Part shown: positions 1-51,719 of the stretch, in pieces
Position numbering within the stretch: the stretch's first letter is position 1
Layout: every line of letters begins with the position of its first letter
NCBI GenBank assembly: GCA_030536665.1
Contig: JAUNPO010000001.1
Location: 5,336-57,054, forward strand
DNA length: 51,719 nucleotides
Direction: 5' to 3'
DNA from: Pseudomonadota bacterium
Lineage (GTDB): Bacteria; Pseudomonadota; Alphaproteobacteria; RF32; CAG-239
The notes under the pieces: model-generated
The model's database searches: none
Seen by the model: only the letters and a program-made list of their open reading frames with translations
What the model was told of the DNA's origin: nothing
Translations under genes and position numbers: made by a program

Positions 1-102
1 TATATACTGCGTATTGATGACAATCGGCGGCATCTGCGGCTGCGCATTATCCTGCCCGCTGTTGTCATTGGCTGTCTGCTTATTGCTGTTTTCTTCTGTC
101 AT
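1..102 (-). CDS. secB: SecB-like export chaperone, N-terminal 34 codons only (gene runs off the left edge)
   Basis: Minus-strand ATG at 102. The translation is MTEENSNKQTANDNSGQDNAQPQMPPIVINTQYI, and the ...INTQYI segment resembles the start of the conserved SecB core. It is divergent from Tim44-like/mltA, as in other alphaproteobacteria. The fragment is very short. Confidence 0.4.
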   Translation of the reverse strand, partial: MTEENSNKQTANDNSGQDNAQPQMPPIVINTQYI

Positions 103-212
103 AAAACATCTCCTTATTAACAATTGTCTTAGAATATAATTCAATTCTGTTGATAATCAAAGCAAAAAACGCTATATATTAAATGTAAAACAACAAATTT
201 CAGAGGACGGTT

Positions 213-872
213 ATGGGATCTGCAGTAGAATTAATCTTATTATTGGCGGCAGTAGCTTATATCATTGTAAAATATATCAATATTATCAACAATGATACCA
301 AAATTGAAAATCAAAAAATTACGGAAGAAAAAGCATCTCAGCTCTTTAATCTGATTGTTAAGGAAGCTGAAAAAAAAGGCTTAAAAATCGAACCGGATAA
401 TAGCACATCCTCAAACGCGGACGAATTAAGCGAAACAGACCAGGTCCTGCAAAAAATCCCTAACTTCAGCAAAGAAAAATTTATAGAAAGCGCTAAAAAG
501 GCTTTTGAACTAATTCTCGATTCTTTCAGCAAAGGCGATACGGAAACGCTTGAAAAACTGGTATCTAAAAATGTCGCAAAAAAATTCCAGGAAATATTAA
601 ACCAACGGCAATCTGAAGGCATCACCTCTGAAACAGACTTGATTTCCTTCGATTCGGCTGAAATTACCAACGCCAAAATCACCAAAAACGATTTGGTAAA
701 AATCACCGTTAAATTTATTTCAGAACAAGTCAACCTCCTCAAAAACAAAGACGGGGAAATCATTGAAGGCGATGAACAATATATCCAAAACATCACCGAC
801 ATATGGACTTTTGAAAGAAGCATCACTTCCGCCAGCCCGAACTGGTTACTGACATCTACGAAAAAATCATGA
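213..872 (+). CDS. Tim44-like domain membrane protein
   Basis: 219 aa with an N-terminal TM helix. The C-terminal half (…KFISEQVNLLKNKDGEIIEGDEQYIQNITDIWTFER…NWLL) looks like the Tim44-like fold. It sits upstream of mltA-smr, which is typical alphaproteobacterial synteny. Confidence 0.6.
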   Translation: MGSAVELILLLAAVAYIIVKYINIINNDTKIENQKITEEKASQLFNLIVKEAEKKGLKIEPDNSTSSNADELSETDQVLQKIPNFSKEKFIESAKKAFELILDSFSKGDTETLEKLVSKNVAKKFQEILNQRQSEGITSETDLISFDSAEITNAKITKNDLVKITVKFISEQVNLLKNKDGEIIEGDEQYIQNITDIWTFERSITSASPNWLLTSTKKS

Positions 873-2077
873 AAAAAACCATCGTCATTATCGGATTATG
901 TTTCATTTGCTTTCTCATCATCTTCAAAAAAAATGAGAAAGAAACTGACATTATACCCTCTCACCCTCATGAAGAAAGAGCAACCCCCCCGCAAATCGTT
1001 TTGAAAAAGGCCGCTTTCTCAGATTTGAAAAACTGGAACAACGACAATCTGGCGTTAACGCTGAGCGGTTTTAACAATTCCTGCATAAAAATACTTTCCG
1101 AAAACACGACCTACCTTTCCAATGCGGAAATAAAGCTGCCGACAGCGTCTTATCGGGAAATATGCCGTCAATTTATTGCGTCCCAACCGGAAAATACAAC
1201 TGAATTCAAAAACTTTCTGGAAAAAAATTTCACGCCTTTTCTGGTAACGGACAATGGCAACGAAGAAGGCAAATTTACGTCCTATTTTGAATCTTCACTA
1301 AACGCTTCCTACACCAAAAGCGAAAAATACAAATACCCCATATACGGAAAACCTTACGATTTAATTGAACTTAACACGCGGGATTTCAATCCGGATCAGC
1401 CAAATCACAGATTCGTCGGCAGAATAGAAAATCAAAAACTGGTTCCCTATTTCACCCGCAAAGAAATTGAACAGAACAATATCAATGCTCCGGTCATCTT
1501 ATGGGGTGACAGCAATATTGACATAAATATCATGCAAATCCAAGGATCTGCCGTCGCCAAACTGGATGACGGCCGGGAAGTCCGCGTCGGTTACGCCGAC
1601 AATAACGGCCACCCGTTTAAAGGCATCGGCTCGATTCTCCTGTCCAAAGGCCTGGTAAAACCCGGACAGGCATCCATGTCCCATATAAAACAATGGCTGA
1701 AACAAAATCCGCAGTTAGCCGAAGAAAACCTCTATGAGAACAACCGTTATATTTTCCACCGCCTTGTTAATGCGGACGGTCCCATCGGCGCTCACGGCGT
1801 GCCGCTTCATGCCGGACGCAGCCTGGCTGTCGATAAAAAATACATCCCCCTCGGTTCGCTGATATGGCTTGAAACAACCGGACCCGATAAAGAAAAAATA
1901 GAAAAACTGGTTGTTGCTCAGGATATCGGCAGCGCCATAAAAGGAATAGTCAGAGGCGACTATTTTTGGGGATCCGGGGCTGATGAAATCTTGGATAAAG
2001 CCGGAAAAATGAATTCATCGGGAAAATATTATATTTTAATTCCCAAAAACGCGGAGCAGAATTATGAACACTTCTAA
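869..2077 (+). CDS. mltA: Membrane-bound lytic murein transglycosylase A
   Basis: 402 aa with a signal/anchor. MltA-type and 3D-domain segments are present (…GRSLAVDKKYIPLGSLIWLET…AQDIGSAIKGIVRGDYFWGSG…). The start overlaps the upstream stop (ATGA). Confidence 0.8.
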   Translation: MKKTIVIIGLCFICFLIIFKKNEKETDIIPSHPHEERATPPQIVLKKAAFSDLKNWNNDNLALTLSGFNNSCIKILSENTTYLSNAEIKLPTASYREICRQFIASQPENTTEFKNFLEKNFTPFLVTDNGNEEGKFTSYFESSLNASYTKSEKYKYPIYGKPYDLIELNTRDFNPDQPNHRFVGRIENQKLVPYFTRKEIEQNNINAPVILWGDSNIDINIMQIQGSAVAKLDDGREVRVGYADNNGHPFKGIGSILLSKGLVKPGQASMSHIKQWLKQNPQLAEENLYENNRYIFHRLVNADGPIGAHGVPLHAGRSLAVDKKYIPLGSLIWLETTGPDKEKIEKLVVAQDIGSAIKGIVRGDYFWGSGADEILDKAGKMNSSGKYYILIPKNAEQNYEHF

Positions 2078-2591
2078 AAAGAAACCCAACAAAGCCGACT
2101 TACTGGTTTACAAAGCACTCAACCGCGCCATAGAAGCCGATAAGCTTCGCATCTACCTTGACTATGGCAAAATAAACCGTCCGGGTTCACCCGTTTATGA
2201 CCCTTGGGAAACTCTCCTGCCCATTTTGGTACCCACGGTCATCGGAATGCTCTTAATCCTTTCTGACCGCGTTTTGTTCGGCCTGGTGTTCATCATTGCA
2301 ATGATTTTGATTTACAGCCATTATTTTAAGAAAAAAGTATACCGCCTGATAATCGAACGGGCTAAACAGTATTTTACCAAAGACTACGACCATTGTCAGG
2401 AACTTTGGGACTTTGGCGGCTTGGTTCTGGTTAATGCTGAAAATAAAAAATCCGGATGCGTTTCGCCGGACGGTGACTGGAAAGAATTCGTTATTCAGAA
2501 TTTTGCTGATTATATGGTTGAAAAAACGGATAAGAAAACAGATGAAGCAACAAATGAAAAATCTGAACAGGAAATCGGAATCTCAGCCTGA
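2064..2591 (+). CDS. Hypothetical membrane protein
   Basis: 175-aa ORF with two hydrophobic helices (LLPILVPTVIGMLLIL, LFGLVFIIAMILIY) and an acidic/lysine-rich tail. I recognise no family. Confidence 0.45.
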   Translation: MNTSKKKPNKADLLVYKALNRAIEADKLRIYLDYGKINRPGSPVYDPWETLLPILVPTVIGMLLILSDRVLFGLVFIIAMILIYSHYFKKKVYRLIIERAKQYFTKDYDHCQELWDFGGLVLVNAENKKSGCVSPDGDWKEFVIQNFADYMVEKTDKKTDEATNEKSEQEIGISA

Positions 2592-3114
2592 GATTGATGA
2601 AAAAGAATGGGAAGAAGCCGTCAAAGATGTTAAAAAGCTTCCGCAGCCGCCGGAACTTCCCAATGACAAAGCCGTAACCATAGAAATAAAACCGGTAGTC
2701 AATGTTTTTGAAGCCTACGGGGGAGAAACCTTGTCGAACCTTGAAGCCGACTTTTATGCCGGCATAGACAAACAAACACTGAAAAAATTCAAAAGAGAAG
2801 AATATCCTGTTGAAGCCGTATTGGATTTGCACGGACAAACAGAAAAAAACGCGCATGCCCTCGTCTGCAATTTCATACAAAAGGCATATGCGGAACAAAA
2901 ACGCTGCGTTATCATCATTACCGGCAAAGGAAATATGCATAAAGAACAGGAAGAAGATATCTTTGCTTCCCGCGGTATATTGAAAAACAGCGTCCCCAAC
3001 TGGCTAAACGCGCCGGAACTTAGACCGCTGATATTATCTTACAAATACCCCTCTGAAGCCAAAGGCGGAAAAGGCGCGCTCTACATATTGCTGCGCCGCC
3101 GCAGAAAAAATTAA
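2542..3114 (+). CDS. smr: Smr (MutS2-like small) domain protein
   Basis: Smr signature LDLHGQTEKNAHALVCNFIQKAYAEQKRCVIIITGKG. The ORF-track start at 2413 overlaps the previous gene by 179 nt, so an in-frame ATG at 2542 (or 2554) is more plausible. Confidence 0.75.
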   Translation: MKQQMKNLNRKSESQPEIDEKEWEEAVKDVKKLPQPPELPNDKAVTIEIKPVVNVFEAYGGETLSNLEADFYAGIDKQTLKKFKREEYPVEAVLDLHGQTEKNAHALVCNFIQKAYAEQKRCVIIITGKGNMHKEQEEDIFASRGILKNSVPNWLNAPELRPLILSYKYPSEAKGGKGALYILLRRRRKN

Positions 3115-3800
3115 CTCAGCCACAAAGCATTACTGATTTTATTCGCCAAAAATTCCTCATGCGCTTTGATTTCTTCTTCGCTTAAAGGAAAAGGCCGCGG
3201 TTCGCGAAACTGCTTTTTTATTTGAGAAAAGTCAACGGTAGCCGCAAATTGCTGCGTCTTTTTCTCATCGCCGAGCATTGATGGTTCCTGCCCGCCAAGC
3301 AGTTCCAGATATACTTCAGCCAGCAACTGGGCGTCAAGCAAAGCGCCGTGCAGCGTACGGCTGGTATTGTCAACGCCGAAACGGCGACACAAAGCGTCCA
3401 AATTAACCCTTGACCCGGGAAACAAACGCCGCGCAATTTCCAGCGTATCAACAACTCTGTCCCAGGACAATTCATCATATCCCAACCCCTTCAGCTCAAA
3501 ATTGATAAACTTCATATCAAATGAAGCGTTATGAGCCACCAGTTTGGCATCGCCGACAAAATCAAGCCATTCCTTGGCAACATCTTTGAACGTCGGGAAA
3601 TCTTTCAAATAATCATAACTCAGCCCGTGCACTTTAAAAGCGTCTTCGGGAACTTCTCTTTCCGGGTTAATATATTGATGATATTGCACGCCGGTCGGAA
3701 TATGGTTAAGCAGCTCCACCGCGCCGATTTCAACCAGTTTATCCCCCTCTTCCGGATGAAATCCGGTTGTTTCCGTATCAAAAACAATCTCTCTTAACAT
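3111..3800 (-). CDS. dnaQ: DNA polymerase III epsilon subunit (3'-5' exonuclease)
   Basis: Exo motifs are present: VFDTETTG, HNASFDMKF and HGALLDAQLLAEVY. Confidence 0.9.
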   Translation of the reverse strand: MLREIVFDTETTGFHPEEGDKLVEIGAVELLNHIPTGVQYHQYINPEREVPEDAFKVHGLSYDYLKDFPTFKDVAKEWLDFVGDAKLVAHNASFDMKFINFELKGLGYDELSWDRVVDTLEIARRLFPGSRVNLDALCRRFGVDNTSRTLHGALLDAQLLAEVYLELLGGQEPSMLGDEKKTQQFAATVDFSQIKKQFREPRPFPLSEEEIKAHEEFLANKISNALWLS

Positions 3801-4378
3801 TGCTTAATCCTGTCAATCACATAAACCAGTTCCGCCCGCAGGACATTACATGGTTTATCCGTATCAATCACAACATCCGCCAGCATTTTCTTATATTTAT
3901 TATCCATTTGCACAATATTGATTTTTTCAAAATCTTCAGCGGAAACTTTGTCTCGTTCCATCACCCGCCGTTTCTGAATTTCATAATCAACATCGGCAAC
4001 GATAATATAATCGCAATACCTGTGCCACCCCATTTCAAAAAGCAAAGCCACATCCAAAAACAACAAAGCGTCAGTTCTGGCATTCTTAAGGATTAACTCG
4101 CGCAGCTTCATCTTCAAGAACGGGTGAATCAACCCCTCAAGCTTTTTTAACTCTTCATTGTTATCAAAAACAATCTGGCGCAGCTTTCTTTTGTTAACTC
4201 TTCCCGATTCCATAACCGACGGAAAATTCTCCCCGATTACCTTAATAAAAGCTTTTTTGTTATACAGTCTTCTGACCCAGCCGTCGACATCATAGACAGG
4301 ATAACCCAAAGATTTTACTTCTTTGGCCAAGGTCGTTTTTCCACATCCGATAGACCCGGTAATAGCTGCTAATTTCAT
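3794..4378 (-). CDS. coaE: Dephospho-CoA kinase
   Basis: MKLAAITGSIGCGKTT P-loop at the N-terminus. I prefer the ATG at 4378 to the ORF-track start at 4417, which would run into a DnaA box. Confidence 0.85.
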   Translation of the reverse strand: MKLAAITGSIGCGKTTLAKEVKSLGYPVYDVDGWVRRLYNKKAFIKVIGENFPSVMESGRVNKRKLRQIVFDNNEELKKLEGLIHPFLKMKLRELILKNARTDALLFLDVALLFEMGWHRYCDYIIVADVDYEIQKRRVMERDKVSAEDFEKINIVQMDNKYKKMLADVVIDTDKPCNVLRAELVYVIDRIKQC

Positions 4379-4409
4379 TATTTTTTCCTTTAAACAAAGG
4401 CTTACAGAG

Positions 4410-4418
4410 TTATGCACA
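4410..4418 (+). promoter_or_regulatory. DnaA box TTATGCACA
   Basis: Matches the consensus TTATNCACA. Confidence 0.5.
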
Positions 4419-4432
4419 AAACCTGTTGATTC

Positions 4433-4441
4433 TGTGTATAA
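4433..4441 (-). promoter_or_regulatory. DnaA box TTATACACA (minus strand)
   Basis: The plus strand reads TGTGTATAA, and its reverse complement matches TTATNCACA. Confidence 0.5.
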
Positions 4442-4600
4442 CTCAGTGCTTTCTAATATTTATACAAAGTAATCCTCATAATGTAAAATTTATTCTACAA
4501 TTTTACCCACAATCGGCTCTCAGATTCGTTTTTCAACCAAGAAATTTATTTAAATTTAATGTAAATAATTAACTTTACAAACTATGACTCGATAAAAACA

Positions 4601-4615
4601 TTAAGATTCTGTTAA
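4601..4615. promoter_or_regulatory. CtrA-type box TTAA-N7-TTAA with GATTC in the spacer
   Basis: The sequence is ttaaGATTCtgttaa. The motif is short and the context is AT-rich, so a chance match is possible. Confidence 0.35.
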
Positions 4616-4644
4616 CTTTTAAAAAGTCAGGGCTTTTCGATTCG

Positions 4645-4659
4645 TTAACAATTTATTAA
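4645..4659. promoter_or_regulatory. CtrA-type box TTAA-N7-TTAA
   Basis: The sequence is ttaacaatttattaa. The same caveat applies as for 4601-4615. Confidence 0.35.
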
Positions 4660-4686
4660 CAATACTTTTAAAAGCGCCCCAAAAAC

Positions 4687-4695
4687 TTATCCACA
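4687..4695 (+). promoter_or_regulatory. DnaA box TTATCCACA (perfect)
   Basis: Exact match to the canonical 9-mer. Confidence 0.6.
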
Positions 4696-4759
4696 TAATG
4701 CACAGGCATATACAAACCACTACATAAATTTTAAAAATAATTAGTTAGGGCTTTCGGCT

Positions 4760-4768
4760 TGTGCATAA
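4760..4768 (-). promoter_or_regulatory. DnaA box TTATGCACA (minus strand)
   Basis: The plus strand reads TGTGCATAA. Confidence 0.5.
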
Positions 4769-4887
4769 CCTTTTTTCAAAACAAACATTTGACAGTTGAA
4801 CATTTAAATCATATAAACAAGTCAACGTTAAGCACATTCCTGCTTACTATTTCCCTCCTACTGCTACTACATACATAAGGTTACATA

Positions 4888-6141
4888 ATGCACTTACAAG
4901 AATTAAAGCAAAAATCTCCTAAAGAGTTGTTAACTCAGGCAGAAGAGCTTGGCATTGAAGACGCTTCTTCCATGCGTGTCCAGGATTTGATTTTTGCCAT
5001 CCTGAAAAAGGTTGCCTCTGACGACGAAATTATTTACGGTACCGGAACAATAGAAGTCCTCCCTGACGGATTTGGCTTCTTGCGGTCAATAGAATCAAAT
5101 TATTTAGCCAGCCCGGATGATATCTATGTTTCTCCGGCTCAGGTCAAAAAATTCGGCTTGCGGACAGGCGATACTGTCGAAGGCGAAATTCGCTCGCCCA
5201 AGGACAACGAACGTTATTTTGCGTTAACTAAAGTTAATAAAATCAATTATGAAGACCCTGAAAAATCAAAACTGCGCGTTAACTTTGACAATCTGACACC
5301 GCTATATCCGACAAAGAAATTAAATTTTGACATTATCTGCGGTGAAAAAGATTATACAACGCGCGTTATTGACCTGGTTGCGCCTCAGGGCAAAGGTCAG
5401 CGCGGTCTGATTGTGGCGCCGCCCCGCACCGGTAAAACAGTCATGCTGCAAAACATAGCGCACGCCATTGCCGAAAACCACCCGGAAGTTTACCTGATGG
5501 TTCTGCTTATTGACGAGCGCCCGGAAGAAGTGACGGATATGACCCGCTCTGTTAAAGGCGAAGTTATTTCATCCACGTTTGATGAACCGGCCAGCCGTCA
5601 TGTTCAGGTTGCCGAAATGGTTGTTGAAAAAGCCAAGCGCTTGGTTGAAACCAAAAAGGATGTTGTAATCCTGCTCGATTCCATTACCCGCCTTGGCCGC
5701 GCTTATAATGCGGTTATCCCCTCCTCCGGTAAGGTCTTAACCGGAGGTGTTGACGCCAATGCCCTGCAGCGTCCGAAACGTTTGCTTGGCGCTGCTCGCA
5801 ACGTTGAAGAAGGAGGTTCTTTGACAATCATTGCAACCGCGTTGGTTGATACCGGCTCCCGTATGGATGAAGTTATTTTTGAAGAATTCAAAGGAACCGG
5901 CAATTCTGAAATCATCCTTGACCGTAAATTGGTTGATAAACGCCTCTTCCCGACGATTGACATCACCCGGTCCGGAACGCGTAAGGAAGAGCTTCTTGTT
6001 GACCGCCAGACGCTTTCCAAGATGTGGGTTCTGCGCCGTGTATTAATGCAAATGGGTATGACTGACGGTATGGAATTTCTGCTTGATAAACTGAAAGTGT
6101 CAAAAGACAACAATGATTTCTTCAATAATATGAACAGTTAA
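4888..6141 (+). CDS. rho: Transcription termination factor Rho
   Basis: 417 aa with the Rho N-terminal and cold-shock-like domains, the P-loop APPRTGKT and the typical C-terminus. Confidence 0.95.
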
Positions 6142-6149
6142 ACAAAAAA

Positions 6150-6174
6150 AGAGAGGTTTTAACCTCTCTTTTCT
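6150..6174 (+). terminator. Intrinsic terminator after rho
   Basis: The stem agagagg/cctctct is followed by ttttc. It overlaps the 3' end of the convergent gene. Confidence 0.6.
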
Positions 6175-6809
6175 TCATAAAAATTTACAATCTTCTTTAC
6201 CCAGTCGTTTCTGTAAATATTTGAATCCATTGTCAGATATTCCAAAGTTTTGGAAATCATGTCAGGATATATTTCCCTAAACATGCCTAAAGATGAGAAA
6301 AAAGCAATAGCTCTTTCCTTGTCGACATCGTTTGTTGGATCCAGATGCAGTGCCAGAGAATAAACCATCGTTTGAAAATCAGATGATTTTTTTTCCATGG
6401 CAAAACCCCTGATGTGATTCTGCGATAAAATCATATAAGCTTCCGGCCAACACCATGAAAACATTGTTCCGTTCGCCGAGGTTAAATTCGGTTCTACGGC
6501 AAGCTTGACTAAGCGAAAAAAACAATCCTCGCAACCGATAATCATTTCCGGATACTCGCTTAAATTTTTAAAAAACGAACTCAGTTTTTCTCCGTTATAG
6601 TTTTTTATTTCTCGCGGAAATTCCTTCTGAAAAAGGTCTAAAGAATTTTTAATGATTATTTCAGCCGCATCCAGCATAGCGTGATAATCGGCAAATTCTT
6701 TTGCGCGTTCCGAAGGTTTGTTTGTTTTAATAATGCCGTTAACTTTCTGTTCTGCGATTCTCTTTGCAGTTAAACCACTTTTGTACAGTTCAAAAATTTG
6801 TGTATCCAT
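6159..6809 (-). CDS. Hypothetical protein
   Basis: 216-aa ORF with clean coding appearance. I recognise no family. It is opposite in strand to the flanking rho and mnmE. Confidence 0.5.
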   Translation of the reverse strand: MDTQIFELYKSGLTAKRIAEQKVNGIIKTNKPSERAKEFADYHAMLDAAEIIIKNSLDLFQKEFPREIKNYNGEKLSSFFKNLSEYPEMIIGCEDCFFRLVKLAVEPNLTSANGTMFSWCWPEAYMILSQNHIRGFAMEKKSSDFQTMVYSLALHLDPTNDVDKERAIAFFSSLGMFREIYPDMISKTLEYLTMDSNIYRNDWVKKIVNFYEEKRG

Positions 6810-6853
6810 AATTGTATAATTAATAATAAATTTAATGTATCAAAAATAGCGAA

Positions 6854-7555
6854 TTAATTATTTTTGTCAAATGTTAATTTTATAAAATCATATAAATCTC
6901 GCATGTTATAAAAGATGTTTTCAATTCCGAGAGATTTTACTTTGTCTATATACGCCTGATTTTGATAAATTTCGCTGCCGAGAAAAGCGGCAACTTTCAT
7001 GCCCGCTCTCAGTCCGGCAGTCATTCCCGCGATAGAATCTTCAATAACCAGACACTGCTCCGGTTTTTCTTCCATCTGTTTAGCGGCGTAAAGGAATAAA
7101 TCCGGCTCGGGTTTTCCCCTTTCCACAAAGTCAACGGTAAAAACTTTTTCATCAGGTATATACTTGTTGAGGCCGATAATATCTGTTTTAAATTTTGTTT
7201 TGTATTTTGTGCCGCCGGTTGCAACACATTGCTTGAGCGTTTGGTCTTGAAGAATGTTGTCAACGCCGGACATTTTTTCGATTCCGAATTTTTTCATATA
7301 AGCGACGTCTGTTTCCAAAATTTCATTCCAGAATTTATCGTCAGTCTTAAAACCCAGTTTTTCTAAGACTTGTCTTTTGGTCTTGTCCGCCATTCCGCCG
7401 AAGTATTTGTTAACTGTATCAAAATCCCAGTTAACGCCGAGATGGTCGTTAAAATATGCCATTCGGTTTTTCAGCCAGATTTTTTCGGAATCAGCAATAA
7501 CCCCGTCAAAATCCCAGATAATTAGTTTTAATTTGTTATCCATGTTATTAATCAA
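6854..7555 (-). CDS. HAD-superfamily hydrolase (beta-phosphoglucomutase-like subfamily IA)
   Basis: HAD motif I is IWDFDGVIADSE. A later segment reads …CLVIEDSIAGMTAGLRAGMKV…. Confidence 0.75.
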   Translation of the reverse strand: MINNMDNKLKLIIWDFDGVIADSEKIWLKNRMAYFNDHLGVNWDFDTVNKYFGGMADKTKRQVLEKLGFKTDDKFWNEILETDVAYMKKFGIEKMSGVDNILQDQTLKQCVATGGTKYKTKFKTDIIGLNKYIPDEKVFTVDFVERGKPEPDLFLYAAKQMEEKPEQCLVIEDSIAGMTAGLRAGMKVAAFLGSEIYQNQAYIDKVKSLGIENIFYNMRDLYDFIKLTFDKNN

Positions 7556-7744
7556 TCTTTAGTTTAAAAATATCGAGTCCGTATAAAGCCCGTACAGAAG
7601 AATTTTGACGATTCTATGACATCTTGGTTAAAGAAACCTGAAAAAGCGCTGTAGAGTCCCTAAAAACGGGATTTTTAAAACTTGCATAAAAATTTGAATT
7701 TTAATATACCATTATTACAATATTTTTTTTATCAGGAAACCGCC

Positions 7745-9088
7745 ATGGACAATAAAACAATTTATGCCTTGTCAACCGTATTGGGAAAATCCGGCGTTGC
7801 CGTAATCCGTATTTCCGGAAAAGAGGCTTTGCAGGTTGTCCGGCTGATGACAAATCTTAATCCGGATAAAATAAAAGTGCGTTATGCCTATTTCACGGAT
7901 TTAAAAGATTTGAGCAAAAGCCATACTTTGGATAAATGCCTGTTGTTATATTTTAAGGCGCCTAATTCTTTTACCGGCGAGGATATTGTCGAATTGCAGA
8001 TACACGGTTCTCGCGCGGTGATTGCCAGTGTTCTGAACAATTTGAGCCGGATTCCCGAATTTCGCATGGCTGAGCCGGGAGAATTTTCCAAACGTGCCTT
8101 TTATAATCAAAAAATGGATTTGACGGAAGCGGAAGGTTTGGCTGATTTGATTGATGCTGAAACCGAAGCTCAGCAAAAATATGCTTTGCGCCAAATGGAA
8201 GGCAGCCTTAAAAATCTTTATGATGACTGGCGGACGCAGCTTGTAACAATTATGGCTCACCTTGAAGCTTATATCGATTTCCCTGATGAAGAAATTCCGG
8301 AATCCGTTGTCAATAACCTTAATAACACTGTATTTAAACTACGTGAAGCTATAAATAAACATTTGTCAGGCGATAATATCGGCGAACGTCTGCGTGAAGG
8401 GTTTCGCGTTGTCATTGTTGGCCGCCCTAATGCCGGGAAATCAAGTCTGTTGAATGCCTTTGCACAAAGGGATGTTGTTATTGTTTCCGATATAGCCGGC
8501 ACAACGCGCGACGCTGTTGATATTCATCTTGATTTGAACGGCTATCCGGTCATTATTACGGATACGGCCGGAATTCGCGAAACCGAAGAAGCTATAGAGA
8601 AACAGGGGGTTGAAATCGCATATCGCAAAATTAATGATGCTGATTTGCTTATTTGTTTGTTTGACGCTTCTCAAGACACTGTTCAGGTCTTTGATAATAT
8701 TGCGAAAACCTATGGTGATAAAATGGTTTATGTTGCCAATAAAGCCGATAATCTCACACCAGAACAATGTTCAAATATTGAAAAACAGAATATTCTTCTT
8801 ATTTCGGCCAAACACCATCAGGGAATAGATGTGCTTCTAGATAAAATTTCAAAGGTTATTGAAGACAAGTTTACGTCAAATTCTAATCTTTTGATAACGC
8901 GGGCACGCTATAGGGAGGCGCTTTCCCAAGCGTTGCAGTCACTTGACTTGTTTAATCTTGATAAGGAAATAGAGCTTTCTGCCGAAGATATCCGTCTGGC
9001 CGCTCGGGAAATAGGCAAAATTACCGGCCGTATTGAAATTGATGAAATCCTTGATAAAATTTTCGGCAGCTTCTGTATCGGTAAATAA
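7745..9088 (+). CDS. mnmE: tRNA modification GTPase MnmE
   Basis: The protein starts MDNKTIYALST…. G-domain motifs GRPNAGKSSLLN and DTAGIR are present, and the C-terminus is FCIGK. I prefer the ATG at 7745 over the ORF-track start at 7682. Confidence 0.9.
   Translation: MDNKTIYALSTVLGKSGVAVIRISGKEALQVVRLMTNLNPDKIKVRYAYFTDLKDLSKSHTLDKCLLLYFKAPNSFTGEDIVELQIHGSRAVIASVLNNLSRIPEFRMAEPGEFSKRAFYNQKMDLTEAEGLADLIDAETEAQQKYALRQMEGSLKNLYDDWRTQLVTIMAHLEAYIDFPDEEIPESVVNNLNNTVFKLREAINKHLSGDNIGERLREGFRVVIVGRPNAGKSSLLNAFAQRDVVIVSDIAGTTRDAVDIHLDLNGYPVIITDTAGIRETEEAIEKQGVEIAYRKINDADLLICLFDASQDTVQVFDNIAKTYGDKMVYVANKADNLTPEQCSNIEKQNILLISAKHHQGIDVLLDKISKVIEDKFTSNSNLLITRARYREALSQALQSLDLFNLDKEIELSAEDIRLAAREIGKITGRIEIDEILDKIFGSFCIGK
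8324..8338 (+). repeat. Polar motif copy 1: AACACTGTATTTAAA
   Basis: Inside mnmE. It reads ACT GTA TTT AAA (T V F K). Confidence 0.9.
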
Positions 9089-9101
9089 CACTGTATTTAA
9101 A
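9087..9101 (+). repeat. Polar motif copy 2: AACACTGTATTTAAA
   Basis: It starts inside the mnmE TAA stop codon (9086-9088). Confidence 0.9.
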
Positions 9102-9347
9102 GCCTGTTGTCGCAATTTTGTTGACTCGTCATCTGTTCTGCAGATTCAATGCGATTTTTATTTGAAAAAATTATTGAGAATGGATTGTTTCACGATTTAA
9201 TCTAATTTTAATAAAGAAGGAGCTCTGCTCTCTTTTTATTTTTGCCGATAAATAAAATGCAAAAAATAGCCTTTTCAAGCTATTACCCTCTTGTCAAAAA
9301 ATATAACCTGTTGTAAACCTTAGGCAATATAAAATTAAGGAATAAAA

Positions 9348-11201
9348 ATGAATAAAATACAGGAATTTGATGTTATTGTCGTTGGCGGCGGTCATGCCGG
9401 TTGTGAGGCTTGTGCCGCAGCCGCGCGCATGGGCGCCAAAACCGCACTGATTACTCATAAGATTTCTACCATAGGCGAAATGTCCTGCAATCCGGCTATT
9501 GGCGGTCTTGGCAAAGGCCACCTGGTTCGAGAAATTGACGCGCTGGACGGATTAATGGGGCGTGTTATTGATAAAGCCGGTATTCAGTTCCGCATGCTTA
9601 ATGCTTCCAAAGGACCTGCTGTCCGCGGTCCCAGAGCGCAGGCTGACCGTGATTTGTATAAAAAATTCATGCTTGAAGCTTTGCAGAAGCAGGAAAATTT
9701 GACAATTATCGAAGCTCCGGTCGAAGGGTTATATTTCACAGGTGATAAACTCAGCGGTGTTAAATTGGCCGATGAGAGTATCGTTAAATCAAAAGCCGTT
9801 ATTTTAACATCAGGCACTTTTTTGAATGGCGTTATGTTTACCGGCCATCAAGCAACGGTTGGCGGTCGTGTCGATGATGTTTCATGCGCCGGTATAACAC
9901 CGTATTTAAACGCTTGTGGTTTGAAAGTCGGTCGCTTAAAAACCGGAACCCCTGCCCGTCTAGATATAAAGACAATTAATTGGGATATGCTTCCCAAGCA
10001 GGATGGTGATGAAAATCCTGTTCCCTTTTCTTTTCTGACAAAAGAGATTTCTCAGCCGCAAATTCAATGTGCAATTACGCGCACCAACGAAAGAACTCAC
10101 CAAATTATTCGTGATAACTTTGAAAAATGCGCCCTCTTTTCTGGATTGATAAAAGGAATTGGCCCCCGCTATTGTCCCAGTATTGAAGATAAACTTGTCA
10201 AGTTTCCTGACCGTGACAGTCACCAGATTTTTTTGGAACCGGAAGGATACAAAACAAATGTTGTTTATCCCAACGGCATATCGACATCTCTGCCGGCGGA
10301 TGTGCAGGAGCAATTTATTCATACCATGGAAGGACTGGAAAATGTCAAAATTCTCCGTTATGCTTACGCGATTGAATATGACTTTGTCGATCCTCAGGAA
10401 TTAAATCGCAGATTGGAAGTCAAAAAAGTTCCGGGACTGTTTTTAGCCGGACAAATTAACGGAACAACCGGCTACGAAGAAGCTGCCGCTCAGGGAGTCA
10501 TCGCCGGTATTAATGCGGCCTTGAGTGCAAAAAATCCCGGAGAAGAGTTTACCGTTGACCGCAGCGAGGCCTATATCGGCGTTATGATTGACGACCTTAT
10601 AACAAAAGGCGTTGATGAACCATATCGTATGTTTACGTCCCGTTCTGAATATCGTTTGTTGCTGCGTGCCGATAATGCCGATTTGCGTTTGACGGAAAAG
10701 GGCTGGCAAGCTGGTTGTGTTAGTAAAGACAGATACACTGTATTTAAACAAAAACAGGAAAATATTAAGACTTGCCGGGAGTTATGCGAAACTTTGATAA
10801 CCAAAACGCCAGAACTTGAAAAATATGGTATTAAGGTTAAGCAGGATGGCACGCGCAGAACTGCATATAATATAATGTCTTATGATAATGTTTCACGTGA
10901 AACAATCAACGCCATTTGGCCGGAATTGATATCTATACCGGACGATACTTATGAACAGTTGGAAATTGAAGCCAGATATGCCGGATATATCAAACGTCAG
11001 GAAGCAGATATTGATGTTTTTAAAAAGGATGAAAAACTAAAAATACGCGAAGACATTGATTATTCACAGGTCGGTGGCTTATCGCGCGAAATGGTTCAAA
11101 AACTGACTAAAGTAAAACCGGCAACAATTGGCGAAGCCTCTCGTATTCCCGGTGTTACGCCGGCTGCGATTATGGCTGTTTTGGGGTATTTGAAAAAATA
11201 A
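9348..11201 (+). CDS. mnmG: tRNA uridine 5-carboxymethylaminomethyl modification enzyme MnmG
   Basis: FAD-binding motif [11 protein letters not shown]. The full-length 617 aa has a typical GidA sequence. Confidence 0.95.
9896..9910 (+). repeat. Polar motif copy 3: AACACCGTATTTAAA
   Basis: Inside mnmE's neighbour mnmG. It reads ACA CCG TAT TTA AAC (T P Y L N). Confidence 0.85.
10734..10748 (+). repeat. Polar motif copy 4: TACACTGTATTTAAA
   Basis: Inside mnmG. It reads ACT GTA TTT AAA (T V F K), a different frame from copy 3. Confidence 0.85.
10889..10904. promoter_or_regulatory. parS: parS centromere site TGTTTCACGTGAAACA (perfect palindrome) inside mnmG
   Basis: Exact 16-bp consensus ParB-binding palindrome. 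It encodes NVSRET. Confidence 0.85.
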
Positions 11202-11202
11202 T

Positions 11203-11217
11203 AACGCTGTATTTAAA
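11203..11217 (+). repeat. Polar motif copy 5: AACGCTGTATTTAAA
   Basis: It overlaps the second of the tandem TAA TAA stops of mnmG and ends 1 nt before the HD1 ATG. Confidence 0.85.
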
Positions 11218-11218
11218 C

Positions 11219-11845
11219 ATGAAAAAATATCCAAACATCAGAAATGCCGAAAAAATCTGGAAAGAAGGAATTGCGTACCGTCTGGCAAACTATCCCTTTC
11301 CTGAAAAGGATGAGTATATCTTTCACTCGCGTGGTGTCGGACGTTGCTGCCGCATTATTGCAGAACATACCCAAGACTTGAATCCCGAAAAAGCATATGT
11401 TCTCGGTTTGCTGCATGACTGCGGTAAACGGGTTAATGAGCGTTTATCAGGACGCTTCCACGTCCGGGAAGGCTATGATTTAATGGAAGCCATGGATTAT
11501 ACGGATGTTGCCAGAGTTTGCCTGACTCATAGTTTTTATTCTCCCGACTTTGATGAAAAGTTCTATCCGTCTTATCGTCCCGAATGGTTGGCATGGGCGA
11601 AAGATAAAATGCGCGGCATTACTTTTAACGATTATGATCGTCTTGTCCAGCTCTGCGATTTGTTCTTTGAAGGATTGGAAAAAGTTTGCTTGAAAAAACG
11701 TTTTGAAGGATTAATCAGACGCTATAATCTCCAATGGCCACTATTGCAAAGTTTGTATCAACATGCTCTGGATAATAAAAAGTTTTTTGATGAAAAATGC
11801 GGCTGCTGCATTTATGATTTGCTGGAAATAAAAAATGAAGATTAA
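11219..11845 (+). CDS. HD-domain phosphohydrolase (YqeK-like), paralog 1
   Basis: The H…HD metal motif is FHSRGV…LGLLHDCGK. It aligns along its whole length with the next gene. Confidence 0.7.
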   Translation: MKKYPNIRNAEKIWKEGIAYRLANYPFPEKDEYIFHSRGVGRCCRIIAEHTQDLNPEKAYVLGLLHDCGKRVNERLSGRFHVREGYDLMEAMDYTDVARVCLTHSFYSPDFDEKFYPSYRPEWLAWAKDKMRGITFNDYDRLVQLCDLFFEGLEKVCLKKRFEGLIRRYNLQWPLLQSLYQHALDNKKFFDEKCGCCIYDLLEIKNED

Positions 11846-11858
11846 CACTGTATTTAAA
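11844..11858 (+). repeat. Polar motif copy 6: AACACTGTATTTAAA
   Basis: It starts inside the HD1 TAA stop, 9 nt before the HD2 ATG. Confidence 0.9.
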
Positions 11859-11867
11859 GGATGAAAC

Positions 11868-12488
11868 ATGAGCTTTCCCTCCCGCCAAGAAGCTGAACGG
11901 CTTTTAGAAAAAGTAATTGAAATCAGAAATGCCACATTATATCCTTTTACGGATAAAATGGAGATAACTTTCCGCGCACATAGTCGGACTGTTGCTAAAA
12001 TAGCAGAAATACTGGCTAAAAAAACAGCGTATTTAAACATTGATAAAGCTTATGTCTGTGGGTTGTTGCATGATTGCGGTCGTATGCTGGATGAATGGAA
12101 TGAGCGCGTCTTTCATGGTCTGGTCGGATATCAGTATATGATGTCTTTGGGCTATGACGATGTCGCTAAAATTTGCCTGACACATAATTTTTATTCAGAA
12201 AATTTTCAAGATGAGGATTATCTGCAATTTGCCGAATTTATTCCTGAATGCCGCAGTATAATGAAAAACTTTTATTATGATGAATATGATAAGCTGATTG
12301 CCCTGTCCGATATGTTGAATGATATGGGAAAAACCTGCTCTTTGGAATATCGGCTGAACAGCATTTCTACACGTTATAAAACAGAGCCTGAGCAGTTAGA
12401 ACGTCTTAAAAAAGATTTGTATAATCTCAAATCTTTTTTTGATGAAAAATGCCATAATGACGTTTATAAAATTTTAGCGATTAAATGA
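11868..12488 (+). CDS. HD-domain phosphohydrolase (YqeK-like), paralog 2
   Basis: Motif RAHSRTVAKIAEILA…CGLLHDCGR. The C-terminus FFDEKC…Y.IL.IK is shared with paralog 1. Confidence 0.7.
   Translation: MSFPSRQEAERLLEKVIEIRNATLYPFTDKMEITFRAHSRTVAKIAEILAKKTAYLNIDKAYVCGLLHDCGRMLDEWNERVFHGLVGYQYMMSLGYDDVAKICLTHNFYSENFQDEDYLQFAEFIPECRSIMKNFYYDEYDKLIALSDMLNDMGKTCSLEYRLNSISTRYKTEPEQLERLKKDLYNLKSFFDEKCHNDVYKILAIK
12023..12037 (+). repeat. Polar motif copy 7: AACAGCGTATTTAAA
   Basis: Inside HD2. It reads T A Y L N. Confidence 0.8.
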
Positions 12489-12514
12489 TACAATCCTCCG
12501 CATAAGGAGGATTT

Positions 12515-13345
12515 ATGCAGCATTTTTCATATCATACTCATACCAATACTTTTGGTGTTTACGACGGTCATTATTCAATAGAAGAAATGATTAAAGCCGC
12601 CGAACAAGCCGGATACACCGAGCTTGGCATTTCTAATCATTTTATATATCACCCCAACATTTTTAAGGGATGTCAAGCCTCAGCAAACGATAAAATGTTT
12701 CATAGCGATTATGCCGAAGCGCTGGACATTTATAAAAGAACCATTGATGAAATCCGACGCATTGCAGCAAAAAGTAAGATTAAGGTCTATGCCGGTTTTG
12801 AAGTGGATTTTTTTCCGTCTTCTCAATGGCGGGATGTCTTTGAGAAAATGATTGCTGAAATCAAACCTGATTATCTAATAGGTTCAACCCATTACCTGCG
12901 AACCGCAGACGAAACTATGATGTGCAATATGTACTACCTATCGCAAACTGACATGACACATCAACAGGCGGAAGAATTACTGATAAATTACTGGCAAAAT
13001 ATAATTGAAGCCATAAAAAGCGGCTATTTTGCCTTTATAGCCCACCTTGATGTTTGTAAACTTTTTAATCTTGGCGTTGATCCGGTCTGGGATGAATGGA
13101 AGCGAAAGGTGATAAATGCTCTCAGTGAATATAATCATCCTTTCGAACTAAACACCAGCGGCTGGACGAAGGTTGGTGAGCAACATCCGCATCTCTGGAT
13201 GTTGGAAGAACTCGCCCAAAGACAAGTACCTGTTGTTATAAGTGATGACGCCCATAAGATTGAACATATTGCCCAACATTTTGAACAGGCAGAGAATCTG
13301 CTTAAAAGTATAAACTACACAAATCGCTGGAAACTGAATAAATAA
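12515..13345 (+). CDS. PHP-family phosphoesterase (HisJ/HisK histidinol-phosphatase-like), paralog 1
   Basis: N-terminal YHTHTNTFGVYDG and a later ISDDAHK. It is a tandem paralog of the next gene. Confidence 0.7.
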   Translation: MQHFSYHTHTNTFGVYDGHYSIEEMIKAAEQAGYTELGISNHFIYHPNIFKGCQASANDKMFHSDYAEALDIYKRTIDEIRRIAAKSKIKVYAGFEVDFFPSSQWRDVFEKMIAEIKPDYLIGSTHYLRTADETMMCNMYYLSQTDMTHQQAEELLINYWQNIIEAIKSGYFAFIAHLDVCKLFNLGVDPVWDEWKRKVINALSEYNHPFELNTSGWTKVGEQHPHLWMLEELAQRQVPVVISDDAHKIEHIAQHFEQAENLLKSINYTNRWKLNK

Positions 13346-14166
13346 TGCAAAATTATACCTATCATAGTCACACAAACAGTTTAGGAATTTTTGACGGTGC
13401 CGATTCTGCCGATAAAATGATAAGCCGCGCAGAAGAGCTTGGATTCTGTGAAATAGGTATCTCCAATCATCTTATTTGTCATCCGGGGCTTTGTGAAATT
13501 GATAAAATGCAGGCAATGTATTTTCGCGACTATCAACAGGCTGAGAATATTTATAAAAAGGCCGTTGATGATATACGCGAGGCTGCCGCAAAGCATAAAA
13601 TAAAAGTTTATGTCGGTTTTGAAGTTGATTATTTTAACGATAAAAATTGGCTGAATTTTTTTGAACAAATTAGAAAATCTCTGGATGTCGATTACTATAT
13701 CGGTGCCAGCCATTTTATCTATAACAATGATTTCTCTAAAATTCTTAAAATATCTTATCTTAAAAAACGTCCCGACCTTTTGGATGACGAAATCTTGTCT
13801 TCAGGTTTAACAAACCATTGGCGTAATCTTATTGCGGCAATAAAAAGCGGCTGGTTTACCTTTATGGCGCATATTGACCAGATAACGGCAAAAGGTTTCT
13901 GTACCGATACAACGTGGGATGAATTGAAGTGGCAGATTATCGAAGCCTTTGCATCATCCAAAACCGGCTGTGAACTGAGTACAAAAGGCCTGCGCCAAAC
14001 AAAAGACTTTTTTCCGGCAGCCTGGATAGTTAAAGAATTAAACAAACGTAATGTGCCTTTGATAATAAGTGATGATGCGCATTCCGCGTCACAGTTGGGA
14101 GAGAACTTTGATAAAGCAGAAACTTTCTTGACTGAAATTAATTATAAAAATCGTATAAAATTTTAA
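13345..14166 (+). CDS. PHP-family phosphoesterase (HisJ/HisK-like), paralog 2
   Basis: N-terminal YHSHTNSLGIFDG and a later ISDDAHS. Its start overlaps the stop of paralog 1 (TAATG). Confidence 0.7.
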   Translation: MQNYTYHSHTNSLGIFDGADSADKMISRAEELGFCEIGISNHLICHPGLCEIDKMQAMYFRDYQQAENIYKKAVDDIREAAAKHKIKVYVGFEVDYFNDKNWLNFFEQIRKSLDVDYYIGASHFIYNNDFSKILKISYLKKRPDLLDDEILSSGLTNHWRNLIAAIKSGWFTFMAHIDQITAKGFCTDTTWDELKWQIIEAFASSKTGCELSTKGLRQTKDFFPAAWIVKELNKRNVPLIISDDAHSASQLGENFDKAETFLTEINYKNRIKF

Positions 14167-14293
14167 TGTTTTGAGTCTAAAAACATTGTTTAACCTGTTG
14201 ATTTAAAATATTTTATTTGTTCTTGCTTTTTATGTGTTTATAACTCGATTAAATGTGTTTTAAATTCCTTTGAAAATTTATATAAATAATCTT

Positions 14294-14917
14294 ATGGAAA
14301 ATTTAATCGAAAAATATAATGTTTCACGTGAAACATTTTCAAAATTGAAAACTTATGAAGCCTCTCTGAAAGAGTGGCAGGAAAAGTTTAACCTGGTTAG
14401 CAAGGCTTCTCTGGATGATGCTTGGAATCGTCATTTTGTTGATTCCTTGCAGTTGCTTCCGCTCATTCCGGAAAAAGCTAAAGTGATGTATGATTTTGGC
14501 TCTGGAGCTGGCTTTCCGGGCTTAGTACTGGCAACGGTTTTAAAGGAAAAAACACCGTATTTAAAAATAAAACTGATTGAGAGTATTAAAAAGAAAACAC
14601 TGTATTTAAACGCGGTTGCTGAAATGCTTAAGCTGGACAATGTTGAAATCCTCAATGACCGTATTGAAAACATCAAAAAAGTTCCGGCTGATGTTATAAC
14701 ATCGCGTGCCATGTGCAACTTAAATGATTTGCTGCGTTATGCTTCCGGTTTTTGCAGCAAAAACACAAAATGCATTTTCCCCAAAGGAAAAAAATATGCG
14801 GAAGAAATTTCGGAAGCGCAAAAAAATTGGAACTTCAATTACAAACTGGTTCAAAGCGTATCCAGCGACGAAGGAATGATAATCGTGATAACAGACTTGT
14901 CAGGAAAAAGGAGATAA
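14294..14917 (+). CDS. rsmG: 16S rRNA (guanine527-N7)-methyltransferase RsmG
   Basis: N-terminal MENLIEKYNVSRET… and the SAM motif DFGSGAGFPGL. The ATG at 14294 gives a typical length; the ORF-track start at 14270 is a TTG. Confidence 0.9.
   Translation: MENLIEKYNVSRETFSKLKTYEASLKEWQEKFNLVSKASLDDAWNRHFVDSLQLLPLIPEKAKVMYDFGSGAGFPGLVLATVLKEKTPYLKIKLIESIKKKTLYLNAVAEMLKLDNVEILNDRIENIKKVPADVITSRAMCNLNDLLRYASGFCSKNTKCIFPKGKKYAEEISEAQKNWNFNYKLVQSVSSDEGMIIVITDLSGKRR
14320..14335. promoter_or_regulatory. parS: parS centromere site TGTTTCACGTGAAACA (perfect palindrome) inside rsmG
   Basis: Exact 16-bp consensus, again encoding NVSRET. Confidence 0.85.
14551..14565 (+). repeat. Polar motif copy 8: AACACCGTATTTAAA
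   Basis: Inside rsmG. It reads T P Y L K. Confidence 0.85.
14596..14610 (+). repeat. Polar motif copy 9: AACACTGTATTTAAA
   Basis: Inside rsmG, 45 nt after copy 8. It reads T L Y L N. Confidence 0.9.
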
Positions 14918-14920
14918 TTG

Positions 14921-15700
14921 ATGCCGAGAATAATAGCCATTGCCAATCGTAAAGGCGGGGTCGGAAAAACAACGACAACGGTTAACGTTGCCACAGCCAT
15001 GGCGGCCACGGGAAAAAAAGTTTTGGTTATTGATTTGGATCCGCAGGGAAATGCCACAACGTCAATGGGAATAAATAAAAAAGGGCGTATGGCTTCTTCC
15101 TATGAAGTTTTGCTTGGCGAAAGGACTTTGTCCGAAGCGGTTGTCTGGACCGAAATTCCTAATTTTTCTATCGTGCCGTCATCTGCCGATTTGGCCGGAG
15201 CTGAGGTTGAGCTGGTTGATATGCCAAACCGTGAATTTGCCTTGAAGAAGGCTATTGTCCAAAGCGCCGTCAATTACGACTATGTTCTGATTGATTGTCC
15301 GCCATCTTTGAGTCTGGTAACAATCAATGCTTTGGTGGCTGCTAATGCCGTCATTGTACCCCTGCAATGCGAATTTTTGGCTCTTGAGGGCATCACCGAT
15401 TTGATTCGCAACATTAATATCATTAAAAAGAAATTTAATCCGGGGTTGGAACTTCAGGGCGTTGTCCTGACAATGTATGACAAACGCAACAATCTCAGCC
15501 AAATGGTTGAAGACGACGTCAGAAACTTCTTCGGAAAAAAAGTTTATCAAACCGTTATTCCGAGAAATGTCCGAATTTCCGAAGCGCCTTCGCACGGCAA
15601 ACCTGTCTTGCTTTATGATTTTAAATGCTCCGGTTCTCAGGCCTACATCAGCTTGACCGGTGAAGTCTTGAAAAGAGAAAAGGAATTGATTGCATGTTAG
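14921..15700 (+). CDS. parA: Chromosome partitioning ATPase ParA
   Basis: Deviant Walker A motif NRKGGVGKTTT. The ATG at 14921 lies 7 nt after an AAGGAG Shine-Dalgarno sequence. Confidence 0.93.
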   Translation: MPRIIAIANRKGGVGKTTTTVNVATAMAATGKKVLVIDLDPQGNATTSMGINKKGRMASSYEVLLGERTLSEAVVWTEIPNFSIVPSSADLAGAEVELVDMPNREFALKKAIVQSAVNYDYVLIDCPPSLSLVTINALVAANAVIVPLQCEFLALEGITDLIRNINIIKKKFNPGLELQGVVLTMYDKRNNLSQMVEDDVRNFFGKKVYQTVIPRNVRISEAPSHGKPVLLYDFKCSGSQAYISLTGEVLKREKELIAC

Positions 15701-16713
15701 AAGATAAAATAAATGAATTGGATAAGCTCGCCGAAGGCGAAAATCACGCCAACGCCAAAAGAAAAAGCTTGGGCCGCGGTCTGGGAGCGCTTCTTGGTGA
15801 CGACGACTTGGATTTAAATGACTTCCCCGGCGAAGAAAAAAAGTCTTCTGACAAACCGGCTGATTTGGTAAATATCAATTTGATAAAGGCCAGCCCGTTT
15901 CAGCCGCGTACGGAGTTTGACGAAGAAGCGCTGCGTGCTTTGGCCGATTCGGTCAAGGAAAAAGGCGTCTTGCAGCCTTTGCTTGTCCGTAAAGTCGGCA
16001 ATGATTATGAATTGATTGCCGGAGAAAGGCGTCTGCGCGCTTCCAAATTGGCCGGTCTGTCTGAAGTTCCGGTTATTGTCCGGGAAATGACCGATCAGGA
16101 AGTTCTGGAAGTCGCTCTGGTTGAAAATCTGTTGCGTGAAAATCTGTCTGCAATAGAAGAAGCGGAAGGCTTGCAGCGTTTAATCGACGAATTTTCTCAC
16201 ACGCAGGAAGCCTTGTCCAAAATTATCGGCAAATCTCGCAGCCATATTGCTAATACGCTGCGTCTGCTGACCCTGCCGGAAAGCGTTCAAAATCTGGTTA
16301 AGGAAGGCAAATTGTCTGCCGGTCAGGCGCGCAACCTCGTCGGTTTGGAAAATGCGGAAGATTTGGCGCAGCTGATTATCAAAAAAGATTTGAATGTCCG
16401 CCAGGTTGAAGAACTGGTGAATAAGCTTAAGAACGCCAAACCGCAGAAAAAAGAACCGGAGGAAATCAGTCAGGATTTGGTTGATATCGAAAAATCCCTG
16501 AACAAATCCCTGGGGCTGCGAATTAAAATCAGCCAGGGAAAACAGGGAAGCGGAAAAGTTGTTTTGCAATATTCTTCTGTTGCCGAGCTGGATATGATAA
16601 TAGACTTGCTAGAACAAAAACGCCGCAATGCCCGTCCCATGATGGTGCCTGCGCCGTCAGCAGGTGGCGGAGAGAAGCCGCAGGAAAAATTTACGATGAA
16701 AGTAATTGATTAA
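15694..16713 (+). CDS. parB: Chromosome partitioning protein ParB
   Basis: ParB box LIAGERRLRASKLAG and an HTH region. The gene overlaps the parA stop. Confidence 0.93.
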   Translation: MLEDKINELDKLAEGENHANAKRKSLGRGLGALLGDDDLDLNDFPGEEKKSSDKPADLVNINLIKASPFQPRTEFDEEALRALADSVKEKGVLQPLLVRKVGNDYELIAGERRLRASKLAGLSEVPVIVREMTDQEVLEVALVENLLRENLSAIEEAEGLQRLIDEFSHTQEALSKIIGKSRSHIANTLRLLTLPESVQNLVKEGKLSAGQARNLVGLENAEDLAQLIIKKDLNVRQVEELVNKLKNAKPQKKEPEEISQDLVDIEKSLNKSLGLRIKISQGKQGSGKVVLQYSSVAELDMIIDLLEQKRRNARPMMVPAPSAGGGEKPQEKFTMKVID

Positions 16714-16718
16714 AAACT

Positions 16719-16745
16719 AAGCCGCTGTTAACAGCGGCTTTTTCC
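16719..16745 (+). terminator. Intrinsic terminator after parB
   Basis: The hairpin aagccgctg-ttaa-cagcggctt is followed by a T run. Confidence 0.75.
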
Positions 16746-16836
16746 GTCTTATTCTCTGCGGCGCGATAACAGATTGACCTCAGTCTTAAATTTTGCTAGA
16801 AATAATAATTATTATAACCAAAAAAGAGGTTTTCTG

Positions 16837-18027
16837 ATGAAGAAACATTTAGCCCAGCTTCTCTGCTGTTGGATTCCTTGCAAAAAAGCCCGCAAAAAAG
16901 CTATTGCTTCCCTGAAAGAATTTGACACTAAAAAAATCCGCCGTAACTTTATCAAATATGACCATTATTACCTTGATTTTTTGAAACATGATATTCCCGA
17001 AAAATCAGTGTTGATTGTTGAACCCAATAATTATCATGGCGAAATTATTCCCGGATTTGTAAAATATTGGCAGAATCTCGGCTATCATGTTGATGTAATC
17101 ATGAGAGTGGCCAACTATGAGGAAAATCCGTTCGCGCTGTTTGCGCAAGATGAAATGCCGCACATCTACCCGATGCAGAAATGGCGTATTTCCAAAGTGC
17201 TGAAAAGCAAAATGATGCGTGAATACGATTTTGTGTTTATATCGTCTTTTGACTATCAGGAAACCAAGGAACGTTATTATGACTACCTTGGTTTTGAGCC
17301 GCAAAGCCACTGGGGAAGTCTGTGCATATATCATAACTGCCAGAATATTGAGCCTTATGGTGAGATAAAAAAATATTTGGGCAAACGCCTTTTTGTCCTG
17401 AACGAATTTCCCTTGGCCGAGGGAAAAGCCAAACTGCTCTGTCCCATATATTTCGGAAATGTTGCGCCGCATGAAAAAAATCCCAAAACCCGTTTCGTTA
17501 TGATTGGGCGCTTATCGCCAAACACCAGAAACTGCGCTCAATTATTGGAGTCTATCGAAAAACTGCTTCAGGAAAACATTACTGATTTTGAGGTCTGTGT
17601 TATCGGCTCCGGCGGTATGGAAATTCCTGAACATTTGAAAAAACACATAAAGAAACTGGGGCGCTTGAATTTTCATGATATGTATCATCATTGCATGGAC
17701 AGCGACTTTCTTTTGGCTTTGCTTGACCCGGAAAGTCCGCAGCAGGAAAGCTACAAACACGGAACGACAACCGGTTCTAAACAGCTGTCGTTGGGATTGA
17801 ACAAACCCATGCTGCTTGAAAAAACATTTGCCGATGTTTATGGTTTTTCTGAAAAAGACACCGTTGTCTATCAAGGAAACAGCCTGTATGAGGCCATGAA
17901 GCAGGCTGTTGCCATGGATAAAAAAGCTTATGCCGAAAAATGCAAAGCCCTGCGGCAGCATGCGGAAGAAGTTGCCGCAAAATCGCAGAAAAACCTTACG
18001 GAAACAATCGCGTCAATAGAGGGATAA
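16837..18027 (+). CDS. Putative glycosyltransferase-like protein (family not recognised)
   Basis: The ATG at 16837 follows an AAGAGG Shine-Dalgarno sequence. The N-terminal basic motif is CCWIPCKKARKKA. The C-terminal half has a GT-B-like pattern. It lies next to GT8 and acetyltransferase genes. Confidence 0.4.
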   Translation: MKKHLAQLLCCWIPCKKARKKAIASLKEFDTKKIRRNFIKYDHYYLDFLKHDIPEKSVLIVEPNNYHGEIIPGFVKYWQNLGYHVDVIMRVANYEENPFALFAQDEMPHIYPMQKWRISKVLKSKMMREYDFVFISSFDYQETKERYYDYLGFEPQSHWGSLCIYHNCQNIEPYGEIKKYLGKRLFVLNEFPLAEGKAKLLCPIYFGNVAPHEKNPKTRFVMIGRLSPNTRNCAQLLESIEKLLQENITDFEVCVIGSGGMEIPEHLKKHIKKLGRLNFHDMYHHCMDSDFLLALLDPESPQQESYKHGTTTGSKQLSLGLNKPMLLEKTFADVYGFSEKDTVVYQGNSLYEAMKQAVAMDKKAYAEKCKALRQHAEEVAAKSQKNLTETIASIEG

Positions 18028-18030
18028 TAA

Positions 18031-18996
18031 ATGAAAAACACCATACCTGTTGCTTTTTCCTTTGATGACAATTTTACGCTTCCTGCCTGGGTGGCCGTAA
18101 AATCGCTGATAGATAACGCGGCGCGCCAAACCCGTTACCATATCTTTATTATGTATTCTTCATTGAGCGAAGAAAACATTGCGTTGTTTTCGGCTTTGGC
18201 AAATGAACACGCGGAAATAACTTTCCTCAAAATTGACAATCGGCGGTTTGATAATGCGCCAAAATCAGCGGCTTGGCCGTACGAGGTCTATTATCGCCTG
18301 ATTATTCCGGAGCTGATTCCGCAGTATGACAAAGTAATTTACTCTGATGTTGATGTGATGTTTAAAGGCGATTTAAGCGCGCTCTATAACCAGGATTTAA
18401 ATAATTTTCAGATTGCTGCCGTTGCTGCGGAGCGGACAGACGAACTCAATGGCGTTCACCAGCATTTTCCCGAATACGTTAATGATTTGATTTATTTTTC
18501 CGGCTTGATTGTCTTTAACAATAAAAAATGCCGTGAAGACAAAATCGTTGACCGCTTTTTTGAGAATATGCATCGCTATAAAAACCGCCTGAAAATGTTT
18601 GACCTTGAGGTAATGAATTTATCCTGCGACAAAATCAAACCCGTTGGTCTGGAATATTGCGTTTTGGAAAACCTTTATTATGAAAAATATCAGACAACGG
18701 CGGAATATAAATTTCTGCGCAATGTCTATTCTGACGCGGAAGTAGATGCCGCGGTTGAAAAGCCGGTCATCGTTCACTACGCCGGCGCTATTGTCAAAAT
18801 GTGGAAAAAAATCAAACCCGCAGCGGATTATTATGCCTACGTCAGCCGCTCGCCTTATTTTGACGACTATAAAAAGAAGCGCTTAAAAAAGAAAATATTG
18901 CGTTTGTTTAATCCGATTTGGTATATTTTGAGCCGCGTGACGCCGGTAAAAACTTACCGTAAAAAATTCCGCAATATTTTGCGCGGCAATTACTAA
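18031..18996 (+). CDS. Glycosyltransferase family 8 (LPS/LOS glycosyltransferase-like)
   Basis: GT8 hallmarks are present: IPVAFSFDDNF…, YYRLIIPELIP…YDKVIYSDVDVMFKGDL (DxD) and HYAG. Confidence 0.8.
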   Translation: MKNTIPVAFSFDDNFTLPAWVAVKSLIDNAARQTRYHIFIMYSSLSEENIALFSALANEHAEITFLKIDNRRFDNAPKSAAWPYEVYYRLIIPELIPQYDKVIYSDVDVMFKGDLSALYNQDLNNFQIAAVAAERTDELNGVHQHFPEYVNDLIYFSGLIVFNNKKCREDKIVDRFFENMHRYKNRLKMFDLEVMNLSCDKIKPVGLEYCVLENLYYEKYQTTAEYKFLRNVYSDAEVDAAVEKPVIVHYAGAIVKMWKKIKPAADYYAYVSRSPYFDDYKKKRLKKKILRLFNPIWYILSRVTPVKTYRKKFRNILRGNY

Positions 18997-19007
18997 AGGA
19001 GGGCAGG

Positions 19008-19604
19008 GTGTCCGTAAAACTGAAAAAATTTTTAATTAATTTGATTCCGGTAAAATCTTTGCGTAAAAAGCTCCGGAATAAGAATCAGCATTATTTCATG
19101 TTCCAGCCGCAGTATCCAAAGTGTTATATCAGCCGGGATGCCCATCTTCATAATCCGGAAAACATCGAAATGGGCGAAAATGTTTTCATCGGCAAAGAGG
19201 CGAATATTTATGCCGAGGGAGGACTGGTTTTGCAGGATAATGCCATGCTGGGGGCAAATATCACGGTTTTGACCACAAACCACAATTTCAAACACGCCCG
19301 GTCATTGCCTTTTGATAATAAAGGGTTTTTGCAGAAAGTTTATTTTGGCAAAAGCGTATGGGTCGGTGCCGGATGTATGATTCTCGCCGGTGTCAGAATT
19401 GATGACGGCGCCATTGTCGCCGCCGGTTCCGTTGTAACCAAATCTGTTCCCGAGTGCGCTATTGTCGGCGGCAACCCGGCGCGAATTATCGGCTGGCGGG
19501 ATAAGGAAGAATATAAAAAACTTGAGCAAACGAAAAGCTATTTTAAATGTGACGGCATTGACTGGCAAAGGGTTGAAGGGTATAAAAAATACTTGGAAGA
19601 ATAA
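19008..19604 (+). CDS. Hexapeptide-repeat (LbH) O-acetyltransferase
   Basis: GTG start 5 nt after AAGGAGG. Left-handed beta-helix repeats are present (…IGKEANIYAEGGLVLQDNAMLGANITVLT…VWVGAGCMILAGVRIDDGAIVAAGSVV…). Confidence 0.8.
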   Translation: MSVKLKKFLINLIPVKSLRKKLRNKNQHYFMFQPQYPKCYISRDAHLHNPENIEMGENVFIGKEANIYAEGGLVLQDNAMLGANITVLTTNHNFKHARSLPFDNKGFLQKVYFGKSVWVGAGCMILAGVRIDDGAIVAAGSVVTKSVPECAIVGGNPARIIGWRDKEEYKKLEQTKSYFKCDGIDWQRVEGYKKYLEE

Positions 19605-19667
19605 GTAACGATATTTTTACAATAAAGAGGTATCTTAATACAAAAAAAGAACCAGAGGTAAATATAT

Positions 19668-20651
19668 ATGTTTTTTCTGAAAAAAGTTATATTGGGAATA
19701 GCCGCTTTTGTTTTTATCCTGTGGGGCGGCGCCGGAACTCAGAGCAATAACCTTCTGCTTCAGGGCGGCGGCTTCATCGGTCTGATTGTCGGTCTGATTA
19801 TTTTATATATATTTACCAAAATGGCTTGGCGGGCGATGGGCTGCCTGCCGTCTTTTCTTATCTTCAGCGGCATTGTCTGCTTTGTTGTTTATGCCATCGG
19901 CGGTTTCAGCAACGGTTTTACCAATGTCGGCCGGAATATAAGGACTTTTATGGGGCAGAATTCCGCCCCGAAACCGTCAGCGGAAACAAACGGTGCGCTT
20001 CTTCTGGTTGAGAAAGAAGATGTTGTTTCCGAAAATTTTGCCGATGGAGAAAATATCGTCGAAGAAACGGAATTTATTGAAGAAGAACCGGCTGAAAGCG
20101 GTCCGATACGCAAATGGTTTAATTCGGTAACCGGTCAAGGCAATGAAGCCGCCGCCCCGCTTAATCCCAACAATTTTCCGGCAATTTACGGCAGCGCCAA
20201 AGTGATAAACGGCGATACGTTGAAAATCAACGGCTATTATTTCAGGCTCTATGGCATAGACGCGCCGGAAAGCAATCAGACTTGTGCCGGGGCTCAGGGA
20301 CGGTCTTATCGTTGCGGTGTCGAGGCCGGAAACTGGTTGCGCAGCTGGATACAGGATAATATTTTGGAATGTCACGTTATGCAACAGGATGAAAACGGCA
20401 ATATGGTCGGAACCTGTTCGCTGGGGCAGTATGATTTAGGGGCGGCAATCGTTAACGCCGGCTGGGCTGTCGCTTATTTGAAATATACCGACATTTATTA
20501 TCCTTATGAGGAAAATGCCCGCGCTGCCCGCGCCGGTCTGTGGCAGGGACGTTTTTATATGCCTTGGGATTGGCGGGTGATGCAGGCGCAAAAACCAAAA
20601 ATTAAAATAATAAAACCAAAAGTTCGTAAAAAGAGTTTGTTAGATGGATGA
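19668..20651 (+). CDS. Membrane-anchored staphylococcal-nuclease (SNase/thermonuclease)-like protein
   Basis: N-terminal TM helices and an acidic linker, followed by an SNase-like domain (VINGDTLKINGYYFRLYGIDAPES…AGLWQG). Confidence 0.7.
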   Translation: MFFLKKVILGIAAFVFILWGGAGTQSNNLLLQGGGFIGLIVGLIILYIFTKMAWRAMGCLPSFLIFSGIVCFVVYAIGGFSNGFTNVGRNIRTFMGQNSAPKPSAETNGALLLVEKEDVVSENFADGENIVEETEFIEEEPAESGPIRKWFNSVTGQGNEAAAPLNPNNFPAIYGSAKVINGDTLKINGYYFRLYGIDAPESNQTCAGAQGRSYRCGVEAGNWLRSWIQDNILECHVMQQDENGNMVGTCSLGQYDLGAAIVNAGWAVAYLKYTDIYYPYEENARAARAGLWQGRFYMPWDWRVMQAQKPKIKIIKPKVRKKSLLDG

Positions 20652-21108
20652 TAGGATAGAATTTTACAGCAATTCAGAAGAAGAAACGGCGGATGTCGGC
20701 AAAAAGCTTGCCCGTTTTGCCCGTATTGGCGATGGTTTCGCCCTGCATGGAACCCTGGGAATGGGAAAAAGCGTTTTGGCGCGCGGTTTTATTCAGGAAC
20801 TGACAAATGTAAAAGAAGTTCCCAGCCCGACTTTCACGTTGGTGCAATTATATGATGCCGATAATTTTTCTGTTTATCACTTCGATTTGTACCGCCTCAA
20901 ATCCCCGGAAGAAATCTTTGAACTGGGAATGGAAGAAGCGATTTACCAGGGAGTAAGCCTCATCGAATGGCCGGACAAAATGGGCGGTTATCTGCCGCAG
21001 GGCATTTTTCACGTAACGATTTCCCCGGAAAAAGACGGCCGGAAAATTACCATATCAACTTCTAATGACAGTCAAAGGCTTCGCCTGTTGGAATATTTTA
21101 AGCCATGA
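20644..21108 (+). CDS. tsaE: tRNA t6A biosynthesis ATPase TsaE
   Basis: Motifs GTLGMGKS, SPTFTLVQLY and HFDLYRL. Confidence 0.85.
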   Translation: MDDRIEFYSNSEEETADVGKKLARFARIGDGFALHGTLGMGKSVLARGFIQELTNVKEVPSPTFTLVQLYDADNFSVYHFDLYRLKSPEEIFELGMEEAIYQGVSLIEWPDKMGGYLPQGIFHVTISPEKDGRKITISTSNDSQRLRLLEYFKP

Positions 21109-21527
21109 TGAACATCCATACGACATGTATCGCCTTCAACGGCCGGGGCGTTTTGATTTTCGGAGCGCCGGGATCGGGAAAATCTGATTTGGCATTGCGT
21201 TGTATTGCCAATAAAAATGCGATTCTTGTTGCTGACGACAGAACCAATATTGATATCAGGGAAGGGCGTATTATCGCTTCCTGTCCGGCGAATATCAAAG
21301 GTCTACTGGAAGTCCGCGGCGTCGGCATTCATAAAATGCATTCGCTGGAGTTTTGCGAAATAAAACTGGCGGTGGAACTGGTGAAAAGTTATAAAGATAT
21401 GGAACGCCTGCCGGAACCGGCATTCTATGAAATCGGCGGGATAAAAATTCCTCTGTTGAAACTTTATCCTTTTGAGGTTTCTGCACCGGACAAGCTTGTT
21501 ATAAAGTTAGACAGTGCTATTGATTAA
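21105..21527 (+). CDS. hprK: HPr kinase/phosphorylase-like protein (short alphaproteobacterial form)
   Basis: P-loop GAPGSGKSDLAL, plus LVADDRT and GLLEVRGVGI. Confidence 0.8.
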   Translation: MMNIHTTCIAFNGRGVLIFGAPGSGKSDLALRCIANKNAILVADDRTNIDIREGRIIASCPANIKGLLEVRGVGIHKMHSLEFCEIKLAVELVKSYKDMERLPEPAFYEIGGIKIPLLKLYPFEVSAPDKLVIKLDSAID

Positions 21528-21584
21528 TTGCCTCTATTGCCTTAATATACAACCAAATTTGTATAGAAAAGGAAACTCATCTCC

Positions 21585-22373
21585 ATGGATAATAAAATTC
21601 AAAATTTCTTACGCGTTTTAGGTAAGCCGCTGGTTGCTTTTTTTATGCGGCTCGGCAGCTTGACGACATTTATCGGGCAGTCCTTATACAATTGTGTAAC
21701 GCCGCCTTTTTATTTTAAGCTGGTTGGCCGTCAGTTTCTTGATATCGGCTTTTATTCTCTGCCGGTTGTCGGCTTGACGACGGTTTTTGCCGGTATGGTT
21801 ATTGCCTTGCAGAGTTACACCGGCTTTGCCCGTTTTGGTGCCGAAAGTGCCGTAGCTTCCGTTGTTTGGATTTCCGTAACCCGCGAGCTGGCGCCAGTGT
21901 TGTCAGGCTTAATGGTTGCCGGGCGTATCGGTGCGGCCATGGCTGCCGAAATCGGAACCATGCGCGTTACCGAACAAATTGACGCTTTGCGCACGCTGTC
22001 GACCAATCCTTTCAAGTATCTGGTTGCGCCGCGTATCATTGCCGGCATTATCGTGTTGCCGATGTTGGTTTTCTTTGGCGATATTATCGGAATTTTCGGC
22101 GGTTATGTCGTCGGCGTTTACAAGCTGGGCTTCAATCCGGCTAACTATATCAATGCGACCGTACAGAATATGGAAGCGCTGGACATCATCTCCAGCTTGG
22201 TCAAAGCGGCGGTTTTTGGTTTTATCATCACATTGATGGGCTGCTATAACGGTTATAAATCCCGCGGCGGCGCTCAGGGCGTTGGTGAAGCAACAACCAA
22301 TGCCGTTGTTTCCGCCTCTATCCTGATTCTGATTTTCAACTATATCATCACCGAACTGTTTTTTACCAAATAG
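21585..22373 (+). CDS. mlaE: Phospholipid ABC transporter permease MlaE
   Basis: 262-aa polytopic protein of the MlaE/YrbE type, followed by its ATPase. Confidence 0.85.
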   Translation: MDNKIQNFLRVLGKPLVAFFMRLGSLTTFIGQSLYNCVTPPFYFKLVGRQFLDIGFYSLPVVGLTTVFAGMVIALQSYTGFARFGAESAVASVVWISVTRELAPVLSGLMVAGRIGAAMAAEIGTMRVTEQIDALRTLSTNPFKYLVAPRIIAGIIVLPMLVFFGDIIGIFGGYVVGVYKLGFNPANYINATVQNMEALDIISSLVKAAVFGFIITLMGCYNGYKSRGGAQGVGEATTNAVVSASILILIFNYIITELFFTK

Positions 22374-22385
22374 GGAGAAGATTAA

Positions 22386-23150
22386 ATGAGCGAAGCAAAA
22401 ATAAAAATCACCAATCTTCACAAAGCTTTTGGTAAAAAAGTTGTTCTTGACGGCGTTGACTTGGAAGTTGAAAAAGGAGAATCTCTGGTTGTTATCGGCG
22501 GTTCCGGAACCGGAAAATCTGTTTTGATAAAATGCGTGCAGGGGCTTTTGCAGCCGGACAGCGGCTCTATCCTCATTGACGGGGAAGAAACTGTCGGTGC
22601 TGATGAAAAGGAACAAAACCGCCTTCATTCCAAAATGGGAATGCTGTTTCAGGGCGGTGCCTTGTTTGACAGTCTGCGCATCTGGGAAAATGTGGCTTTT
22701 GGCCTGATTGAAAACCAGAAGATGCCGAGAAAACAGGCGCGTACCGAAGCTATTCGCATCTTGCGTCAGGTCGGTTTGGCGCCGGATGTTGCCGATTCTT
22801 ATCCGAGCGAGCTTTCCGGCGGTATGCAGAAACGCGTCAGCTTGGCGCGCGCCATTGCCACCAAGCCTGAAATCATCTTTTTTGACGAGCCGACAACCGG
22901 GCTTGACCCGATTATGGCCGACGTCATTAACGATTTGATTATCGAGTCTGCCAAAGGCCTTGGCGCAACGGCTTTAACCATTACCCATGATATGGCTTCG
23001 GCGCGTAAAATTGCGGATAAGATTGCCATGCTTTACAAAGGAAAAATCATTTGGCAGGGAACGGTCAAAGAGCTGGATAAAACCGAAAACGAATATGTAC
23101 GCCAGTTCATTAACGGCAGTTCTCACGGACCGATAAAAGTGGAGATATAA
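22386..23150 (+). CDS. mlaF: Phospholipid ABC transporter ATP-binding protein MlaF
   Basis: Walker A GGSGTGKS, signature LSGGMQKRVSLARA and Walker B IIFFDEPT. Confidence 0.85.
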   Translation: MSEAKIKITNLHKAFGKKVVLDGVDLEVEKGESLVVIGGSGTGKSVLIKCVQGLLQPDSGSILIDGEETVGADEKEQNRLHSKMGMLFQGGALFDSLRIWENVAFGLIENQKMPRKQARTEAIRILRQVGLAPDVADSYPSELSGGMQKRVSLARAIATKPEIIFFDEPTTGLDPIMADVINDLIIESAKGLGATALTITHDMASARKIADKIAMLYKGKIIWQGTVKELDKTENEYVRQFINGSSHGPIKVEI

Positions 23151-23152
23151 TC

Positions 23153-24526
23153 TTGGCTAAAAAAGGGAACGAATTTGTTTGCCAAAGCTGCGGCGCCGTA
23201 TATCCCAAGTGGCAGGGAAAATGCGATGCCTGCGGCGAGTGGAATACGATTGTTGAAGAAAAAGTCGGTGGGGAAGGTTTTTCCAATATCACCCCGAAGA
23301 AAAAAGGCAAAATGATTGATTTCGTTCCTTTATCAGGGGAAGAACGGGCGCTCGACAGAATAAAAACCAATATCAAGGAGCTTGACCGGGTTTCCGGCGG
23401 CGGATTGGTTCCCAGTTCGGTAATTTTGGTCGGCGGCGACCCCGGAATAGGAAAATCGACGCTGTTGCTGCAGGTTTGCGCTAGTATCGCCGGTTCTGCC
23501 GGAAACCCGGAATGTTATTATATTTCCGGGGAGGAAGCGATAGACCAAGTGCGGATTCGCGCTAAAAGGCTGCGTCTTGAACAAACCCCGGTTAAATTAG
23601 CCAGCGCAACGGAAGTCAAAGATATTATCGCCACGCTTGAAAAATCAAATGCCGCGGTGGTTATCATCGATTCGATTCAAACCATGTATCTGGATGAAGT
23701 TGAGTCAACGCCGGGCAGCGTTGCCCAAGTCAGAGCCTGCGCTTATGAATTGATAAAACTGGCCAAACGCAAAGGGTTTGTCTTGTTTTTGGTTGGTCAT
23801 GTCACCAAACAGGGCTCCATTGCCGGGCCGCGCGTTTTGGAACACATGGTTGATACCGTGCTTTACTTTGAGGGCGAACGCGGTCACCATTTCCGTATTT
23901 TAAGAGCGGTAAAAAACCGTTACGGCGCGACGGATGAAATCGGCGTTTTTGAAATGCAGGACCAGGGGCTTGTCGAAGTGGAAAATCCCTCGGCATTGTT
24001 TCTGGCCGAACGGCAGGGAAATATTTCTGGCTCATGCGTCTTTGCCGGAATTGAGGGATCGCGTCCGGTCTTGGTGGAAATTCAGGCCTTAGTCTGCCCA
24101 ACAAGTTATGCCAGTCCCAAAAGGGCGGTCGTTGGTTGGGATTCCAACCGCCTGTCAATGGTCTTGGCTGTTCTGGAAGCGCGTTGCGGTATGAATTTAA
24201 GCTCTCAGGATATTTATTTAAACATTGCCGGCGGCTTAAAGATTTCAGAACCGGCGGCTGATTTGGCCGTGGCCATGGCCGTTATTTCATCAATGACCAA
24301 TAAGCCGCTCCCGGCAGATACGGTCATCTTTGGAGAAATCGGCCTGTCCGGGGAAATCCGTGCCGTCAGCCAGCCTAATTCCCGCTTAAAAGAAGCATAT
24401 AAGCTTGGGTTTAAAAGCGCAATCATGCCGGCAAATCTGGCCGCCAAAGACAAAAAGAATAACCGCGTTGACATCGCCGTCCATGAAATCGGTAATGTCC
24501 AACGCCTTATAAATTGGTTTAATTGA
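23153..24526 (+). CDS. radA: DNA repair protein RadA
   Basis: TTG start. Zinc finger CQSCGAVYPKWQGKCDACGEWNT, P-loop GGDPGIGKST, KNRYG and a Lon-like C-terminus. Confidence 0.93.
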   Translation: MAKKGNEFVCQSCGAVYPKWQGKCDACGEWNTIVEEKVGGEGFSNITPKKKGKMIDFVPLSGEERALDRIKTNIKELDRVSGGGLVPSSVILVGGDPGIGKSTLLLQVCASIAGSAGNPECYYISGEEAIDQVRIRAKRLRLEQTPVKLASATEVKDIIATLEKSNAAVVIIDSIQTMYLDEVESTPGSVAQVRACAYELIKLAKRKGFVLFLVGHVTKQGSIAGPRVLEHMVDTVLYFEGERGHHFRILRAVKNRYGATDEIGVFEMQDQGLVEVENPSALFLAERQGNISGSCVFAGIEGSRPVLVEIQALVCPTSYASPKRAVVGWDSNRLSMVLAVLEARCGMNLSSQDIYLNIAGGLKISEPAADLAVAMAVISSMTNKPLPADTVIFGEIGLSGEIRAVSQPNSRLKEAYKLGFKSAIMPANLAAKDKKNNRVDIAVHEIGNVQRLINWFN

Positions 24527-24536
24527 GGAAACTGCC

Positions 24537-25274
24537 ATGCAGCTTAATAATCTTGACGTTATTATTTTAATCGTTGTTGCCATTTCGGCACTAATCGCCT
24601 TGAGCCGCGGCTTAATGAAAGAAGTCCTGTCCATTGTCGGCTGGGTTTTGGGCTGTGCGGCAATCGTCTATCTTCTGCCGATTCTCAACCCCATTACACA
24701 GATTTACGTCAAAAACGGTACTATGGCCGGAATCCTGACCTCTATCGTTATTTTGATAACTTTTCTGATTTTTTGGATTTTAATGACGGCGCAAGTTGTC
24801 AGCAAGGTTCGTTCCAGCAAATTAAGCAACTTGGATAGAATGCTGGGGCTGTTTTTCGGCATTGTCAGAGCCTGTTTTCTGATTATCCTGCTCAATATCC
24901 TTATCAGTTGGATTGTGCCGAAAGAAAGCCAGTCAGAAGCCTTTCGCGAGTCCCGCTATTTTAATCTTGCCGGTGATTTTGCCGAACCGATTGAAAACCT
25001 CATTCCTAAAGCGACTTTGGATAACATCCGCAGCAAAACGCAAAATTCAGATGTCCTGAAAGAAAAAGATGAAGAAGAGCTTGAAAAGGTTAAAATAGAG
25101 AAAAAGGAAAAAACATCGAAAAAAAGCGATGGTGATGAGCTGTTTGAAAAGCTGGCCAAACCGCGGATAGAGAAAGCCAAGAAAAAGCAGCTTGAAAAGG
25201 CCAAAGAACAGTTTGAGGGATATAATAATAACGAACGCGCCAACCTCGACCGTTTGATAGATAATATCGAGTAA
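24537..25274 (+). CDS. cvpA: CvpA-family membrane protein with a Lys/Glu-rich C-terminal tail
   Basis: Four TM helices of the CvpA type, then a low-complexity tail (KEKDEEELEKVKIEKKEK…). Confidence 0.75.
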   Translation: MQLNNLDVIILIVVAISALIALSRGLMKEVLSIVGWVLGCAAIVYLLPILNPITQIYVKNGTMAGILTSIVILITFLIFWILMTAQVVSKVRSSKLSNLDRMLGLFFGIVRACFLIILLNILISWIVPKESQSEAFRESRYFNLAGDFAEPIENLIPKATLDNIRSKTQNSDVLKEKDEEELEKVKIEKKEKTSKKSDGDELFEKLAKPRIEKAKKKQLEKAKEQFEGYNNNERANLDRLIDNIE

Positions 25275-25280
25275 GCAGTA

Positions 25281-25314
25281 AACATCCCGGAAATTTGTTT
25301 TCCGGGATGTTTTT
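25281..25314 (+). terminator. Intrinsic terminator after cvpA
   Basis: A 13-bp stem (aacatcccggaaa/tttccgggatgtt) is followed by tttt. Confidence 0.75.
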
Positions 25315-25334
25315 AATAAAAATATCAAGTTTGT

Positions 25335-26258
25335 TTAAAATTCTAAAATAGCTCGAACAGTATCATAAACATGAGCTTTTTTATCTTTTGTATCATCACT
25401 GACCATATCGAAATATCCATCAGTATTAGCATCAAAAGTCCATGCCAGAGAAGAGCTTCTTTCTGACGATGACCATATATTTTCATAAATTTCTGGAGAA
25501 CCGCCGAATCCGATTTTTACTCCGCCTAGTTTTTCAATTGTATTATTTACATTAGTAAAATTTTTTGAGTTATTTAGATTATTTAATAGTTCATAAGATG
25601 GTAGACACCATTTTTTATTAGGCGGAGTTCCTTGGGGAGAATAATTATATGCCGCATTAGCTGCTGAAAATCTGGTTCCTTTTTTTACAAGCTTTTCTGT
25701 ATTAGAGCAACTTGCATCAATATTTCTGTCTGAGATACCAGTTTCATATGGAAAACCGGTATCCCATGCAATATCTTTTTCTATATAGCTGATTGACATA
25801 ATATATCCGCCAATTCCTGAAGTATTTACATAAATTACTACGCCTAAAGGCGTTTTGGTCTTATCTATATTATTAGAACAGGAATTATCAGAATAATAGA
25901 TCCAACCAACTTGACAAGCAGGGCGAGAATTTTTCTCGCATTTGCCATTGCTCCATTCATAACCGGAAGCACAGTTACAAGAGGCATATTTATTATTGCA
26001 GGCCTGCCCGGCACCGGAGGAGTAACCAGTTCCTTTGCAATCATATTTAAAACCGCTTTTAAGACAAGTATCGGAGCAGCAGGCAAAAGTATTTCCGAAA
26101 GGACATCTGATGCCTTTTCCGTCAGGACAGGACGTTTCTGTGTAGCCTAGCGAAGCACAATCAGTTGTGGCAACACATTGGGCATTTGTTAAGTTTGGAA
26201 TTAAGGACAGACTCGTCCCCAAGAGTAAAAATTTAAGATTAATATTCATATTGAACAT
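25335..26258 (-). CDS. Secreted Cys-rich protein with a DUF1566-like (Lcl C-terminal-like) domain, paralog B
   Basis: Signal peptide M(FNM)NINLKFLLLGTSLSLIPNLTNA|QC, then a Cys-rich segment. The body contains KKWCLPSYELLNNL and the C-terminus is …VRAILEF. The second ATG at 26249 has the better Shine-Dalgarno spacing. Confidence 0.65.
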   Translation of the reverse strand: MFNMNINLKFLLLGTSLSLIPNLTNAQCVATTDCASLGYTETSCPDGKGIRCPFGNTFACCSDTCLKSGFKYDCKGTGYSSGAGQACNNKYASCNCASGYEWSNGKCEKNSRPACQVGWIYYSDNSCSNNIDKTKTPLGVVIYVNTSGIGGYIMSISYIEKDIAWDTGFPYETGISDRNIDASCSNTEKLVKKGTRFSAANAAYNYSPQGTPPNKKWCLPSYELLNNLNNSKNFTNVNNTIEKLGGVKIGFGGSPEIYENIWSSSERSSSLAWTFDANTDGYFDMVSDDTKDKKAHVYDTVRAILEF

Positions 26259-26496
26259 CCTTTGTTTTTTTTAGGTTAAAACAAAACCCGCTTCAATTAA
26301 GAAGGCGGGCGGATGTTCAGAAACCGTAACTTAGTAAACGGCTCGGCTTATTTGGCCGAAACCTTATTCGCCGACATCCGTCCCTAGCACATACCTAGAC
26401 AGATATCAGCACATACTTATTTTAAGTCGCAATCATGCTTGACGACTACTAAGTTTAAAGGGTTTCTGACGCCCTGAGCAGTTAACACAACTGCCT
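26259..26496 (-). ncRNA. Candidate structured 5' leader / riboswitch-like RNA, copy B
   Basis: It aligns with 36070-36293 on the opposite strand. Its hairpins covary with copy A. It ends in an intrinsic terminator (26278-26309) about 20-30 nt before the start codon. Confidence 0.55.
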
Positions 26497-26502
26497 GTAA
26501 AC

Positions 26503-26531
26503 AGAGTAACACAGGAGGATGTTTGTTGCAA
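26503..26531 (-). promoter_or_regulatory. Putative promoter of leader copy B (TTGCAA-N17-TACTCT)
   Basis: It has the same architecture and position as TTGCTA-N17-TACCCT in copy A. Confidence 0.45.
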
Positions 26532-26557
26532 TCTTTTATTTTTTTAGGACAAAAGCT

Positions 26558-26589
26558 ATAAAAAACCTCCCAAATCATTTTTGGGAGGG
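26558..26589 (-). terminator. Intrinsic terminator after the DUF1796-like gene
   Basis: On the minus strand, ccctcccaaaaatgatttgggagg is followed by tttttt. Confidence 0.7.
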
Positions 26590-26595
26590 AAAATA

Positions 26596-27369
26596 TTAGT
26601 TATTGTCGAATTGCTGCGTTGAAATTTGTAATTTCTTGCGAATGGATTTTCTGACTTTTTTTATCGGAATCAAGCAGCACAAGGCGTTGACAACAGTGCG
26701 TTTGACGGCAAAAAGCTTTTTATGCAGCAGTGTTTTGGCCAAATCTTTTTGTGACGAAAGCTTTCGGTCTTTCAAAATCGTTTTAAATTCTTCTTTTTTA
26801 TCAGAATAAAGATCTTTTTTATTGTCAAATTCCAAGCGGACAAAGGTAACGTTTTTATTTAATTCTTTTATTTCCATACCCTTGTAGTCAGCTTTCATAT
26901 CAACGACAATAACGTCAATATTTTTTCCCGGAAATCTCTGTTGCAGAAGTTTCTGCGCTTCAACGGCATCTTCTTCCCGAACCGGCTCGTTGCTGGTGTT
27001 CATGAAAAGGACGTTTTTGGCGCTCTCAACATATTCATAAACGCGTTGAATCCGGCGCTCAAACATCGCTTTGGCTTTTTTGCAAGCTTCGTCAAACGGC
27101 AGATCTTTTTCAACGCAATGATAAAACAAATAATGCTCAGGGTACTGCGTATAAGGAAGGTGGTTGCCGTTTTCTCCCTCAACCCGTTTCAGCTGTTCGG
27201 CGATAAAATAATTCTTAAATCCGTTGGCAACCAAAGTTGCCGGAATTGTAACATTATCAAAACCAACCCAGTCAAACGGATATGATTCCAATTGCAGATT
27301 GTTATGACGCAAATGGAAAGAAGCGGAACAAAAATTCCCGAGGGGAATGGCAACGTCATATTTTCTCAT
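26596..27369 (-). CDS. DUF1796-like (putative papain-like peptidase fold) protein with a basic C-terminal IPxKKxRK tail
   Basis: The N-terminus reads IPLGNFCSASFHLR…SYPFDWVG, as I recall for DUF1796. The C-terminus is CCLIPIKKVRKSIRKKL. Confidence 0.45.
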   Translation of the reverse strand: MRKYDVAIPLGNFCSASFHLRHNNLQLESYPFDWVGFDNVTIPATLVANGFKNYFIAEQLKRVEGENGNHLPYTQYPEHYLFYHCVEKDLPFDEACKKAKAMFERRIQRVYEYVESAKNVLFMNTSNEPVREEDAVEAQKLLQQRFPGKNIDVIVVDMKADYKGMEIKELNKNVTFVRLEFDNKKDLYSDKKEEFKTILKDRKLSSQKDLAKTLLHKKLFAVKRTVVNALCCLIPIKKVRKSIRKKLQISTQQFDNN

Positions 27370-27963
27370 TTATAAAACCTTTCTTGAATTTAAAGCCAGC
27401 TGGATAGTGCCTTCATCCATGTAGTCCAGTTCGGCGCCCATCGGGATTCCCTGCGCCAGAGTTGTCACTTTTATATCATAATTTTTCAGTTGTTGTAACA
27501 GATAGTTTGTCGTTATCTGCCCGTCAATGGTCGCCGGCAAAGCCAGGATGATTTCTTTGATATTTTCTTTTTCAATTCTGTTGAAAAGCTTATCAATATT
27601 TAAATCTTCGGCAGAAATACCGTCAAGAGCGGAAAGGATGCCGCCCAAAACATGATACTTGCCCTTAAACATAGAAACGCGCTCCATCGCCCACAAATCG
27701 GCCACATCCTGCACCACGCAGACAACACCGTCTTCCCGGCTCTGAGATGAACAAATAGAGCAGGGGGATTCTGTATCGTAATTTCCGCAGATGTCGCAGG
27801 TCTTTACATTGGCGGCAACCTGCTGCATGGCGTCAATCAGCGGCAAAAACAGCGATTCCCGCTTTTTGAGGAGCTGCAGGACGATTCTGCGGGATGAGCG
27901 TGTTCCCAAAGCCGGCAGCTTTGCCACCAGCTTGACGAGTTTTTCAATATCTTTTCCGGCCAC
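27370..27963 (-). CDS. recR: Recombination protein RecR
   Basis: Zinc finger CDICGNYDTESPCSICS and a Toprim domain. Confidence 0.93.
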   Translation of the reverse strand: MAGKDIEKLVKLVAKLPALGTRSSRRIVLQLLKKRESLFLPLIDAMQQVAANVKTCDICGNYDTESPCSICSSQSREDGVVCVVQDVADLWAMERVSMFKGKYHVLGGILSALDGISAEDLNIDKLFNRIEKENIKEIILALPATIDGQITTNYLLQQLKNYDIKVTTLAQGIPMGAELDYMDEGTIQLALNSRKVL

Positions 27964-27976
27964 GGTTTTTTATCTC

Positions 27977-28315
27977 TTAAAAGGGAAGTTTCAGCCCGGG
28001 AATATTCATACCGCCGGTCGCGTCTTTCATGCCGTCGCTCATCATGGCTTCAACTTTATTTTTGGCATCATTGCTGGCGGCAACGATTAAATCTTCCAAA
28101 ATGTCTGCTTCGTCAGCGACAATAAGCGACTTGTCAAGCTCAACTTTCTTCATTTCAAATTTTCCGCTCATGGTAACTTTTACCATACCGCCGCCGCTGA
28201 CGCCGATAACTTCCTGCTGCGCCAGTTTCTCCTGCATATCTTCCATTTTTTTCTGCATGGCTTGAGCTTGTTTCATGATTCCTTGAATGTTTAACATATT
28301 GTTATTCCTCATCAA
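27977..28315 (-). CDS. ybaB: Nucleoid-associated protein YbaB/EbfC
   Basis: Contains …IMKQAQAMQKKMEDMQEKLAQQEV.GVSGGGMVKVTMSG…. The start may be an internal Met, because the ORF overlaps the dnaX stop. Confidence 0.88.
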   Translation of the reverse strand: MMRNNNMLNIQGIMKQAQAMQKKMEDMQEKLAQQEVIGVSGGGMVKVTMSGKFEMKKVELDKSLIVADEADILEDLIVAASNDAKNKVEAMMSDGMKDATGGMNIPGLKLPF

Positions 28316-30041
28316 AATTTAAATCAGTATAATTAAGTTCATTTTCTTCGCCGCCGAATGAAGATGTTTCGTCATCATCATTTTCCATAATTTTTCGTGT
28401 CAGCGTTTCAATTTTTGCTCCTTTGAATTCCGCCATAATTGCCTTGACCAAAGGATATTCCATAATATTGCGTCTTTCTTCTTCTGTCTTGGCGTTTTCT
28501 TTCTGTGAAATCGTCTGCCCTAAGGAACCTTTTATGATTTCTATCTTCCAGCTTTTCCCGGTTGCTTCTTCCAAAATTTTATGCAGATTGAGAATATAGT
28601 CGGGATTTATTTTCTCTGAAAGCGTTACTTTCATAAACCCGTCTTCAAAATGCTCAACCGACAGGTCGTTTTTAAAAGCATAAAGAACAAGAAGCTTCCG
28701 GCTTTCTTCCAAAAGGCGGATAAAATCATCAACTGTTCTTAAAACCTTAAAGCCGTTAGCCGTATTTTCTTGACCGGAATAAGCGCTTTCCGGCTTTGCC
28801 GCAGGGGAGTTATTTACATCTTGGGGTTGCCTGGCAAACACCGGTAAAGGGCGTTCCTGCCCTAAATTAGAGTTTTTTTTTACGTCGTTTAAAAGTTCAT
28901 ACGGCGTTGGCAGGCTGGCGGCGTAAGCGATTCTGATTAAAATCATCTCCAAGGCGTCAATTTGCAACGGAGCTATTTGCAGCTCGCTGATGCCCTTAAT
29001 CATCATCTGCCAGATTTTGGAGAGAATGGCAATGGAAACGCTCACCGACATCCGTTTGGCAAAATCTTTTTCTTCTTCCGAAACCGCCGGGTCGTCAATA
29101 GAACCGGGAATAATGCGGGTTTTGGCAACCAAGTGGGTGATGTTGATTAAATCCTGTAAAATAGTAACCGGATTGGCGCCGTTCTTATACTGAAGCTGTA
29201 ATAATGTAATAACCTTATCGACATTTCCGGCCACCAGATTTTCAAAAAGTTCAAAATTCTGTGTCCGGTCAGCCAATCCGATCATATTTTTGACAACATC
29301 GACTTTGACATTGCCGACACCGAGCGATATTGCCTGGTCGAGCAAAGACGTGCCGTCACGGGCAGAACCGTCCGCCGCGCGAGCCAAAAGCTGTAATGCT
29401 TCCTCGTCTGCTTTCAGATTTTCAGCACTGATGATTTTATGGAACATTGTCATCAGCTCATCAATCTTCAAGCGCTGCAAATCAAAGCGCTGGCAGCGGG
29501 AGAGAATGGTAACCGGAACTTTGCGGATTTCTGTCGTCGCAAAAATAAATTTAACGTGTGACGGTGGTTCTTCCAGTGTTTTCAGCAAGGCGTTAAACGC
29601 ATTTTTTGACAGCATGTGAACTTCGTCGATGATATAAATTTTATAACGCGCATTGGTCGGTTTATAGCGAACGCCGTCCAAAATTTCCCGGATGTCGTCA
29701 ACGCCGGTGCGTGACGCCGCGTCAAGCTCCATAACATCAATATGCCGGCCGGCAGTAATTGCTTTGCAGTTTTCGCAAACGCCGCAGGGATGAACCGTTG
29801 GGCCGCCTTTGCCATCCAAACCTGTACAGTTAAGCGCCTTGGCGATAATTCTGGCGGTCGAAGTCTTTCCGACGCCGCGGATGCCGGTTAAAATATAAGC
29901 ATGGTGCAGGCGGTTGTTTTTTATGGCATTGGTTAATGTCTGCACCAAAGCATCCTGCCCCAGCAAATCTTCAAAATTTTGCGGGCGGTACTTGCGAGCC
30001 AAAATAACATATTGATTATCTTTGTTTTCTTCTTCTGCCAT
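28302..30041 (-). CDS. dnaX: DNA polymerase III subunit tau (and possibly gamma)
   Basis: AAA+ P-loop GIRGVGKTST, a zinc module CGVCENC and the typical domains I-III. An A9 run sits at codons 387-390. Confidence 0.93.
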   Translation of the reverse strand: MAEEENKDNQYVILARKYRPQNFEDLLGQDALVQTLTNAIKNNRLHHAYILTGIRGVGKTSTARIIAKALNCTGLDGKGGPTVHPCGVCENCKAITAGRHIDVMELDAASRTGVDDIREILDGVRYKPTNARYKIYIIDEVHMLSKNAFNALLKTLEEPPSHVKFIFATTEIRKVPVTILSRCQRFDLQRLKIDELMTMFHKIISAENLKADEEALQLLARAADGSARDGTSLLDQAISLGVGNVKVDVVKNMIGLADRTQNFELFENLVAGNVDKVITLLQLQYKNGANPVTILQDLINITHLVAKTRIIPGSIDDPAVSEEEKDFAKRMSVSVSIAILSKIWQMMIKGISELQIAPLQIDALEMILIRIAYAASLPTPYELLNDVKKNSNLGQERPLPVFARQPQDVNNSPAAKPESAYSGQENTANGFKVLRTVDDFIRLLEESRKLLVLYAFKNDLSVEHFEDGFMKVTLSEKINPDYILNLHKILEEATGKSWKIEIIKGSLGQTISQKENAKTEEERRNIMEYPLVKAIMAEFKGAKIETLTRKIMENDDDETSSFGGEENELNYTDLNFDEE

Positions 30042-30065
30042 AAAACCAATCTTTGAAAAAAAGTG

Positions 30066-30158
30066 AAAAGGCGGAGGAACACTGACCTTAATCGGTTCGT
30101 TACGGCTGCTTTCTTCCGAACCTGACCGGGTTGGCGAAAGATTAACCCAATGCCCTCC
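30066..30158 (-). ncRNA. ffs: Signal recognition particle RNA (4.5S, small type)
   Basis: The minus strand reads GGAGGGCAUUGGGUUAAUCUUUCGCCAACCCGGUCAGGUUCGGAAGAAAGCAGCCGUAACGAACCGAUUAAGGUCAGUGUUCCUCC. It contains the conserved GGUCAGGU.CGGAAG.AAGCAGCC domain IV core, and the 5' and 3' ends pair. It sits in the classical position upstream of dnaX. The ends are approximate. Confidence 0.8.
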
Positions 30159-30164
30159 ATTGAC

Positions 30165-30193
30165 AATATCCCTGAAATCTTATTATTTTTCAA
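30165..30193 (-). promoter_or_regulatory. Putative ffs promoter TTGAAA-N17-GATATT
   Basis: Minus-strand hexamers with a 17-nt spacer. The -10 element ends about 6 nt before the first G of the SRP RNA. Confidence 0.5.
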
Positions 30194-30222
30194 GGAAAAA
30201 ATCAATATTTTACGCGCTATTT

Positions 30223-31737
30223 TTACTGTGGGATAACGACATTCAATTCTTTCAGCGCTTTACGGATAATTTCCATTTCAGAATCTTGCGGAATCTCATA
30301 AACCGGCTGGTTTTCAGCCTCCAAAACCCGACCATAAATGGCAATTTGCGCCGCTTCGGTATTCTTGCCGAATATTTGCGGAGCTTTATAGTCCGGCGTA
30401 ACATAAACGCTGTTGCCGCTGAAGCCGTATTCCGGAGCCGTATTGAATTTACGGGGAGCCGGACTGACGACTTTGTCGCCGTTTTCCGTAATTTCAACAA
30501 TATCCAAACTATGCTCGTTCGTGCCGTTTGCAAATAAGCGGAAAACGCCGTTAATGCCGATATAGCCTTCCGGAGCCGTAATGGCGCCGTTCAGGTTTTC
30601 ATTGCCTTTCTTGGACAGGGAGGCGGCCAGCGCCACGGCGTCATAAGCCAAAGAATAAAGGCTGTGTGGTTTTTCGCCGAACATTTCGCTGTACTTGTTG
30701 GCAAAATAAGCGCTGTGTGAACGGGACAATGCCGGATACCATGCGCCCGCCGCCATTGTTTCTTTGCTTAAATCCGTATTTTCCCAAATGGCTGTTCCCA
30801 AAAATTTAACTTTGGGGGCATAAACGTCATAATAACCGAACATTGAAAAGGCGGACTTCAACCGGGAACCGGATTCGGGAATAATAACCGCGTCAAAATC
30901 AACATCGCCGAGCGCCTGGATTCTTTCCAGTCTTTTCAAAGCCCTTTTGGCGTTCATATTGCCTTTGTTGGCCTGAGCCGTCAACGAACTCCTGATTCTT
31001 TTCAGACGGTTGCTGCGAATGTCATAATCCGTCAGGTTTTTGACCGGATCGGCAAAGTTTGTGGTGTTAGCCGGATAAAAGGAAATTTTGCTGATGCTGG
31101 CGCCGTTTTGCTGAGCGGCGTTAACCGCTGCCCGGGCGATGGCGATACCTGTCTGGTTGTCCGGCAAAAGCAGTGCAAAACGGGAACGTTTCTGGCTGGC
31201 GGCATAACTGATAATGCGGTTAACCTGTTCGTCAACCAGCAGCCCTAAAGTATAAACCTGAGGCTCCAAAACGCTTTCGTTGGTAGAAAATGCAATAACC
31301 GGAATATCCTTATATGTTGTTTCGTCTTTAATCGCGTTGACGGAAGAGCTCATTAACGGGCCGATAATCAGGCTGGCATTTTGGGCAATGGCGTTTTCAA
31401 CGGCAACTCTTGCGCCGCTGGCCGTACTCTGCGTATCGTAAAACTGCAGAATAAGGTTATCGTTCTGCACATCATCCAAAGCCATCAGCGCGGCATTTTT
31501 CAAGCCCAGGCCGTATTTAGATGCTTCGCCGCTCAACGGCAAAAGCATACCGACGCGAAAATTTCCGTCATTAATGACATCGCGGTTAATCAGATTAATG
31601 CTGTCATAGGAATTTAAATTCTCGTACATAACTGCCGTGTCATATCCGGTAATTGCCGGAGCTGTCCGGGTTGAGCTGCTGCAGCCGGCCAAAATAAAAG
31701 CGGCAAAAAGAAAAACATATTTTTTTAACACTTGCAT
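30223..31737 (-). CDS. Lipoprotein with a type-1 periplasmic-binding fold (LppC/LpoA-like penicillin-binding-protein activator)
   Basis: Lipobox FILAGC|SSS. It is 504 aa and divergent from rsmI, as LppC/LpoA genes are in many proteobacteria. Confidence 0.55.
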   Translation of the reverse strand: MQVLKKYVFLFAAFILAGCSSSTRTAPAITGYDTAVMYENLNSYDSINLINRDVINDGNFRVGMLLPLSGEASKYGLGLKNAALMALDDVQNDNLILQFYDTQSTASGARVAVENAIAQNASLIIGPLMSSSVNAIKDETTYKDIPVIAFSTNESVLEPQVYTLGLLVDEQVNRIISYAASQKRSRFALLLPDNQTGIAIARAAVNAAQQNGASISKISFYPANTTNFADPVKNLTDYDIRSNRLKRIRSSLTAQANKGNMNAKRALKRLERIQALGDVDFDAVIIPESGSRLKSAFSMFGYYDVYAPKVKFLGTAIWENTDLSKETMAAGAWYPALSRSHSAYFANKYSEMFGEKPHSLYSLAYDAVALAASLSKKGNENLNGAITAPEGYIGINGVFRLFANGTNEHSLDIVEITENGDKVVSPAPRKFNTAPEYGFSGNSVYVTPDYKAPQIFGKNTEAAQIAIYGRVLEAENQPVYEIPQDSEMEIIRKALKELNVVIPQ

Positions 31738-31814
31738 TTTTCCTTAAAAAACATCATTCTGATAAGCGTATATTACAGATTTAGAATAAAAAATACGGAT
31801 TGTAAAGAATAAAC

Positions 31815-32654
31815 ATGAAAAGCGGATTATACATTGTTGCCACGCCAATCGGAAATCTGGGAGATATTTCTCCCCGCGCTGTTGAAACGTTAAGCGAAGC
31901 GGACGTCATAGCCTGCGAGGATACCAGAATAAGCAAAAAACTGTTGTCTTTGCTGGGTGTCAGCCTGAACAAAACTTTTCTGACATTGCACGACCATAAC
32001 GAAAGCGAACGGTTGCAGCAGATAATCTCATTGATAACGGAAGAGGGAAAAAGCATTGCCCTGATTAGCGATGCCGGATCTCCGCTGATTTCCGACCCGG
32101 GTTATAAGCTGATTCGCGAATGCCGCCGCCATGGCGTTGCCGTCACAACGCTGCCTGGCTGCTGCGCTTTAATTTGCGCTTTGCAGCTGTCTGGTTTGCC
32201 GACTAACCGCTTTATGTTTGCCGGTTTTATCCCGAATAAAGATAAAGCCCGGGCGGAAACTTTTTCTTCGGTAAAAGATATTGATGCGACCATTGTTTTT
32301 TATGAAACCGCCAACCGCATTGTCAAGACATTGGCTGTTGCCGCAGAGGTCTTTGGCGGCAGGGAACTGGCCGTTGCCCGCGAAATTACCAAAATGTATG
32401 AAGAATGTTTGAACGGAACCGCCGAAGAATTGATAGAACATTTTTCCAAACAGGAACCGCGCGGCGAAATGGTTTTAATGATTTCTCCGCCGGACAAAAC
32501 TGAAAAAATTTCTGAAACGGACGTTGAAGCCCTGCTGCGCGAGAAGCTGAAAAACATGAGTGTCAAGTCTGCGGTAAGGGATTTGGTCGATAGCTGCGGC
32601 CTGAATAAAAACGATGTATATGAACTGGCTTTGAAGATTAAAAATGAACAATAA
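31815..32654 (+). CDS. rsmI: 16S rRNA (cytidine1402-2'-O)-methyltransferase RsmI
   Basis: LYIVATPIGNLGDIS…CEDTR… tetrapyrrole-methylase fold. Confidence 0.9.
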   Translation: MKSGLYIVATPIGNLGDISPRAVETLSEADVIACEDTRISKKLLSLLGVSLNKTFLTLHDHNESERLQQIISLITEEGKSIALISDAGSPLISDPGYKLIRECRRHGVAVTTLPGCCALICALQLSGLPTNRFMFAGFIPNKDKARAETFSSVKDIDATIVFYETANRIVKTLAVAAEVFGGRELAVAREITKMYEECLNGTAEELIEHFSKQEPRGEMVLMISPPDKTEKISETDVEALLREKLKNMSVKSAVRDLVDSCGLNKNDVYELALKIKNEQ

Positions 32655-32994
32655 TCTTTCCGGACATCTGGCAGAATTTTTGGCACGGCAGCTGTTTCGC
32701 CTCAAGGGCTACCGGATTGTCTGCAAAAATTATGTAACGGGAAGGGGAACGTCTGCCGGAGAAATTGATTTTATTGCCGTTCGCTTCAAAACTATTGTCT
32801 TTGTCGAGGTGAAAAAACGCCGGGATAAAGAAACGGCGGCTTATGCCGTCAAGCCGGCTCAACAGAAACGCATTCGTACCGCTGCTGAAAACTTTTTAGC
32901 CAAACATTCTGCTTACCGGGATTATGATGTCCGCTTTGATGCCGTTTTGGTTTGTTTTCCCCGTTACTTCCGGCACATTCAAAATGCCTTTTAG
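32644..32994 (+). CDS. yraN: YraN-family (UPF0102) endonuclease-like protein
   Basis: Contains GEIDFIA……VFVEVKKR. It follows rsmI. Confidence 0.8.
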   Translation: MNNNLSGHLAEFLARQLFRLKGYRIVCKNYVTGRGTSAGEIDFIAVRFKTIVFVEVKKRRDKETAAYAVKPAQQKRIRTAAENFLAKHSAYRDYDVRFDAVLVCFPRYFRHIQNAF

Positions 32995-32996
32995 CC

Positions 32997-34244
32997 TTAT
33001 CCGGCTTTATCTGTTTCTGAAATAATCCCTTTGGCCTGACACATAAGCTCATCAAAGGTCAGCGTGAAGTTGCTGTCAATCCATGCATTCTCCAGCTGCC
33101 TTAAAACGTCGCTGATACGGTGGTTGTTCATAATGCCGGCGTCAATGATATTCTTTCCTTTAACCTGAAATACGGGGATTTCCAAAGTGTTAATCCGCTC
33201 AATGATTTCAGCAAAGTTTTCAGGTTCCGTTTTGTTAAGCGCGGCAATAATCAAAAACTTGTTGAAACAGAAATCGCATCCGTACAGATACAGCAGTTTT
33301 CTAAGGCCTTTTTCCGTCATAAACTCTTCGAGAGAAGGATTATAAACTGACCAGCTGACAAACAATTCCTTGTCCTTTCTGCTTAATTTCAGGCGGCAGG
33401 CAAGATTTTCCGCCAGTTTTTCATCCGGCGTATATAAAATAAACAAACGCCGCAGAACTTCCTGTTTTATTTTGTGTTTGTTAACCAAATCAATAAGAAA
33501 CTGCAGCTTGTCCAGATTAGGGCTGTCCGGCAGAAAATGAATCAGAATTTCATTGTCGAACATAATCTGCAGCGTTTTGACGGCATTGGATGTCATCAGT
33601 ATTTTTCCGAGCTCGTCACGGATTCGCTCACTGGACAAAGTCTTTATGCCGTCTTTGTTTTCAATGCAGGCTTTCAGCGCTTTGGCGTCAATTTCGCCCT
33701 TGCCGAATATGGAATAAAAACGAAAGAAACGCAAAATCCGCAAATAATCTTCTTTGATACGCTGCCCGGCATTGCCGATAAAGCGGACAACGCCGTTTTC
33801 CAAATCGTCAATTCCGTTATAATAATCAAAAACGGAGCCTTTTTCGTCGGCATAAATCGCGTTGATTGTCAAATCGCGCCGGGAAGCGTCGCTTTCCCAG
33901 TCGGAAGTAAATTCGACAACGGCATGCCGCCCGTCTGTTTTGATATCCTTTCTTAAAGAGGTTACTTCCAGCGTCTGATTGTTCAAAACCACGCCGACAG
34001 TTCCGAATTTAATGCCGATGGGAACGGTTTTCAAACCGCTTTCTTCACAGGCTTCGACCAGTTCTTCCGGTGACAAGTCCGTCGCCAGGTCAATGTCAAA
34101 ATTTTTTATGCCGGCTAATGTGTCCCTGACCGCACCGCCGACAAAGCGCAAAACGCCGCCGTGATTCTCCACGGTTCTGAACAGTTTGAAAATTTTCTTG
34201 TCAGTAACAAGCTGGCTTACGTCAATATAATTATCTCTAATCAT
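32997..34244 (-). CDS. cca: CCA-adding enzyme / poly(A) polymerase family nucleotidyltransferase
   Basis: Head domain FVGGAVRDTLAG…DIDLAT and RRDLTINAIY. Confidence 0.85.
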   Translation of the reverse strand: MIRDNYIDVSQLVTDKKIFKLFRTVENHGGVLRFVGGAVRDTLAGIKNFDIDLATDLSPEELVEACEESGLKTVPIGIKFGTVGVVLNNQTLEVTSLRKDIKTDGRHAVVEFTSDWESDASRRDLTINAIYADEKGSVFDYYNGIDDLENGVVRFIGNAGQRIKEDYLRILRFFRFYSIFGKGEIDAKALKACIENKDGIKTLSSERIRDELGKILMTSNAVKTLQIMFDNEILIHFLPDSPNLDKLQFLIDLVNKHKIKQEVLRRLFILYTPDEKLAENLACRLKLSRKDKELFVSWSVYNPSLEEFMTEKGLRKLLYLYGCDFCFNKFLIIAALNKTEPENFAEIIERINTLEIPVFQVKGKNIIDAGIMNNHRISDVLRQLENAWIDSNFTLTFDELMCQAKGIISETDKAG

Positions 34245-34339
34245 GGCAAAATCCTAAATCTTTCAAAGAAATTAACATTTTTTATATATTTTTCAAATAC
34301 TATTATGTAAAAATAACGAGGATTTGTGAGTATATTGGT

Positions 34340-34867
34340 ATGATTAAATTTAATTTTACGTCTTTGGCCGTTTTAGGGGCCTTGCTTTTCAACGTTAACC
34401 CGGTTGCCGCTGCCGGCAAGAGCGGTCCGCAGTTGATTGGGGAATATAAAGACTGGGCGGCATATTACTATAATGATCCGCAGGGAATGATTTGCTATAT
34501 TGCTTCCACCCCGAAAAAAGATGAAGGCAAATATTCAAGCCGCGGCGATATATATGCGGTCGTCACCCATCGCCCGAATGAAAAAAGCTTTGACGTCGTT
34601 AATTTCGTCGCCGGTTATACATACAAACCGGGCGCCAAGGTTGTTGTAAAAATCGGCAATACGACGATTGATGACCTGTTCACCGAAGGGGACAAAGCCT
34701 GGACGGTAAACGAAACGGCGGATAAAAGATTGGTTGACGCCATGAAAAAAGGCCAGCGGATGATTATTCACGGCACATCGTCAAAAGGAACGGCAACCAA
34801 AGACACTTATTCGCTGAATGGTTTTTTGAGCGCGTATAAAGCCATTAATTCTAAGTGTAAGAGATAA
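34340..34867 (+). CDS. Invasion-associated locus B (IalB)-family periplasmic protein
   Basis: Signal peptide, then …YKDWAAYYYNDPQGMICYIAS…, which resembles the IalB family. Confidence 0.55.
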   Translation: MIKFNFTSLAVLGALLFNVNPVAAAGKSGPQLIGEYKDWAAYYYNDPQGMICYIASTPKKDEGKYSSRGDIYAVVTHRPNEKSFDVVNFVAGYTYKPGAKVVVKIGNTTIDDLFTEGDKAWTVNETADKRLVDAMKKGQRMIIHGTSSKGTATKDTYSLNGFLSAYKAINSKCKR

Positions 34868-34870
34868 TAT

Positions 34871-35941
34871 ATGGCGGACAAAACAGAACTTATCGGCTTA
34901 AGCAAAGAAGAATTGTCGCAAGCCGTTGCCGATATCGGCGAGAAGCCTTTTCGTGCCAAACAGCTGTGGCAGTGGCTGTATTTCCACGGAGAAACGGATT
35001 TTGCCAAGATGAGCAACCTCTCCAAAGATTTGAGAGCCAAGCTGGCGGAACATTTCACGATTACCCGGCCGAAAATTGTTGCGGAACAGATTTCCGTTGA
35101 TAAAACCCACAAATGGCTGCTGGAGTTTGCCGACGGCCAGCGGATTGAAACCGTTTATATTCCGGAAGAAGACCGCGGCGCTGTCTGTATTTCCACGCAA
35201 GTCGGCTGTGCGATGGGCTGTAAGTTCTGCCATACCGGCAGCCAGAAAATCACCCGCAATCTGACCGCCGGAGAAATTGTCAGCCAGTTTATGGTTGCCC
35301 GTGATGTCTACAAAGAATGGCCAAGCCCGAAAGATGAAACCCGCTATTTGTCGAACATTGTTGTTATGGGAATGGGCGAGCCTTTGCAAAATCTTGATAA
35401 TGTTATCAAAGCGCTGAATATCATAACGGACGGGGAGGGGATTTCTCTGTCCAAACGCCGCGTAACATTGTCTACTTCGGGAATTGCGCCGAATATTATC
35501 CCCTTAGTCAAGGCGACAGGCGTAAAGCTGGCCGTCAGCCTCCATGCGCCGAATAATGAAAAACGGTCGCAGATTATGCCGATTAACAAAAAATATCCGC
35601 TGGAAGAAGTTTTACAGGCGTGCCATGATTATCAGCAGTTGGAAGGCAGCCATTTTGTGACTTTTGAATACCTGATGTTGAAAGATTTCAACGATTCTCT
35701 TGCCGATGCGCATGAGTTGATGGATTTAATGCGCCGCTTCAAAATCAATGCCAAATTTAATTTGATAGCATTCAATCCCTGGCCCGGCTGCGATTATGAA
35801 CCGAGTTCCCGCAATAAAATTTTTGCCTTTTCGCGGGAATTGCAAAACAATCGTTTTGCCGCGCCGATACGCGTTGCCCGCGGACAGGATATTTTAGCCG
35901 CCTGCGGCCAACTGAAATCTAAAAAAGACGAACAGAAATAA
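34871..35941 (+). CDS. rlmN: 23S rRNA/tRNA (adenine-C2)-methyltransferase RlmN (radical SAM)
   Basis: Radical-SAM motif CAMGCKFCHTG and the C-terminal ACGQL. Confidence 0.92.
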   Translation: MADKTELIGLSKEELSQAVADIGEKPFRAKQLWQWLYFHGETDFAKMSNLSKDLRAKLAEHFTITRPKIVAEQISVDKTHKWLLEFADGQRIETVYIPEEDRGAVCISTQVGCAMGCKFCHTGSQKITRNLTAGEIVSQFMVARDVYKEWPSPKDETRYLSNIVVMGMGEPLQNLDNVIKALNIITDGEGISLSKRRVTLSTSGIAPNIIPLVKATGVKLAVSLHAPNNEKRSQIMPINKKYPLEEVLQACHDYQQLEGSHFVTFEYLMLKDFNDSLADAHELMDLMRRFKINAKFNLIAFNPWPGCDYEPSSRNKIFAFSRELQNNRFAAPIRVARGQDILAACGQLKSKKDEQK

Positions 35942-35946
35942 TTTTG

Positions 35947-35978
35947 CCAATCCCCTTCCTGTCCGAGAAGGGGATTGG
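35947..35978 (+). terminator. Hairpin after rlmN
   Basis: 12-bp stem ccaatccccttc/gaaggggattgg. The trailing U tract is weak. Confidence 0.5.
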
Positions 35979-36033
35979 TCCAGTATCAATCTTTCTACAT
36001 TTCTTCCTGGCAAAACAACTTCATAAAAACAAC

Positions 36034-36062
36034 TTGCTAAAATAACACCCCTGTGCTACCCT
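36034..36062 (+). promoter_or_regulatory. Putative promoter of leader copy A (TTGCTA-N17-TACCCT)
   Basis: It is conserved in position and architecture with copy B. Confidence 0.45.
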
Positions 36063-36069
36063 TTATTTT

Positions 36070-36293
36070 AAGCGGCAGAGTTTGCCGCCGAGGGCGTCGA
36101 AACCCTTTGTTCTTAGCGGTCGTCAAGCATAATTGCGACTTTAAATAAGTATATGCTGATATCTGTCCATGTGCTAGAGGCGGATGTCAGCGTTATAAGG
36201 CTTTGCACGAAAGCGCTGAGCCGTTTGCTAAGACACGGTTTCGAACATCCGCCCGCCTTTAAAAGCGGGTTTTGTTTTAACTGGAAACAAAGG
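36070..36293 (+). ncRNA. Candidate structured 5' leader / riboswitch-like RNA, copy A
   Basis: It shows several hairpins that covary with copy B. The first is gcggca-gagtt-tgccgc at 36072-36088. A long-range pairing joins ggcggatgt at 36179-36187 with acatccgcc at 36245-36253. A third pairing is tcagcg/cgctga. A terminator (cccgc…gcggg+ttttgtttt) lies at 36252-36278. The ORF-track extension from 36153 overlaps it and is probably not translated. Confidence 0.55.
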
Positions 36294-37118
36294 ATGTTCA
36301 ACATGAATATTAATCTTAAATTTCTACTCTTAGAAACAACACTGTCTTTAATTCCAAATTTCTTATATGCACAATGTTCACCGGCTCAAAATTGTGCTGA
36401 ACTCGGCTATATAGAAACTTCCAATAAAGGCGGCTGTTTGAAATGTCCGTTTGGTAATGGATGGTATTGCCCAGATTCCAAAGAAGAAAAAGCTATACTC
36501 GGCGAGTGTAGCGGCTATGCTAAAAACTGTAAAATCGGCGATATCCTTAACAGCGATGGTACTTGTACAACGGATAAAGCAAGTGGTAAGACACCGATAG
36601 GGGTGGTCATTGCCGTCAAAGACGATTGTGGTTGGGCTATAACGGCAAATCCGGTTGCGCAGGGTACACCTTGGTCAACTAAGCCTAATTATACAGTGTT
36701 GCCTATAAATTCCGGAAATATAGCAAATGTGTACGATAATTGTGAATATACAAAAATCATCACCGCTGAGGGTAACAATAACGAATTTCCTGCAGCATGG
36801 GCTGCAATAAACTATGCGCCGACAGCCGCGCCGGAAACCAAAGGAAAATGGTGTCTTCCTGCTCCGGGAATAATGAATGATTTATTTCCGTACCTCAATG
36901 AGGTTAACAATGCAATAGCAAAACTAAGCGGAACGGTTCTCACGGCTCAAATAGGCCCGGAATCATATGTAGACAGAAATGAACACCTCTGGTTATCTGT
37001 TGAGGGCGATAATCTGAACGCTTATTATTTTTGCGCAGCCTGTCCAACGTTTATTAGCAATACAGCCAAGAAGAACTATCTTACGACATTTACGGTGCGC
37101 CCGGTACTGGCCTTTTAA
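36294..37118 (+). CDS. Secreted Cys-rich protein with a DUF1566-like domain, paralog A
   Basis: Signal peptide M(FNM)NINLKFLLLETTLSLIPNFLYA|QC. The body contains GKWCLPAPGIMNDL and the C-terminus is …VRPVLAF. An alternative start is at 36303. Confidence 0.65.
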   Translation: MFNMNINLKFLLLETTLSLIPNFLYAQCSPAQNCAELGYIETSNKGGCLKCPFGNGWYCPDSKEEKAILGECSGYAKNCKIGDILNSDGTCTTDKASGKTPIGVVIAVKDDCGWAITANPVAQGTPWSTKPNYTVLPINSGNIANVYDNCEYTKIITAEGNNNEFPAAWAAINYAPTAAPETKGKWCLPAPGIMNDLFPYLNEVNNAIAKLSGTVLTAQIGPESYVDRNEHLWLSVEGDNLNAYYFCAACPTFISNTAKKNYLTTFTVRPVLAF

Positions 37119-37130
37119 TTCTGTAACAAC

Positions 37131-37160
37131 AACAGGGGCTGAAAAAATCAGCCCCTGTTA
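37131..37160. terminator. Hairpin between the convergent DUF1566-like gene and dnaJ
   Basis: 12-bp stem aacaggggctga/tcagcccctgtt with an AAAAA loop. Confidence 0.6.
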
Positions 37161-37177
37161 TTGCAAGTACCATATAT

Positions 37178-38323
37178 TTAAGCAACAAATAAATCCTTAA
37201 TCCGGTCAAAAAAGCCTTTAGCTTCCGGCTGACAGTTTTCGTCTTTGCTGATTTCTCTGAATTCTTCCAGCAATTCTTTTTGCCGTGCCGAAAGATTCGT
37301 CGGTGTTTCGACCCGGAATCTCACAAACAAATCGCCGCGTTTGGCAGAACGGATAATCGTCATTCCCTGGGCGGAAACCTTTTTCTGCTGGTCGGTCTGC
37401 GTACCGGCACTGACGTCAACTTCTATCTTTTCGCCGTTTATTCCCGGAATTTCAATCTTTCCGCCAAGGGCGGCACAAGCCATGGATATCGGAACCCTGA
37501 CATAAAGATTGGCACCGTCGCGAACAAACAGCTTATGTTCTTTAACTGAAATGAAAACATACAAATCGCCGTTAGCGCCGCCGCGGATTCCGCTTTGTCC
37601 CTCGTTGGGAACACGCATGCGCGTATTGTCTTCTACCCCGGCGGGAATCTTGATTTTAAGAGTCTTTTCATTGCGAATGACGCCTTCGCCGTGACATTTT
37701 TTACAGGCATCTTTAACCAAACGCCCCTCGCCGTGGCAGTGCGGGCAATAAGTTTCAACAATCATAAAACCGCGCTGGCTGCGAATTTTTCCGCTTCCCT
37801 GGCAATGTGGGCAGACCGGCGCTTCCTGGCCGTCAGCCGTGCCATGCCCGTGACATTCGTCACATTCTTTGGTTGAGGGGATTTTTATCTCTTTTTCGAC
37901 ACCGGAAAAAGCTTCTTCCAAGGTAATTTCCAGATTATAACGCAAATCTGCGCCGTCTTGCGCGTAAGATTGCTGGGCATTTCTGCGCCCGCCGCCCATA
38001 AATTCTGAGAAAACGTCTGAAAAGATATCGGAAAAGCCGCCGCCGAAATTAAAGTCAAATCCGTTGAACGGATTACCGCCGCCCATGCCGCCGTTAGCAA
38101 AAGCCTGATGTCCGTAACGATCATATGCGGCGCGTTTTTGCTCGTCTTTCAAAACGTCGTATGCTTCATTAATCTCTTTGAATTTTGATTCTGCCTCTTT
38201 GTCGCCGGGGTTTCTGTCCGGATGGTATTTCATTGCCAAACGGCGGTAAGACTTTTTGATTTCCTCGCCGCTGGCACTTTTTGCAACTTCCAAAAGCTCG
38301 TAATAATCTTTTTCCGTAGCCAT
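37178..38323 (-). CDS. dnaJ: Molecular chaperone DnaJ
   Basis: J domain with HPD (YHPDRNPGD), a G/F region and four CxxCxGxG zinc repeats. Confidence 0.95.
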
Positions 38324-38396
38324 AACTTCACTTCTTAAATTTTATTAGGATTAATCTTACCCTTTATTTAGGAAGTTTTAAGACAAAACGCAAGCG

Positions 38397-39428
38397 CTAT
38401 TTTTGAGATTCTTTGTTTAAGCGGACAATTATGTCAGGATATCGGGCAATAATGTTCTTCAACTGCTCGTCGTTTTGGGCCAAACCCAGATTGACGCTGG
38501 CCAAAGTTCTGTCTTTGGTCAGCCCCATCTCCCGCTCCGGGCAGACATATTTTATCGGCAGATTGTTCTTGATGACTTGAATCTTTTTCCCGTTTAGGAC
38601 AAGCATTGCCCAAAACCAGATATCATCAGCCGTCGGTGACAGTTTTTGAAAAAGCTTTTCCTGGCAGACATCTTGATAAAAACACTTGGGCGGGTAAAGA
38701 ACACCGCCGCCGGTTGTGCAGAAATTTCGATACGACGCGGCGGAAGCGGAAACGCTTTGTTCCCACTCCGTATATTTTTTCAAGCTTCCGTCAGCGTTAA
38801 GCTGAATGTAATGAGCGCGGTGACAATGGATAATCTGCGGATTTTCCAAATAAGCGTTATAAAGCTTTTCCAGCCATTCAGGTTCATAAAACAAATCGTC
38901 GTCGGCAGTGATGAGAATATCGTGAGGAAACTCTTGCAAAGCCGGAACCAGTTTTTTATAACTTTTCAGGTCGTTGCACCACTTTATCGATAAACCGTTG
39001 CGGCACAGGTTTAGCACTTCTTGCGGAATATCTTTTTCCCGTTCGGGAAACTGCTCTTTTGCCAGCCATAACACGACCATATCCGGTTTTAGCGTTTGCG
39101 TCAGAAGCGAATACAGCGTATATTTTATTTCCGCCATTCTTTCCGGAAAAGAAGTCAGGCTGACAATCAGCCGCGGCTTTCTGGAAACTTCGCAAATGCC
39201 TGATTTTGTAAATTTTCTGATTTTTCGGGATAATGACGCTTTATTTATCTGTTGTTTGACTTTTTTGCTTTTGAATTTAATTTTGATACCGAATAGCGTC
39301 ACGGCAACCCGCAGGTTCAGCTGCTCAATATTGAAAATTTTTTTTAATAAAAACATTTCAGGCCTGCAGGATTGTTTTTTGAAATTAAAGACAGCATAAC
39401 CGTAATTTAAATTTTTTGCAAGCATCAA
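38397..39428 (-). CDS. Glycosyltransferase (GT-A-like, DDD motif)
   Basis: Contains …IVSLTSFPERM…ITADDDLFYEP… The likely start is the ATG at 39356 (MFLLKKIFN…). An A8 run lies in codons 5-7. Confidence 0.6.
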   Translation of the reverse strand: MMLAKNLNYGYAVFNFKKQSCRPEMFLLKKIFNIEQLNLRVAVTLFGIKIKFKSKKVKQQINKASLSRKIRKFTKSGICEVSRKPRLIVSLTSFPERMAEIKYTLYSLLTQTLKPDMVVLWLAKEQFPEREKDIPQEVLNLCRNGLSIKWCNDLKSYKKLVPALQEFPHDILITADDDLFYEPEWLEKLYNAYLENPQIIHCHRAHYIQLNADGSLKKYTEWEQSVSASAASYRNFCTTGGGVLYPPKCFYQDVCQEKLFQKLSPTADDIWFWAMLVLNGKKIQVIKNNLPIKYVCPEREMGLTKDRTLASVNLGLAQNDEQLKNIIARYPDIIVRLNKESQK

Positions 39429-39541
39429 TAGTCATAAAAATAAACAGCTGTATAGCCGGGTTTTTATTTTCTTTACTTTTTGTCACATTTGTGCTACCTC
39501 AAAGCCTGAAAAGATATTATTAATAGTAAAAATTATAAATT

Positions 39542-40393
39542 ATGAAAAAAAATGTAACGTGTCTTGCAGAAAATTATGATGTTTTTTTGGTAGATTTGTA
39601 TGGTGTTTTATGGAACGGTGACAGTTTTTTTCCGCAGGCTCTCCAAAGATTGTCTATGTTGAGAGAAATGGGCAAAACCGTCATTATCCTGTCAAACTAT
39701 CCGCAGCGCGCGGAATTTGTCGAAAGCCTGTATTTTCGATACGAAATGCTCAAAGGCGTTCATTATGATAAAATGGTAACGTCAGGAGAATTGGCCTGTC
39801 AGCTTTTTGCCGGAGAAGAACGCAGGCTGAATTATGCGGTTATCGGCAAAAAAAGCGATAATTCTGTTTTCTCAGCTTCGCCTTTCCGACTGGTGACCGA
39901 CATCAATAAAGCTGATTTTGTATATTTGGCAACGCCGAAATACACCAATGAGCAGGGAATTTTAGTTGAATCGCTGGATTTAAACCATTTCCAACCGCAG
40001 TTGGATTTGGCCTGCCGTTTGAAAAAGAAGTTTGTTTGCGCCAATCCTGACCGCAAGAGTCATTCTTCGGGATATGCGCAAATGGTTTTACGGCCCGGCG
40101 CCATGGCTGATTATTGCCGGAACAAAGGCGCTGATGTCTTTTTTATCGGCAAGCCGGAAAAATTTTTTTATGATTTTGCCCTGCAGGAAACAAATGTGCC
40201 GAAGAATAAAATTCTGATGGTTGGCGATGCCCTTGAAACCGATATTCTGGGAGCTTGCAATGCCGGCATAGACAGTGCTTTGGTTAAAACCGGCGTCAGT
40301 TATGACGATATGTTGCACAGTTGTTGCCGCAGTCTGTTGGAATACGCCCAAAGCCGGAAAATTATACCGACGCATATTTTGGAATGTTTCTGA
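39542..40393 (+). CDS. HAD-superfamily hydrolase, subfamily IIA-like
   Basis: Motif I is FLVDLYGVLWNG. A later segment reads …MVGDALETDILGA…. Confidence 0.7.
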   Translation: MKKNVTCLAENYDVFLVDLYGVLWNGDSFFPQALQRLSMLREMGKTVIILSNYPQRAEFVESLYFRYEMLKGVHYDKMVTSGELACQLFAGEERRLNYAVIGKKSDNSVFSASPFRLVTDINKADFVYLATPKYTNEQGILVESLDLNHFQPQLDLACRLKKKFVCANPDRKSHSSGYAQMVLRPGAMADYCRNKGADVFFIGKPEKFFYDFALQETNVPKNKILMVGDALETDILGACNAGIDSALVKTGVSYDDMLHSCCRSLLEYAQSRKIIPTHILECF

Positions 40394-40394
40394 A

Positions 40395-40434
40395 TAAAAA
40401 AATACCGTTCAGTTTATCTGAACGGTATTTTTTT
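40395..40434. terminator. Bidirectional intrinsic terminator (HAD gene / dnaK)
   Basis: The sequence is aaaaaataccgttcag-tttat-ctgaacggtattttttt, with an A run on one side and a T run on the other. Confidence 0.8.
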
Positions 40435-40447
40435 ACTTTGAGGTTAA

Positions 40448-42361
40448 TTACTTAACTTCTTCAAAATCAGCGTCGACAACCTTTTCGTCTTTAGGCTGTT
40501 CCGCACTGCCTGCACCGGCTTCCGGTCCCTGAGCTTCGCCGGTTTGCTGTGCGTTGGCCTGCTGTGCCTTATACATAGCTTCGCCGAGTTTCATGGAAGC
40601 CTGCATCAAAGCTTCTGTTTTTTCTTTGATGACGGTCAGGTCTTCAGCTTCAACCGCGGTTTTCAATTCGCCGATTGAGGTTTCAATCGCTGATTTTTCA
40701 GCCGGGCTGATTTTGTCGCCGTGTTCTTTTAAGGTCTTTTCTGTAGAATTAATCAGACTTTCCGCCTGGTTTTTGGATTCTACCAGTTCCTTCTTGCGTT
40801 TATCGGATTCGGCGTTGGCTTCGGCATCCTTAACCATTTTTTCAATGTCAGCGTCAGACAAACCGCCGCTGGCCTGAATGCGAATAGCCTGCTCTTTGTT
40901 TGTTGCCTTATCTTTAGCGGAAACATTAACAATACCGTTGGCGTCAATATCAAAGGTAACTTCAATCTGCGGCATACCGCGCGGTGCTGGCGGAATGCCA
41001 ACCAAATCAAACTGTCCGAGCAGCTTGTTGTCGGCAGCCATTTCGCGCTCGCCTTGGAAAACGCGGATGGTAACGGCCGTCTGTCCGTCTTCGGCTGTTG
41101 AAAAGACCTGAGATTTGCGTGTCGGAATTGTCGTGTTGCGGTCAATCAATCTTGTGAAGACGCCGCCCAAAGTTTCAATACCCAAAGACAACGGTGTAAC
41201 GTCAAGCAGCAAAACGTCTTTGACATCGCCGACCAACACGCCGCCCTGAATAGCTGCGCCCATAGCCACAACTTCATCCGGGTTAACGCCTTTGTGCGGT
41301 TCTTTACCGAAGATTTCTTTAACTTTTTCCTGAACTTTCGGCATACGGGTCATACCGCCGACCAGAATGACTTCGCTGATTTCGTTGGCTTTCAAACCGG
41401 CGTCGGCCAAAGCTTTGCGGCAAGGCTCTGCTGTCTTTTCAATCAGGTCTTCAACCAGAGATTCCAATTTGGCTCTCGTCAGCTTGATGTTCATGTGTTT
41501 CGGGCCGGACGCATCAGCCGTGATAAACGGCAGATTGATTTCTGTCTGCGTTGCCGAAGACAATTCAATTTTTGCTTTTTCGGCAGCTTCTTTCAAGCGC
41601 TGCAAAGCAAGACGGTCATTCTTCAAATCAATGCCGGTTTCTTTCTTAAATTCGTCGGTCAGATAGTTAACCAAACGTTGGTCAAAGTCTTCACCGCCGA
41701 GGAATGTATCGCCGTTGGTGGATTTTACTTCAAAAACACCGTCGCCGATTTCCAGAATGGAGATATCAAACGTACCGCCGCCCAAGTCATAAACCGCGAT
41801 TGTGCCGTTGTTTTTCTTATCCATGCCATAAGCCAAAGCCGCAGCTGTCGGCTCGTTGATGATTCGCAAAACATCCAAACCGGCGATTTTACCGGCGTCT
41901 TTGGTCGCCTGACGCTGAGAGTCGTTGAAATAAGCCGGTACCGTAATAACCGCTTTTTCAATTTTTTCACCCAGATAACTCTCGGCATATTCTTTGATTT
42001 TTTGCAAAACGATGGCGGAAATCTGAGACGGGGCATATTTCTGATCTCTTGCTTCTACCCAGGCGTCGCCGTTTTCGCCTTCAATAATTTTAAACGGAAC
42101 AAGCTTTTTGTCTTTTTCGACTTCCGGAGAGTTATAACGGCGGCCGATTAAGCGCTTAATCGCAAACAGCGTGTTTTCCGGATTGGTTACGGCCTGGCGT
42201 TTTGCTGCTGCACCGACCAGTCTTTCCGTTTCCGTAAAGGCAACCATGGAAGGGGTTGTTCTGGCGCCTTCGCTGTTTTCCAAAACTTTAGGGTCTTTCC
42301 CGTCCATCACTGCAAAGCAGGAGTTGGTCGTACCTAAGTCAATACCAAGAACTTTACTCAT
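40448..42361 (-). CDS. dnaK: Molecular chaperone DnaK (Hsp70)
   Basis: N-terminal [14 protein letters not shown] and the motif DLGGGTFD. The ATG at 42361 has better Shine-Dalgarno spacing than the one at 42370. Confidence 0.97.
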
Positions 42362-42471
42362 GTTTTTCATATCCTTTGTTAATTAAAATTTTCTCTGTCT
42401 AAAAGTTATATAAGAAATGATTTTGGCAGAAGCAATAGGACGGCGCATTTTTTTGAAAAAATTTTGAATTT

Positions 42472-43427
42472 TTATAAACTGTCTATCAACGAGCGGTGGG
42501 AATGTTTTTGTTTGACTTCTTCTTCCCGGCAGCATCTCTCAAGTTCAAGAGCCGTTTTCAGGGCATTAAAAGCCTGTTTGACGGTTATCAAGGGCTTTTC
42601 CGTCCCGCGGATGCAGTTTATAAAATTGCGCAGTTCGTTTTGCAAAGAGGTAACGGAATCTTTATGTTCATGTACTTTTATGTCATTTTTATAAATAATC
42701 CCGTTGAGAAAATCAATTTCCCAAAAATCGTAATTGTTGTCTTTTATCAGCATACGGCGGTCTTTAACCGGAGAAACTCTGCTGGCGACGATTTCCGCAT
42801 AACAGGGCGTAGAATAGGTCAGCCGGACTTTGGCGTCGTCTTCCCAATGGTTTTTTTCATCATATTGGCGCTGAGGGCGGGAGAGGCTTTGGGCATGAGT
42901 TCCTGAATGATGCCGATGTCGTGAATCATCAAATCCAAAACGACGCTGGTATCATGCTTTCGCCCTTGCGTATTGCCGACCCTGTAAGCTTTAATGTTGC
43001 GGAACGGCAGGGAAATGGCTCTTTTCAGTGCCAGATAAGTCGGATTATAATGTTCAATATGCCCGGGAAGAATAAACGTGTTGTTTTCCGCCGCAATTTT
43101 AATCAGTTCTTTAGCCTCGGCCAGATTCGCCGTCAGCGGTTTTTCAATCAGGCAGGGAATGCCTTTTCTCAGAATTTGCTTGGCAGTGTAAGTATGTTTG
43201 TTTGTCGAGGCGGCAATGATAACGCCGTCCGTGTTGGCTTTGTTTATTTCATCAATGCTGTTGAAATAGGGCAGGTTAAGGTCCTTGGCTTTTTCCATGG
43301 TTGACTGCGGCGTAGAGCATAAAATGCCGGAAATTTCCACATCGTCCTTAAAATAAGCGGACAGGTTTCCGATATGCTTTGTCCCCATACGGCCGGCGCC
43401 GATAACGGCAATTTTTAACTTCTCCAT
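42472..43427 (-). pseudogene. Gfo/Idh/MocA-family oxidoreductase interrupted by a frameshift at an A7 tract
   Basis: The N-terminal Rossmann fragment (IAVIGAGRMG…EKP) stops at 42819. The C-terminal part is open in another frame from beyond 42900 down to 42472. One extra A in the run at 42851-42857 would fuse them (…MMKKNHWEDDAKVRLTY…). Confidence 0.7.
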
Positions 43428-43435
43428 GCCTTTGT

Positions 43436-44935
43436 TTAATCCTCATCGTCCTGTGTTGTAATTTCATAACCGCTGTATCCGTCGACAACGGAGTTGGCAA
43501 AGGCAAAATCAGTTGAATTGCAGGCATGGATTCTGAACAGGGTTTCTCCTTGATAGACGCTGTCGCCGACTTTTTTCAGCAAGTCGATTCCTGCGCCGGC
43601 ATATTGTCCGGCTCCGGCCAGAATGCCTATCTTGTTAATTCTGCTGTTGTCAATGGATTCTACAACGCCGCTGGCATTGGCAACAATATCCCGCGTCAGT
43701 TTTCCAAGCTGTGGCTGGGGAGCCTGTCCTTGAGAGTATATGATTTTGTTCATCATTTCCAAAGCCTGTCCGGAATCCAAAATTTCTCTGGCAACGGCAT
43801 ATCCCTGTCCGCCGCGGAGTTTCGGGTCAAATTCCAACATCCTTCCGGCCAAAAACAGCGATTTTTCTCGTAAATCCTGAGGGGCGTCTTTTTTGTTCAT
43901 CAGGACTTTCATCACGTCCCGCGCTTCCAGAACCGCGCCGACGCCGTTGCCGATAGGCTCGCTTCCGTCCGTAATCACGGCATCTATTTCTATTGACAGC
44001 ATATCCCCGACATATTCCATCAGTTTCCGCAGCCGCATAGCCTCATTTGTATTTTTTATGCGGGATTTCGGACCGACGGGAATGTCAATCAGCAAATGGG
44101 TAATCCCCGCCGCCATTTTTATCGCCAGAATGGAAGCGGCAATATGCTCATGCTGCGTAATGCCTATCTGCCTTTCCACGCTGGCAACGGTTTTGTTGGC
44201 TTCGGCAATGTTCAGGGCGTCATAACTGACAATAGCGCCGCGGTTTTGTTCAATAAGTTCTTTAAGCGTTTCTTCATCAAAATCAACATTGGCCAAAACG
44301 CTCATTGTATCGGCCACGCCGGCGCATGATGTCAGAGAATGGGAAGCCGTTTTCGGAACGGGAAGCCCGTATGCGGCAACAATCGGCGTGATAATCAAAT
44401 CCGTTTTGTTTCCGGGAACACCGCCTAAGCAATGGTGGTCGACAACAATGGTTTCGTTCTCCCAGTTAATGACTCTTTCGCCGACCATTGCTTCCGTTAA
44501 GGACAAAACTTCCGGCGCGGACATAAAGGAACCGGACGCGACCAAAAAAGAGGCAATATCCATGTTGGAATAACGTTTGGCGGAAATATCGTTGATGATG
44601 GCGCTGTATTCGCTGGAACTCAAAATATTGCCGGCAATTTTCCTTTTTATGGAATTCAGGCTGGGCGGCGGTGCGGACAAGGTAATGGAAACTTTGGCGC
44701 CTTCCGGCAGGTTTGTCATTTCAAAAGCCTCGGTGTTCAGGGCAATTTCGTTTGGTTTGACCAAACGGGCGTCGTCAACAATCTGTAAAAAAGCGTAAAC
44801 GGTCTTCAAGCCGCCGTGAATTTCAATCTTTGTCAGTTGATTGATATCGTCAACCTTATAAGCGATACACTCCCGGTTAAGATAAGCCAGATTCTCATTA
44901 AAAGACGTGATGGGCAAATGTTTCAATGTCAGCAT
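43436..44935 (-). CDS. Thymidine phosphorylase family protein (long 'putative TP'/AMP-phosphorylase-like type)
   Basis: Motifs VDHHCLGGVPGNKT and SHSLTSCAGVADTM. It is 499 aa. Confidence 0.75.
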   Translation of the reverse strand: MLTLKHLPITSFNENLAYLNRECIAYKVDDINQLTKIEIHGGLKTVYAFLQIVDDARLVKPNEIALNTEAFEMTNLPEGAKVSITLSAPPPSLNSIKRKIAGNILSSSEYSAIINDISAKRYSNMDIASFLVASGSFMSAPEVLSLTEAMVGERVINWENETIVVDHHCLGGVPGNKTDLIITPIVAAYGLPVPKTASHSLTSCAGVADTMSVLANVDFDEETLKELIEQNRGAIVSYDALNIAEANKTVASVERQIGITQHEHIAASILAIKMAAGITHLLIDIPVGPKSRIKNTNEAMRLRKLMEYVGDMLSIEIDAVITDGSEPIGNGVGAVLEARDVMKVLMNKKDAPQDLREKSLFLAGRMLEFDPKLRGGQGYAVAREILDSGQALEMMNKIIYSQGQAPQPQLGKLTRDIVANASGVVESIDNSRINKIGILAGAGQYAGAGIDLLKKVGDSVYQGETLFRIHACNSTDFAFANSVVDGYSGYEITTQDDED

Positions 44936-45017
44936 TTTTGTTTCCTTTTGTGAAGTAACATAGAGTATATTCAGTTTATTAATGGTTAATAATAAAGCAA
45001 GATTTCAACTCCGCCGC

Positions 45018-46766
45018 TTAACTGGCAACAAAGCCGTCTGACTGCATTTTATACAGTTTATAATAAGCGCCTTTTTGGCGTAATAAAGAGGTATGAGAAC
45101 CTTCTTCAATAATTTTCCCGTTTTCAAAAACCAAAATCCGGTCCATTTCCCTAAGCGTTGACAGGCGGTGAGCAATGGCGATAACCGTTTTGTTTTTCAT
45201 CAGCCGCCCGAGGGACTTTTGAATATGCTGCTCGCTGTGGCTGTCAAGGGCGGAGGTCGCCTCGTCAAAAATCAAAATCGGCGCATTTTTGAGGATAGCG
45301 CGGGCAATGGCGATTCTCTGCCGTTCGCCGCCGGACAGGACAACGCCTCTTTCACCCACGACGGTATCATATTTTTTTGGCATCAGCTCAATAAAAATGT
45401 CTGCGGAGGCTTTCTGGGCGGCCTTGATAATTTCTTCATCCGTTGCATTGGTTTTGCCGTAACGGATATTTTCTTTTAAGGAGCGGTTAAACAGGCTGAT
45501 ATCCTGCGGAATAATGGCTATATGCTGATGCAGGGATTCTTGGGAAAAATCCCTGATGTCCGTGCCGTTTATTTTAATCGCCCCGCTTTTGACGTCATAA
45601 TAACGGTCAACCAGCTTGATAAGCGTTGATTTTCCGGCGCCGGAGTGTCCGACCAGCCCGATTTTTTCCCCGGCTTTGATTTCTATGTTTAAATCGTCGA
45701 ATATTTTTCTCTTGCCTTTGTAGGCGAAACTGACGTGTTCAAAGGAAATGGCCGCTTTGGCTGTTTTGAGCGTTTTGGCGTCGGGCTTGTCAATAATTTC
45801 CGGCTCCACGGCCAGGGTGTCAAGCGCAGACTGCATTGAACCGAGTATCCGGGAAACATTGCTGTACGTCCAGGTCATGCCAAAGACGATAAAAGACAAA
45901 TTCATAAATAAAGATGTGGCATAAATAAATTCCGTTGTGTTAATGCTGCCTTTCTTAAAAACGGCCAGCGTCAGAAAAATAAAGCCCAGCATGGAAAAAA
46001 CGGTCAGCAGATTTTGCGTTAGGTGAATGCGCGCTTTCATGATTTGTTCCCGGCTGTCAGCCTTGCGCAGAGTCTTCAAATGCTTCAGAAGGTTCAACTG
46101 CTCAAAACGAAAATTGGCAAAACTTTTGACTTCGTTGTAATTGGCAATGCTGTCCACCACCACGCCGTTGGCCAGACTTTCCTGTTTGCTGGTTTCTCGG
46201 CCGAGTTCAAGGCGTTTCTTGCCTAGATATTTGACGGCGCAGCCGATAAGAAACATCCAGACAACAAGAGCCGCCATAAAATAAATGCTGATAAAGCTTA
46301 AAATGCAAAAGGTGACAACTATCCATAAAACTGCGTCGGCAGCATTCCAAAATGTCATAAAGGATTCGATAACGCTTTTCTCAAGTTGGGAAAACTTTGT
46401 AGCGATACGGCCGGACATTTCATCATTAAAATACGCGGTGGAAAGCTTATTCACGTGTTTGAATATGTCAGAAATAATGATTGTTTTGACCGGCGGCAGA
46501 AACTTGGCCATAATGAAAAAGGAGCATTCATAACCGGCGATTTTGATTAAACCGAAAACAAAACCGGTCAGGGTAAGGCGCACCAAATCTTCCCAATAAG
46601 TCGGAGAAGCGGTCTGGCTGGCGGCCGTGTCAAAAATTTTGGCGACAAAATAAGGATAAACCTGCCCGGAAGATTGTGAAATAATCAGGCAGAAAAGCAT
46701 AAAGATAAAAAACCATTTAAATTGCCGGACATAATGCCACAAAAATTTTACTGCCGATTTTTCCAT
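45018..46766 (-). CDS. ABC exporter, fused permease/ATPase (MsbA-like)
   Basis: Six-TM domain with Walker A GHSGAGKST, signature LSGGERQRIAIARA and Walker B ILIFDEATSALD. The likely start is MEKSAVKF at 46766. Confidence 0.85.
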   Translation of the reverse strand: MEKSAVKFLWHYVRQFKWFFIFMLFCLIISQSSGQVYPYFVAKIFDTAASQTASPTYWEDLVRLTLTGFVFGLIKIAGYECSFFIMAKFLPPVKTIIISDIFKHVNKLSTAYFNDEMSGRIATKFSQLEKSVIESFMTFWNAADAVLWIVVTFCILSFISIYFMAALVVWMFLIGCAVKYLGKKRLELGRETSKQESLANGVVVDSIANYNEVKSFANFRFEQLNLLKHLKTLRKADSREQIMKARIHLTQNLLTVFSMLGFIFLTLAVFKKGSINTTEFIYATSLFMNLSFIVFGMTWTYSNVSRILGSMQSALDTLAVEPEIIDKPDAKTLKTAKAAISFEHVSFAYKGKRKIFDDLNIEIKAGEKIGLVGHSGAGKSTLIKLVDRYYDVKSGAIKINGTDIRDFSQESLHQHIAIIPQDISLFNRSLKENIRYGKTNATDEEIIKAAQKASADIFIELMPKKYDTVVGERGVVLSGGERQRIAIARAILKNAPILIFDEATSALDSHSEQHIQKSLGRLMKNKTVIAIAHRLSTLREMDRILVFENGKIIEEGSHTSLLRQKGAYYKLYKMQSDGFVAS

Positions 46767-46849
46767 TTTATTAACTCTAAATTGACTTCTTTCGTATAAT
46801 GATATACCATATTTGAAAATTATGTGCAATCACAAAAGGCTGAAACAAA

Positions 46850-47269
46850 ATGGAAAACCAATATTATACATTGATTGAAAAACAGGATTTTTACGAAATT
46901 ATTGAGAACAAATACGGCGAACTGGCAATATTCATTGATGCCCGCGACGGTGCGCCGAAAGATCCGGTTCTTGAATTTGACGGCAAAAAAACGGCCCTGC
47001 TGAAAAGGGACGAACGCCTGTCCGTGCTGTTGGAAGATATCCATGAAGAAACCAAAGGGCCTTTGGCGGAAGCCGAATTTGTCCTGATTGTCGAGCTTGA
47101 AGGAAAAATGGTTAACCGGACATACGGCGTTCCGGTTGAAAATGTTGAAGAAGTTGTTCTTAACGGCCGCCGCACCCGTGCTGATGAAATCGTCAAGGCC
47201 AAAAGCCGTGAAGAACTTATCAAAAGTTTCGGCGCTGTTCGTACTTGGACAAGCGGTATCAAAAAATAG
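46850..47269 (+). CDS. Hypothetical protein
   Basis: 139-aa ORF upstream of the PTS regulatory pair. I recognise no family. Confidence 0.4.
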   Translation: MENQYYTLIEKQDFYEIIENKYGELAIFIDARDGAPKDPVLEFDGKKTALLKRDERLSVLLEDIHEETKGPLAEAEFVLIVELEGKMVNRTYGVPVENVEEVVLNGRRTRADEIVKAKSREELIKSFGAVRTWTSGIKK

Positions 47270-47294
47270 TGAATAATAAAGAAAGAAGAAAAAA

Positions 47295-47693
47295 ATGATT
47301 GGTTTGGTTTTGGTAACTCATGGCCGGTTGGCCGAAGAATTTATTTCGGCCATGCAGCATGTTGTCGGCCCCCAGGATCAGGTGAAGGCCGTCTGTATCG
47401 GGCCGGAAGATGATATGGAAATGCGCCGCAGTGAAATTTTGAGCAAAGTCGGCGAAGTTGACAAAGGCAGCGGAGCAATCGTGCTGACGGACATGTTTGG
47501 CGGCACGCCATCCAATCTGGCAATTTCAATCATGGACAAGGCCAAAGTCGAAATCATTGCCGGCATTAATTTGCCGATGCTGATTAAACTGGCGTCCCTC
47601 CGGAAAGACAAATCCCTGAAAGAAGCGGTTGAAGGGGCTCAGGATGCCGGAAAAAAATATATTAATGTCGCGTCAAAACTTCTGGGAATGTAA
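47295..47693 (+). CDS. PTS EIIA component, mannose family
   Basis: MIGLVLVTHGRLAEEF… includes the phosphorylatable His. It contains TDMFGGTP. Confidence 0.85.
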   Translation: MIGLVLVTHGRLAEEFISAMQHVVGPQDQVKAVCIGPEDDMEMRRSEILSKVGEVDKGSGAIVLTDMFGGTPSNLAISIMDKAKVEIIAGINLPMLIKLASLRKDKSLKEAVEGAQDAGKKYINVASKLLGM

Positions 47694-47695
47694 AA

Positions 47696-47974
47696 ATGAC
47701 TGAACAGACACTGAGCGCTGAATTGGAAATTCAGAATAAAAAAGGTCTGCATGCCCGGGCGGCGGCCGCTTTTGTAAAGACAATCGAAAATCTGGACGCC
47801 GATGTCACGGTTGAGCGTATCGGACAGGTTGTTAACGGGACGTCAATCATGGGGTTGATGATGCTGGCGGCAGCTAAGGGAACCACAATCAAAATCAATG
47901 CTTCCGGTAAAGAAGCGGAAGCAGCCATGGCAGCTTTGACAAATCTGATTAACAGTAAATTTGGTGAAGAATAG
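47696..47974 (+). CDS. ptsH: HPr-family phosphocarrier protein (NPr-like)
   Basis: The active-site region is NKKGLHARAAA. Confidence 0.85.
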   Translation: MTEQTLSAELEIQNKKGLHARAAAAFVKTIENLDADVTVERIGQVVNGTSIMGLMMLAAAKGTTIKINASGKEAEAAMAALTNLINSKFGEE

Positions 47975-47986
47975 CTCCTTGTTATC

Positions 47987-48913
47987 ATGCAGACAACTAA
48001 AGCGCCGCGCAATAAAACCATAGAATTGACCCCAAAAGAAGTAAGTCATTATGCTCGCAAGGCCATAAGACTTAATTTCAAGGCCTCGTTGGACTATGTC
48101 TTAGATAAGACAATACATCAGGATGTTTTCAAAACATTGGATTACCTGCCTGATGAAAGCGTTGATTTAGTTATTGTTGACCCGCCGTATAACCTGACAA
48201 AAATCTTTGGAAACAGTGTATTTAAAGAGCGCGATTTCAGCGAATATAAAAAATGGCTGGATAAATGGCTGAAAAAGCTTCCCCGTATCATGAAGGAAAA
48301 TGCCAGTATCTATATTTGCGCGGATTGGAAAACCTCTATCTCCATTCCTGAGATTGCCGGCAAATATTTTATCTTGCAAAACCGGATATCCTGGGAAAGG
48401 GAGAAAGGCCGGGGAGCAAAAGACAACTGGAAAAACTGTCTGGAAGATATCTGGTTTTTTACAAAATCAAAAGAATATACGTTTAACCTTGACGCGGTTA
48501 AAGTTTTGCGTCCGGTTCGGGCGCCATACCGGGATGACAGCGGCGCGCCGAAAGACTGGCAGGATAGCGGAGATAAGCGTCATCGCCTGACTTATCCGTC
48601 AAATATCTGGACCGATATCTCCATTCCGTTTTGGTCAATGCCGGAAAACACCTCCCACCCGACTCAAAAACCGGAAAAACTTCTGGCCAAGCTTATTTTG
48701 GCTTCCAGCAATAAGAATGATGTCGTGTTGGATCCGTTTCTGGGGTCGGGAACAACGTCTGTTGTTGCCAAAAAACTGCAGCGTCATTATATCGGTATTG
48801 AACGTGAAAAAGAATATGTCGCTCTGGCTGAACGCCGCTTGGAACTGGCTGATGAAAATACTGAAATTCAGGGGTTTGAAAACGGTGTATTTAAATCCAG
48901 AAATTATGAATAA
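47987..48913 (+). CDS. Beta-class DNA methyltransferase (DPPY; N6-adenine or N4-cytosine), orphan
   Basis: Motif IV (VIVDPPYN) precedes motif I (LDPFLGSGTT), and IGIEREKEY is present. No restriction gene is adjacent. Confidence 0.8.
   Translation: MQTTKAPRNKTIELTPKEVSHYARKAIRLNFKASLDYVLDKTIHQDVFKTLDYLPDESVDLVIVDPPYNLTKIFGNSVFKERDFSEYKKWLDKWLKKLPRIMKENASIYICADWKTSISIPEIAGKYFILQNRISWEREKGRGAKDNWKNCLEDIWFFTKSKEYTFNLDAVKVLRPVRAPYRDDSGAPKDWQDSGDKRHRLTYPSNIWTDISIPFWSMPENTSHPTQKPEKLLAKLILASSNKNDVVLDPFLGSGTTSVVAKKLQRHYIGIEREKEYVALAERRLELADENTEIQGFENGVFKSRNYE
48212..48226 (+). repeat. Polar motif copy 10: AACAGTGTATTTAAA
   Basis: Inside the methyltransferase gene. It reads S V F K. Confidence 0.8.
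48881..48895 (+). repeat. Polar motif copy 11: AACGGTGTATTTAAA
   Basis: Inside the methyltransferase gene. It reads G V F K. Confidence 0.8.
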
Positions 48914-48927
48914 ACACTGTATTTAAA
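48913..48927 (+). repeat. Polar motif copy 12: AACACTGTATTTAAA
   Basis: It starts at the last base of the methyltransferase TAA stop. Confidence 0.9.
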
Positions 48928-49056
48928 TTTCAATAGTCCATAAGTTTATATAACAATAAGTATAAATCTCCTTGTTTTGACTGAATCTTTTATTAAGTCC
49001 TAAAGAGCAGGGGCTGACTCTGCAAAACGAAATCTAAAACATAAGGAGTTAATTTA

Positions 49057-49170
49057 ATGAGTAACAATGAAAAAAATACGTCTTCAAAAACAAATTCAAA
49101 TACATCTAAAAACAGCAGTTCTTCCACTTCTAACACCGGCAAAAAAGGCTGTGGCTGCGGCGGTAAATAA
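49057..49170 (+). CDS. Small ORF (37 aa): MSNNEKNTSSKTNSNTSKNSSSSTSNTGKKGCGCGGK
   Basis: It is not in the ORF track because it is too short. An AAGGAG sequence lies 7 nt upstream of the ATG, and a strong terminator lies 40 nt downstream. Confidence 0.45.
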   Translation: MSNNEKNTSSKTNSNTSKNSSSSTSNTGKKGCGCGGK

Positions 49171-49209
49171 AAACTGAATTTTAGCAGTTATTTCATAGTG
49201 TCACTTGTT

Positions 49210-49243
49210 ATCCCGATGATTCTCCCTCATCGGGATTTTTTTC
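49210..49243 (+). terminator. Intrinsic terminator after the small ORF
   Basis: The hairpin atcccgatga-ttctccc-tcatcgggat is followed by tttttt. Confidence 0.8.
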
Positions 49244-49319
49244 ATTTTATAATTTACTATTGCCGCGGAATGGTTATATAGTAAACAAAGCAATAATTAA
49301 TCGCCGATAGAGAGGTATA

Positions 49320-49937
49320 ATGAAAGTTTTTTTTAGCTTGTTTTTTGCTGCTGGTTTAATGTTTGCCGCTTCTGCGGCTCAGGCGCAAACAGCCGCGGAT
49401 ATACAACAAATCGAAAGTTATCTGAATAATATAAAAACCTTAAAAGCTTCTTTTGTGCAAACGGCAAGTAATGGCAACACCTCAGAGGGAAAACTCTATA
49501 TTGAAAAGCCGAACAAAATCCGCATGGAATATGATGCGCCGGTTAATGTCTTGATTGTCGGCGATGGCGATTATATTGTCTATAACGACAAAGATTTGGA
49601 TCAGGTAACGCATATTGACTATGATGACATCCCGGCCAGTCTGATTCTTTCCAATACCATTAAAATTGATGGCAAAAAGCTTAAAATAACTGATTTTTAT
49701 AAGGATTCGGGAACAACGGAAGCCGTCTTGGAATATGCCGACAACAAGGATATCGGGCCGATTACGCTCATCTTCGGCAACCGTCCTTTTGAGCTGAAAC
49801 AGTGGAAAATAACCGATCCGCAAAGCGTGCAGATTACTGTTTCTCTTTATAATGCGGAAAAAGACGAAACCTTGCCGGACAATTTGTTTAAATTCAAACA
49901 ACAAAAAAGCCCGCTCAAATTTAATAAAAAGAGATAA
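49320..49937 (+). CDS. lolA: Outer-membrane lipoprotein carrier protein LolA
   Basis: Signal peptide, then …IKTLKASFVQTASNGNTSEGKLYIEKPNKIRMEY…. Confidence 0.8.
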   Translation: MKVFFSLFFAAGLMFAASAAQAQTAADIQQIESYLNNIKTLKASFVQTASNGNTSEGKLYIEKPNKIRMEYDAPVNVLIVGDGDYIVYNDKDLDQVTHIDYDDIPASLILSNTIKIDGKKLKITDFYKDSGTTEAVLEYADNKDIGPITLIFGNRPFELKQWKITDPQSVQITVSLYNAEKDETLPDNLFKFKQQKSPLKFNKKR

Positions 49938-49939
49938 AA

Positions 49940-50752
49940 ATGACTGCCGTTAATTTTCGTTTTGCGACCTGGAATGTCAACTCTGTCCGTATCCGTCTGG
50001 AGTTGCTGAAAAAATTTGTTGAAACCGAAAATCCTGACATCCTCTGCCTTCAGGAAGTCAAAGCCAAAAAGGAGGATTTTCCCTTTGATGAGGTGCGGGC
50101 TTTAGGCTATCCGCATATTGCCTTATACAGCCAGGCCGGGTATAACGGCGTCGCCATTCTTTCAAAATATGCGTTAAGCAATGTCGAAGAATTAAACTGG
50201 GTCGGAAAAACAGACGCGCGTCATATCAAAGCCGTGCTGTTTGATGAGATAGAACTGCATAACATTTATATTCCGGCCGGCGGAGATATCCCAGACCCGA
50301 TAGCCAATCTTTCCTTTGCGCACAAGCTGACTTTTATGGATGATATCGCCGAATTTTGGGAGAAGCACAAAAGTGAATATCAAAACAAAAAAATGATAAT
50401 CTGCGGTGATTTTAACGTTGCGCCGTTCGAGAATGACGTATGGAATCATAAACAGCTTCTTAAAATTGTTTCGCATACGCCGGTTGAAGTCGAACGCCTG
50501 ACCCGCCTGCGCCATTCTTTGGATTTTGTAGATATTTCTCGTGAGTTTTATCCGGAACCGGAGAAACTTTACACCTGGTGGAGCTATCGTAACCCCAACT
50601 GGCAGACAAACAATAAGGGCCGCCGTTTAGATCATATCTGGGTAACGCCGCCTCTGAAAAATAATGTTAAAAGCTATAAAATTTTAACAACTGCCCGCGC
50701 TTGGGAGCGTCCTTCCGACCATGTGCCGGTTTTAGCCGACTTTGCATTTTAA
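49940..50752 (+). CDS. xthA: Exodeoxyribonuclease III
   Basis: Contains FATWNVNSVRIR…LCLQEVK…DHVPV. Confidence 0.9.
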   Translation: MTAVNFRFATWNVNSVRIRLELLKKFVETENPDILCLQEVKAKKEDFPFDEVRALGYPHIALYSQAGYNGVAILSKYALSNVEELNWVGKTDARHIKAVLFDEIELHNIYIPAGGDIPDPIANLSFAHKLTFMDDIAEFWEKHKSEYQNKKMIICGDFNVAPFENDVWNHKQLLKIVSHTPVEVERLTRLRHSLDFVDISREFYPEPEKLYTWWSYRNPNWQTNNKGRRLDHIWVTPPLKNNVKSYKILTTARAWERPSDHVPVLADFAF

Positions 50753-50825
50753 TGATTTTGTTGACTTTCCCAATGCGAGCTATAAACTGAATACCAGAAA
50801 ATATTATTAATCAAAATTTACAATT

Positions 50826-51290
50826 ATGGAAAAAGAAAATCTTATAATGCAGAACTTTGCTTTTGACGTTATGTATGAAAACCTGGAATGCTCAAAAATT
50901 CCGCTTACAGGACAAAAGCCGGTGGGTATTATTTTTGGCAGCCATCTTATCACCCTGAATGATTCTCCGAGTGCAATGAACTGGGAAGCTGCGATGGATT
51001 ATTGCCATAACATCAAGATAGGCGGTTATGCTTGCTCTGCCGGGAATGTTGTATTTTGGCAAGAGTTAATGTCTGATAAAAAGAAAAGATTATTGGATAT
51101 TTTATTATTAAGATGTCGAGGAGAAGCTCTCGGTAGAATGTGGCGCTGGACGTTGTCCGAGTATGATCGGAAACATGCATATAAGTTTTCGCCTCAAAGC
51201 ACATTTCCGTTTTCTCTTGATTTTAAAGACAATGGTTGTCACGGAAACTATGTCCGTCCGGTATTGGACTTAGAGAATTTATCTCTTTAG
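50826..51290 (+). CDS. DUF1566-like protein without an obvious signal peptide
   Basis: Contains …MNWEAAMDYCHN…WRWTLSEYD…NYVRPVLDL. The pattern is the same as in the two secreted paralogs. Confidence 0.5.
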   Translation: MEKENLIMQNFAFDVMYENLECSKIPLTGQKPVGIIFGSHLITLNDSPSAMNWEAAMDYCHNIKIGGYACSAGNVVFWQELMSDKKKRLLDILLLRCRGEALGRMWRWTLSEYDRKHAYKFSPQSTFPFSLDFKDNGCHGNYVRPVLDLENLSL

Positions 51291-51334
51291 CAGCAAAAGC
51301 CCCAAGATAAAACTTGGGGTTTTTGTGTTTAACT

Positions 51335-51719
51335 TTAAACCTTTAATAAATAACCGCCTTCTTCGGTGATAATCATCTGAGCGTCGGGATTGTCATGCTC
51401 CACTTTCTGGCGCAGGCGGTATATATGCGTTTCAATCGTATGCGTCGTCACATCGGGGCTGTACCCCCAAACTTCTTGCAGCAACTCGTTTTTACTGACG
51501 ATTCTGTCCTGCGATTTATATAAATATTTGATAATTGAAACTTCTTTTTCCGTTAACTTAATCAGTTCGGCATTGCGTAAGTTTAAAATTTCCTTGCTCA
51601 TTGGCCGCAGTTCATAACGGTTGAAAGTCAGATATCCTTCGCTGCTGTTTTCAAAACGGTTAATCCCTGCTTGCAAAGTATCCAAAAAATCTCTCAGTTT
51701 TAAGGGCTTGGTAAAGATA
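51335..51719 (-). CDS. OmpR-family response regulator, C-terminal part (gene runs off the right edge)
   Basis: Winged-helix output domain (…LTEKEVSIIKYLYKSQDRIVSKNELLQEVWGY…THIYRLRQKV…GGYLL). The frame stays open to the window edge (…FTKPLKLRDFLDTL…). Confidence 0.8.
   Translation of the reverse strand, partial: IFTKPLKLRDFLDTLQAGINRFENSSEGYLTFNRYELRPMSKEILNLRNAELIKLTEKEVSIIKYLYKSQDRIVSKNELLQEVWGYSPDVTTHTIETHIYRLRQKVEHDNPDAQMIITEEGGYLLKV

Follow-up and report, generated by a model that had tools for sequence, protein, structure and literature searches.

A strictly strand-polar DNA word, conserved like parS, is interleaved with the parS sites beside the probable replication origin of a clade of gut Alphaproteobacteria

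Why should a short DNA word recur on one strand only, inside and between housekeeping genes, next to what is probably a chromosomal origin? The question was raised by a 51,719-nt stretch of DNA (hereafter the window) of an uncultured gut alphaproteobacterium. An original prediction had described twelve copies of a word on one strand of it, with no reverse complement, and had offered four explanations: an origin-proximal array of binding sites, an RNA signal, an uptake sequence, or scars of HD-gene insertion. Our count returned the same 12 coordinates. Across the whole window, AC-N3-GTATTTAAA has 12 matches on the + strand and none on the - strand, against a mean of 0.06 (maximum 1) in dinucleotide shuffles; the bare 9-mer GTATTTAAA is likewise found 12 times on + and not on -, and is the most frequent 9-mer of the window. 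A sequence logo extends the word to about 17 nt, A-W-A-A-C-R-S-Y-GTATTTAAA: a non-palindromic site with an invariant 9-bp core, AAC upstream across three loosely constrained bases, and a short A-rich flank. Information content is at background by positions -9 and +9, with no conserved flank around the 17 nt. The definition of the word is sharp, since tolerating up to three mismatches adds just five weak matches in the window. The original prediction knew of no such motif and, indeed, we found no description of it in the literature.

Copies 1 to 9 form an array, all on the + strand. Copy 1 (8322..8338, AC match at 8325) lies inside mnmE, where it reads NNTVFK, and its site is orthologous in about 40 species (mnmE +585 to +650). 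Copy 2 (9085..9101, AC match 9088) overlaps the mnmE TAA stop. Within mnmG, copy 3 (9894..9910, AC match 9897) reads ATA ACA CCG TAT TTA AA at +545, and copy 4 (10732..10748, AC match 10735), which is kept in most species, reads TAC NNT GTA TTT AAA at +1385. Copy 5 (11201..11217, AC match 11204) makes up the whole spacer from the mnmG stop to the start codon of HD1 (11219-11845). Copy 6 (11842..11858, AC match 11845) overlaps the HD1 TAA stop, just 5' of the HD2 ribosome-binding site, and copy 7 (12021..12037, AC match 12024) lies inside HD2. Copies 8 (14549..14565, AC match 14552, rsmG +266) and 9 (14594..14610, AC match 14597, rsmG +311) are a conserved pair, 45 nt apart. After a gap of 34 kb without copies (14.6 to 48.2 kb), three + strand satellites follow in an orphan N6-adenine DNA methyltransferase gene: copy 10 (48210..48226, AC match 48213), inside the gene, reads GNSVFK and is found in the nearest relatives only; copy 11 (48879..48895, AC match 48882), at the 3' end, reads ENGVFK; copy 12 (48911..48927, AC match 48914) overlaps the stop codon. 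The first description also holds for the two reading frames, for copies 2, 5 and 6 beginning within the TAA stop codons of mnmE, mnmG and HD1, for the exact bracketing of HD1 by copies 5 and 6 and for the long empty stretch. The claimed interleaving with two parS sites was also borne out: perfect sites (TGTTTCACGTGAAACA) lie inside mnmG (10889..10904) and inside rsmG (14320..14335), both at positions kept across the clade. Outside the array, six DnaA-box-like 9-mers between coaE(-) and rho(+) (4337..4768) probably mark oriC; this cluster is about 3.5 kb left of the array and about 3 kb left of the GC-skew sign change.

The array is not a peculiarity of one assembly. The corresponding loci of 42 related species (MnmG 69-96% identical, GC content 32-49%) carry 271 copies with the AC prefix on the + strand, window array included, and none on the - strand, where equal counts on both strands had been named as a possible refutation; a position weight matrix scan of the clade loci gave 276 + matches with an intact core and again no - match. 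Loci longer than 19 kb have 5-13 copies each, at orthologous positions from mid-mnmE (mnmE +585) to the end of parB or just after. Throughout the clade they interleave with, or bracket, two or three conserved parS sites, and they cover the intervening genes whatever their identity (HD, PHP, the flanks of an inserted minus-strand HAD gene). Copy density is about 0.9 per kb in the array versus about 0.02 per kb in the flanks, roughly a 45-fold concentration in one region of about 7 kb. In all species the array, located between oriC and the right chromosome arm, is on the G-rich (leading) strand, and the strict + polarity extends to newly arisen, lineage-specific copies. In about 800 kb of clade loci, the 11-mers common to nearly all species are pieces of parS and of the word only. 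One further conserved word, TCAAAATCCCA, was seen at 7419 and 7506; because it is located inside the HAD gene, it is probably conserved coding sequence.

Selection on nucleotides rather than on protein, as the original prediction had proposed, is strongly confirmed by the coding copies. Protein-preserving shuffling of synonymous codons in ten genes, a control it had suggested, leaves 0.53 copies expected inside coding sequence, versus 8 observed. In a codon alignment of 43 mnmG sequences, the 361 columns with conserved degenerate amino acids have a mean top-codon fraction of 0.586, and runs of single-codon columns occur at the two word sites and at parS but nowhere else. At copy 3 the synonymous positions are invariant in all 42 species. 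Outgroups have different residues at the mnmG word sites, GLSDSLR at the place of copy 3; the protein sequence itself was altered to hold the word. The word is thus under clade-wide purifying selection at the nucleotide level, and its conservation is as strict as that of parS.

Because it is conserved as strictly as parS, the word is most likely an undescribed protein-binding array: a set of sites for an asymmetrically binding protein of the centromere region, a reading to which we give a probability of about 50% and in which the binder itself is inferred. Of the four original explanations, this one fits best. The word would be a double-stranded DNA site for a putative sequence-specific protein, bound asymmetrically, and the six to thirteen co-oriented sites in coding and intercistronic DNA, from mid-mnmE to parB, would together form a large nucleoprotein array in the zone of the ParB/parS partition complex, about 3.5 kb to one side of oriC. 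Such an array could serve as an accessory centromere or origin-region element in chromosome segregation or origin organisation, for example in anchoring, in compaction or in the control of passage through the partition complex. Its extent is regional, from mid-mnmE to parB regardless of the intervening genes, parS is always bracketed, and copies at minus-strand genes still have the + orientation. No obvious binder candidate was apparent among the genes near the array.

The sites bracketing HD1 in the window had suggested recombination or insertion scars, or the ends of mobile elements, around the HD and PHP genes. The same sites, however, are present in species without HD and PHP genes (L027, L029, L030 and L036), most copies lie inside conserved genes at orthologous codons, and conservation stops at 17 nt, so that this explanation is refuted. 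An assembly artefact, allowed for at the outset, is excluded as well: more than 40 assemblies, independent of one another, contain the array. REP elements, MITEs, IS ends and other mobile repeats, whose units extend past a core word and mostly carry a hairpin or terminal inverted repeats, were rejected on the background information at -9/+9 and the lack of a common fold.

A DNA uptake sequence, accumulated by biased uptake during natural transformation, is also very improbable. Like DUS/USS, the word is short, over-represented and tolerated in two reading frames and in non-coding DNA; some copies lie beside terminators (L030, L314), and others in polA and in the DNA methyltransferase gene. DUS and USS, however, occur in both orientations, at a high and fairly even density of about one per kb that extends to core maintenance genes, and turn over rapidly. 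The word has a total strand bias, drops to about 0.02 per kb outside one 7-kb array, is absent from 34 kb of the window, from a 10-kb stretch left of oriC and from the 21-kb dnaA-dnaN-recF...gyrB stretch of one relative, and is fixed at orthologous positions in very divergent species.

More thought must be given to a signal read during or after transcription. Its reader would be RNA polymerase or an accessory factor, recognising the non-template strand, or else an RNA-binding protein or nuclease acting on the mRNA. The signal could serve in pausing, termination or antitermination, or in the processing, stability or localisation of the mnmE-mnmG-rsmG-parAB transcripts. Among 286 classified copies, 228 lie inside ORFs and 52 are intergenic. 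All 228 intragenic core-array copies are in the sense strand, 19 of the 52 intergenic ones directly adjoin an upstream gene's stop codon, and copies in tandem accumulate at gene 3' ends and convergent junctions. The small satellite clusters in the DNA methyltransferase gene and in polA are sense as well, and the single copy left of oriC (L030 2217) follows the orientation of the local + genes and not that of replication. Since the ancient, deeply conserved copies are all sense and lie in one co-directional gene string, such a signal would give the same core pattern as a DNA site. Against it, real minus-strand genes have at least five copies in antisense or across their stops: cca of L027, cca of L029 and a minus-strand ORF of L031 each contain an antisense copy, and further copies in L029 and L031 overlap the stop of a minus-strand gene. 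Others lie beyond intrinsic terminators (L030, L029). These antisense copies are few, lineage-specific and peripheral. Moreover, satellite clusters of the L313 and L314 type are antisense to every neighbouring gene; these contigs probably belong to the clade, an assignment based, as for L282, on tetranucleotide similarity and weak protein identity only. We found no common secondary structure around the word (z-scores -2.4 to +2.1), and a search of the window gave no Rfam match anywhere in the array, the sole match being the SRP RNA (30067-30161). The word is also unlike the consensus of ops, boxA or rut, and an RNA signal offers no obvious rationale for the co-extension with parS. The RNA reading of the original prediction is therefore weakened by the antisense and post-terminator copies, and we regard it as rather unlikely while keeping it in consideration.

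A protein-binding array can be compared with known systems. parS itself, to which a ParB dimer binds, is a palindrome of 16 bp close to TGTTNCACGTGAAACA. Like parS, the word is short, clustered within a few kb beside oriC and parAB, co-extensive with the parS cluster, and embedded in the mnmE, mnmG and rsmG coding sequences at orthologous positions with invariant synonymous sites. It is not parS, however: it is non-palindromic, co-oriented, unrelated in sequence and three to five times more numerous here, and the perfect parS sites lie separately at 10889 and 14320. A precedent for a non-palindromic set of origin-proximal sites is ricS of Staphylococcus aureus, about nine 18-bp sites that are neither repeat nor palindrome, bound by a dedicated protein, RicO, that positions the origin region (bioRxiv 10.64898/2026.03.06.710092). 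The passages of that report available to us cite RacA-ram of Bacillus subtilis as a related system, and describe ricS sites spread over about 700 kb, versus 7 kb for the present array, in an unrelated phylum and with an unrelated sequence; they report no uniform orientation, coding embedding or parS interleaving, unlike what we see for the word (bioRxiv 10.64898/2026.03.06.710092). As far as those passages go, our array resembles the ricS/ram type in lying in the origin region, with a binder that is putative here.

Other candidate identities were set aside. Iterons are direct repeats set in tandem at regular intervals, in the non-coding DNA beside a rep gene; here the spacing has a median of 838 nt, with short spacings of 21 to 80 nt, most copies lie inside ORFs, and the DnaA-box origin is elsewhere. 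The ops (RfaH) and boxA (Nus) elements have the consensus GGCGGTAGNNTG or GCTCTTTAACAA and occur once or twice in an operon leader, whereas the word differs in sequence and has 6-13 copies, mostly inside genes. Nor did it fit the consensus of the DnaA box, CtrA (TTAA-N7-TTAA), alphaproteobacterial LexA, IHF, NrdR, the Pho box, the dif/XerD arm, T7-type promoters, PUF/PPR sites or the -1 frameshift heptamer UUUAAAC; the invariant GTAT falls at degenerate positions of CtrA-type sites. Avoidance of TTTAAA as a restriction site was rejected as well, TTTAAA being found 57 times in the window versus 28 expected. A scan of viral sequences revealed no phage- or plasmid-like word array: a single 15-mer gave just chance single matches on both strands among the matches listed, and 64 of 64 matches to a paired pattern were unrelated phage families or local tandem repeats. 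In metagenomes, at least 120 paired-pattern matches were listed; about one third of those listed are rsmG/mnmE pairs already known from the clade, and the others listed are mostly chance matches or unrelated repeats. One contig, L290, has a 41-nt tandem repeat with a perfect ATAACACTGTATTTAAA; it is probably unrelated (tetranucleotide correlation with the clade only 0.3-0.5, gene content Firmicute-like by our judgement).

What binding alone leaves unexplained is the polarity, because ordinary binding-site arrays (parS, ram, NBS) do not need a uniform orientation. The word could instead be a polar signal to some machine travelling along the DNA, acting as barrier, loader or unloader for the replisome (Ter-like), for parS-loaded SMC (CTCF-like) or for a translocase (KOPS-like), with a function that depends on the direction of approach and not on binding alone. 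Strict polarity down to the new lineage-specific copies speaks for this, as does the position of the array on the leading strand, straddling the SMC-loading parS sites. Moreover, Tus-Ter, RTP-Ter and the TTF-I/Reb1 Sal box arrays 3' of rDNA are polar, asymmetric sites of about 17-23 bp whose orientation is functional, and the word shares with them the asymmetry, the invariant core and several copies in one orientation. Ter sites, however, lie in the terminus region in two opposed groups, whereas this array is beside oriC, in the orientation met first by origin-derived forks, and the 10 kb to the left of oriC contain no mirrored minus-strand array. In the loci examined, no gene resembling Tus or RTP was seen. 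KOPS, SRS and Chi resemble the word in being strand-polar, over-represented and on the leading strand; yet they are 5-8 nt long, chromosome-wide and flip at the origin, whereas the word is too long and too clustered for such a signal and the one copy to the left of oriC keeps the same orientation. Satellites of the L313 and L314 type, finally, are on the C-rich strand. On balance we consider a polar signal of this kind unlikely.

If the protein-binding array is the right reading, its uniform polarity may be accommodated in two ways. Since all clusters are direct repeats (of variable spacing, from 21-45 nt up to kilobases), a head-to-tail assembly may be proposed; alternatively, each bound protein would show the same face to forks from oriC and to transcription of the operon. 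It is also conceivable, though quite doubtful, that asymmetric proteins flanking parS act as a directional centromere element, with an orientation-dependent effect on whatever passes through the partition complex or sets out from it. They might be a one-sided barrier to, or loader of, SMC or ParB clamps in the manner of CTCF; or they might provide a strand-specific mark, so that the two newly replicated sister centromeres would no longer be equivalent. To our knowledge, no bacterial centromere region has been described with a polarity of this kind encoded in its sequence.

The organisation of bacterial origins and centromeres is known to involve a handful of site-protein pairs, parS-ParB, ram-RacA and now ricS-RicO. 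The word looks like a further one, with a putative binder, and is unusual both in its parS-level conservation across a whole lineage of abundant uncultured gut Alphaproteobacteria and in its strict polarity. The housekeeping enzymes MnmE, MnmG, RsmG and ParB have had their amino-acid sequences reshaped to accommodate the word. As it stands, the 17-mer can serve as a bait for the putative binding protein; being invariant, it is also a sharp genomic marker of the clade, and one that can locate the origin-centromere region in metagenome bins. If its polarity is functional, the array would make direction-encoded organisation of a bacterial centromere open to direct test.

The window holds 12 copies of the word AC-N3-GTATTTAAA, always on the + strand (12/12) and at exactly the positions of the original prediction, whose gene map also matches the one made here; the mean in dinucleotide-shuffled sequence is 0.06. 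Taken on its own, the core 9-mer GTATTTAAA is the most frequent 9-mer of the window, with 12 occurrences on + and none on -, and tolerating up to three mismatches adds just five further weak matches. Under the codon-shuffled null suggested earlier, in which the proteins are left unchanged, 0.53 copies are expected within coding sequence, where 8 are seen. A logo of 274 instances reads A-W-A-A-C-R-S-Y-GTATTTAAA, and information content is at background level directly beyond its edges; the unit is therefore about 17 nt long and no part of a longer repeat. We conclude that the finding is real and that the word is strongly selected. A literature search did not find it in a relevant context, and it is apparently undescribed.

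The surrounding genes are rho (4888-6141), a HAD hydrolase gene (6854-7555, minus strand), mnmE (7682-9088), mnmG (9348-11201), two HD genes (11219-12488), two PHP genes (12515-14166), rsmG (14270-14917) and parA with parB (14918-16713). Perfect parS sites lie within mnmG (10889-10904) and rsmG (14320-14335). Six DnaA-box-like 9-mers, one of them perfect (TTATCCACA at 4687), cluster at 4337-4768, where AT-rich intergenic DNA separates coaE(-) from rho(+), and the GC skew changes sign near 8 kb, about 3 kb to the right. Together, the cluster and the skew switch indicate that the cluster is probably oriC, which would lie about 3.5 kb left of the first copy of the word; a comparable cluster (5789-6287) and skew switch are found in the relative L030.

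The HD (HDOD-like) and PHP (HisJ-family phosphatase-like) genes at 11219-14166 form tandem paralogous pairs inserted between mnmG and rsmG; relatives differ in how many they have and in which order, and four lack them. From the mnmG stop, a tandem TAA TAA, to the start codon of HD1, the first HD gene (11201-11221), the spacer consists wholly of the 17-nt word, which leaves HD1 without a recognisable Shine-Dalgarno sequence, and its initiation must proceed by coupling or another mode. Directly downstream of parB, most clade members carry a gene for an SNase (staphylococcal-nuclease)-domain protein followed by tsaE; in the window the SNase-domain gene (19668-20651, 327 aa) is separated from parB by three inserted glycosyltransferase-type genes. 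The sole Rfam match of the window is a bacterial small SRP RNA (30067-30161, minus strand).

An MnmG protein search of species-representative genomes yielded 48 loci, 43 of them ingroup loci from uncultured gut or rumen Alphaproteobacteria (MnmG identity 69-96%, GC 32-49%) and five from unrelated outgroups (MnmG identity about 45%). The word is present in every ingroup locus and absent from every outgroup locus. Ingroup loci hold 271 AC-prefixed copies, the window array counted, none on the minus strand; loci longer than 19 kb carry 5-13 copies (median 6.5). A PWM scan of about 800 kb of loci found 276 + matches with an intact core, 0 intact on minus, and seven one-mismatch + variants, all at decayed orthologous sites.

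Across the clade loci the copies occupy orthologous places: mnmE +585 to +650, 8 nt past the mnmE stop, mnmG +545 and +1385 (additionally +425 in one subgroup), 8-12 nt past the mnmG stop, a pair in rsmG at +266 and +311 (45 nt apart), and parB +930 to +960. Lineage-specific copies are found in the HD and PHP genes and as tandem sets of two to four between genes. In no locus does the array begin upstream of mid-mnmE, and it ends at parB or a few hundred bases past it. Its density is about 0.9 per kb, that of the flanks about 0.02 per kb. The array brackets the parS sites; perfect ones lie at orthologous positions in the coding sequence of mnmG and rsmG across the clade, with invariant synonymous codons (parS coordinates in relatives: L015 3828, L019 6243, L028 7728, L042 1180); some species have a third parS, with one mismatch, in mnmE.

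That selection acts on the nucleotide word and not on the protein, as originally proposed, is borne out by these relatives. Among 286 classified copies, 112 lie in one open sense frame and 116 in the other; a further 52 are intergenic, 19 of these abutting the upstream stop codon. The third frame reads TAA, which confines the word to gene ends there. At mnmG site 1 every ingroup species has ATA ACA CCG TAT TTA AA, CCG (Pro) being replaced by GCG in three, and there is free variation in the adjoining codons for Gly, Ser and Cys; the peptide is GITPYLK/N in the clade versus GLSDSLR in the outgroups. In mnmG, 361 columns have a degenerate amino acid that is conserved; the top codon there accounts for a mean fraction of 0.586, and runs of invariant codons occur only at the two word sites and at parS (GTT TCA CGT GAA). 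Moreover, the only 11-mers common to nearly all species' loci are fragments of parS and of the word. In codon invariance and shared 11-mers, the word thus has the signature of the proven protein-binding DNA site in mnmG, parS, and selection acts on its DNA sequence.

The ancient copies all lie on the sense strand of one co-directional gene string and hence cannot by themselves separate recognition as DNA from a signal that acts on RNA polymerase or within mRNA. The peripheral copies are more informative. In L027 and L029 a + copy lies inside the minus-strand cca (PolyA_pol), where it is translated as LNTL, and a second on the cca stop codon; L031 has a + copy within a minus-strand ORF (translated there as LNTP) and another where a cation-efflux gene of the minus strand has its stop codon; in L030 a perfect copy lies 8 nt beyond an intrinsic terminator. 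Among the matches listed in a metagenome scan, two types of satellite (small clusters outside the array), the L313 and the L314 type, are intergenic and antisense to all neighbours. We assigned these contigs to the clade as probable members on sequence resemblance: their tetranucleotide usage correlates with that of the window at 0.93-0.95, and Tim44, MltA and Smr are 45-50% identical. No common RNA fold was found around the word, and no Rfam model matched the array. All together, the antisense copies, the copy past the terminator and the lack of a fold or Rfam match favour recognition as DNA, though independent antisense events are few, and make the transcription or mRNA signal the less likely of the two.

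The array is found on the G-rich side of the skew switch in all species and is thus co-oriented with forks leaving oriC, as a polar signal for a DNA-tracking machine might be. No mirrored minus-strand array was found within 10 kb left of oriC, the sole copy left of oriC, at L030 2217, keeps the orientation of the array, and the L313/L314-type satellites lie on the C-rich strand. With the antisense copies, these show that neither replication direction nor local transcription accounts for all copies, and we regard the tracking signal as somewhat less probable still than the RNA-level one. Only one rule holds throughout: within a cluster, all copies are direct repeats; their spacing is unphased (21, 22, 23, 25, 28, 30-33, 42, 45 nt, up to kilobases).

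Copies 10 and 11 of the window lie in an N6_N4 DNA methyltransferase gene (47987-48913) and copy 12 on its stop codon. The enzyme, a beta-class N6-adenine, YhdJ/CcrM-like protein scoring below both NCBIfam cut-offs, is an orphan and highly conserved (73-88% identity across the clade), better than MnmE or RsmG. EIIA(Man)-like and HPr-like genes always precede it, and among the genes that flank it none was recognised as coding for a restriction enzyme. It contains two xFK peptides, whose word-forming variant, VFK, is confined to the nearest relatives: a species at 87% identity has four + copies there and 0 in the remaining 15 kb, and one at 76% has 0 in 21 kb including rpsT, dnaA, dnaN, recF, the methyltransferase gene and gyrB. 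In polA of a probable clade contig (L282 4375-4451; also L248 2280-2356), three co-oriented sense copies encode ENxVFK three times in the linker of DNA polymerase I that joins its 5'-3' exonuclease domain to the 3'-5' exonuclease domain. Given this satellite distribution and the 21 kb without copies, the word does not mark genome-maintenance genes in general.

A small ORF at 49058-49171, preceded by a good ribosome-binding site and followed by a terminator-like hairpin, codes for 37 aa that are rich in Ser, Asn and Thr and end in GKKGCGCGGK; the product may be a small peptide that is secreted or modified. L290, a contig with Firmicute-like genes (smc, ftsY, Cof hydrolases, Sir2), has seven 41-nt tandem units (9974-10255), each with (A)TAACACTGTATTTAAAC or a variant plus a short hairpin, three of the seven perfect against the alphaproteobacterial consensus; we take this resemblance to be probably a coincidence arising from the search pattern.

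Several known systems were ruled out: parS, as the word is not palindromic; KOPS- or Chi-type signals, by its excessive length and clustering; iterons, by its irregular spacing and mostly coding location; and a mobile repeat, as conservation stops at 17 nt. Two earlier suggestions also fell, a DNA-uptake sequence (DUS/USS) because the strand bias is total, the background density low and the orthologous sites fixed, and insertion scars bracketing the HD genes because relatives without those genes have the word. The word is similar in anatomy to the polar protein barriers Ter and Sal-box, and its array similar in location to origin-region organiser sites. The closest published parallel found is ricS-RicO of S. 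aureus, with an 18-bp non-palindromic motif at nine origin-proximal sites (bioRxiv 10.64898/2026.03.06.710092). At roughly even odds (about 0.5), we suggest that the word forms an array of co-oriented sites for a putative asymmetric DNA-binding protein, which would act with or around the ParB/parS partition complex beside oriC.

What the first reader, a model, noticed from the sequence alone, without database searches (positions are those of the whole stretch)
26259..26531. Second, inverted copy of the structured leader RNA (copy B)
This minus-strand copy has the same layout as copy A. It has a TTGCAA-N17-TACTCT promoter and a first hairpin gcagtt-gtgtt-aactgc. It shares the conserved blocks agggcgtcagaaaccct, gtcgtcaagcatgattgcgac and gctgatatctgtc. 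Its terminator (cccgc(c)ttc…gaagcggg followed by a U run) lies at 26278-26309, and the gene starts immediately afterwards.

The terminator loops differ between the copies (ctttaaaa in A, ttaatt in B), while the stem and U tract are preserved. Retention of two diverged yet structurally equivalent copies argues for function rather than a recent duplication remnant.
Basis: seen in the sequence. Interest (0 to 1): 0.65.

Follow-up and report, generated by a model that had tools for sequence, protein, structure and literature searches.

The report
C4-like terminator-switch leader RNA, copy B
This is a real, roughly 230-base structured RNA leader in front of a secreted adhesin-like gene; dozens of such leaders occur per genome in gut Alphaproteobacteria, and it is built like the phage P1 C4 / sRNA-Xcc1 immunity RNAs but wired to a transcription terminator, with a different internal pairing "barcode" in almost every copy.

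Summary
Window 26278-26531 (-) holds a promoter-like site, a hairpin, a highly structured ~220-nt RNA and an intrinsic terminator, about 30 nt before a gene. Copy A (36034-36278, +) is 87% identical.

It is one member of a large leader family. I found more than 80 distinct leaders, in two classes, in gut alphaproteobacterial MAGs and human-gut metagenomes. Nearly all precede paralogues of one secreted Cys-rich protein whose C-terminal domain resembles the Legionella Lcl adhesin domain. One MAG contributes 42 of the 80 loci kept.

Covariation supports two mutually exclusive folds:
- A helix P4 plus the terminator.
- A three-way junction (J, a, b) whose 3' strand overlaps the terminator stem.

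Two long-range helices, PK1 and PK2, differ between copies but stay complementary.

The junction scores 30-35 bits against Rfam sRNA-Xcc1 (cut-off 53). Its layout matches the a1/b1-C4 arrangement of phage P1, and I find the same arrangement around genuine sRNA-Xcc1 cores upstream of prophage antirepressor genes. The leader lacks their downstream a2/b2 target at the ribosome-binding site. It adds P4 and a terminator instead.

Best reading: a cis-acting termination/antitermination leader, a new variant of the C4/sRNA-Xcc1 kind. The trigger is unknown.

The parts
26503..26531 (-). Promoter-like site: TTGCAA, 17-nt spacer, TACTCT (with TG upstream, so an extended -10). The inferred transcription start is near 26496.
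   Evidence: Sequence read. The elements keep their position in most of 54 distinct upstream regions of relatives. They fall below the threshold of the simple consensus scan. The upstream gene has its own terminator at 26566-26588.
26478..26494 (-). P1 hairpin, GCAGTT-gtgtt-AACTGC.
   Evidence: All 6 pairs show changes on both sides across the family, and 99.2% of cells are paired. Copy A has GCGGCA/TGCCGC.
26459..26475 (-). P2 hairpin, AGGG-CGT CAGAAA-CCCT. Its loop carries the PK2 5' strand (the a1-like site, CAGAAA, 26463-68).
   Evidence: PK2 columns 41-45 pair with columns 239-244. Four of the 5 pairs show double changes and 97.5% of cells are paired. There are 16 different loop sequences among 49 leaders of this type. 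The P2 stem covaries in Aeromonas sRNA-Xcc1 (AGAG/CTCT) and in class II (GGTGT/ACACC).
26448..26455 (-). PK1 5' strand (the b1-like site), AACTTAGT.
   Evidence: It is complementary to the b loop ACTAAGTT. 53 of 57 distinct leaders have 7-9 bp here, with about 40 different sequences. Five of the 6 model pairs show double changes.
26426..26446 (-). P3 hairpin, GTCGTCAAGCATGATTGCGAC, followed by the A/U-rich stretch TTAAAATAAG.
   Evidence: It is almost invariant within class I (entropy 0.00). The stem changes to GTCGTA/TACGAC in L109. Class II lacks it.
26398..26410 (-). P4 5' strand, GCTGATATCTGTC (the anti-antiterminator strand).
   Evidence: It pairs with 26369-26384. Nine of 13 pairs show double changes and 97.1% of cells are paired.
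26369..26384 (-). The 'mid' strand, GGGACGGATGTCGGCG. It is the 3' strand of P4, or alternatively the 5' strands of J and of hairpin a.
   Evidence: Alignment columns 153, 157 and 159 covary with both partners. Column 153 pairs with 112 (UA 48, CG 10) and with 249 (AU 48, GC 12). Column 157 pairs with 109 and with 217. Column 159 pairs with 107 and with 214. Class II shows the same three-way change: CCACC/GGTGG/CTCCAC against CCGCC/GGCGG/CTCCGC.
26343..26368 (-). Rest of hairpin a: internal loop AATAAG, inner hairpin GGTTTCGGCC, internal loop AAATAA, and the 3' strand GCCGA.
   Evidence: The outer stem has 5 of 6 pairs with double changes. The inner hairpin varies in sequence and length, with UUCG or GCAA loops in relatives. 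This is the part that aligns to Rfam sRNA-Xcc1.
26323..26342 (-). Hairpin b, GCCGT-tt ACTAAGTT-ACGGT. Its loop is the PK1 3' strand (b'-like).
   Evidence: Three of the 4 stem pairs show double changes: GCCG/CGGT, GCCA/TGGT, GCTGC/GCAGT.
26316..26323 (-). Linker between b and J, TTTCTGAA. It is the PK2 3' strand (a'-like).
26307..26315 (-). J 3' strand, CATCCGCCC (the antiterminator strand). It overlaps the terminator 5' arm by 3 nt.
   Evidence: 91.5% of J cells are paired. One pair changes on both sides: A-U becomes G-C in 12 leaders. The overlap with the terminator is read directly from the sequence and also holds in bin71 and class II leaders.
26278..26309 (-). Intrinsic terminator: CCCGC(C)TTC-ttaatt-GAAGCGGG plus TTTTGTTTT.
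   Evidence: Seven of 9 stem pairs show double changes across the family. It is part of the minimum-free-energy fold.
25335..26262 (-). Regulated gene: SD AAGGA at 26258-62, ATG at 26249, stop at 25335-37. It encodes a secreted Cys-rich protein of 304 aa.
   Evidence: No Pfam family matches. At least 866 homologues exist. The AlphaFold2 C-terminal domain has pLDDT above 90 and matches the Legionella Lcl C-terminal domain 8q4e (E 1.5e-5) and the Bacteroides fimbrial protein 4eps. There is no room for a promoter between the U run and the SD.
36034..36278 (+). Copy A of the same leader. PK1 is TCTTAGC/GCTAAGA and PK2 is CGAAA/TTTCG. It lies in front of the paralogue at 36303-37118.
   Evidence: The covariance model scores it 249 bits, against 238 bits for copy B.

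Best explanation
Copy B is the 5' leader of the mRNA for a secreted adhesin-like protein, and it works as a transcription termination/antitermination switch.

Transcription starts near 26496. One central strand (26369-84) can pair in two ways.

- OFF state: the central strand pairs with an upstream strand to form helix P4. The downstream strand CATCCGCCC is then left free, the terminator hairpin (26287-309) and its U run form, and transcription stops about 30 nt before the gene.
- ON state: the central strand pairs with two downstream strands, giving a three-way junction (closing helix J, hairpins a and b). J takes the bottom 2-4 nucleotides of the terminator stem away from the U run, so the polymerase reads into the gene.

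Two long-range helices tie the 5' part of the leader to the junction. PK1 joins 26448-55 to the b loop. PK2 joins the P2 loop to the b-J linker. Their sequences differ in nearly every paralogous leader.

The junction with its two antisense-type elements and their upstream partners is the same device as the C4 RNA of phage P1 with its a1/b1 sites, and as Rfam sRNA-Xcc1. Here the downstream a2/b2 target at the ribosome-binding site has been lost, and a P4/terminator platform has been added.

What is shown: the helices, their mutual exclusivity, the overlap with the terminator, the family, and the architectural relationship. What is inferred: that P4 means OFF and J means ON, and that the RNA acts in cis. 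What is unknown: the signal that shifts the balance.

My best guess at the signal, with low confidence, is RNA-based and copy-specific, as in C4 immunity. Terminated or processed leader RNA of the same barcode would compete for the a1/b1 sites of nascent transcripts. A protein or a small ligand is about as likely.
For: Structure and switch
- Both folds are supported on 65 distinct leaders.
- Three columns of the central strand covary with both alternative partners.
- The same three-way covariation appears independently in 23 class II leaders.
- The J 3' strand overlaps the terminator stem in every class.
- Counting nested helices only, the P4 + terminator fold is the minimum-free-energy structure at -86.2 kcal/mol, against -69.2 for the J + a fold. 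The latter figure omits PK1 and PK2.

Cis action
- The leader sits 150-170 nt before the start codon of a family member in nearly all cases where enough downstream sequence is available.
- There is no space for another promoter.
- A promoter-like site is conserved in position.

Relationship to C4 / sRNA-Xcc1
- sRNA-Xcc1 is the best Rfam match, at 30-35 bits, in both leader classes.
- Genuine sRNA-Xcc1 loci (59-87 bits) have a P2-like hairpin almost identical to ours: AGAGCGTCGAAACTCT against AGGGCGTCGAAACCCT.
- They also carry upstream complements of the b loop (65 of 87, against 4.9 in permuted controls) and of the linker (55 of 87, against 8.2).
- The P1 record annotates exactly this layout: a1, b1, C4, a2, b2, then icd.
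Against: - There is no transcript evidence. No sequencing run holds this organism closely, and the contigs laid only show that the leader is multi-copy.
- The leader fails the Rfam thresholds for sRNA-Xcc1 (35 against 53 bits), and C4 gives no hit at E up to 10.
- J shows only one pair with changes on both sides, and one J position is unpaired in 26 of 65 leaders.
- The J overlap with the terminator is only 2-4 nt, so the size of the effect on termination is uncertain.
- The alignment used was fitted to a model that already contained P1, P2, PK1, P3, P4 and the terminator. J, a, b and PK2 were not in that model.
- No signal or sensor has been identified.
Confidence: 0.7

Rival explanations
1. 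It is a small-molecule or ion riboswitch. The junction together with PK1 and PK2 would form an aptamer, and ligand binding would stabilise J (ON) or P4 (OFF), co-regulating all the paralogues as one regulon.
For: The terminator and antiterminator helices are mutually exclusive, with three-way covariation. Many unpaired nucleotides are strongly conserved, for example the AAUAAG / AAAUAAG internal loops and the linker after P3 (entropy 0.25-0.45 bits). The fold contains pseudoknots. The same core occurs with two kinds of expression platform: a terminator here, and pairing to the ribosome-binding site in phages.
Against: The closest relatives (C4, and sRNA-Xcc1 as analysed here) work, or appear to work, by antisense pairing to target sites and control phage antirepressors. 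This does not point to a metabolite. The genes downstream are unrelated to metabolism. A shared ligand does not explain the hypervariable barcodes.
Confidence: 0.2
2. It is mainly a free-standing C4-like small RNA gene. On this reading the about 220-nt terminated product, or a processed core of about 95 nt, is the functional molecule and acts in trans. Read-through into the gene would be incidental or merely a way to express it.
For: The terminator fold is the most stable one. sRNA-Xcc1 was reported as a trans-acting sRNA in PMC2996969 and in Chen et al. 2011, the latter as cited in bioRxiv 10.1101/2025.06.18.660453. P1 C4 acts in trans (PMC8198154; P1 record). The tail after J (RCC) resembles that of C4. 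Barcodes are what one expects of specificity determinants.
Against: No a2/b2-like target follows the leader: 3 of 53 leaders have one, against 3.7 in permuted controls. No target was found in the window. The only complements are the leader's own a1/b1 sites. The gene has no other promoter and the linkage to it is near-universal. P4 and the terminator overlap are absent from the phage relatives: 8 of 87 have a P4-like strand, against 6.9 permuted. This indicates an added cis platform.
Confidence: 0.25
3. The conserved upstream region is a DNA-level feature of a variable gene family, not an RNA device. It could be a homology box for recombination or gene conversion, or a phase-variation switch that inverts the 10-kb segment between the oppositely oriented copies A and B and so swaps leader halves.
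For: Copies A and B are inverted relative to each other, 10 kb apart, and share identical runs of more than 40 nt. Four of 57 leaders in assemblies are chimeras in which PK1 and PK2 are both mismatched. Many contigs break inside the leader.
Against: Compensatory changes in ten helices, including pseudoknots and a terminator, are not expected of a DNA site. Chimeras and contig breaks are the usual behaviour of short-read assemblers at repeats. No read-level evidence could be obtained.
Confidence: 0.08
4. A dedicated RNA-binding antiterminator protein, or a general factor such as Hfq or ProQ, reads the conserved sequence of P3, the P4 5' strand or the junction loops and sets the P4/J balance for all copies together.
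For: P1, P3, b and the P4 5' strand are almost invariant within a genome even though they are simple helices (entropy 0-0.3 bits). This suggests sequence-specific recognition. The part of P1 that corresponds to the 5' domain also scores as isrK, an Hfq-binding RNA (35 bits, below its cut-off).
Against: No candidate protein gene is linked to the leaders, and the loci are scattered. Invariance could also come from gene conversion.
Confidence: 0.2

Closest known systems
C4 antisense RNA with its a1/b1 and a2/b2 sites, immI operon of phages P1/P7 (Rfam RF01695 and RF03163 c4-a1b1, clan CL00128)
   Same: The topology is the same: a closing helix, two hairpins, and a single-stranded linker of about 7 nt before the 3' strand of the closing helix (structure lines).

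The second hairpin loop (b') and the linker (a') are complementary to two upstream sites in the order a1 then b1, and a1 sits in the loop of a small hairpin. P1 has TTGACAG and GTTAGTG; copy B has CAGAAA and AACTTAGT.

These sites vary between relatives while staying complementary. From my own knowledge, not tested here, this variation is the basis of P1/P7 heteroimmunity (Citron and Schuster 1990).

The RNA lies on the same transcript, upstream of the genes it governs.
   Different: The C4 covariance model gives no match. The a2/b2 target copy at the ribosome-binding site is absent. The leader has an extra helix P4 that competes with J, and an intrinsic terminator that overlaps J. Neither is found in the phage relatives.

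The setting also differs. These leaders are chromosomal and reach tens of copies per genome, in front of secreted adhesin-like genes and not an icd-ant antirepressor operon. The leader pattern occurs in no viral contig.
sRNA-Xcc1 (Rfam RF02221), reported as an integron-encoded trans-acting sRNA of Xanthomonas campestris; upstream of symE in Xanthomonas integron cassettes
   Same: It is the best Rfam match to the junction in class I and class II leaders, at 30-35 bits. Shared sequence features include the AAUA ... GAAUAA internal loops of hairpin a and GCCGU...ACGGUU in hairpin b.

In genuine sRNA-Xcc1 loci I find the same upstream P2 hairpin (near-identical in Aeromonas) and the same upstream complements of the b loop and the linker.
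   Different: The score is below the gathering threshold of 53 bits. Genuine members carry a second copy of the b-loop complement that abuts the SD of the next gene (50 of 87, against 2.6 in permuted controls; usually 7-12 nt before the start codon).

Those next genes, in the sample I scanned, encode antirepressor-type proteins (AntA/B, P22_AR, Bro-N, ORF6N, Rha). The published context is symE (bioRxiv 10.1101/2025.06.18.660453).

The Rfam model covers only the 87-nt core. The leader studied here is about 220 nt and ends in a terminator.
Transcriptional riboswitches and other terminator/antiterminator leaders (T-box, PyrR and BglG-type RAT sites)
   Same: The logic is anti-antiterminator / antiterminator / terminator, with one strand shared between alternative helices. 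The leader acts in cis, just upstream of the regulated gene.
   Different: No ligand, tRNA or protein partner is known. No Rfam riboswitch or leader family matches. No conserved leader peptide with an SD is present: the AUG within P4 exists only in one subtype. The per-copy barcodes have no counterpart in riboswitches.

Membership tests
Rfam sRNA-Xcc1 (RF02221) | Covariance-model score at or above the curated gathering score of 53 bits | tested here: not met
   Copy B scores 35.0 bits at 26299-26383. Relatives L072, L040 and L014 score 30-33 bits. Genuine members score 59-87 bits.
Rfam sRNA-Xcc1 (RF02221) | Three-way junction: a closing helix, hairpin a with an internal loop and inner hairpin, hairpin b, and a linker | tested here: met
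   J, a and b are 91-97% paired, with double changes in 1, 5 and 3 pairs respectively. None of these helices was part of the search model.
Rfam sRNA-Xcc1 (RF02221), extended layout found here | Upstream complements of the b loop and of the b-J linker, the latter sitting in a hairpin loop | tested here: met
   Genuine members: 65 and 55 of 87, against 4.9 and 8.2 in permuted controls. Leaders here: 53 of 57 have both pairings.
Rfam sRNA-Xcc1 (RF02221), extended layout found here | A second b-loop complement that abuts the SD of the downstream gene | tested here: not met
   3 of 53 leaders, against 3.7 in permuted controls. Genuine members: 50 of 87, against 2.6.
C4 antisense RNA / c4-a1b1 (RF01695, RF03163) | A match to the C4 or c4-a1b1 covariance models | tested here: not met
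   Neither model appears among matches with E up to 10 in 25900-26900. P1 itself scores 68.8 and 51 bits.
C4 antisense RNA / c4-a1b1 | a' in the linker and b' in the loop of hairpin 2, complementary to a1 (in a hairpin loop) and b1 upstream on the same transcript | tested here: met
   P1 annotation and sequence. Copy B coordinates. Family statistics.
C4 antisense RNA / c4-a1b1 | a2/b2 target sites covering the ribosome-binding site of the next gene, which belongs to an antirepressor operon | tested here: not met
   One search shows there is no downstream complement. The downstream gene is adhesin-like.
C4 antisense RNA / c4-a1b1 | Excision of a roughly 77-nt RNA by RNase P, followed by action in trans (from memory: Hartmann et al. 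1995; Citron and Schuster 1990) | not testable with these tools
   An RCC tail follows J, as in C4, but no RNA data are available.
Transcriptional riboswitch | Mutually exclusive terminator and antiterminator helices that share a strand | tested here: met
   Three-way covariation in class I and in class II. Overlap of J with the terminator.
Transcriptional riboswitch | An aptamer that binds a small ligand | not testable with these tools
   No known riboswitch family matches.
Leader-peptide attenuator | A conserved short ORF with an SD inside the leader | tested here: not met
   The AUG in the P4 5' strand has no SD, gives peptides of varying length, and is absent from the bin71 and class II leaders.

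The most novel reading that the evidence does not exclude
Each of the 40 or more paralogous adhesin-like genes in a genome would carry its own self-addressed C4-type RNA. The hypervariable PK1/PK2 barcodes would be specificity determinants kept different by selection, like P1/P7 heteroimmunity but between genes of one chromosome.

Terminated or processed leader RNA would then feed back only on nascent transcripts of the same gene, by competing for their a1/b1 sites and shifting the P4/J decision.

The result would be an RNA-barcoded system that controls the members of a surface-protein family individually. Recombination between leaders could add a second layer, because mismatched barcodes, as in the chimeras seen, would lock a gene in one state. 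It would amount to a new kind of variation mechanism, derived from a phage immunity module.
Probability: 0.2. Interest if true: 0.9.

Novelty: new variant of a known kind. Interest (0 to 1): 0.72.

Why it matters
The C4 RNA of P1 is a classic of phage immunity, and sRNA-Xcc1 is filed as a trans-acting sRNA of unknown mechanism. This finding matters for three reasons.

1. The same RNA architecture has been taken over by a cellular lineage, the gut Alphaproteobacteria, and multiplied to tens of copies per genome as the leader of a family of secreted, probably host-binding proteins.
2. In these leaders the architecture is coupled to an intrinsic terminator through an extra competing helix. That is an expression platform I did not find in the phage relatives.
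3. The two antisense-type elements are far more variable than the rest of the RNA yet always complementary within a copy. This makes testable whether RNA "addresses" can insulate many paralogous regulators from each other.

As a by-product, the analysis suggests that sRNA-Xcc1 is a C4-type regulator of prophage antirepressor translation, with a1/b1 and a2/b2 sites. That would change how this Rfam family is read.

Tried and rejected
- **Rfam at curated thresholds.** Nothing matches at the site; the only hit in the window is the SRP RNA.
- **Pfam on the downstream proteins.** No family matches.
- **Leader-peptide attenuation.** Rejected, because there is no conserved ORF or SD.
- **Extended outer helix.** RNAalifold proposed that GGGCGT pairs with ACAYCC. 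This is not conserved in class II, so I kept the P2 hairpin plus a loop-linker pairing.
- **Downstream a2/b2-like target.** Absent.
- **Trans targets.** Searching the window for a1-b1 combinations returned only the leader itself and the antisense of its own a'/b'. Searching the fetched loci gave only chance-level hits, because the sites are short and about 1 Mb is too small a sample to say anything.
- **Transcript evidence.** No public run holds the organism closely; the best share of words is 0.15. Laying the contigs of three runs of uncertain type (the tool guessed RNA) showed only fragmented, high-depth pieces over the leader. That is repeat behaviour, not expression data.
- **Phage origin of this leader.** The leader pattern occurs in no viral contig.
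- **P4-like strand in phage sRNA-Xcc1 loci.** Not enriched.
- **First DNA pattern for collection scans.** It was too strict and missed most relatives, so I replaced it.
- **Environmental hits.** Seven environmental metagenome matches to the pattern (L085, L104, L141, L143, L144, L146, L151) do not match the covariance model and are most likely chance matches.
- **Papers on P1 C4.** Two that I tried to read were not held.
Full report
**1. The observation**

Read on the minus strand, window 26531-26230 contains the following:
- TTGCAA, a 17-nt spacer, then TACTCT.
- The hairpin GCAGTT-gtgtt-AACTGC.
- A terminator, CCCGC(C)TTC-ttaatt-GAAGCGGG plus TTTTGTTTT.
- An SD (AAGGA) and the ATG at 26249.

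Copy A lies at 36034-36278 on the plus strand and is 87% identical over about 300 nt. Both copies fold much better than shuffled sequence: -86.2 and -85.5 kcal/mol, with z-scores of -6.2 and -5.3. The covariance model built later finds only these two copies in the window.

Some details need correcting. The block AGGGCGTCAGAAACCCT differs from copy A by one base, at a site that turns out to be variable by design. The simple consensus scan misses both the promoter and the terminator. The promoter elements nevertheless keep their position in most of 54 distinct relatives. The upstream gene has its own terminator at 26566-88.

**2. A large family, not a pair**

The downstream protein has no Pfam domain, but it has at least 866 homologues, almost all from metagenome assemblies.

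A scan of one genome per species found 229 coding stretches, of which 80 were kept. Forty-two of those 80 come from a single MAG labelled uncultured Alphaproteobacteria (BRZ_AG bin71). The rest come from four other MAGs, including 'uncultured Azospirillum sp. UMGS63'. Many contigs end about 50 nt before the gene, as expected if a repeated leader breaks the assembly.

A profile search and then a covariance model found the leader directly upstream of most paralogues that have enough flanking sequence. A DNA pattern taken from the leader alone found 77 metagenome stretches, mostly from human gut, and no viral contig. Seventy-four matches to the model came from those stretches.

Nearly all leaders with enough downstream sequence precede a member of the same protein family. 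There are two exceptions. L109 has a leader in front of a lipoprotein gene, and L138 has one in front of a small membrane protein gene.

A shorter class II leader has the same logic but no P3. It serves other paralogues in the same and in other MAGs, and I found 23 distinct examples.

The protein's C-terminal domain is predicted with pLDDT above 90. It resembles the Legionella Lcl C-terminal adhesin domain and a Bacteroides fimbrial protein.

**3. Anatomy**

Comparing the copies shows ten helices. On 65 distinct class I leaders, two alternative structures each keep 96-97% of cells paired. They have 34 of 51 and 24 of 43 pairs changed on both sides. No shuffle out of 500 reaches these values, and slid controls give about 40% paired.

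Helices common to both structures:
- P1 and P2.
- P3.
- Hairpin b.
- PK1, which joins 7-9 nt between P2 and P3 to the loop of b.
- PK2, which joins the P2 loop to the linker between b and J.

The two structures differ in the partner of one central strand (26369-84). In one, it pairs with an upstream strand to form P4, where 9 of 13 pairs show double changes. In the other, it pairs with two downstream strands to form J and hairpin a, where 5 of 6 pairs in a show double changes.

Three columns of that strand covary with both partners. Class II repeats the pattern with different sequences: CCACC/GGTGG/CTCCAC against CCGCC/GGCGG/CTCCGC.

The 3' strand of J overlaps the bottom of the terminator stem by 2-4 nt in every class. 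The terminator stem itself covaries.

J, a, b and PK2 were not part of the model used to build the alignment, so their support does not come from fitting.

**4. The barcodes**

Of 57 distinct class I leaders, 53 have a perfect or near-perfect PK1 of 7-9 bp and a PK2 of 5-6 bp. There are about 40 different PK1 sequences and 15 different PK2 sequences.

The four exceptions break both pairings at once. They combine the 5' half of one known leader with the 3' half of another. They are chimeras, produced either by the assembler or by recombination.

Column entropy at the PK1/PK2 positions is 0.9-1.5 bits. It is 0-0.3 bits in the other stems and 0.25-0.45 bits in unpaired positions.

So these two helices change much faster than everything else, even though each change requires a compensating one. 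One explanation is that they are the only positions where sequence is free. The other is that difference between copies is selected. I cannot tell which.

**5. How it most likely works**

If P4 forms, the strand CATCCGCCC is free, and the terminator and its U run form about 30 nt before the start codon. If J and a form, the base of the terminator stem is withdrawn from the U run and the polymerase should read through.

With nested helices only, the P4 + terminator fold is the minimum-free-energy structure (-86.2 against -69.2 kcal/mol). The calculation cannot credit PK1 and PK2 to the junction fold, so the two states may be closer in energy than that.

There is no room for a promoter between the terminator and the SD. 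Expression of the gene must therefore depend on read-through.

The assignment of OFF to P4 and ON to J is inferred from the anatomy. The signal is unknown. I found no conserved leader peptide.

**6. What it is related to**

Rfam has no family at the site. In permissive mode, the best match to the junction is sRNA-Xcc1, at 30-35 bits against a cut-off of 53. This holds in copy B, in the bin71 leaders and in class II leaders.

I fetched genuine sRNA-Xcc1 loci from plasmid and chromosome records and from viral contigs; they score 59-87 bits. Upstream of the Rfam core they have:
- A P2-like hairpin. In Aeromonas it reads AGAGCGTCGAAACTCT, against AGGGCGTCGAAACCCT here.
- A P2 loop that pairs with the b-J linker.
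- After a few more bases, a complement of the b loop.

Across 87 distinct viral cores, the b-loop complement is present upstream in 65 (4.9 in permuted controls) and the linker complement in 55 (8.2 permuted). A second b-loop complement lies downstream in 50 (2.6 permuted). This second copy usually ends 7-12 nt before the start codon, so it abuts the SD. In the sample scanned, the genes there encode antirepressor-type proteins.

This is the layout annotated in phage P1: a1 and b1, then the 77-nt C4 RNA, then a2 and b2 at the icd ribosome-binding site, then ant. The C4 model has the same topology as sRNA-Xcc1 and as our junction. C4 is needed to keep ant repressed (PMC8198154). The a1/b1 motif was described as 'a1, b1 targets of C4 antisense RNA' in the supplement of PMC2864571.

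**7. Same and different**

The leader shares three things with C4 and sRNA-Xcc1: the junction, the two antisense-type elements, and their upstream partners in the same order.

It differs in four ways:
- It fails both covariance models.
- It has no a2/b2-like site downstream: 3 of 53 leaders against 3.7 permuted, while its own upstream partner is found in 48 of 53.
- It has the competing helix P4 and a terminator that overlaps J. A P4-like strand is not enriched in the phage loci: 8 of 87 against 6.9 permuted.
- It is chromosomal, multi-copy, and placed before adhesin-like genes.

I therefore call it a new variant of a known kind, not a member of either Rfam family.

**8. What could set the switch**

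By analogy with C4, leader RNA that has terminated or been processed could bind the a1/b1 sites of nascent transcripts with the same barcode. That would alter the P4/J choice and give each gene its own feedback, which would explain why barcodes differ between copies. This is speculation; I give it about 0.2.

A small ligand or a protein is about as likely, and either would regulate all copies together.

I could not obtain transcript data. No public run holds the organism closely, and the contigs laid only confirm that the leader is present in many copies.

A DNA-level role, such as inversion between the oppositely oriented copies A and B, cannot be excluded as an extra layer. It does not explain the covariation.

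**9. Verdict**

The element is a cis-acting, two-state terminator leader of the C4/sRNA-Xcc1 architectural kind, multiplied in gut Alphaproteobacteria and carrying copy-specific internal pairings. The structure and the relationship are well supported. The direction of the switch is inferred, and its trigger is open.

Noticed in passing
L158-L262 (plasmid, chromosome and viral contigs holding Rfam sRNA-Xcc1); P1 locus L263: Genuine sRNA-Xcc1 cores have upstream complements of the b loop and the b-J linker. They also have a second b-loop complement abutting the SD of the next gene, which encodes an antirepressor-type protein (AntA/B, P22_AR, Bro-N, ORF6N, Rha). This is the a1,b1 / C4 / a2,b2 layout annotated in phage P1, yet Rfam keeps sRNA-Xcc1 outside the C4 clan and lists it as a plain sRNA.
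   Followed up: partly
L116:4311-4919 (-) compared with L109:11889-12290 (-): The same divergent leader is intact in L109, in front of a lipoprotein gene. In L116 it is cut at GCGGTTTCTGA, in the b-J linker region, by an insertion carrying a tyrosine-integrase-like gene. A mobile element seems to have integrated into the leader's 3' part.
   Followed up: no
L099:7114-7709 (-), L103:1710-2216 (+), L118, L153:2810-3279 (-): An element of about 330 nt with long terminal inverted repeats (TTAGACCTAAAATATCCC...), resembling a MITE, is inserted in the loop of hairpin b of several leaders. It occurs in both orientations.
   Followed up: no
L003, L030, L047, L077 (class I remnants); L023, L048 (class II remnants); L032, L036, L037, L042: A shared cassette replaces the 3' part of leaders. 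It consists of AAGCTGTGCCAGCTTCACCCCC..., a terminator-like hairpin, a strong TTGAAA-N17-TATACT promoter, and a hairpin that buries the SD GGAG. Some paralogues therefore bypass the leader switch and may be controlled at the level of translation instead.
   Followed up: no
L012:2826-3003, L075:2776-3003: Only the first 110 nt or so of the leader (P1, P2, P3) remain. They are followed by a consensus TTGACC-N17-TATAAT promoter and the gene. This is another way of escaping the switch.
   Followed up: no
L145:8672-9234 (-): A deletion joins the loop of leader hairpin a directly to the middle of the coding sequence, which makes this paralogue a pseudogene.
   Followed up: no
L124, L125, L155, L157: These are chimeric leaders. 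The 5' half (a1, b1) comes from one known leader and the 3' half (b', a') from another, so both barcodes mismatch. They may be assembly artefacts or real recombinants between paralogous leaders.
   Followed up: partly
window 26262-26286 (-), and the same place in all leader classes: The terminator U tract (UUUUGUUUU) is complementary to AAAACAAA just 5' of the SD. In read-through transcripts this weak pairing could affect translation initiation.
   Followed up: no
window 30067-30161 (-): A bacterial small SRP RNA, scoring 65.8 bits, which is above its Rfam threshold.
   Followed up: no
window 26566-26588 (-) and 26596-27369 (-): The gene upstream of copy B encodes a DUF1796 putative papain-like cysteine peptidase. 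It ends in its own clean intrinsic terminator, so the leader forms a separate transcription unit.
   Followed up: partly
L263:181-262 (phage P1 a1/b1 region): The P1 a1/b1 region also scores 35 bits against isrK, an Hfq-binding RNA of Salmonella prophage Gifsy-1. That is below the isrK cut-off. It hints that isrK-type RNAs correspond to the 5' domain of C4-type modules.
   Followed up: no

Follow-up and report, generated by a model that had tools for sequence, protein, structure and literature searches.

Aptamers usually consist of a variable, covarying closing helix around junctions and loops that are nearly invariant. The GEMM-I and GEMM-II riboswitches, which belong to the cyclic-dinucleotide classes, are present in multiple copies and control surface and adhesion genes. 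Classical transcription attenuators, among them the trp and pyr leaders and leaders that depend on a protein or a tRNA, combine a terminator, an antiterminator and an anti-antiterminator. To our knowledge, it is largely unknown how bacteria control the expression of hypervariable repertoires. A further RNA to be considered is sRNA-Xcc1 from Xanthomonas campestris, a small RNA of 88 nt (PMC2996969); it is found within an integron cassette, upstream of symE (bioRxiv 10.1101/2025.06.18.660453).

The window, which is the whole 51,719-nt stretch of DNA that was analysed, contains two copies of a leader, A (36034-36302, + strand) and B (26250-26531, - strand). Each comprises a promoter and a leader that measures about 210 nt between the inferred transcription start and the 3' end of the terminator U-tract (Table 1). 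An earlier note on the window had reported these two copies, and its coordinates were confirmed. From the -35 box through the ATG the copies aligned with a mean column identity of 85%, compared to 34% identity between the proteins encoded behind them. A shuffle test of folding gave z = -5.9 and -6.5 for the two copies, and 0 of 200 shuffles folded as well. The promoter was conserved, as the note had said, in that the -35 and -10 hexamers were kept in most of the 39 non-redundant leader copies that we collected by pattern scans and look-ups; the spacer and the DNA further upstream were not kept. A simple consensus scan of the window did not return the promoter, so it is conservation that carries this call, and transcription of copy A would start at about 36069-36071. 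Both the promoter spacer and the helix sequences were randomised from copy to copy, and loops and junctions were near-invariant. The note had also suspected that an ORF extension running from 36153 through the leader was spurious. Among 36 copies, the upstream ATG was in frame and open in one, copy A itself, and its spacing to the start varied between 150 and 163 nt in all three phases, with no frame conserved. Thus, the extension is spurious, and a coding or leader-peptide reading was rejected since there was no conserved frame.

Table 1. Parts of the leader in the two window copies and the genes behind them, in coordinates of the window.
Feature	Copy A (+ strand)	Copy B (- strand)	Sequence and remarks
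Promoter	36034-36062	-35 26526-26531; -10 26503-26508	Copy A: -35 TTGCTA 36034-36039; 17-nt variable spacer; TGc and -10 TACCCT 36057-36062
H1, 5'-terminal hairpin	36072-36088	26478-26494	GCGGCA-GAGUU-UGCCGC
GGG(CG)-alpha-CCC	36092-36105	alpha 26461-26469	alpha = UCGAAACC at 36097-36104, 5' strand of long-range helix alpha
beta, 5' strand of long-range helix beta	36110-36117	26448-26455	UUCUUAGC; partner beta' 36227-36234
H2 hairpin	36119-36139	26426-26446	GUCG-U-CAA GCAUAA UUG CGAC
A-rich single-stranded linker	36140-36154		UUUAAAUAAGUAUAU; almost invariant in the alignment
P_A hairpin	36155-36191	gamma 26398-26410; gamma' 26370-26382	gamma GCUGAUAUCUGUC 36155-36167; loop (A)UGUGCUAGR 36168-36178; gamma' GGCGGAUGUCAGC 36179-36191
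P2	36188-36218	26344-26373	Closing helix CAGC:GCUG and distal hairpin
P3 hairpin	36219-36240	26322-26343	AGCCG...CGGUU; beta' (GCUAAGA, 36227-36233) in the loop
alpha', 3' strand of long-range helix alpha	36237-36244	26317-26325	GGUUUCGA; 4-nt overlap with the 3' strand of P3
delta, shared strand	36243-36253	26308-26318	GAACAUCCGCC; partner is the Shine-Dalgarno region or gamma'; the arm acatccgcc of the earlier note
Intrinsic terminator	36252-36278	26287-26309; U-tract 26278-26286	CCCGC...GCGGG 36252-36269, then UUUUGUUUU 36270-36278
AAACAAA, Shine-Dalgarno region and start	36285-36305	Shine-Dalgarno region 26253-26260	AAACAAA pairs with the U-tract; Shine-Dalgarno GGAUGUUC 36292-36299; ATG 36303-36305
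Gene	36303-37118	25335-26249	A: secreted, Cys-rich, 271 aa, DUF1566/Lcl-like (C-type-lectin-like) C-terminal domain; B: 304-aa paralogue of the same family

All copies came from one narrow lineage of uncultured human-gut alphaproteobacteria. At least 24 were located in a single genome, 'uncultured Azospirillum sp.' UMGS63, which was the sole leader-bearing genome among 185,579 species representatives. Genome-scan matches in Enterococcus cecorum, Psychrobacter, Nostoc, Paenalcaligenes and others were discarded as chance matches, since a check for full-leader homologues by nhmmer found no leader there. A family gene followed every copy for which downstream sequence exists. No free-standing copy was seen, and a copy reduced to the 5' third still preceded a family gene. 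Orthologous loci could be 94% identical yet carry a different alpha, beta and P2, and this mosaic shows that recombination among paralogues contributes to the pattern. Part of the conservation may represent homogenisation among copies. Three loci carried a second type of leader (type II) that was unrelated in sequence to type I but had the same architecture, including H1, alpha, beta, a hairpin with beta' in the loop, the terminator and the masking of the Shine-Dalgarno sequence, as well as the three-way relation between gamma, gamma' and delta. In type II, alpha, beta and one small stem were all compensated, and the equivalents GGUGU-alpha-ACACC and CUG[beta']CAG were in place. The H1 loop GNGUU was common to both types.

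At the gathering score, an SRP RNA (30067-30161) was the sole Rfam match in the whole window; neither leader copy matched, in agreement with the earlier note, which had recognised no known class. When both copies and ten loci were searched in E-value mode, the output consisted of a sub-threshold likeness to sRNA-Xcc1 (RF02221) and noise. The scores for sRNA-Xcc1 in the window were 26.7 and 35.0 bits, where the gathering threshold is 53; two further copies gave about 26 bits, and the remaining copies searched were below the reporting limit. The T-box, PyrR and Trp/Thr leader families gave nothing above noise, and ROSE, fourU and the other Rfam thermometers did not match the window copies.

The earlier note had proposed a structured, covarying leader on the sense strand, and the analysis of homologues was decisively positive for covariation. 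Compensatory changes were found in at least six helices, with conserved and variable positions interleaved, and invariant G.U pairs at alignment columns 119:151, 123:147 and 185:206 assigned the RNA to the sense strand of the gene. Two long-range helices, alpha and beta, enclose a conserved core that consists of H2, the A-rich linker, the gamma/gamma' hairpin, P2 and P3. These helices were absent from the note, as were the 13-14 bp hairpin gctgatatctgtc:ggcggatgtcagc and the Shine-Dalgarno masking that are described below. Alpha occurred as 11 haplotypes and was the exact reverse complement of alpha' in 38 of 39 copies. Beta occurred as 28 haplotypes, each forming 8-10 contiguous bp with its own beta' (mean duplex energy -8.8 kcal/mol) compared to an average of 4.1 bp for non-cognate combinations (-0.8 kcal/mol), and both sides had changed in all seven counted pairs. 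The long-range helices were paired in 95.3% of cells versus 70.4% after shuffling, 128 cells had changed on both sides versus 40 in the shuffles, and the covariation score was 0.63 versus 0.16 for shuffled partners and at most 0.09 when the partners were slid. Each of these three observed values was reached by 0 of 500 shuffles. The GGG and CCC that flank alpha could form a local hairpin with alpha in the loop. 

The shorter helices varied in a similar manner. In H1, which the note had described as GCGGCA-GAGTT-TGCCGC in A and GCAGTT-GTGTT-AACTGC in B with three compensated positions, the pattern proved to be general: three of the six pairs had changed on both sides among the 36 copies (GC30/AU6, CG31/UA4 and AU29/CG3/UA1), and 99.5% of cells were paired. 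The swap from tcagcg/cgctga to tcggc/gccga, also taken from the note, lies in the closing helix of P2 (P2c), where two of four pairs were compensated across the copies (AU20/GC8/GU8 and CG28/UA5). Four pairs of H2 were invariant and one was CG23/UG7/UA3, and an R:Y pair in P3 was GC26/AU13 with zero exceptions. The terminator was recovered by an independent scan (36251-36270, then TTTGTTTTAA) and occurred in 39 of 39 copies; its energy was between -7.6 and -12.5 kcal/mol, and it showed compensated stems of at least three types (CCCGC/GCGGG, UCCUCC/GGAGGA and CCCAC/GUGGG). Two candidate pairings were dropped, namely a local hairpin joining the A-rich linker to gamma (AGUAUAU/AUAUCU), in which pairing was lost in variants as judged by eye, and a GNRA-type refolding at the tip of P2, for which the variants were not compensatory, unlike those of P2c. 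No pairing partner was found for the A-rich linker. GGGCG (36092-36096) is complementary to CGCCC (36250-36254); GGGCG was invariant and several partner variants mismatched, and an additional antiterminator at this place is a possibility only.

Several of these helices compete for the same strands. P_A, the 13-14 bp alternative hairpin, reached -18.9 kcal/mol when folded as a hairpin. Its 14 pairs were formed in 99.8% of cells; eight were invariant, five varied on one side in a wobble-compatible way and one was UA22/UG9/CG5. The gamma' strand contains a Shine-Dalgarno mimic, GGAUGU (internal mimic GGCGGAUGU), together with the 5' strand of P2. Within P_A the mimic is held by gamma, the invariant strand upstream of it. 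Positions 36188-36191 are common to P2 and P_A, which are therefore mutually exclusive there, and P3 clashes with the inner pairs of alpha. Next to the start codon, 36245-36250 was paired with 36292-36297 in both the minimum-free-energy fold and the RNAalifold consensus, and the Shine-Dalgarno sequence was masked by gaacatcc through a helix of 8 bp, many of them A-U or G-U. The result is a mutually exclusive series of gamma:gamma', gamma':delta and delta:Shine-Dalgarno, with delta overlapping the terminator, and the mean duplex energies were -19.1, -16.1 and -12.1 kcal/mol, respectively, compared to -8.0 kcal/mol for shuffled delta. No complement of gamma (GACAGATATCAGC) was found outside the leaders in the collected loci, which cover part of a genome.

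The second helix in this series, ggcggatgt:acatccgcc, had been put forward in the earlier note as the closing helix of the domain. The pairing exists in copy A and overlaps the terminator arm by 2 nt as described, the last two nucleotides of delta being the first two of the terminator stem. However, copy B has an A.C mismatch and the helix did not covary on its own: in the 36 type I copies the inner 6 bp were invariant, there were no compensatory changes, and the second pair from the outer end was unpaired in 20. Variation in gamma' was always compatible with both its partners. The domain is instead closed by alpha and beta. As ggcggatgt:acatccgcc crosses alpha, a pseudoknot would result if both form; it bears a closer resemblance to an antiterminator or anti-sequestor arm than to a closing helix.

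We consider it reasonably probable that this element is an uncatalogued cis-acting regulatory leader that precedes a lectin-like gene family, is off by default and is flipped by a trans-acting effector. In the default state, the upstream gamma:gamma' hairpin would form first and leave delta free, so that the terminator forms; in any mRNA that is read through, the ribosome-binding site would be masked and the gene would stay off. This effector, be it a small ligand, a protein or an sRNA, would recognise the invariant core and liberate gamma', which would then capture delta, strip the base of the terminator stem and unmask the Shine-Dalgarno sequence, turning the gene on. The long-range helices would keep delta beside the core and thereby allow the exchange. 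Forcing gamma':delta in a nested fold cost about 20 kcal/mol relative to the off-state fold, which implies that switching needs a strong or co-transcriptional effector.

A sub-case of this explanation, in which a metabolite or second messenger binds an aptamer of a new riboswitch class that is closed by alpha and beta, is possible although rather doubtful. A conserved structured domain with covariation, as is generic for riboswitches, was found, junctions and loops that hardly vary lie within a covarying closing helix, and the predicted platform overlaps both the terminator and, via delta, the Shine-Dalgarno sequence. Many copies per genome before surface or secreted proteins are also found in the cyclic-dinucleotide classes. 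However, no known class matches, the distribution is as narrow as one species representative in 185,579, the off state is thermodynamically far ahead, the regulated genes are neither metabolic nor for transport, and metabolite riboswitches are not usually tied to a single gene family.

A static structured 5' UTR that does not switch but determines mRNA stability or processing, or holds termination and translation at a fixed low level, for the whole family appears unlikely. H1, alpha, beta, H2, the inner part of P_A and the terminator do fit one nested fold, the one obtained both as the minimum-free-energy structure and as the RNAalifold consensus, and gamma':delta did not covary. On the other hand, P2c and P3 are compensated but incompatible with that consensus fold, a permanent terminator with a masked Shine-Dalgarno sequence would silence at least 24 intact genes, and type II leaders retained the gamma/gamma'/delta triple despite an unrelated sequence. 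Another reading takes the promoter, the good terminator ahead of the gene, the sub-threshold likeness to sRNA-Xcc1 and the invariant single-stranded segments as signs of an independent sRNA of about 210 nt that is made from two dozen loci, serves as a trans-acting regulator or sponge, and lets the gene be expressed by leak-through. We judge this to be decidedly unlikely, given the fusion to a family gene at constant distance, the complementarity of delta to the Shine-Dalgarno sequence of that very gene and the fact that even the 5'-third remnant remains before a family gene while no copy stands free. An sRNA would be compatible with an additional role in cis.

The masking helix, 8 bp long and rich in A-U and G-U in a gut organism, could also be imagined to melt at host temperature as an RNA thermometer; this is very improbable, as a thermometer would need neither the long-range helices nor the conserved core of about 150 nt upstream, the masking helix is the closing stem of a stable three-way junction and the Rfam thermometer classes were unmatched. 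Finally, the view that there is no RNA element but a gene-converted DNA repeat, or a coding region or leader peptide, could appeal to the mosaic loci and the ORF through copy A but is effectively refuted by the compensation in at least six helices, the strand-specific G.U pairs, an ORF that is open in 1 of 36 copies and indels that are not multiples of three.

The genes behind the proposed regulatory leader encode proteins for which sequence searches of Pfam and PDB gave no match, and the fold search alone was informative. The AlphaFold2 model of the gene A product (pLDDT 82) had its best PDB fold match in 8q4e, the C-terminal domain of Legionella Lcl (E 6e-5), which agrees with the DUF1566-like protein named in the earlier note; there were 553 unnamed homologues. 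A C-terminal ...AW.F...VRPVLAF block aligned with template repeats. In the family genes of two loci, L035 and L009, 16 of 17 and 17 of 19 mismatches to the template repeat were at its adenines. This mutational pattern marks at least two family members as probable targets of a diversity-generating retroelement. Against seven template repeats from another genome, gene A had 36 non-adenine mismatches and gene B had 48, and neither appears to be a current target of those seven repeats. The Lcl/DUF1566 fold is common to this family and to the Legionella LdtA-type DUF1566/CLec2 retroelement targets (PMC5758913). In the literature searched, we did not find a structured conserved leader on retroelement target genes.

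If the leader acts as proposed, a diversified receptor family with at least 24 paralogues per genome would be under common post-initiation control. More tentatively, and with considerable doubt, the leader may be a new riboswitch class with a pseudoknotted aptamer closed by two helices that gates the whole retroelement-diversified lectin-like repertoire on one signal; hypermutated receptors would then be displayed only upon a given signal. In a bolder version, the copy-specific alpha and beta 'barcodes' would tune or individualise the threshold of each copy. The element belongs to an uncultured human-gut lineage, and a host-derived signal or a second messenger is among the conceivable ligands. 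It adds a large orphan RNA that is probably cis-regulatory, and the unusually clean covariation makes it a ready candidate for a ligand or effector search. The 28 beta haplotypes in the paralogue-rich alignment supply direct designs for swap and compensation experiments.

Compared to the systems described at the outset, the leader combines traits of several. Positions 36178-36262 (26299-26383 in copy B) aligned end to end with the sRNA-Xcc1 model, and the two have in common a predicted 9-bp closing stem, P2 with A-rich internal loops, P3 (GCCGU...ACGGU), J3/1 (UUnGA) and a C-rich 3' tail. Both are also followed closely by a gene that reads in the same direction. However, the closing stem is here gamma':delta, the helix that does not covary, whereas P2 and P3 do; the leader is 2.5 times larger, and the model has no counterpart to alpha and beta. 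There was no integron and no symE, and the copies are located among housekeeping genes and fused to family genes. This is resemblance, not membership. Like the GEMM-I and GEMM-II riboswitches, the leader has a covarying closing helix, invariant junctions and many copies before genes for extracellular proteins, and it combines a terminator with Shine-Dalgarno masking as riboswitches with a variable P1 helix and an expression platform do. In contrast to GEMM-I and GEMM-II, it had no Rfam riboswitch match and was restricted to a single lineage and a single family of genes. A G+C-rich hairpin and a U-tract precede the gene together with a predicted competing helix, in the manner of intrinsic-terminator attenuators. 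As in the classical attenuators, gamma:gamma', gamma':delta and delta/terminator form a succession of three mutually exclusive helices, whose stability falls step by step. Unlike those attenuators, the leader has no conserved leader peptide, and translation would be controlled as well, through masking of the Shine-Dalgarno sequence.

The window carries two paralogous leaders, copy A before gene A and copy B before gene B, with 85% mean column identity from the -35 box to the start codon. The encoded proteins A and B are only 34% identical, except for a signal peptide that is almost the same in both. Both leaders fold more stably than their dinucleotide shuffles (z = -5.9 for copy A and -6.5 for copy B). 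Of the differences that the earlier note had read as compensatory, those in the first hairpin, H1, are compensated at three positions, and tcagcg/cgctga versus tcggc/gccga is a genuine A-U to G-C exchange. An independent scan also recovered the proposed intrinsic terminator, which overlaps acatccgcc by 2 nt, as had been described. The same scan flagged the GGG-alpha-CCC hairpin as terminator-like; it may act as an early site of pausing or termination, or simply present alpha. Immediately before the copy B promoter, a strong terminator-like hairpin closes the upstream DUF1796 gene, so that the leader begins a fresh transcription unit. The ORF extension from 36153 had been suspected to be spurious, and real coding was rejected: the upstream ATG is open and in frame in 1 of 36 copies, accidentally and in copy A only, and its spacing to the true ATG takes all values from 150 to 163 nt but 151.

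Features of the leaders and of related loci (positions without a locus name are in the window)
Feature	Position	Strand	Detail
Leader copy A	36034-36302	+	
Protein A	36303-37118		
GGG-alpha-CCC hairpin	36090-36107	+	followed by UUUGUU
alpha	36097-36104	+	between GGGCG and CCC
beta	36110-36117	+	
gamma	36155-36167	+	GCUGAUAUCUGUC; invariant; pairs with gamma' (P_A, 13-14 bp)
gamma'	36179-36191	+	GGCGGAUGUCAGC
beta'	36227-36233	+	P3 hairpin loop
alpha'	36237-36244	+	between GG and ACAUCC
delta	36243-36250	+	GAACAUCC; 8-bp helix with Shine-Dalgarno region
Terminator	36251-36270	+	followed by TTTGTTTTAA
Shine-Dalgarno region	36292-36299	+	GGAUGUUC
Leader copy B	26250-26531	-	
Protein B	25335-26249		
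Terminator-like hairpin	26566-26588	-	CCTCCCAAAAATGATTTGGGAGG + TTTTTT
Small SRP RNA	30067-30161	-	between dnaX and a periplasmic-binding-protein gene
Copy B orthologues	L017:6333-6601; L051:5676-5943		
Type II leaders	L002:2808-3003; L089:980-1203; L090:960-1203		
Decayed leader	L086:1018-1203		
Interrupted leader	L024:7217-7485		
Operon-like run	L009:1583-4866		includes family gene P0109
Retroelement	L061:249-3920		UMGS63 contig UQAB01000026.1
bAvd	L061:249-620		
Seven tandem units	L061:722-2510		~270 bp; each an Asn/AAC-rich template repeat (125-158 nt) + spacer
Reverse transcriptase	L061:2586-3920		motifs IGNLTSQ, YVDD
HTH gene	L061:3917-4177		strand opposite to retroelement

The homologue comparison proposed in the earlier note gave strong covariation support in 36-39 non-redundant leaders of the same type as copies A and B (type I; alignment A3). 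The strongest signal came from two long-range helices that had been missed, alpha:alpha' and beta:beta'. Alpha occurs as 11 haplotypes, including length variants, and the two strands complement each other perfectly in 38 of 39 copies. Each of the 28 beta haplotypes matches its cognate partner over 8-10 contiguous pairs, against a mean of 4.1 for non-cognate partners (mean duplex energies -8.8 and -0.8 kcal/mol). Counted on a MAFFT alignment, alpha and beta together had standard pairs in 95.3% of cells (70.4% in shuffles), 128 cells changed on both sides (40 in shuffles) and a covariation score of 0.63 (0.16 in shuffles), and none of 500 shuffles reached any of these values; sliding the 3' partners by 1-3 columns lowered the score to 0.09 or less. 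Compensation was also found in H1 (three pairs), in the P2 closing helix CAGC:GCUG (two pairs), in P3, where one pair is G-C in 26 and A-U in 13 copies without exception, and in the terminator, which is present in all copies with at least three compensated stem types. Invariant G.U pairs show the RNA to be in sense orientation to the gene. Loops, junctions and promoter hexamers are near-invariant, whereas the promoter spacer, upstream DNA and helix sequences are randomised between copies, so the conservation is explained by constraint and not solely by recent duplication. Covariation and complementarity show a structured sense-strand leader in which long-range helices close a conserved core, with an intrinsic terminator.

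The RNAalifold consensus and single-sequence minimum-free-energy folds agreed on one 'off' fold, which contains H1, alpha, beta, H2, the gamma:gamma' hairpin P_A (99.8% of cells paired) and the helix between delta and the Shine-Dalgarno region. This last helix closes a three-way junction with the terminator hairpin and a U-tract/AAACAAA hairpin inside. The P2 closing helix is compensated although it shares the last four bases of gamma', and P3 is compensated although it shares bases assigned to alpha in the consensus; these conflicts with P_A and alpha point to selection on more than one fold. Variation in gamma' is confined to changes that keep both partners, the invariant gamma and the covarying P2 3' strand, as would be expected of a strand with two partners. 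The earlier note had also paired ggcggatgt with acatccgcc, which is gamma' with delta. The complementarity of delta to gamma' stood, with a mean duplex energy of -16.1 kcal/mol against -8.0 for gamma' with shuffled delta, -19.1 for gamma:gamma' and -12.1 for delta with the Shine-Dalgarno region. Among the 36 type I copies no compensatory change was found in gamma':delta, and in 20 of them the helix lacks its second pair counted from the outer end; on type I evidence alone the case for this helix is weak. Forcing gamma':delta gave a nested fold less stable than the off fold by about 20 kcal/mol, in part because the program cannot hold alpha and beta alongside the crossing helix, and this gap implies that a strong or co-transcriptional effector is needed. 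The comparison also shows mutually exclusive helices and a complementary strand that would mask the Shine-Dalgarno sequence. P3 and the GGG:CCC hairpin, whose loops hold beta' and alpha respectively, may together make a double loop-strand pseudoknot or may alternate with one extended duplex.

A second leader type (type II, ~190 nt), unrelated in sequence to type I, was found at three loci before an MKLKFLL.. subfamily. Its parts follow the type I order: H1 with the loop GCGUU (GAGUU in type I), GGUGU-alpha-ACACC, beta, a central hairpin UCCACUC-NUG-GAGUGGA, a small hairpin with a stem compensated three ways, CUG-beta'-CAG, alpha', the strand GCUCCACUCUCC, whose complements are the Shine-Dalgarno sequence and the central hairpin's 3' arm (-16.7 kcal/mol), a terminator with UUUGUUUU after it, and a ribosome-binding site. 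Alpha and beta differ among the loci and are perfectly compensated in 3/3. The gamma/gamma'/delta relation and the hairpins presenting alpha and beta' were kept despite the full change in sequence, and this retention is the best evidence for a functional three-way competition. Further leader types may exist.

We propose that gamma:gamma' would form first during transcription, because it is local and strongest. Delta would then be left free, the terminator would form, and any read-through transcript would have its ribosome-binding site masked. An effector recognising the invariant core (candidates are small ligands, proteins and small RNAs) would free gamma' to capture delta. Capture would weaken termination, because the last bases of delta are the bottom of the terminator stem beside the U-tract, and would free the Shine-Dalgarno sequence.

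All leader copies collected belong to a single narrow lineage. A scan of metagenome contigs with one exact pattern, the H2 hairpin, gave 28 loci. A second scan, with a different conserved stretch in 185,579 species-representative genomes, found true copies in a single genome, 'uncultured Azospirillum sp. isolate UMGS63' (24 distinct full and 2 truncated); nhmmer found no leader at the remaining matches, which were dismissed as chance. Window positions 21295-32846 are syntenic with UMGS63 and one metagenome contig at 94% identity, which puts the window in the same species or a sister species. The remaining window genes are ordinary alphaproteobacterial housekeeping genes (dnaX with DUF3646, recR, radA, ialB, rlmN, dnaK/dnaJ, mnmG). 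A gene starting M(N/S)INFKFLLLGTSLSLIPN..AQC lies at a fixed distance 3' of all copies with downstream sequence. Its protein family has 553 database relatives, all unnamed and from gut metagenome assemblies labelled 'Pseudomonadota bacterium'. Some paralogues lack the leader, which precedes 52 of 81 family-gene matches in the collected DNA. In another lineage, family gene P0109 lies without a leader 8 nt from the preceding gene in an operon-like run of unannotated genes, so expression of the family would be possible without a leader.

The copy B locus has orthologues with 94% identical flanks in two related genomes. Promoter, H1 and terminator appear orthologous among the three, whereas alpha, beta, P2 type and the P3 pair differ completely, which suggests that the leaders may be mosaics swapping segments between paralogues, or that their helices turn over very fast. 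Such exchange may inflate sequence conservation, and it makes the perfect complementarity of each alpha pair and each beta pair more telling, not less. One decayed leader retains about 90 nt (promoter, H1, alpha and a beta/H2-like stretch); the remainder is an AT-rich replacement with a different ribosome-binding site, and an intact 306-aa family gene lies downstream. In another, the beta'/P3 region is split by an insertion of 268 bp that carries terminal inverted repeats of ~32 bp (TTAGACCTAAAATATCCCTTTACAG...) and looks like a miniature inverted-repeat element; no second copy was found among the collected loci.

Protein A had been called DUF1566-like. Pfam gave no match, but the AlphaFold2 model (pLDDT 82) backs the label: its two best PDB matches were the Legionella Lcl C-terminal domain (8q4e, E 6e-5, target-normalised TM-score 0.60) and a Bacteroides fimbrial protein (4eps), with weaker matches to EgtB/FGE, TvpA and C-type lectins. 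Proteins of DUF1566 type are among the recognised targets of diversity-generating retroelements (PMC5758913), and a UMGS63 contig carries such an element in an unusual layout with seven template repeats in tandem. The variable ~134 nt corresponds to the C-terminal part of family genes at L035, which has a leader (4181-4441, minus strand), and at L009:3001-3801. The L035 gene differs from template repeat TR0 at 17 positions, 16 at template adenines, and the L009 gene from TR2 at 19, 17 at template adenines; both stretches are thus bona fide retroelement variable regions. Most other paralogues show many non-adenine differences, including genes A and B (36 and 48 such mismatches to the UMGS63 template repeats). 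Neither an array of several template repeats in tandem nor a conserved leader before target genes of retroelements turned up in the literature searched.

Judged from sequence, the leader is a real and new structured RNA that occurs in many copies and has the architecture of a switch. The suggested Rfam comparison gave no family at threshold for either window copy or for further loci, and the sole match in the window at gathering score was the bacterial small SRP RNA (RF00169, 65.8 bits). The only recurrent weak match, sRNA-Xcc1 (26-35 bits against a threshold of 53), spans gamma'-P2-P3-delta; membership was rejected by score, size and context. The likeness is of interest because Xcc1 too lies directly 5' of a gene, symE (bioRxiv 10.1101/2025.06.18.660453). 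The leader anatomy resembles that of riboswitches, with no match to a known class. In its working principle the leader, which lacks a leader peptide, resembles attenuators that combine a terminator, an antiterminator and an anti-antiterminator, here joined to a helix that masks translation.

Follow-up and report, generated by a model that had tools for sequence, protein, structure and literature searches.

A same-direction DNA word conserved around the centromere of an uncultured gut alphaproteobacterium, with further copies at a DNA methyltransferase gene

We analysed a window of 51,719 nucleotides (contig JAUNPO010000001.1) that makes up the region of origin and centromere in an uncultured alphaproteobacterium of the gut. 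At 47987..48913 on the + strand it carries a DNA methyltransferase gene of 308 aa, with a DPPY motif in the permuted order of the beta class. The product belongs to the N6/N4 DNA methyltransferases (PF01555; Pfam, E = 1.8e-50) and its nearest solved structure is M.MboIIA (3.8e-34), while no equivalog cut-off of NCBIfam was reached; the DPPY motif is typical of N6-adenine enzymes. The gene is the last enzyme gene of a conserved operon, preceded on the same strand (46850..47974) by genes for a 139-aa protein without a family match, an EIIA-Man protein and HPr, and this order is kept in all 25 clade loci examined.

Three copies of a short word sit in and just after the methyltransferase gene, all on the + strand and exactly where an initial annotation of this DNA had placed them. 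Copy 10 (AACAGTGTATTTAAA, 48212..48226) is read in frame 0 as codons 76-80, N-S-V-F-K, in the variable loop directly after the DPPY motif. Copy 11 (AACGGTGTATTTAAA, 48881..48895), also in frame 0, spells N-G-V-F-K at codons 299-303 and coincides with ENG[V/I]FK, a C-terminal peptide that is conserved in this family of methyltransferases. Copy 12 (AACACTGTATTTAAA, 48913..48927) begins with the final A of the TAA stop; the rest of it is non-coding. No convincing terminator or structure was found at the 3' end of the gene. The gap to the first cluster of words is 33.6 kb (48212 - 14610), as had been reported, and holds no word.

We find the core GTATTTAAA at 12 places on the + strand of the window and at none on the - strand, against about 0.5 expected, and always within the two clusters. 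The earlier count of 12 copies on one strand is thereby confirmed and lies far above chance. Two further patterns are over-represented as well, AACNSTGTATTTAAA being found eight times against 0.00 in 100 shuffles and TGTATTTAAA nine times against a shuffle expectation of 0.33. Allowing up to two mismatches in the 15-mer yields 13 matches on the + strand, namely the 12 known copies and a solitary one at 36338 with two mismatches and without the GTATTTAAA core. Adding 5.9 kb to the left of the window brought no additional word. The copies share no extended conserved flanks, so the word is not part of a longer repeat.

The word has the consensus a-W-A-A-C-R-N-Y-GTATTTAAA, in which the invariance of the core is partly imposed because the instances were gathered via that core. 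Its dyad, AAAAC-RNY-GTATT, spans 13 bp and is imperfect, and TAAA extends it on one side. The near-palindrome noted in the initial annotation holds up as a dyad with the centre AC-R-N-Y-GT, where position -3 is a purine in 111 of 112 instances and position -1 a pyrimidine in 109 of 112; further mirrored pairs are C(-4)/G(0), A(-5)/T(+1) and A(-7,-8)/T(+3,+4). Such symmetry is typical of a DNA site for a dimer, and suggests that the word may be one. The copies in the window lie on the coding strand and on the G-rich strand alike, with a GC skew of the word strand of about +0.08 to +0.11 at the two clusters. Since they use two reading frames as well as non-coding spacers, the constraint on them is not on protein.

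The other nine copies form the main array. An oriC-like intergenic region at 4418..4888 holds the sole perfect DnaA box of the window, several one-mismatch boxes, all three TTAA-N7-TTAAC boxes of the CtrA type and a run of GANTC sites; a few kb to the right of this region the negative GC skew becomes positive. A perfect parS, TGTTTCACGTGAAACA, lies inside mnmG (10889..10904) and is conserved in most relatives examined; a second one, also a match to the palindrome, lies inside rsmG (14320..14335), with parA and parB (14918-16713) downstream of it. The main array lies about 3.4 kb from the oriC-like region and brackets both parS sites, within one co-directional gene run resembling a single operon. 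Its words, all on the + strand, start with one in mnmE (8324..8338, universal site 'a', N-T-V-F-K in frame 0), which is orthologous in all ten species aligned, and one overlapping the mnmE stop codon (9087..9101), which is present in three relatives (L215-L217) and absent from three others (L219-L221). Within mnmG, site 'c' (9896..9910) is read in frame 2 as T-P-Y-L-N and has a mean identity of 0.97 within the word. Site 'd' (TACACTGTATTTAAA, 10734..10748, Y-T-V-F-K) is the most palindromic copy, lies 155 bp upstream of parS and has a third-position identity of 1.00 across all ten species. Only 17 bp separate the mnmG stop from the start of the first of two genes for HD proteins, and another word (11203..11217) occupies most of them; the next overlaps the stop codon of this first HD gene (11844..11858), and a third lies inside the second HD gene (AACAGCGTATTTAAA, 12023..12037), a copy that has decayed in L216. 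Finally, rsmG contains two words 45 bp apart in frame 2 (14551..14610; universal sites 'h1' and 'h2'), with mean identities of 0.93 and 0.94 against 0.72 gene-wide.

The five universal sites in mnmE, mnmG and rsmG occupy orthologous positions in ten species. In codon alignments of these ten species (nine for rsmG), third-codon-position identity is mostly 0.8-1.0 within the words against 0.42-0.57 gene-wide, and the element keeps its codons between species with RsmG proteins of only about 44-65% identity. The words are thus under purifying selection at the nucleotide level, and the element is real and deeply conserved in position. Across the clade, arrays of 5 to 10 sites extend over 6-8 kb of mnmE, mnmG, rsmG and in some cases parB, with the two parS sites interspersed among them. 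The gene content of the mnmE-mnmG-rsmG interval differs between species (HD, PHP, EPSP synthase, NUDIX, small ORFs). At least ten main-array sites were gained independently, and all of them point one way.

The methyltransferase cluster is a young side-branch of this older family of same-direction words of 15-17 bases. The three copies recur in three more assemblies of the same species (L001, L002, L320), and words in or after the gene are found only in the five closest species, with none in 22 loci at 75% identity or less. At the site of copy 10 the window and L138 spell GGA AAC AGT GTA TTT AAA; L135-L137 have GKSVFK or GKNVFK there in non-word codons, for example AAA AGT GTT TTT AAG. Copy 11 retains its word form in L135-L138, and more distant homologues encode ENGIFK or ENGVFK via other codons, such as AAC GGC ATT TTC AAA. 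The in-gene copies are thus codon-tuned versions of the pre-existing peptides xSVFK and ENG[V/I]FK. The conserved peptides alone do not explain them, as most homologues spell the same peptides with non-word codons. The stop-codon copy is present in L135-L137, where the stop is the word's own TAA, and twice in L138; it is kept in the five species though the sequence further downstream is unrelated between them. In about 390 kb (391,903 bp) flanking the methyltransferase in 26 related species, no word was found outside the methyltransferase gene itself (in four species). We take the methyltransferase to be a convenient host for the word, which the gene nearly encoded twice already, and not its partner.

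In relatives, further small same-direction clusters were found in polA, after oprB, after trkA and beside rpsA. A scan of metagenomes for two words also returned many unrelated tandem repeats (e.g. L266-L268, L271 and L280), which were set aside. Five of the six metagenome cluster types adjoin genes that lie within about 10 kb of the methyltransferase or of origin-side genes in clade genomes. As judged by the synteny of contig fragments, the words are concentrated in neighbourhoods close to the origin, with the trkA type lacking a map position. We placed the loci of clusters A, B and trkA in this clade because their proteins are 45-75% identical to those of clade loci. Within every cluster all copies are direct repeats, and the tandem clusters (A, B and trkA) have a 13-bp period, equal to the dyad unit. 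At least 13 intragenic copies are in sense orientation and only one, inside oprB in L330, is antisense. Clusters A and B are antisense to their flanking genes and on the C-rich strand (GC skew -0.13 to -0.21), so the word need not be sense-transcribed or on the leading strand, and it has no uniform polarity to replication or transcription, for which skew serves here as an inferred proxy of fork direction. The antisense clusters all begin right after the stop codon of an opposite-strand gene. In cluster A the gene-sense transcript would run from the stop codon through three anti-words into a 10-bp hairpin and a U-run (z = -2.9), and for clusters B and trkA neither a terminator nor a stable fold was convincing (z between -0.1 and -1.5).

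The initial annotation had also pointed out that every host gene in the window acts on nucleic acids or nucleotides. This pattern proved uninformative: the nine copies of the first cluster share one operon-like gene run, at least a dozen nucleic-acid genes of the window carry no copy, among them those for RecR, DnaX, YbaB, RsmI, RlmN, the CCA/polyA polymerase, RadA, Rho, ParA/ParB, ExoIII and SNase, and the clusters that follow the oprB porin gene and trkA in relatives also speak against it.

We propose that each word is a single unit of a conserved DNA element that acts in cis and would be read by a putative sequence-specific DNA-binding protein, probably as a dimer. The clade maintains same-direction arrays of such sites around its centromere, and individual lineages add satellites of 2-4 sites each, no more than some tens of kb away. 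On this reading the cluster at the methyltransferase is one such satellite, which arose in the common ancestor of the five closest species: codon choice reshaped two peptides that already came close to encoding the word, and the stop codon gained one or two non-coding copies. The element would most likely serve to mark or organise the origin-proximal (centromere) domain, as parS/ParB, ram/RacA and DnaA-box clusters do. That the words are an array of protein-binding sites marking the centromere or origin domain is the reading we favour, held tentatively and on sequence comparison, and both the protein and the effect of its binding are conjectural parts of it. A symmetric dimer alone leaves the same-direction gains unexplained, and a directional process or an RNA-level function fits these better. 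It is conceivable, if rather doubtful, that the words provide a second layer of centromere or origin-domain identity, in which a dedicated protein or RNA-guided factor reads 17-bp same-direction words bracketing parS in mnmE, mnmG and rsmG, with satellites (methyltransferase, polA, oprB, the rpsA neighbourhood) within tens of kb, and in which word direction informs segregation, cohesion or replication control. Besides parS and DnaA boxes we know of few elements that define the origin-proximal domain of a bacterial chromosome, and of none in this abundant group of uncultured gut Alphaproteobacteria. A conserved one-way word wrapped around the centromere would thus offer a concrete and testable handle on the organisation or regulation of the origin region.

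The main rival to a DNA-binding protein places the function in RNA, which we regard as unlikely. The sense words of the mnmE-mnmG-rsmG(-parAB), methyltransferase and polA mRNAs would then be targets of an RNA-binding protein or of small RNAs with tandem anti-words, the latter stemming from mRNA 3' ends elsewhere, at clusters A, B and trkA. The sense orientation of all copies in the window and of all intragenic copies in the origin operon, the methyltransferase gene and polA would fit, as would the start of the antisense clusters directly past a stop codon, the layout of cluster A, which is the usual one of a 3'UTR-derived small RNA, and the variation at -3 (A/G) and -1 (U/C), which is compatible with wobble pairing. 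However, the dyad symmetry of the DNA accounts equally well for this purine/pyrimidine pattern, and the supposed 'regulator' and 'target' copies share the same spectrum. For bacterial small RNAs we know of no precedent for control through 5-10 conserved targets deep inside the coding sequence of a single operon, and the weak structures of clusters B and trkA also argue against this reading. Rfam covariance models, run on the window and six word-bearing loci, identified only the SRP RNA (window 30067-30161) and one tRNA, and no anti-word locus occurs in the 58 kb known for this species. A directional signal on one strand is less probable still, be it for an RfaH/ops-like elongation factor acting on the non-template strand, for a replication-fork barrier or for orienting a translocase. 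It would explain the perfect same-direction order within each array, many independent lineage-specific gains included, and the location of the window words on the coding and G-rich strand. Against this, clusters A and B break the uniform polarity, the distribution of the word is local and not genome-wide like that of Chi or KOPS, and the dyad points to recognition of double-stranded DNA.

The suggestion of the initial annotation that the word is a recognition site survives in part: it is a real, selected and strand-consistent element, and a protein site is reasonable, but nothing ties it to methyltransferase activity. That the word is the target of the neighbouring enzyme, or a site regulating it, appears very improbable, even if three to four copies in or just after the gene in five species, the adenines and the palindrome TTTAAA within the word and the N6-adenine type of motif could be read that way. 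The enzyme and its operon are clade-wide (25 loci) and only the five closest species have words in the gene. The origin array is older than, and independent of, the methyltransferase copies, and persists where the gene lacks the word, as on the 277-kb contig that carries both L219 and L142. No word lies near homologues of 55-60% identity from cyanobacteria, Ignavibacteria and other phyla, TTTAAA is not enriched in the window (57 found against 71 expected), and the in-gene copies exploit peptides that were already present. We give similarly little credence to the view that the words are what remains of a mobile element or an integrated replicon, or its ends; they might then be iterons, binding sites of a transposase or, in the mnmE-rsmG interval, cassette junctions. 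The variable gene content of this interval, the words placed exactly at gene junctions and the iteron-like 13-bp tandem repeats of some clusters would suit such an origin. The five universal sites, however, lie inside core genes and not at junctions, no oppositely oriented set and no transposase, integrase or rep gene is found near any cluster, and the best plasmid or phage match has E = 0.09. A DNA uptake sequence like the DUS of Neisseriaceae or the USS of Pasteurellaceae, which are enriched in genome-maintenance genes, can be given next to no weight. In its favour, the word is short, lies at gene ends and in several frames of coding sequence, keeps its orthologous positions between species and often has DNA- and RNA-related genes as hosts. 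Yet the word is far too sparse and too clustered for uptake (none in 33.6 kb, and none outside the methyltransferase gene in about 390 kb, where roughly even spacing at about 1 per 1-3 kb would be expected), and each cluster consists of direct repeats throughout, never of terminator-type inverted pairs.

Among the known systems nearest to the word, parS/ParB likewise has short sites within the coding sequence of origin-proximal housekeeping genes (mnmG, rsmG), several per few kb and shared across species. Here the word array is physically interleaved with two canonical parS sites. The word is unrelated to the 16-bp parS palindrome TGTTNCACGTGAAACA, being asymmetric and pointing in one direction per array, and TGTTNCACGTGAAACA with fewer than three mismatches occurs in the window only at 10889 and 14320, neither coinciding with a word. 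As canonical parS and ParB are separately present, the word would be an additional system. In Bacillus subtilis, RacA/ram, RefZ/RBM and DnaA-box clusters comprise tens of sites around the origin, some of them intragenic. They resemble the word as specific sites concentrated at the origin that mark or regulate its domain; in contrast to it, ram and RBM are palindromes and the DnaA box is a universal 9-mer. We know of no homologous binder in Alphaproteobacteria. The matS site of MatP (GTGAC-RNY-GTCAC) is, like the word, a 13-bp dyad with the same AC-R-N-Y-GT centre and is limited to one chromosomal domain. Its outer arms GTGAC/GTCAC differ from AAAAC/GTATT, only the word has the one-sided TAAA extension, and matS marks the terminus whereas the word lies near the origin; MatP is, to our knowledge, limited to some Gammaproteobacteria. 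Plasmid iterons are likewise directly repeated asymmetric units of 13-17 bp, at times head to tail. Unlike them, the word has no adjacent rep gene and its main-array sites are hundreds of bp apart inside core genes, and searches of 72,556 plasmids and of phages returned nothing similar (best E at least 0.09). DUS/USS, Chi and KOPS are, like the word, over-represented oligomers that coding sequence tolerates in particular frames, with local strand consistency. They occur genome-wide at about one per 1-5 kb, the word in only a few clusters; Chi and KOPS follow the direction of replication, whereas the orientation of the word clusters, with skew as a proxy, is not uniform.

Several other candidates were set aside. 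The complement of the word, TTAAATACA, differs from the DnaA box TTATNCACA at two specific positions, and a stretch without words, at 4.6-4.7 kb, contains the perfect DnaA box and every CtrA-type box; the word itself carries a single TTAA without a partner 11 bp off. Comparison by eye with consensus sequences gave no fit to sigma-70 promoters (normal or extended -10), LexA, IHF, Fis, ArcA, NrdR, dif/Xer, Tn7 ends or Type I restriction sites. Neither programmed frameshifting (U UUA AAC) nor codon-sensing by MnmE/MnmG would account for copies that sit in unrelated genes, in two different frames and in spacers between genes, and both ideas were rejected. A 216-aa protein with an HTH-like N-terminus (6159-6809) was considered as the binder; its known occurrence is limited to the species of the window and three of its close relatives (32-98% identity), and more distant loci retain the array without it. 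A scan of a viral collection for single words gave only scattered single chance matches among the matches listed, and a scan of viral contigs for two words only chance or unrelated pairs. Searching the literature for the word and its complement produced primers and unrelated sequences only, and searching it for origin-proximal asymmetric sites in Alphaproteobacteria produced nothing that matched.

The word also provides a clean example of a constraint at the DNA level shaping protein sequence, with RW..F becoming RYTVFK in mnmG and K..FL becoming KTLYL in rsmG.

The three word copies at the methyltransferase gene lie on the + strand exactly where the initial annotation had placed them. Copies 10 (AACAGTGTATTTAAA, 48212–48226) and 11 (AACGGTGTATTTAAA, 48881–48895) are in frame within the methyltransferase ORF (47987–48913), and copy 12 (AACACTGTATTTAAA, 48913–48927) overlaps the TAA stop codon of this ORF by one base, starting at the final A. 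The 9-mer core GTATTTAAA is found in the window only at the twelve positions counted earlier (12 on the + strand, 0 on the − strand, 0.5 expected), and a degenerate 15-mer has 8 matches compared with 0.00 in shuffles. The number of words is far above chance, and no longer repeat surrounds the copies. A logo of 112 instances from the window and related loci (L-numbers below) reads a-W-A-A-C-R-N-Y-GTATTTAAA, without conservation downstream; the instances were gathered via the core, so that its invariance is partly imposed. In the left part of the word a purine at −3 (111/112) mirrors a pyrimidine at −1 (109/112), with further pairs C(−4)/G(0), A(−5)/T(+1) and A(−7, −8)/T(+3, +4). From these mirrored positions we describe the unit as an imperfect 13-bp dyad, AAAAC-RNY-GTATT, plus a one-sided TAAA; several tandem clusters have a repeat period of 13 bp, that of the dyad unit.

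The window is an origin and centromere region. Its genes run Tim44, MltA, Smr, RNase T, CoaE and, after a 470-bp intergenic region, Rho, a 216-aa protein, HAD, mnmE, mnmG, HD, HD, PHP, PHP, rsmG, parA and parB. The oriC-like region between coaE and rho (4418–4888) holds the sole perfect DnaA box of the window (TTATCCACA at 4687) and several one-mismatch boxes. The window's three CtrA-type TTAA-N7-TTAAC boxes (4601, 4644, 4645) are all in this region, as is a run of GANTC sites, with four in a 120-bp stretch and one of these inside a CtrA box. A few kb further right, GC skew changes from negative to positive. The CtrA boxes and GANTC sites suggest that initiation is controlled as in Caulobacter, by CtrA and by methylation at GANTC. 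With one perfect parS site in mnmG (10889) and another in rsmG (14320), the first word cluster (8324–14610) is wrapped around the centromere. The 216-aa protein (6159–6809, − strand), between rho and the HAD gene, has an HTH-like N-terminus (IFELYKSGLTAKRIAEQ), evolves fast and is restricted to the closest relatives (32–98% identity).

We compared the rsmG neighbourhoods of relatives, with RsmG identities of 65–93% in fetched loci and about 44–60% in further metagenome loci. Every species compared has orthologous word sites, one in mnmE, two in mnmG and two in rsmG, with one of the two rsmG sites lost in the most distant species (L326). Lineage-specific words occur at the stop codons of mnmE, mnmG and the first HD gene, within HD genes and at the parB 3′ end. 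Ten species aligned by codon show a third-position identity of mostly 0.8–1.0 within words, compared with 0.42–0.57 gene-wide. Intragenic sites occupy two reading frames; the third contains a stop codon, and words in that frame therefore coincide precisely with the end of a gene. Some others occupy very short intergenic spacers. Taken together, the third-position identity, the use of two frames and the spacer copies place the constraint on the nucleotide sequence, and this constraint has reshaped proteins (R-Y-T-V-F-K in MnmG, K-T-L-Y-L in RsmG). The mnmE–mnmG–rsmG interval is also a hotspot of variable gene content (11219–14166 compared with loci L215–L221): the window has tandem HD–HD and PHP–PHP (HisJ-like) pairs, and relatives have one HD, EPSP synthase with PHP, a 110–149-aa ORF between mnmE and mnmG, or NUDIX, EPSP, a 421-aa HD protein and flavodoxin.

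The methyltransferase belongs to the N6/N4 DNA methyltransferase family PF01555 and carries a DPPY motif. Among solved structures M.MboIIA is closest to it, and it passes no NCBIfam equivalog cut-off. Homologues at 60–86% identity come almost all from MAGs annotated as uncultured Alphaproteobacteria or proteobacteria, of which many originate from animal or human gut, and the exact protein is present in two metagenome-derived assemblies (ENA, Logan). The operon of 139-aa protein, EIIA, HPr and methyltransferase is kept in all 25 clade loci examined. Words within or behind the methyltransferase gene are restricted to the species of the window and the four relatives closest to it (L135–L138, enzymes 81–86% identical to that of the window), with two copies each in L135–L137 and four in L138. 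Twenty-two loci at ≤75% identity lack such words, as do all homologues from other phyla. Copy 11 falls on a family-wide C-terminal peptide, ENG[V/I]FK, for which most homologues use other codons. Copy 10 falls on the loop after DPPY, encoded in the window and L138 by GGA AAC AGT GTA TTT AAA; the loop is GKSVFK or GKNVFK in L135–L137, in non-word codons (e.g. AAA AGT GTT TTT AAG). The stop-codon word is kept in all five species despite unrelated downstream sequence, and in L135–L137 the stop codon is a TAA belonging to the word itself. In our reading the gene already nearly encoded the word twice and was therefore a cheap site for a small array, which, once built, would have come under selection. 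One contig holds both a full origin array (L219) and a methyltransferase gene without the word (L142); the origin array is older than, and independent of, the methyltransferase cluster.

Around this gene, the 139-aa protein heading the operon (46850–48913; loci L135–L159) is 70–94% identical across the clade without a family match, and it is unusual for an orphan methyltransferase to be coupled to PTS-type regulators (EIIA-Man, HPr). Located 3′ of the methyltransferase is a Ser/Asn-rich ORF of 37 aa that ends in GCGCGGK (49058–49171), with a strong intrinsic terminator behind it (49210–49236). In L145 a comparable Gly/Cys-ending small ORF seems to follow the methyltransferase on the opposite strand; in most relatives lolA comes directly after the methyltransferase.

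A two-word scan of metagenome contigs returned, among the matches listed, origin arrays of further species, the window's methyltransferase cluster (L320) and several other cluster types. PolA of a related gut species carries three in-frame linker words, ENTVFK, ENSVFK and ENAVFK (L249 4370–4444, also L231), a DNA-level element expanding within a protein linker. Cluster A (L241 and L278 type, at least 8 samples) is a triple of 13-bp period directly after the stop of a 137–148-aa gene beside rpsA. Cluster B (L330) is a triple directly after oprB with one copy within oprB, and a related pair (L276 type) occurs in at least 5 samples. A further triple directly follows trkA (L257, L322, L272). Protein comparison assigns these loci to the clade and places them in neighbourhoods close to the origin, except for the trkA cluster, which is left unplaced. 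In L249, the PBP gene and polA have 73–78% identical counterparts in L150 and L144, about 9–10 kb downstream of the methyltransferase there; the SDR-gmk-cysK block flanked by clusters A and B is located 4–9 kb upstream of the methyltransferase in L148; and homologues of Tim44, MltA and Smr (SecB by position) occur in L278 at 7 kb from cluster A. No full word was found outside the methyltransferase gene in about 390 kb flanking it in 26 species, nor any word in the 5.9 kb left of the window. L254 (100–450) carries a possibly unrelated 41-bp-period tandem array (…AATAACACTGTATTTAAACTGAATCTGA.CGGATT…) with the word in at least 3 units.

The word shows dyad symmetry, is selected at the nucleotide level, is rare and is concentrated around parS and the origin. 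On these grounds we propose, tentatively and a little short of an even chance, that it is a candidate binding site for a sequence-specific DNA-binding protein, with a main array that would mark the domain of centromere and origin and a young satellite array at the methyltransferase gene. The chief rival is an RNA-level mechanism with the operon, methyltransferase and polA copies as targets. Running from a stop codon through three anti-words and a 10-bp hairpin to a U-run, the gene-sense transcript of cluster A would have the layout of a 3′UTR-derived small RNA; however, such a structure is missing from the other antisense clusters, no Rfam family matches, and a single operon with many targets deep within coding sequence would be without precedent.

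We rank four further readings lower: that the word is a directional DNA signal, the target of the methyltransferase, a DNA uptake sequence or a remnant of a mobile element. Copies are co-oriented within every array, many independent gains included, and all intragenic copies but one are sense. Words in the window lie on the coding, G-rich strand and those of clusters A and B antisense to flanking genes on the C-rich strand (GC skew −0.13 to −0.21). No single orientation rule holds across arrays, which excludes a Chi- or KOPS-type genome-wide polarity, and the antisense clusters show that sense transcription of the word is not required. The suggestion in the initial annotation of a protein-recognition site is reasonable, but comparative data lend no support to a target or regulator of this methyltransferase. 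Its remark that all host genes act on nucleic acids proved uninformative: the nine first-cluster copies lie in one co-directional, seemingly single-operon gene run, whose two word-free PHP proteins are HisJ-type histidinol phosphatases. Many nucleic-acid genes of the window are word-free, among them those for RecR, DnaX, YbaB, RsmI, RlmN, a CCA/polyA polymerase, RadA, Rho, ParAB, ExoIII and SNase, and clusters of relatives follow porin and potassium-uptake genes.

Among known systems, the element behaves most like origin-domain site arrays such as parS/ParB, ram/RacA, RefZ motifs and DnaA-box clusters. The word failed each sequence-level test applied to it, whether as parS, DnaA or CtrA box, as plasmid or phage repeat, as Rfam family member or, by density, as a DUS. 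The centre of the matS consensus resembles the AC-RNY-GT of the word, but arms, chromosomal location and taxon all differ. A literature search found no paper containing the word. We regard the element as a clade-specific array of cis-acting sites with a putative reader; its interest rests on conservation depth, centromere position and strict local polarity, in hosts that are uncultured.

The window also encodes a bacterial small SRP RNA (30067–30161, − strand; Rfam RF00169, 65.8 bits). GATC is depleted about six-fold across it (28 observed, 169 expected, about 10 sd), ATGCAT (6 compared with 22 expected) and GANTC (120 compared with 176) are under-represented, and GAAGA/TCTTC is over-represented (177 compared with 100); these biases may reflect past or present restriction pressure.
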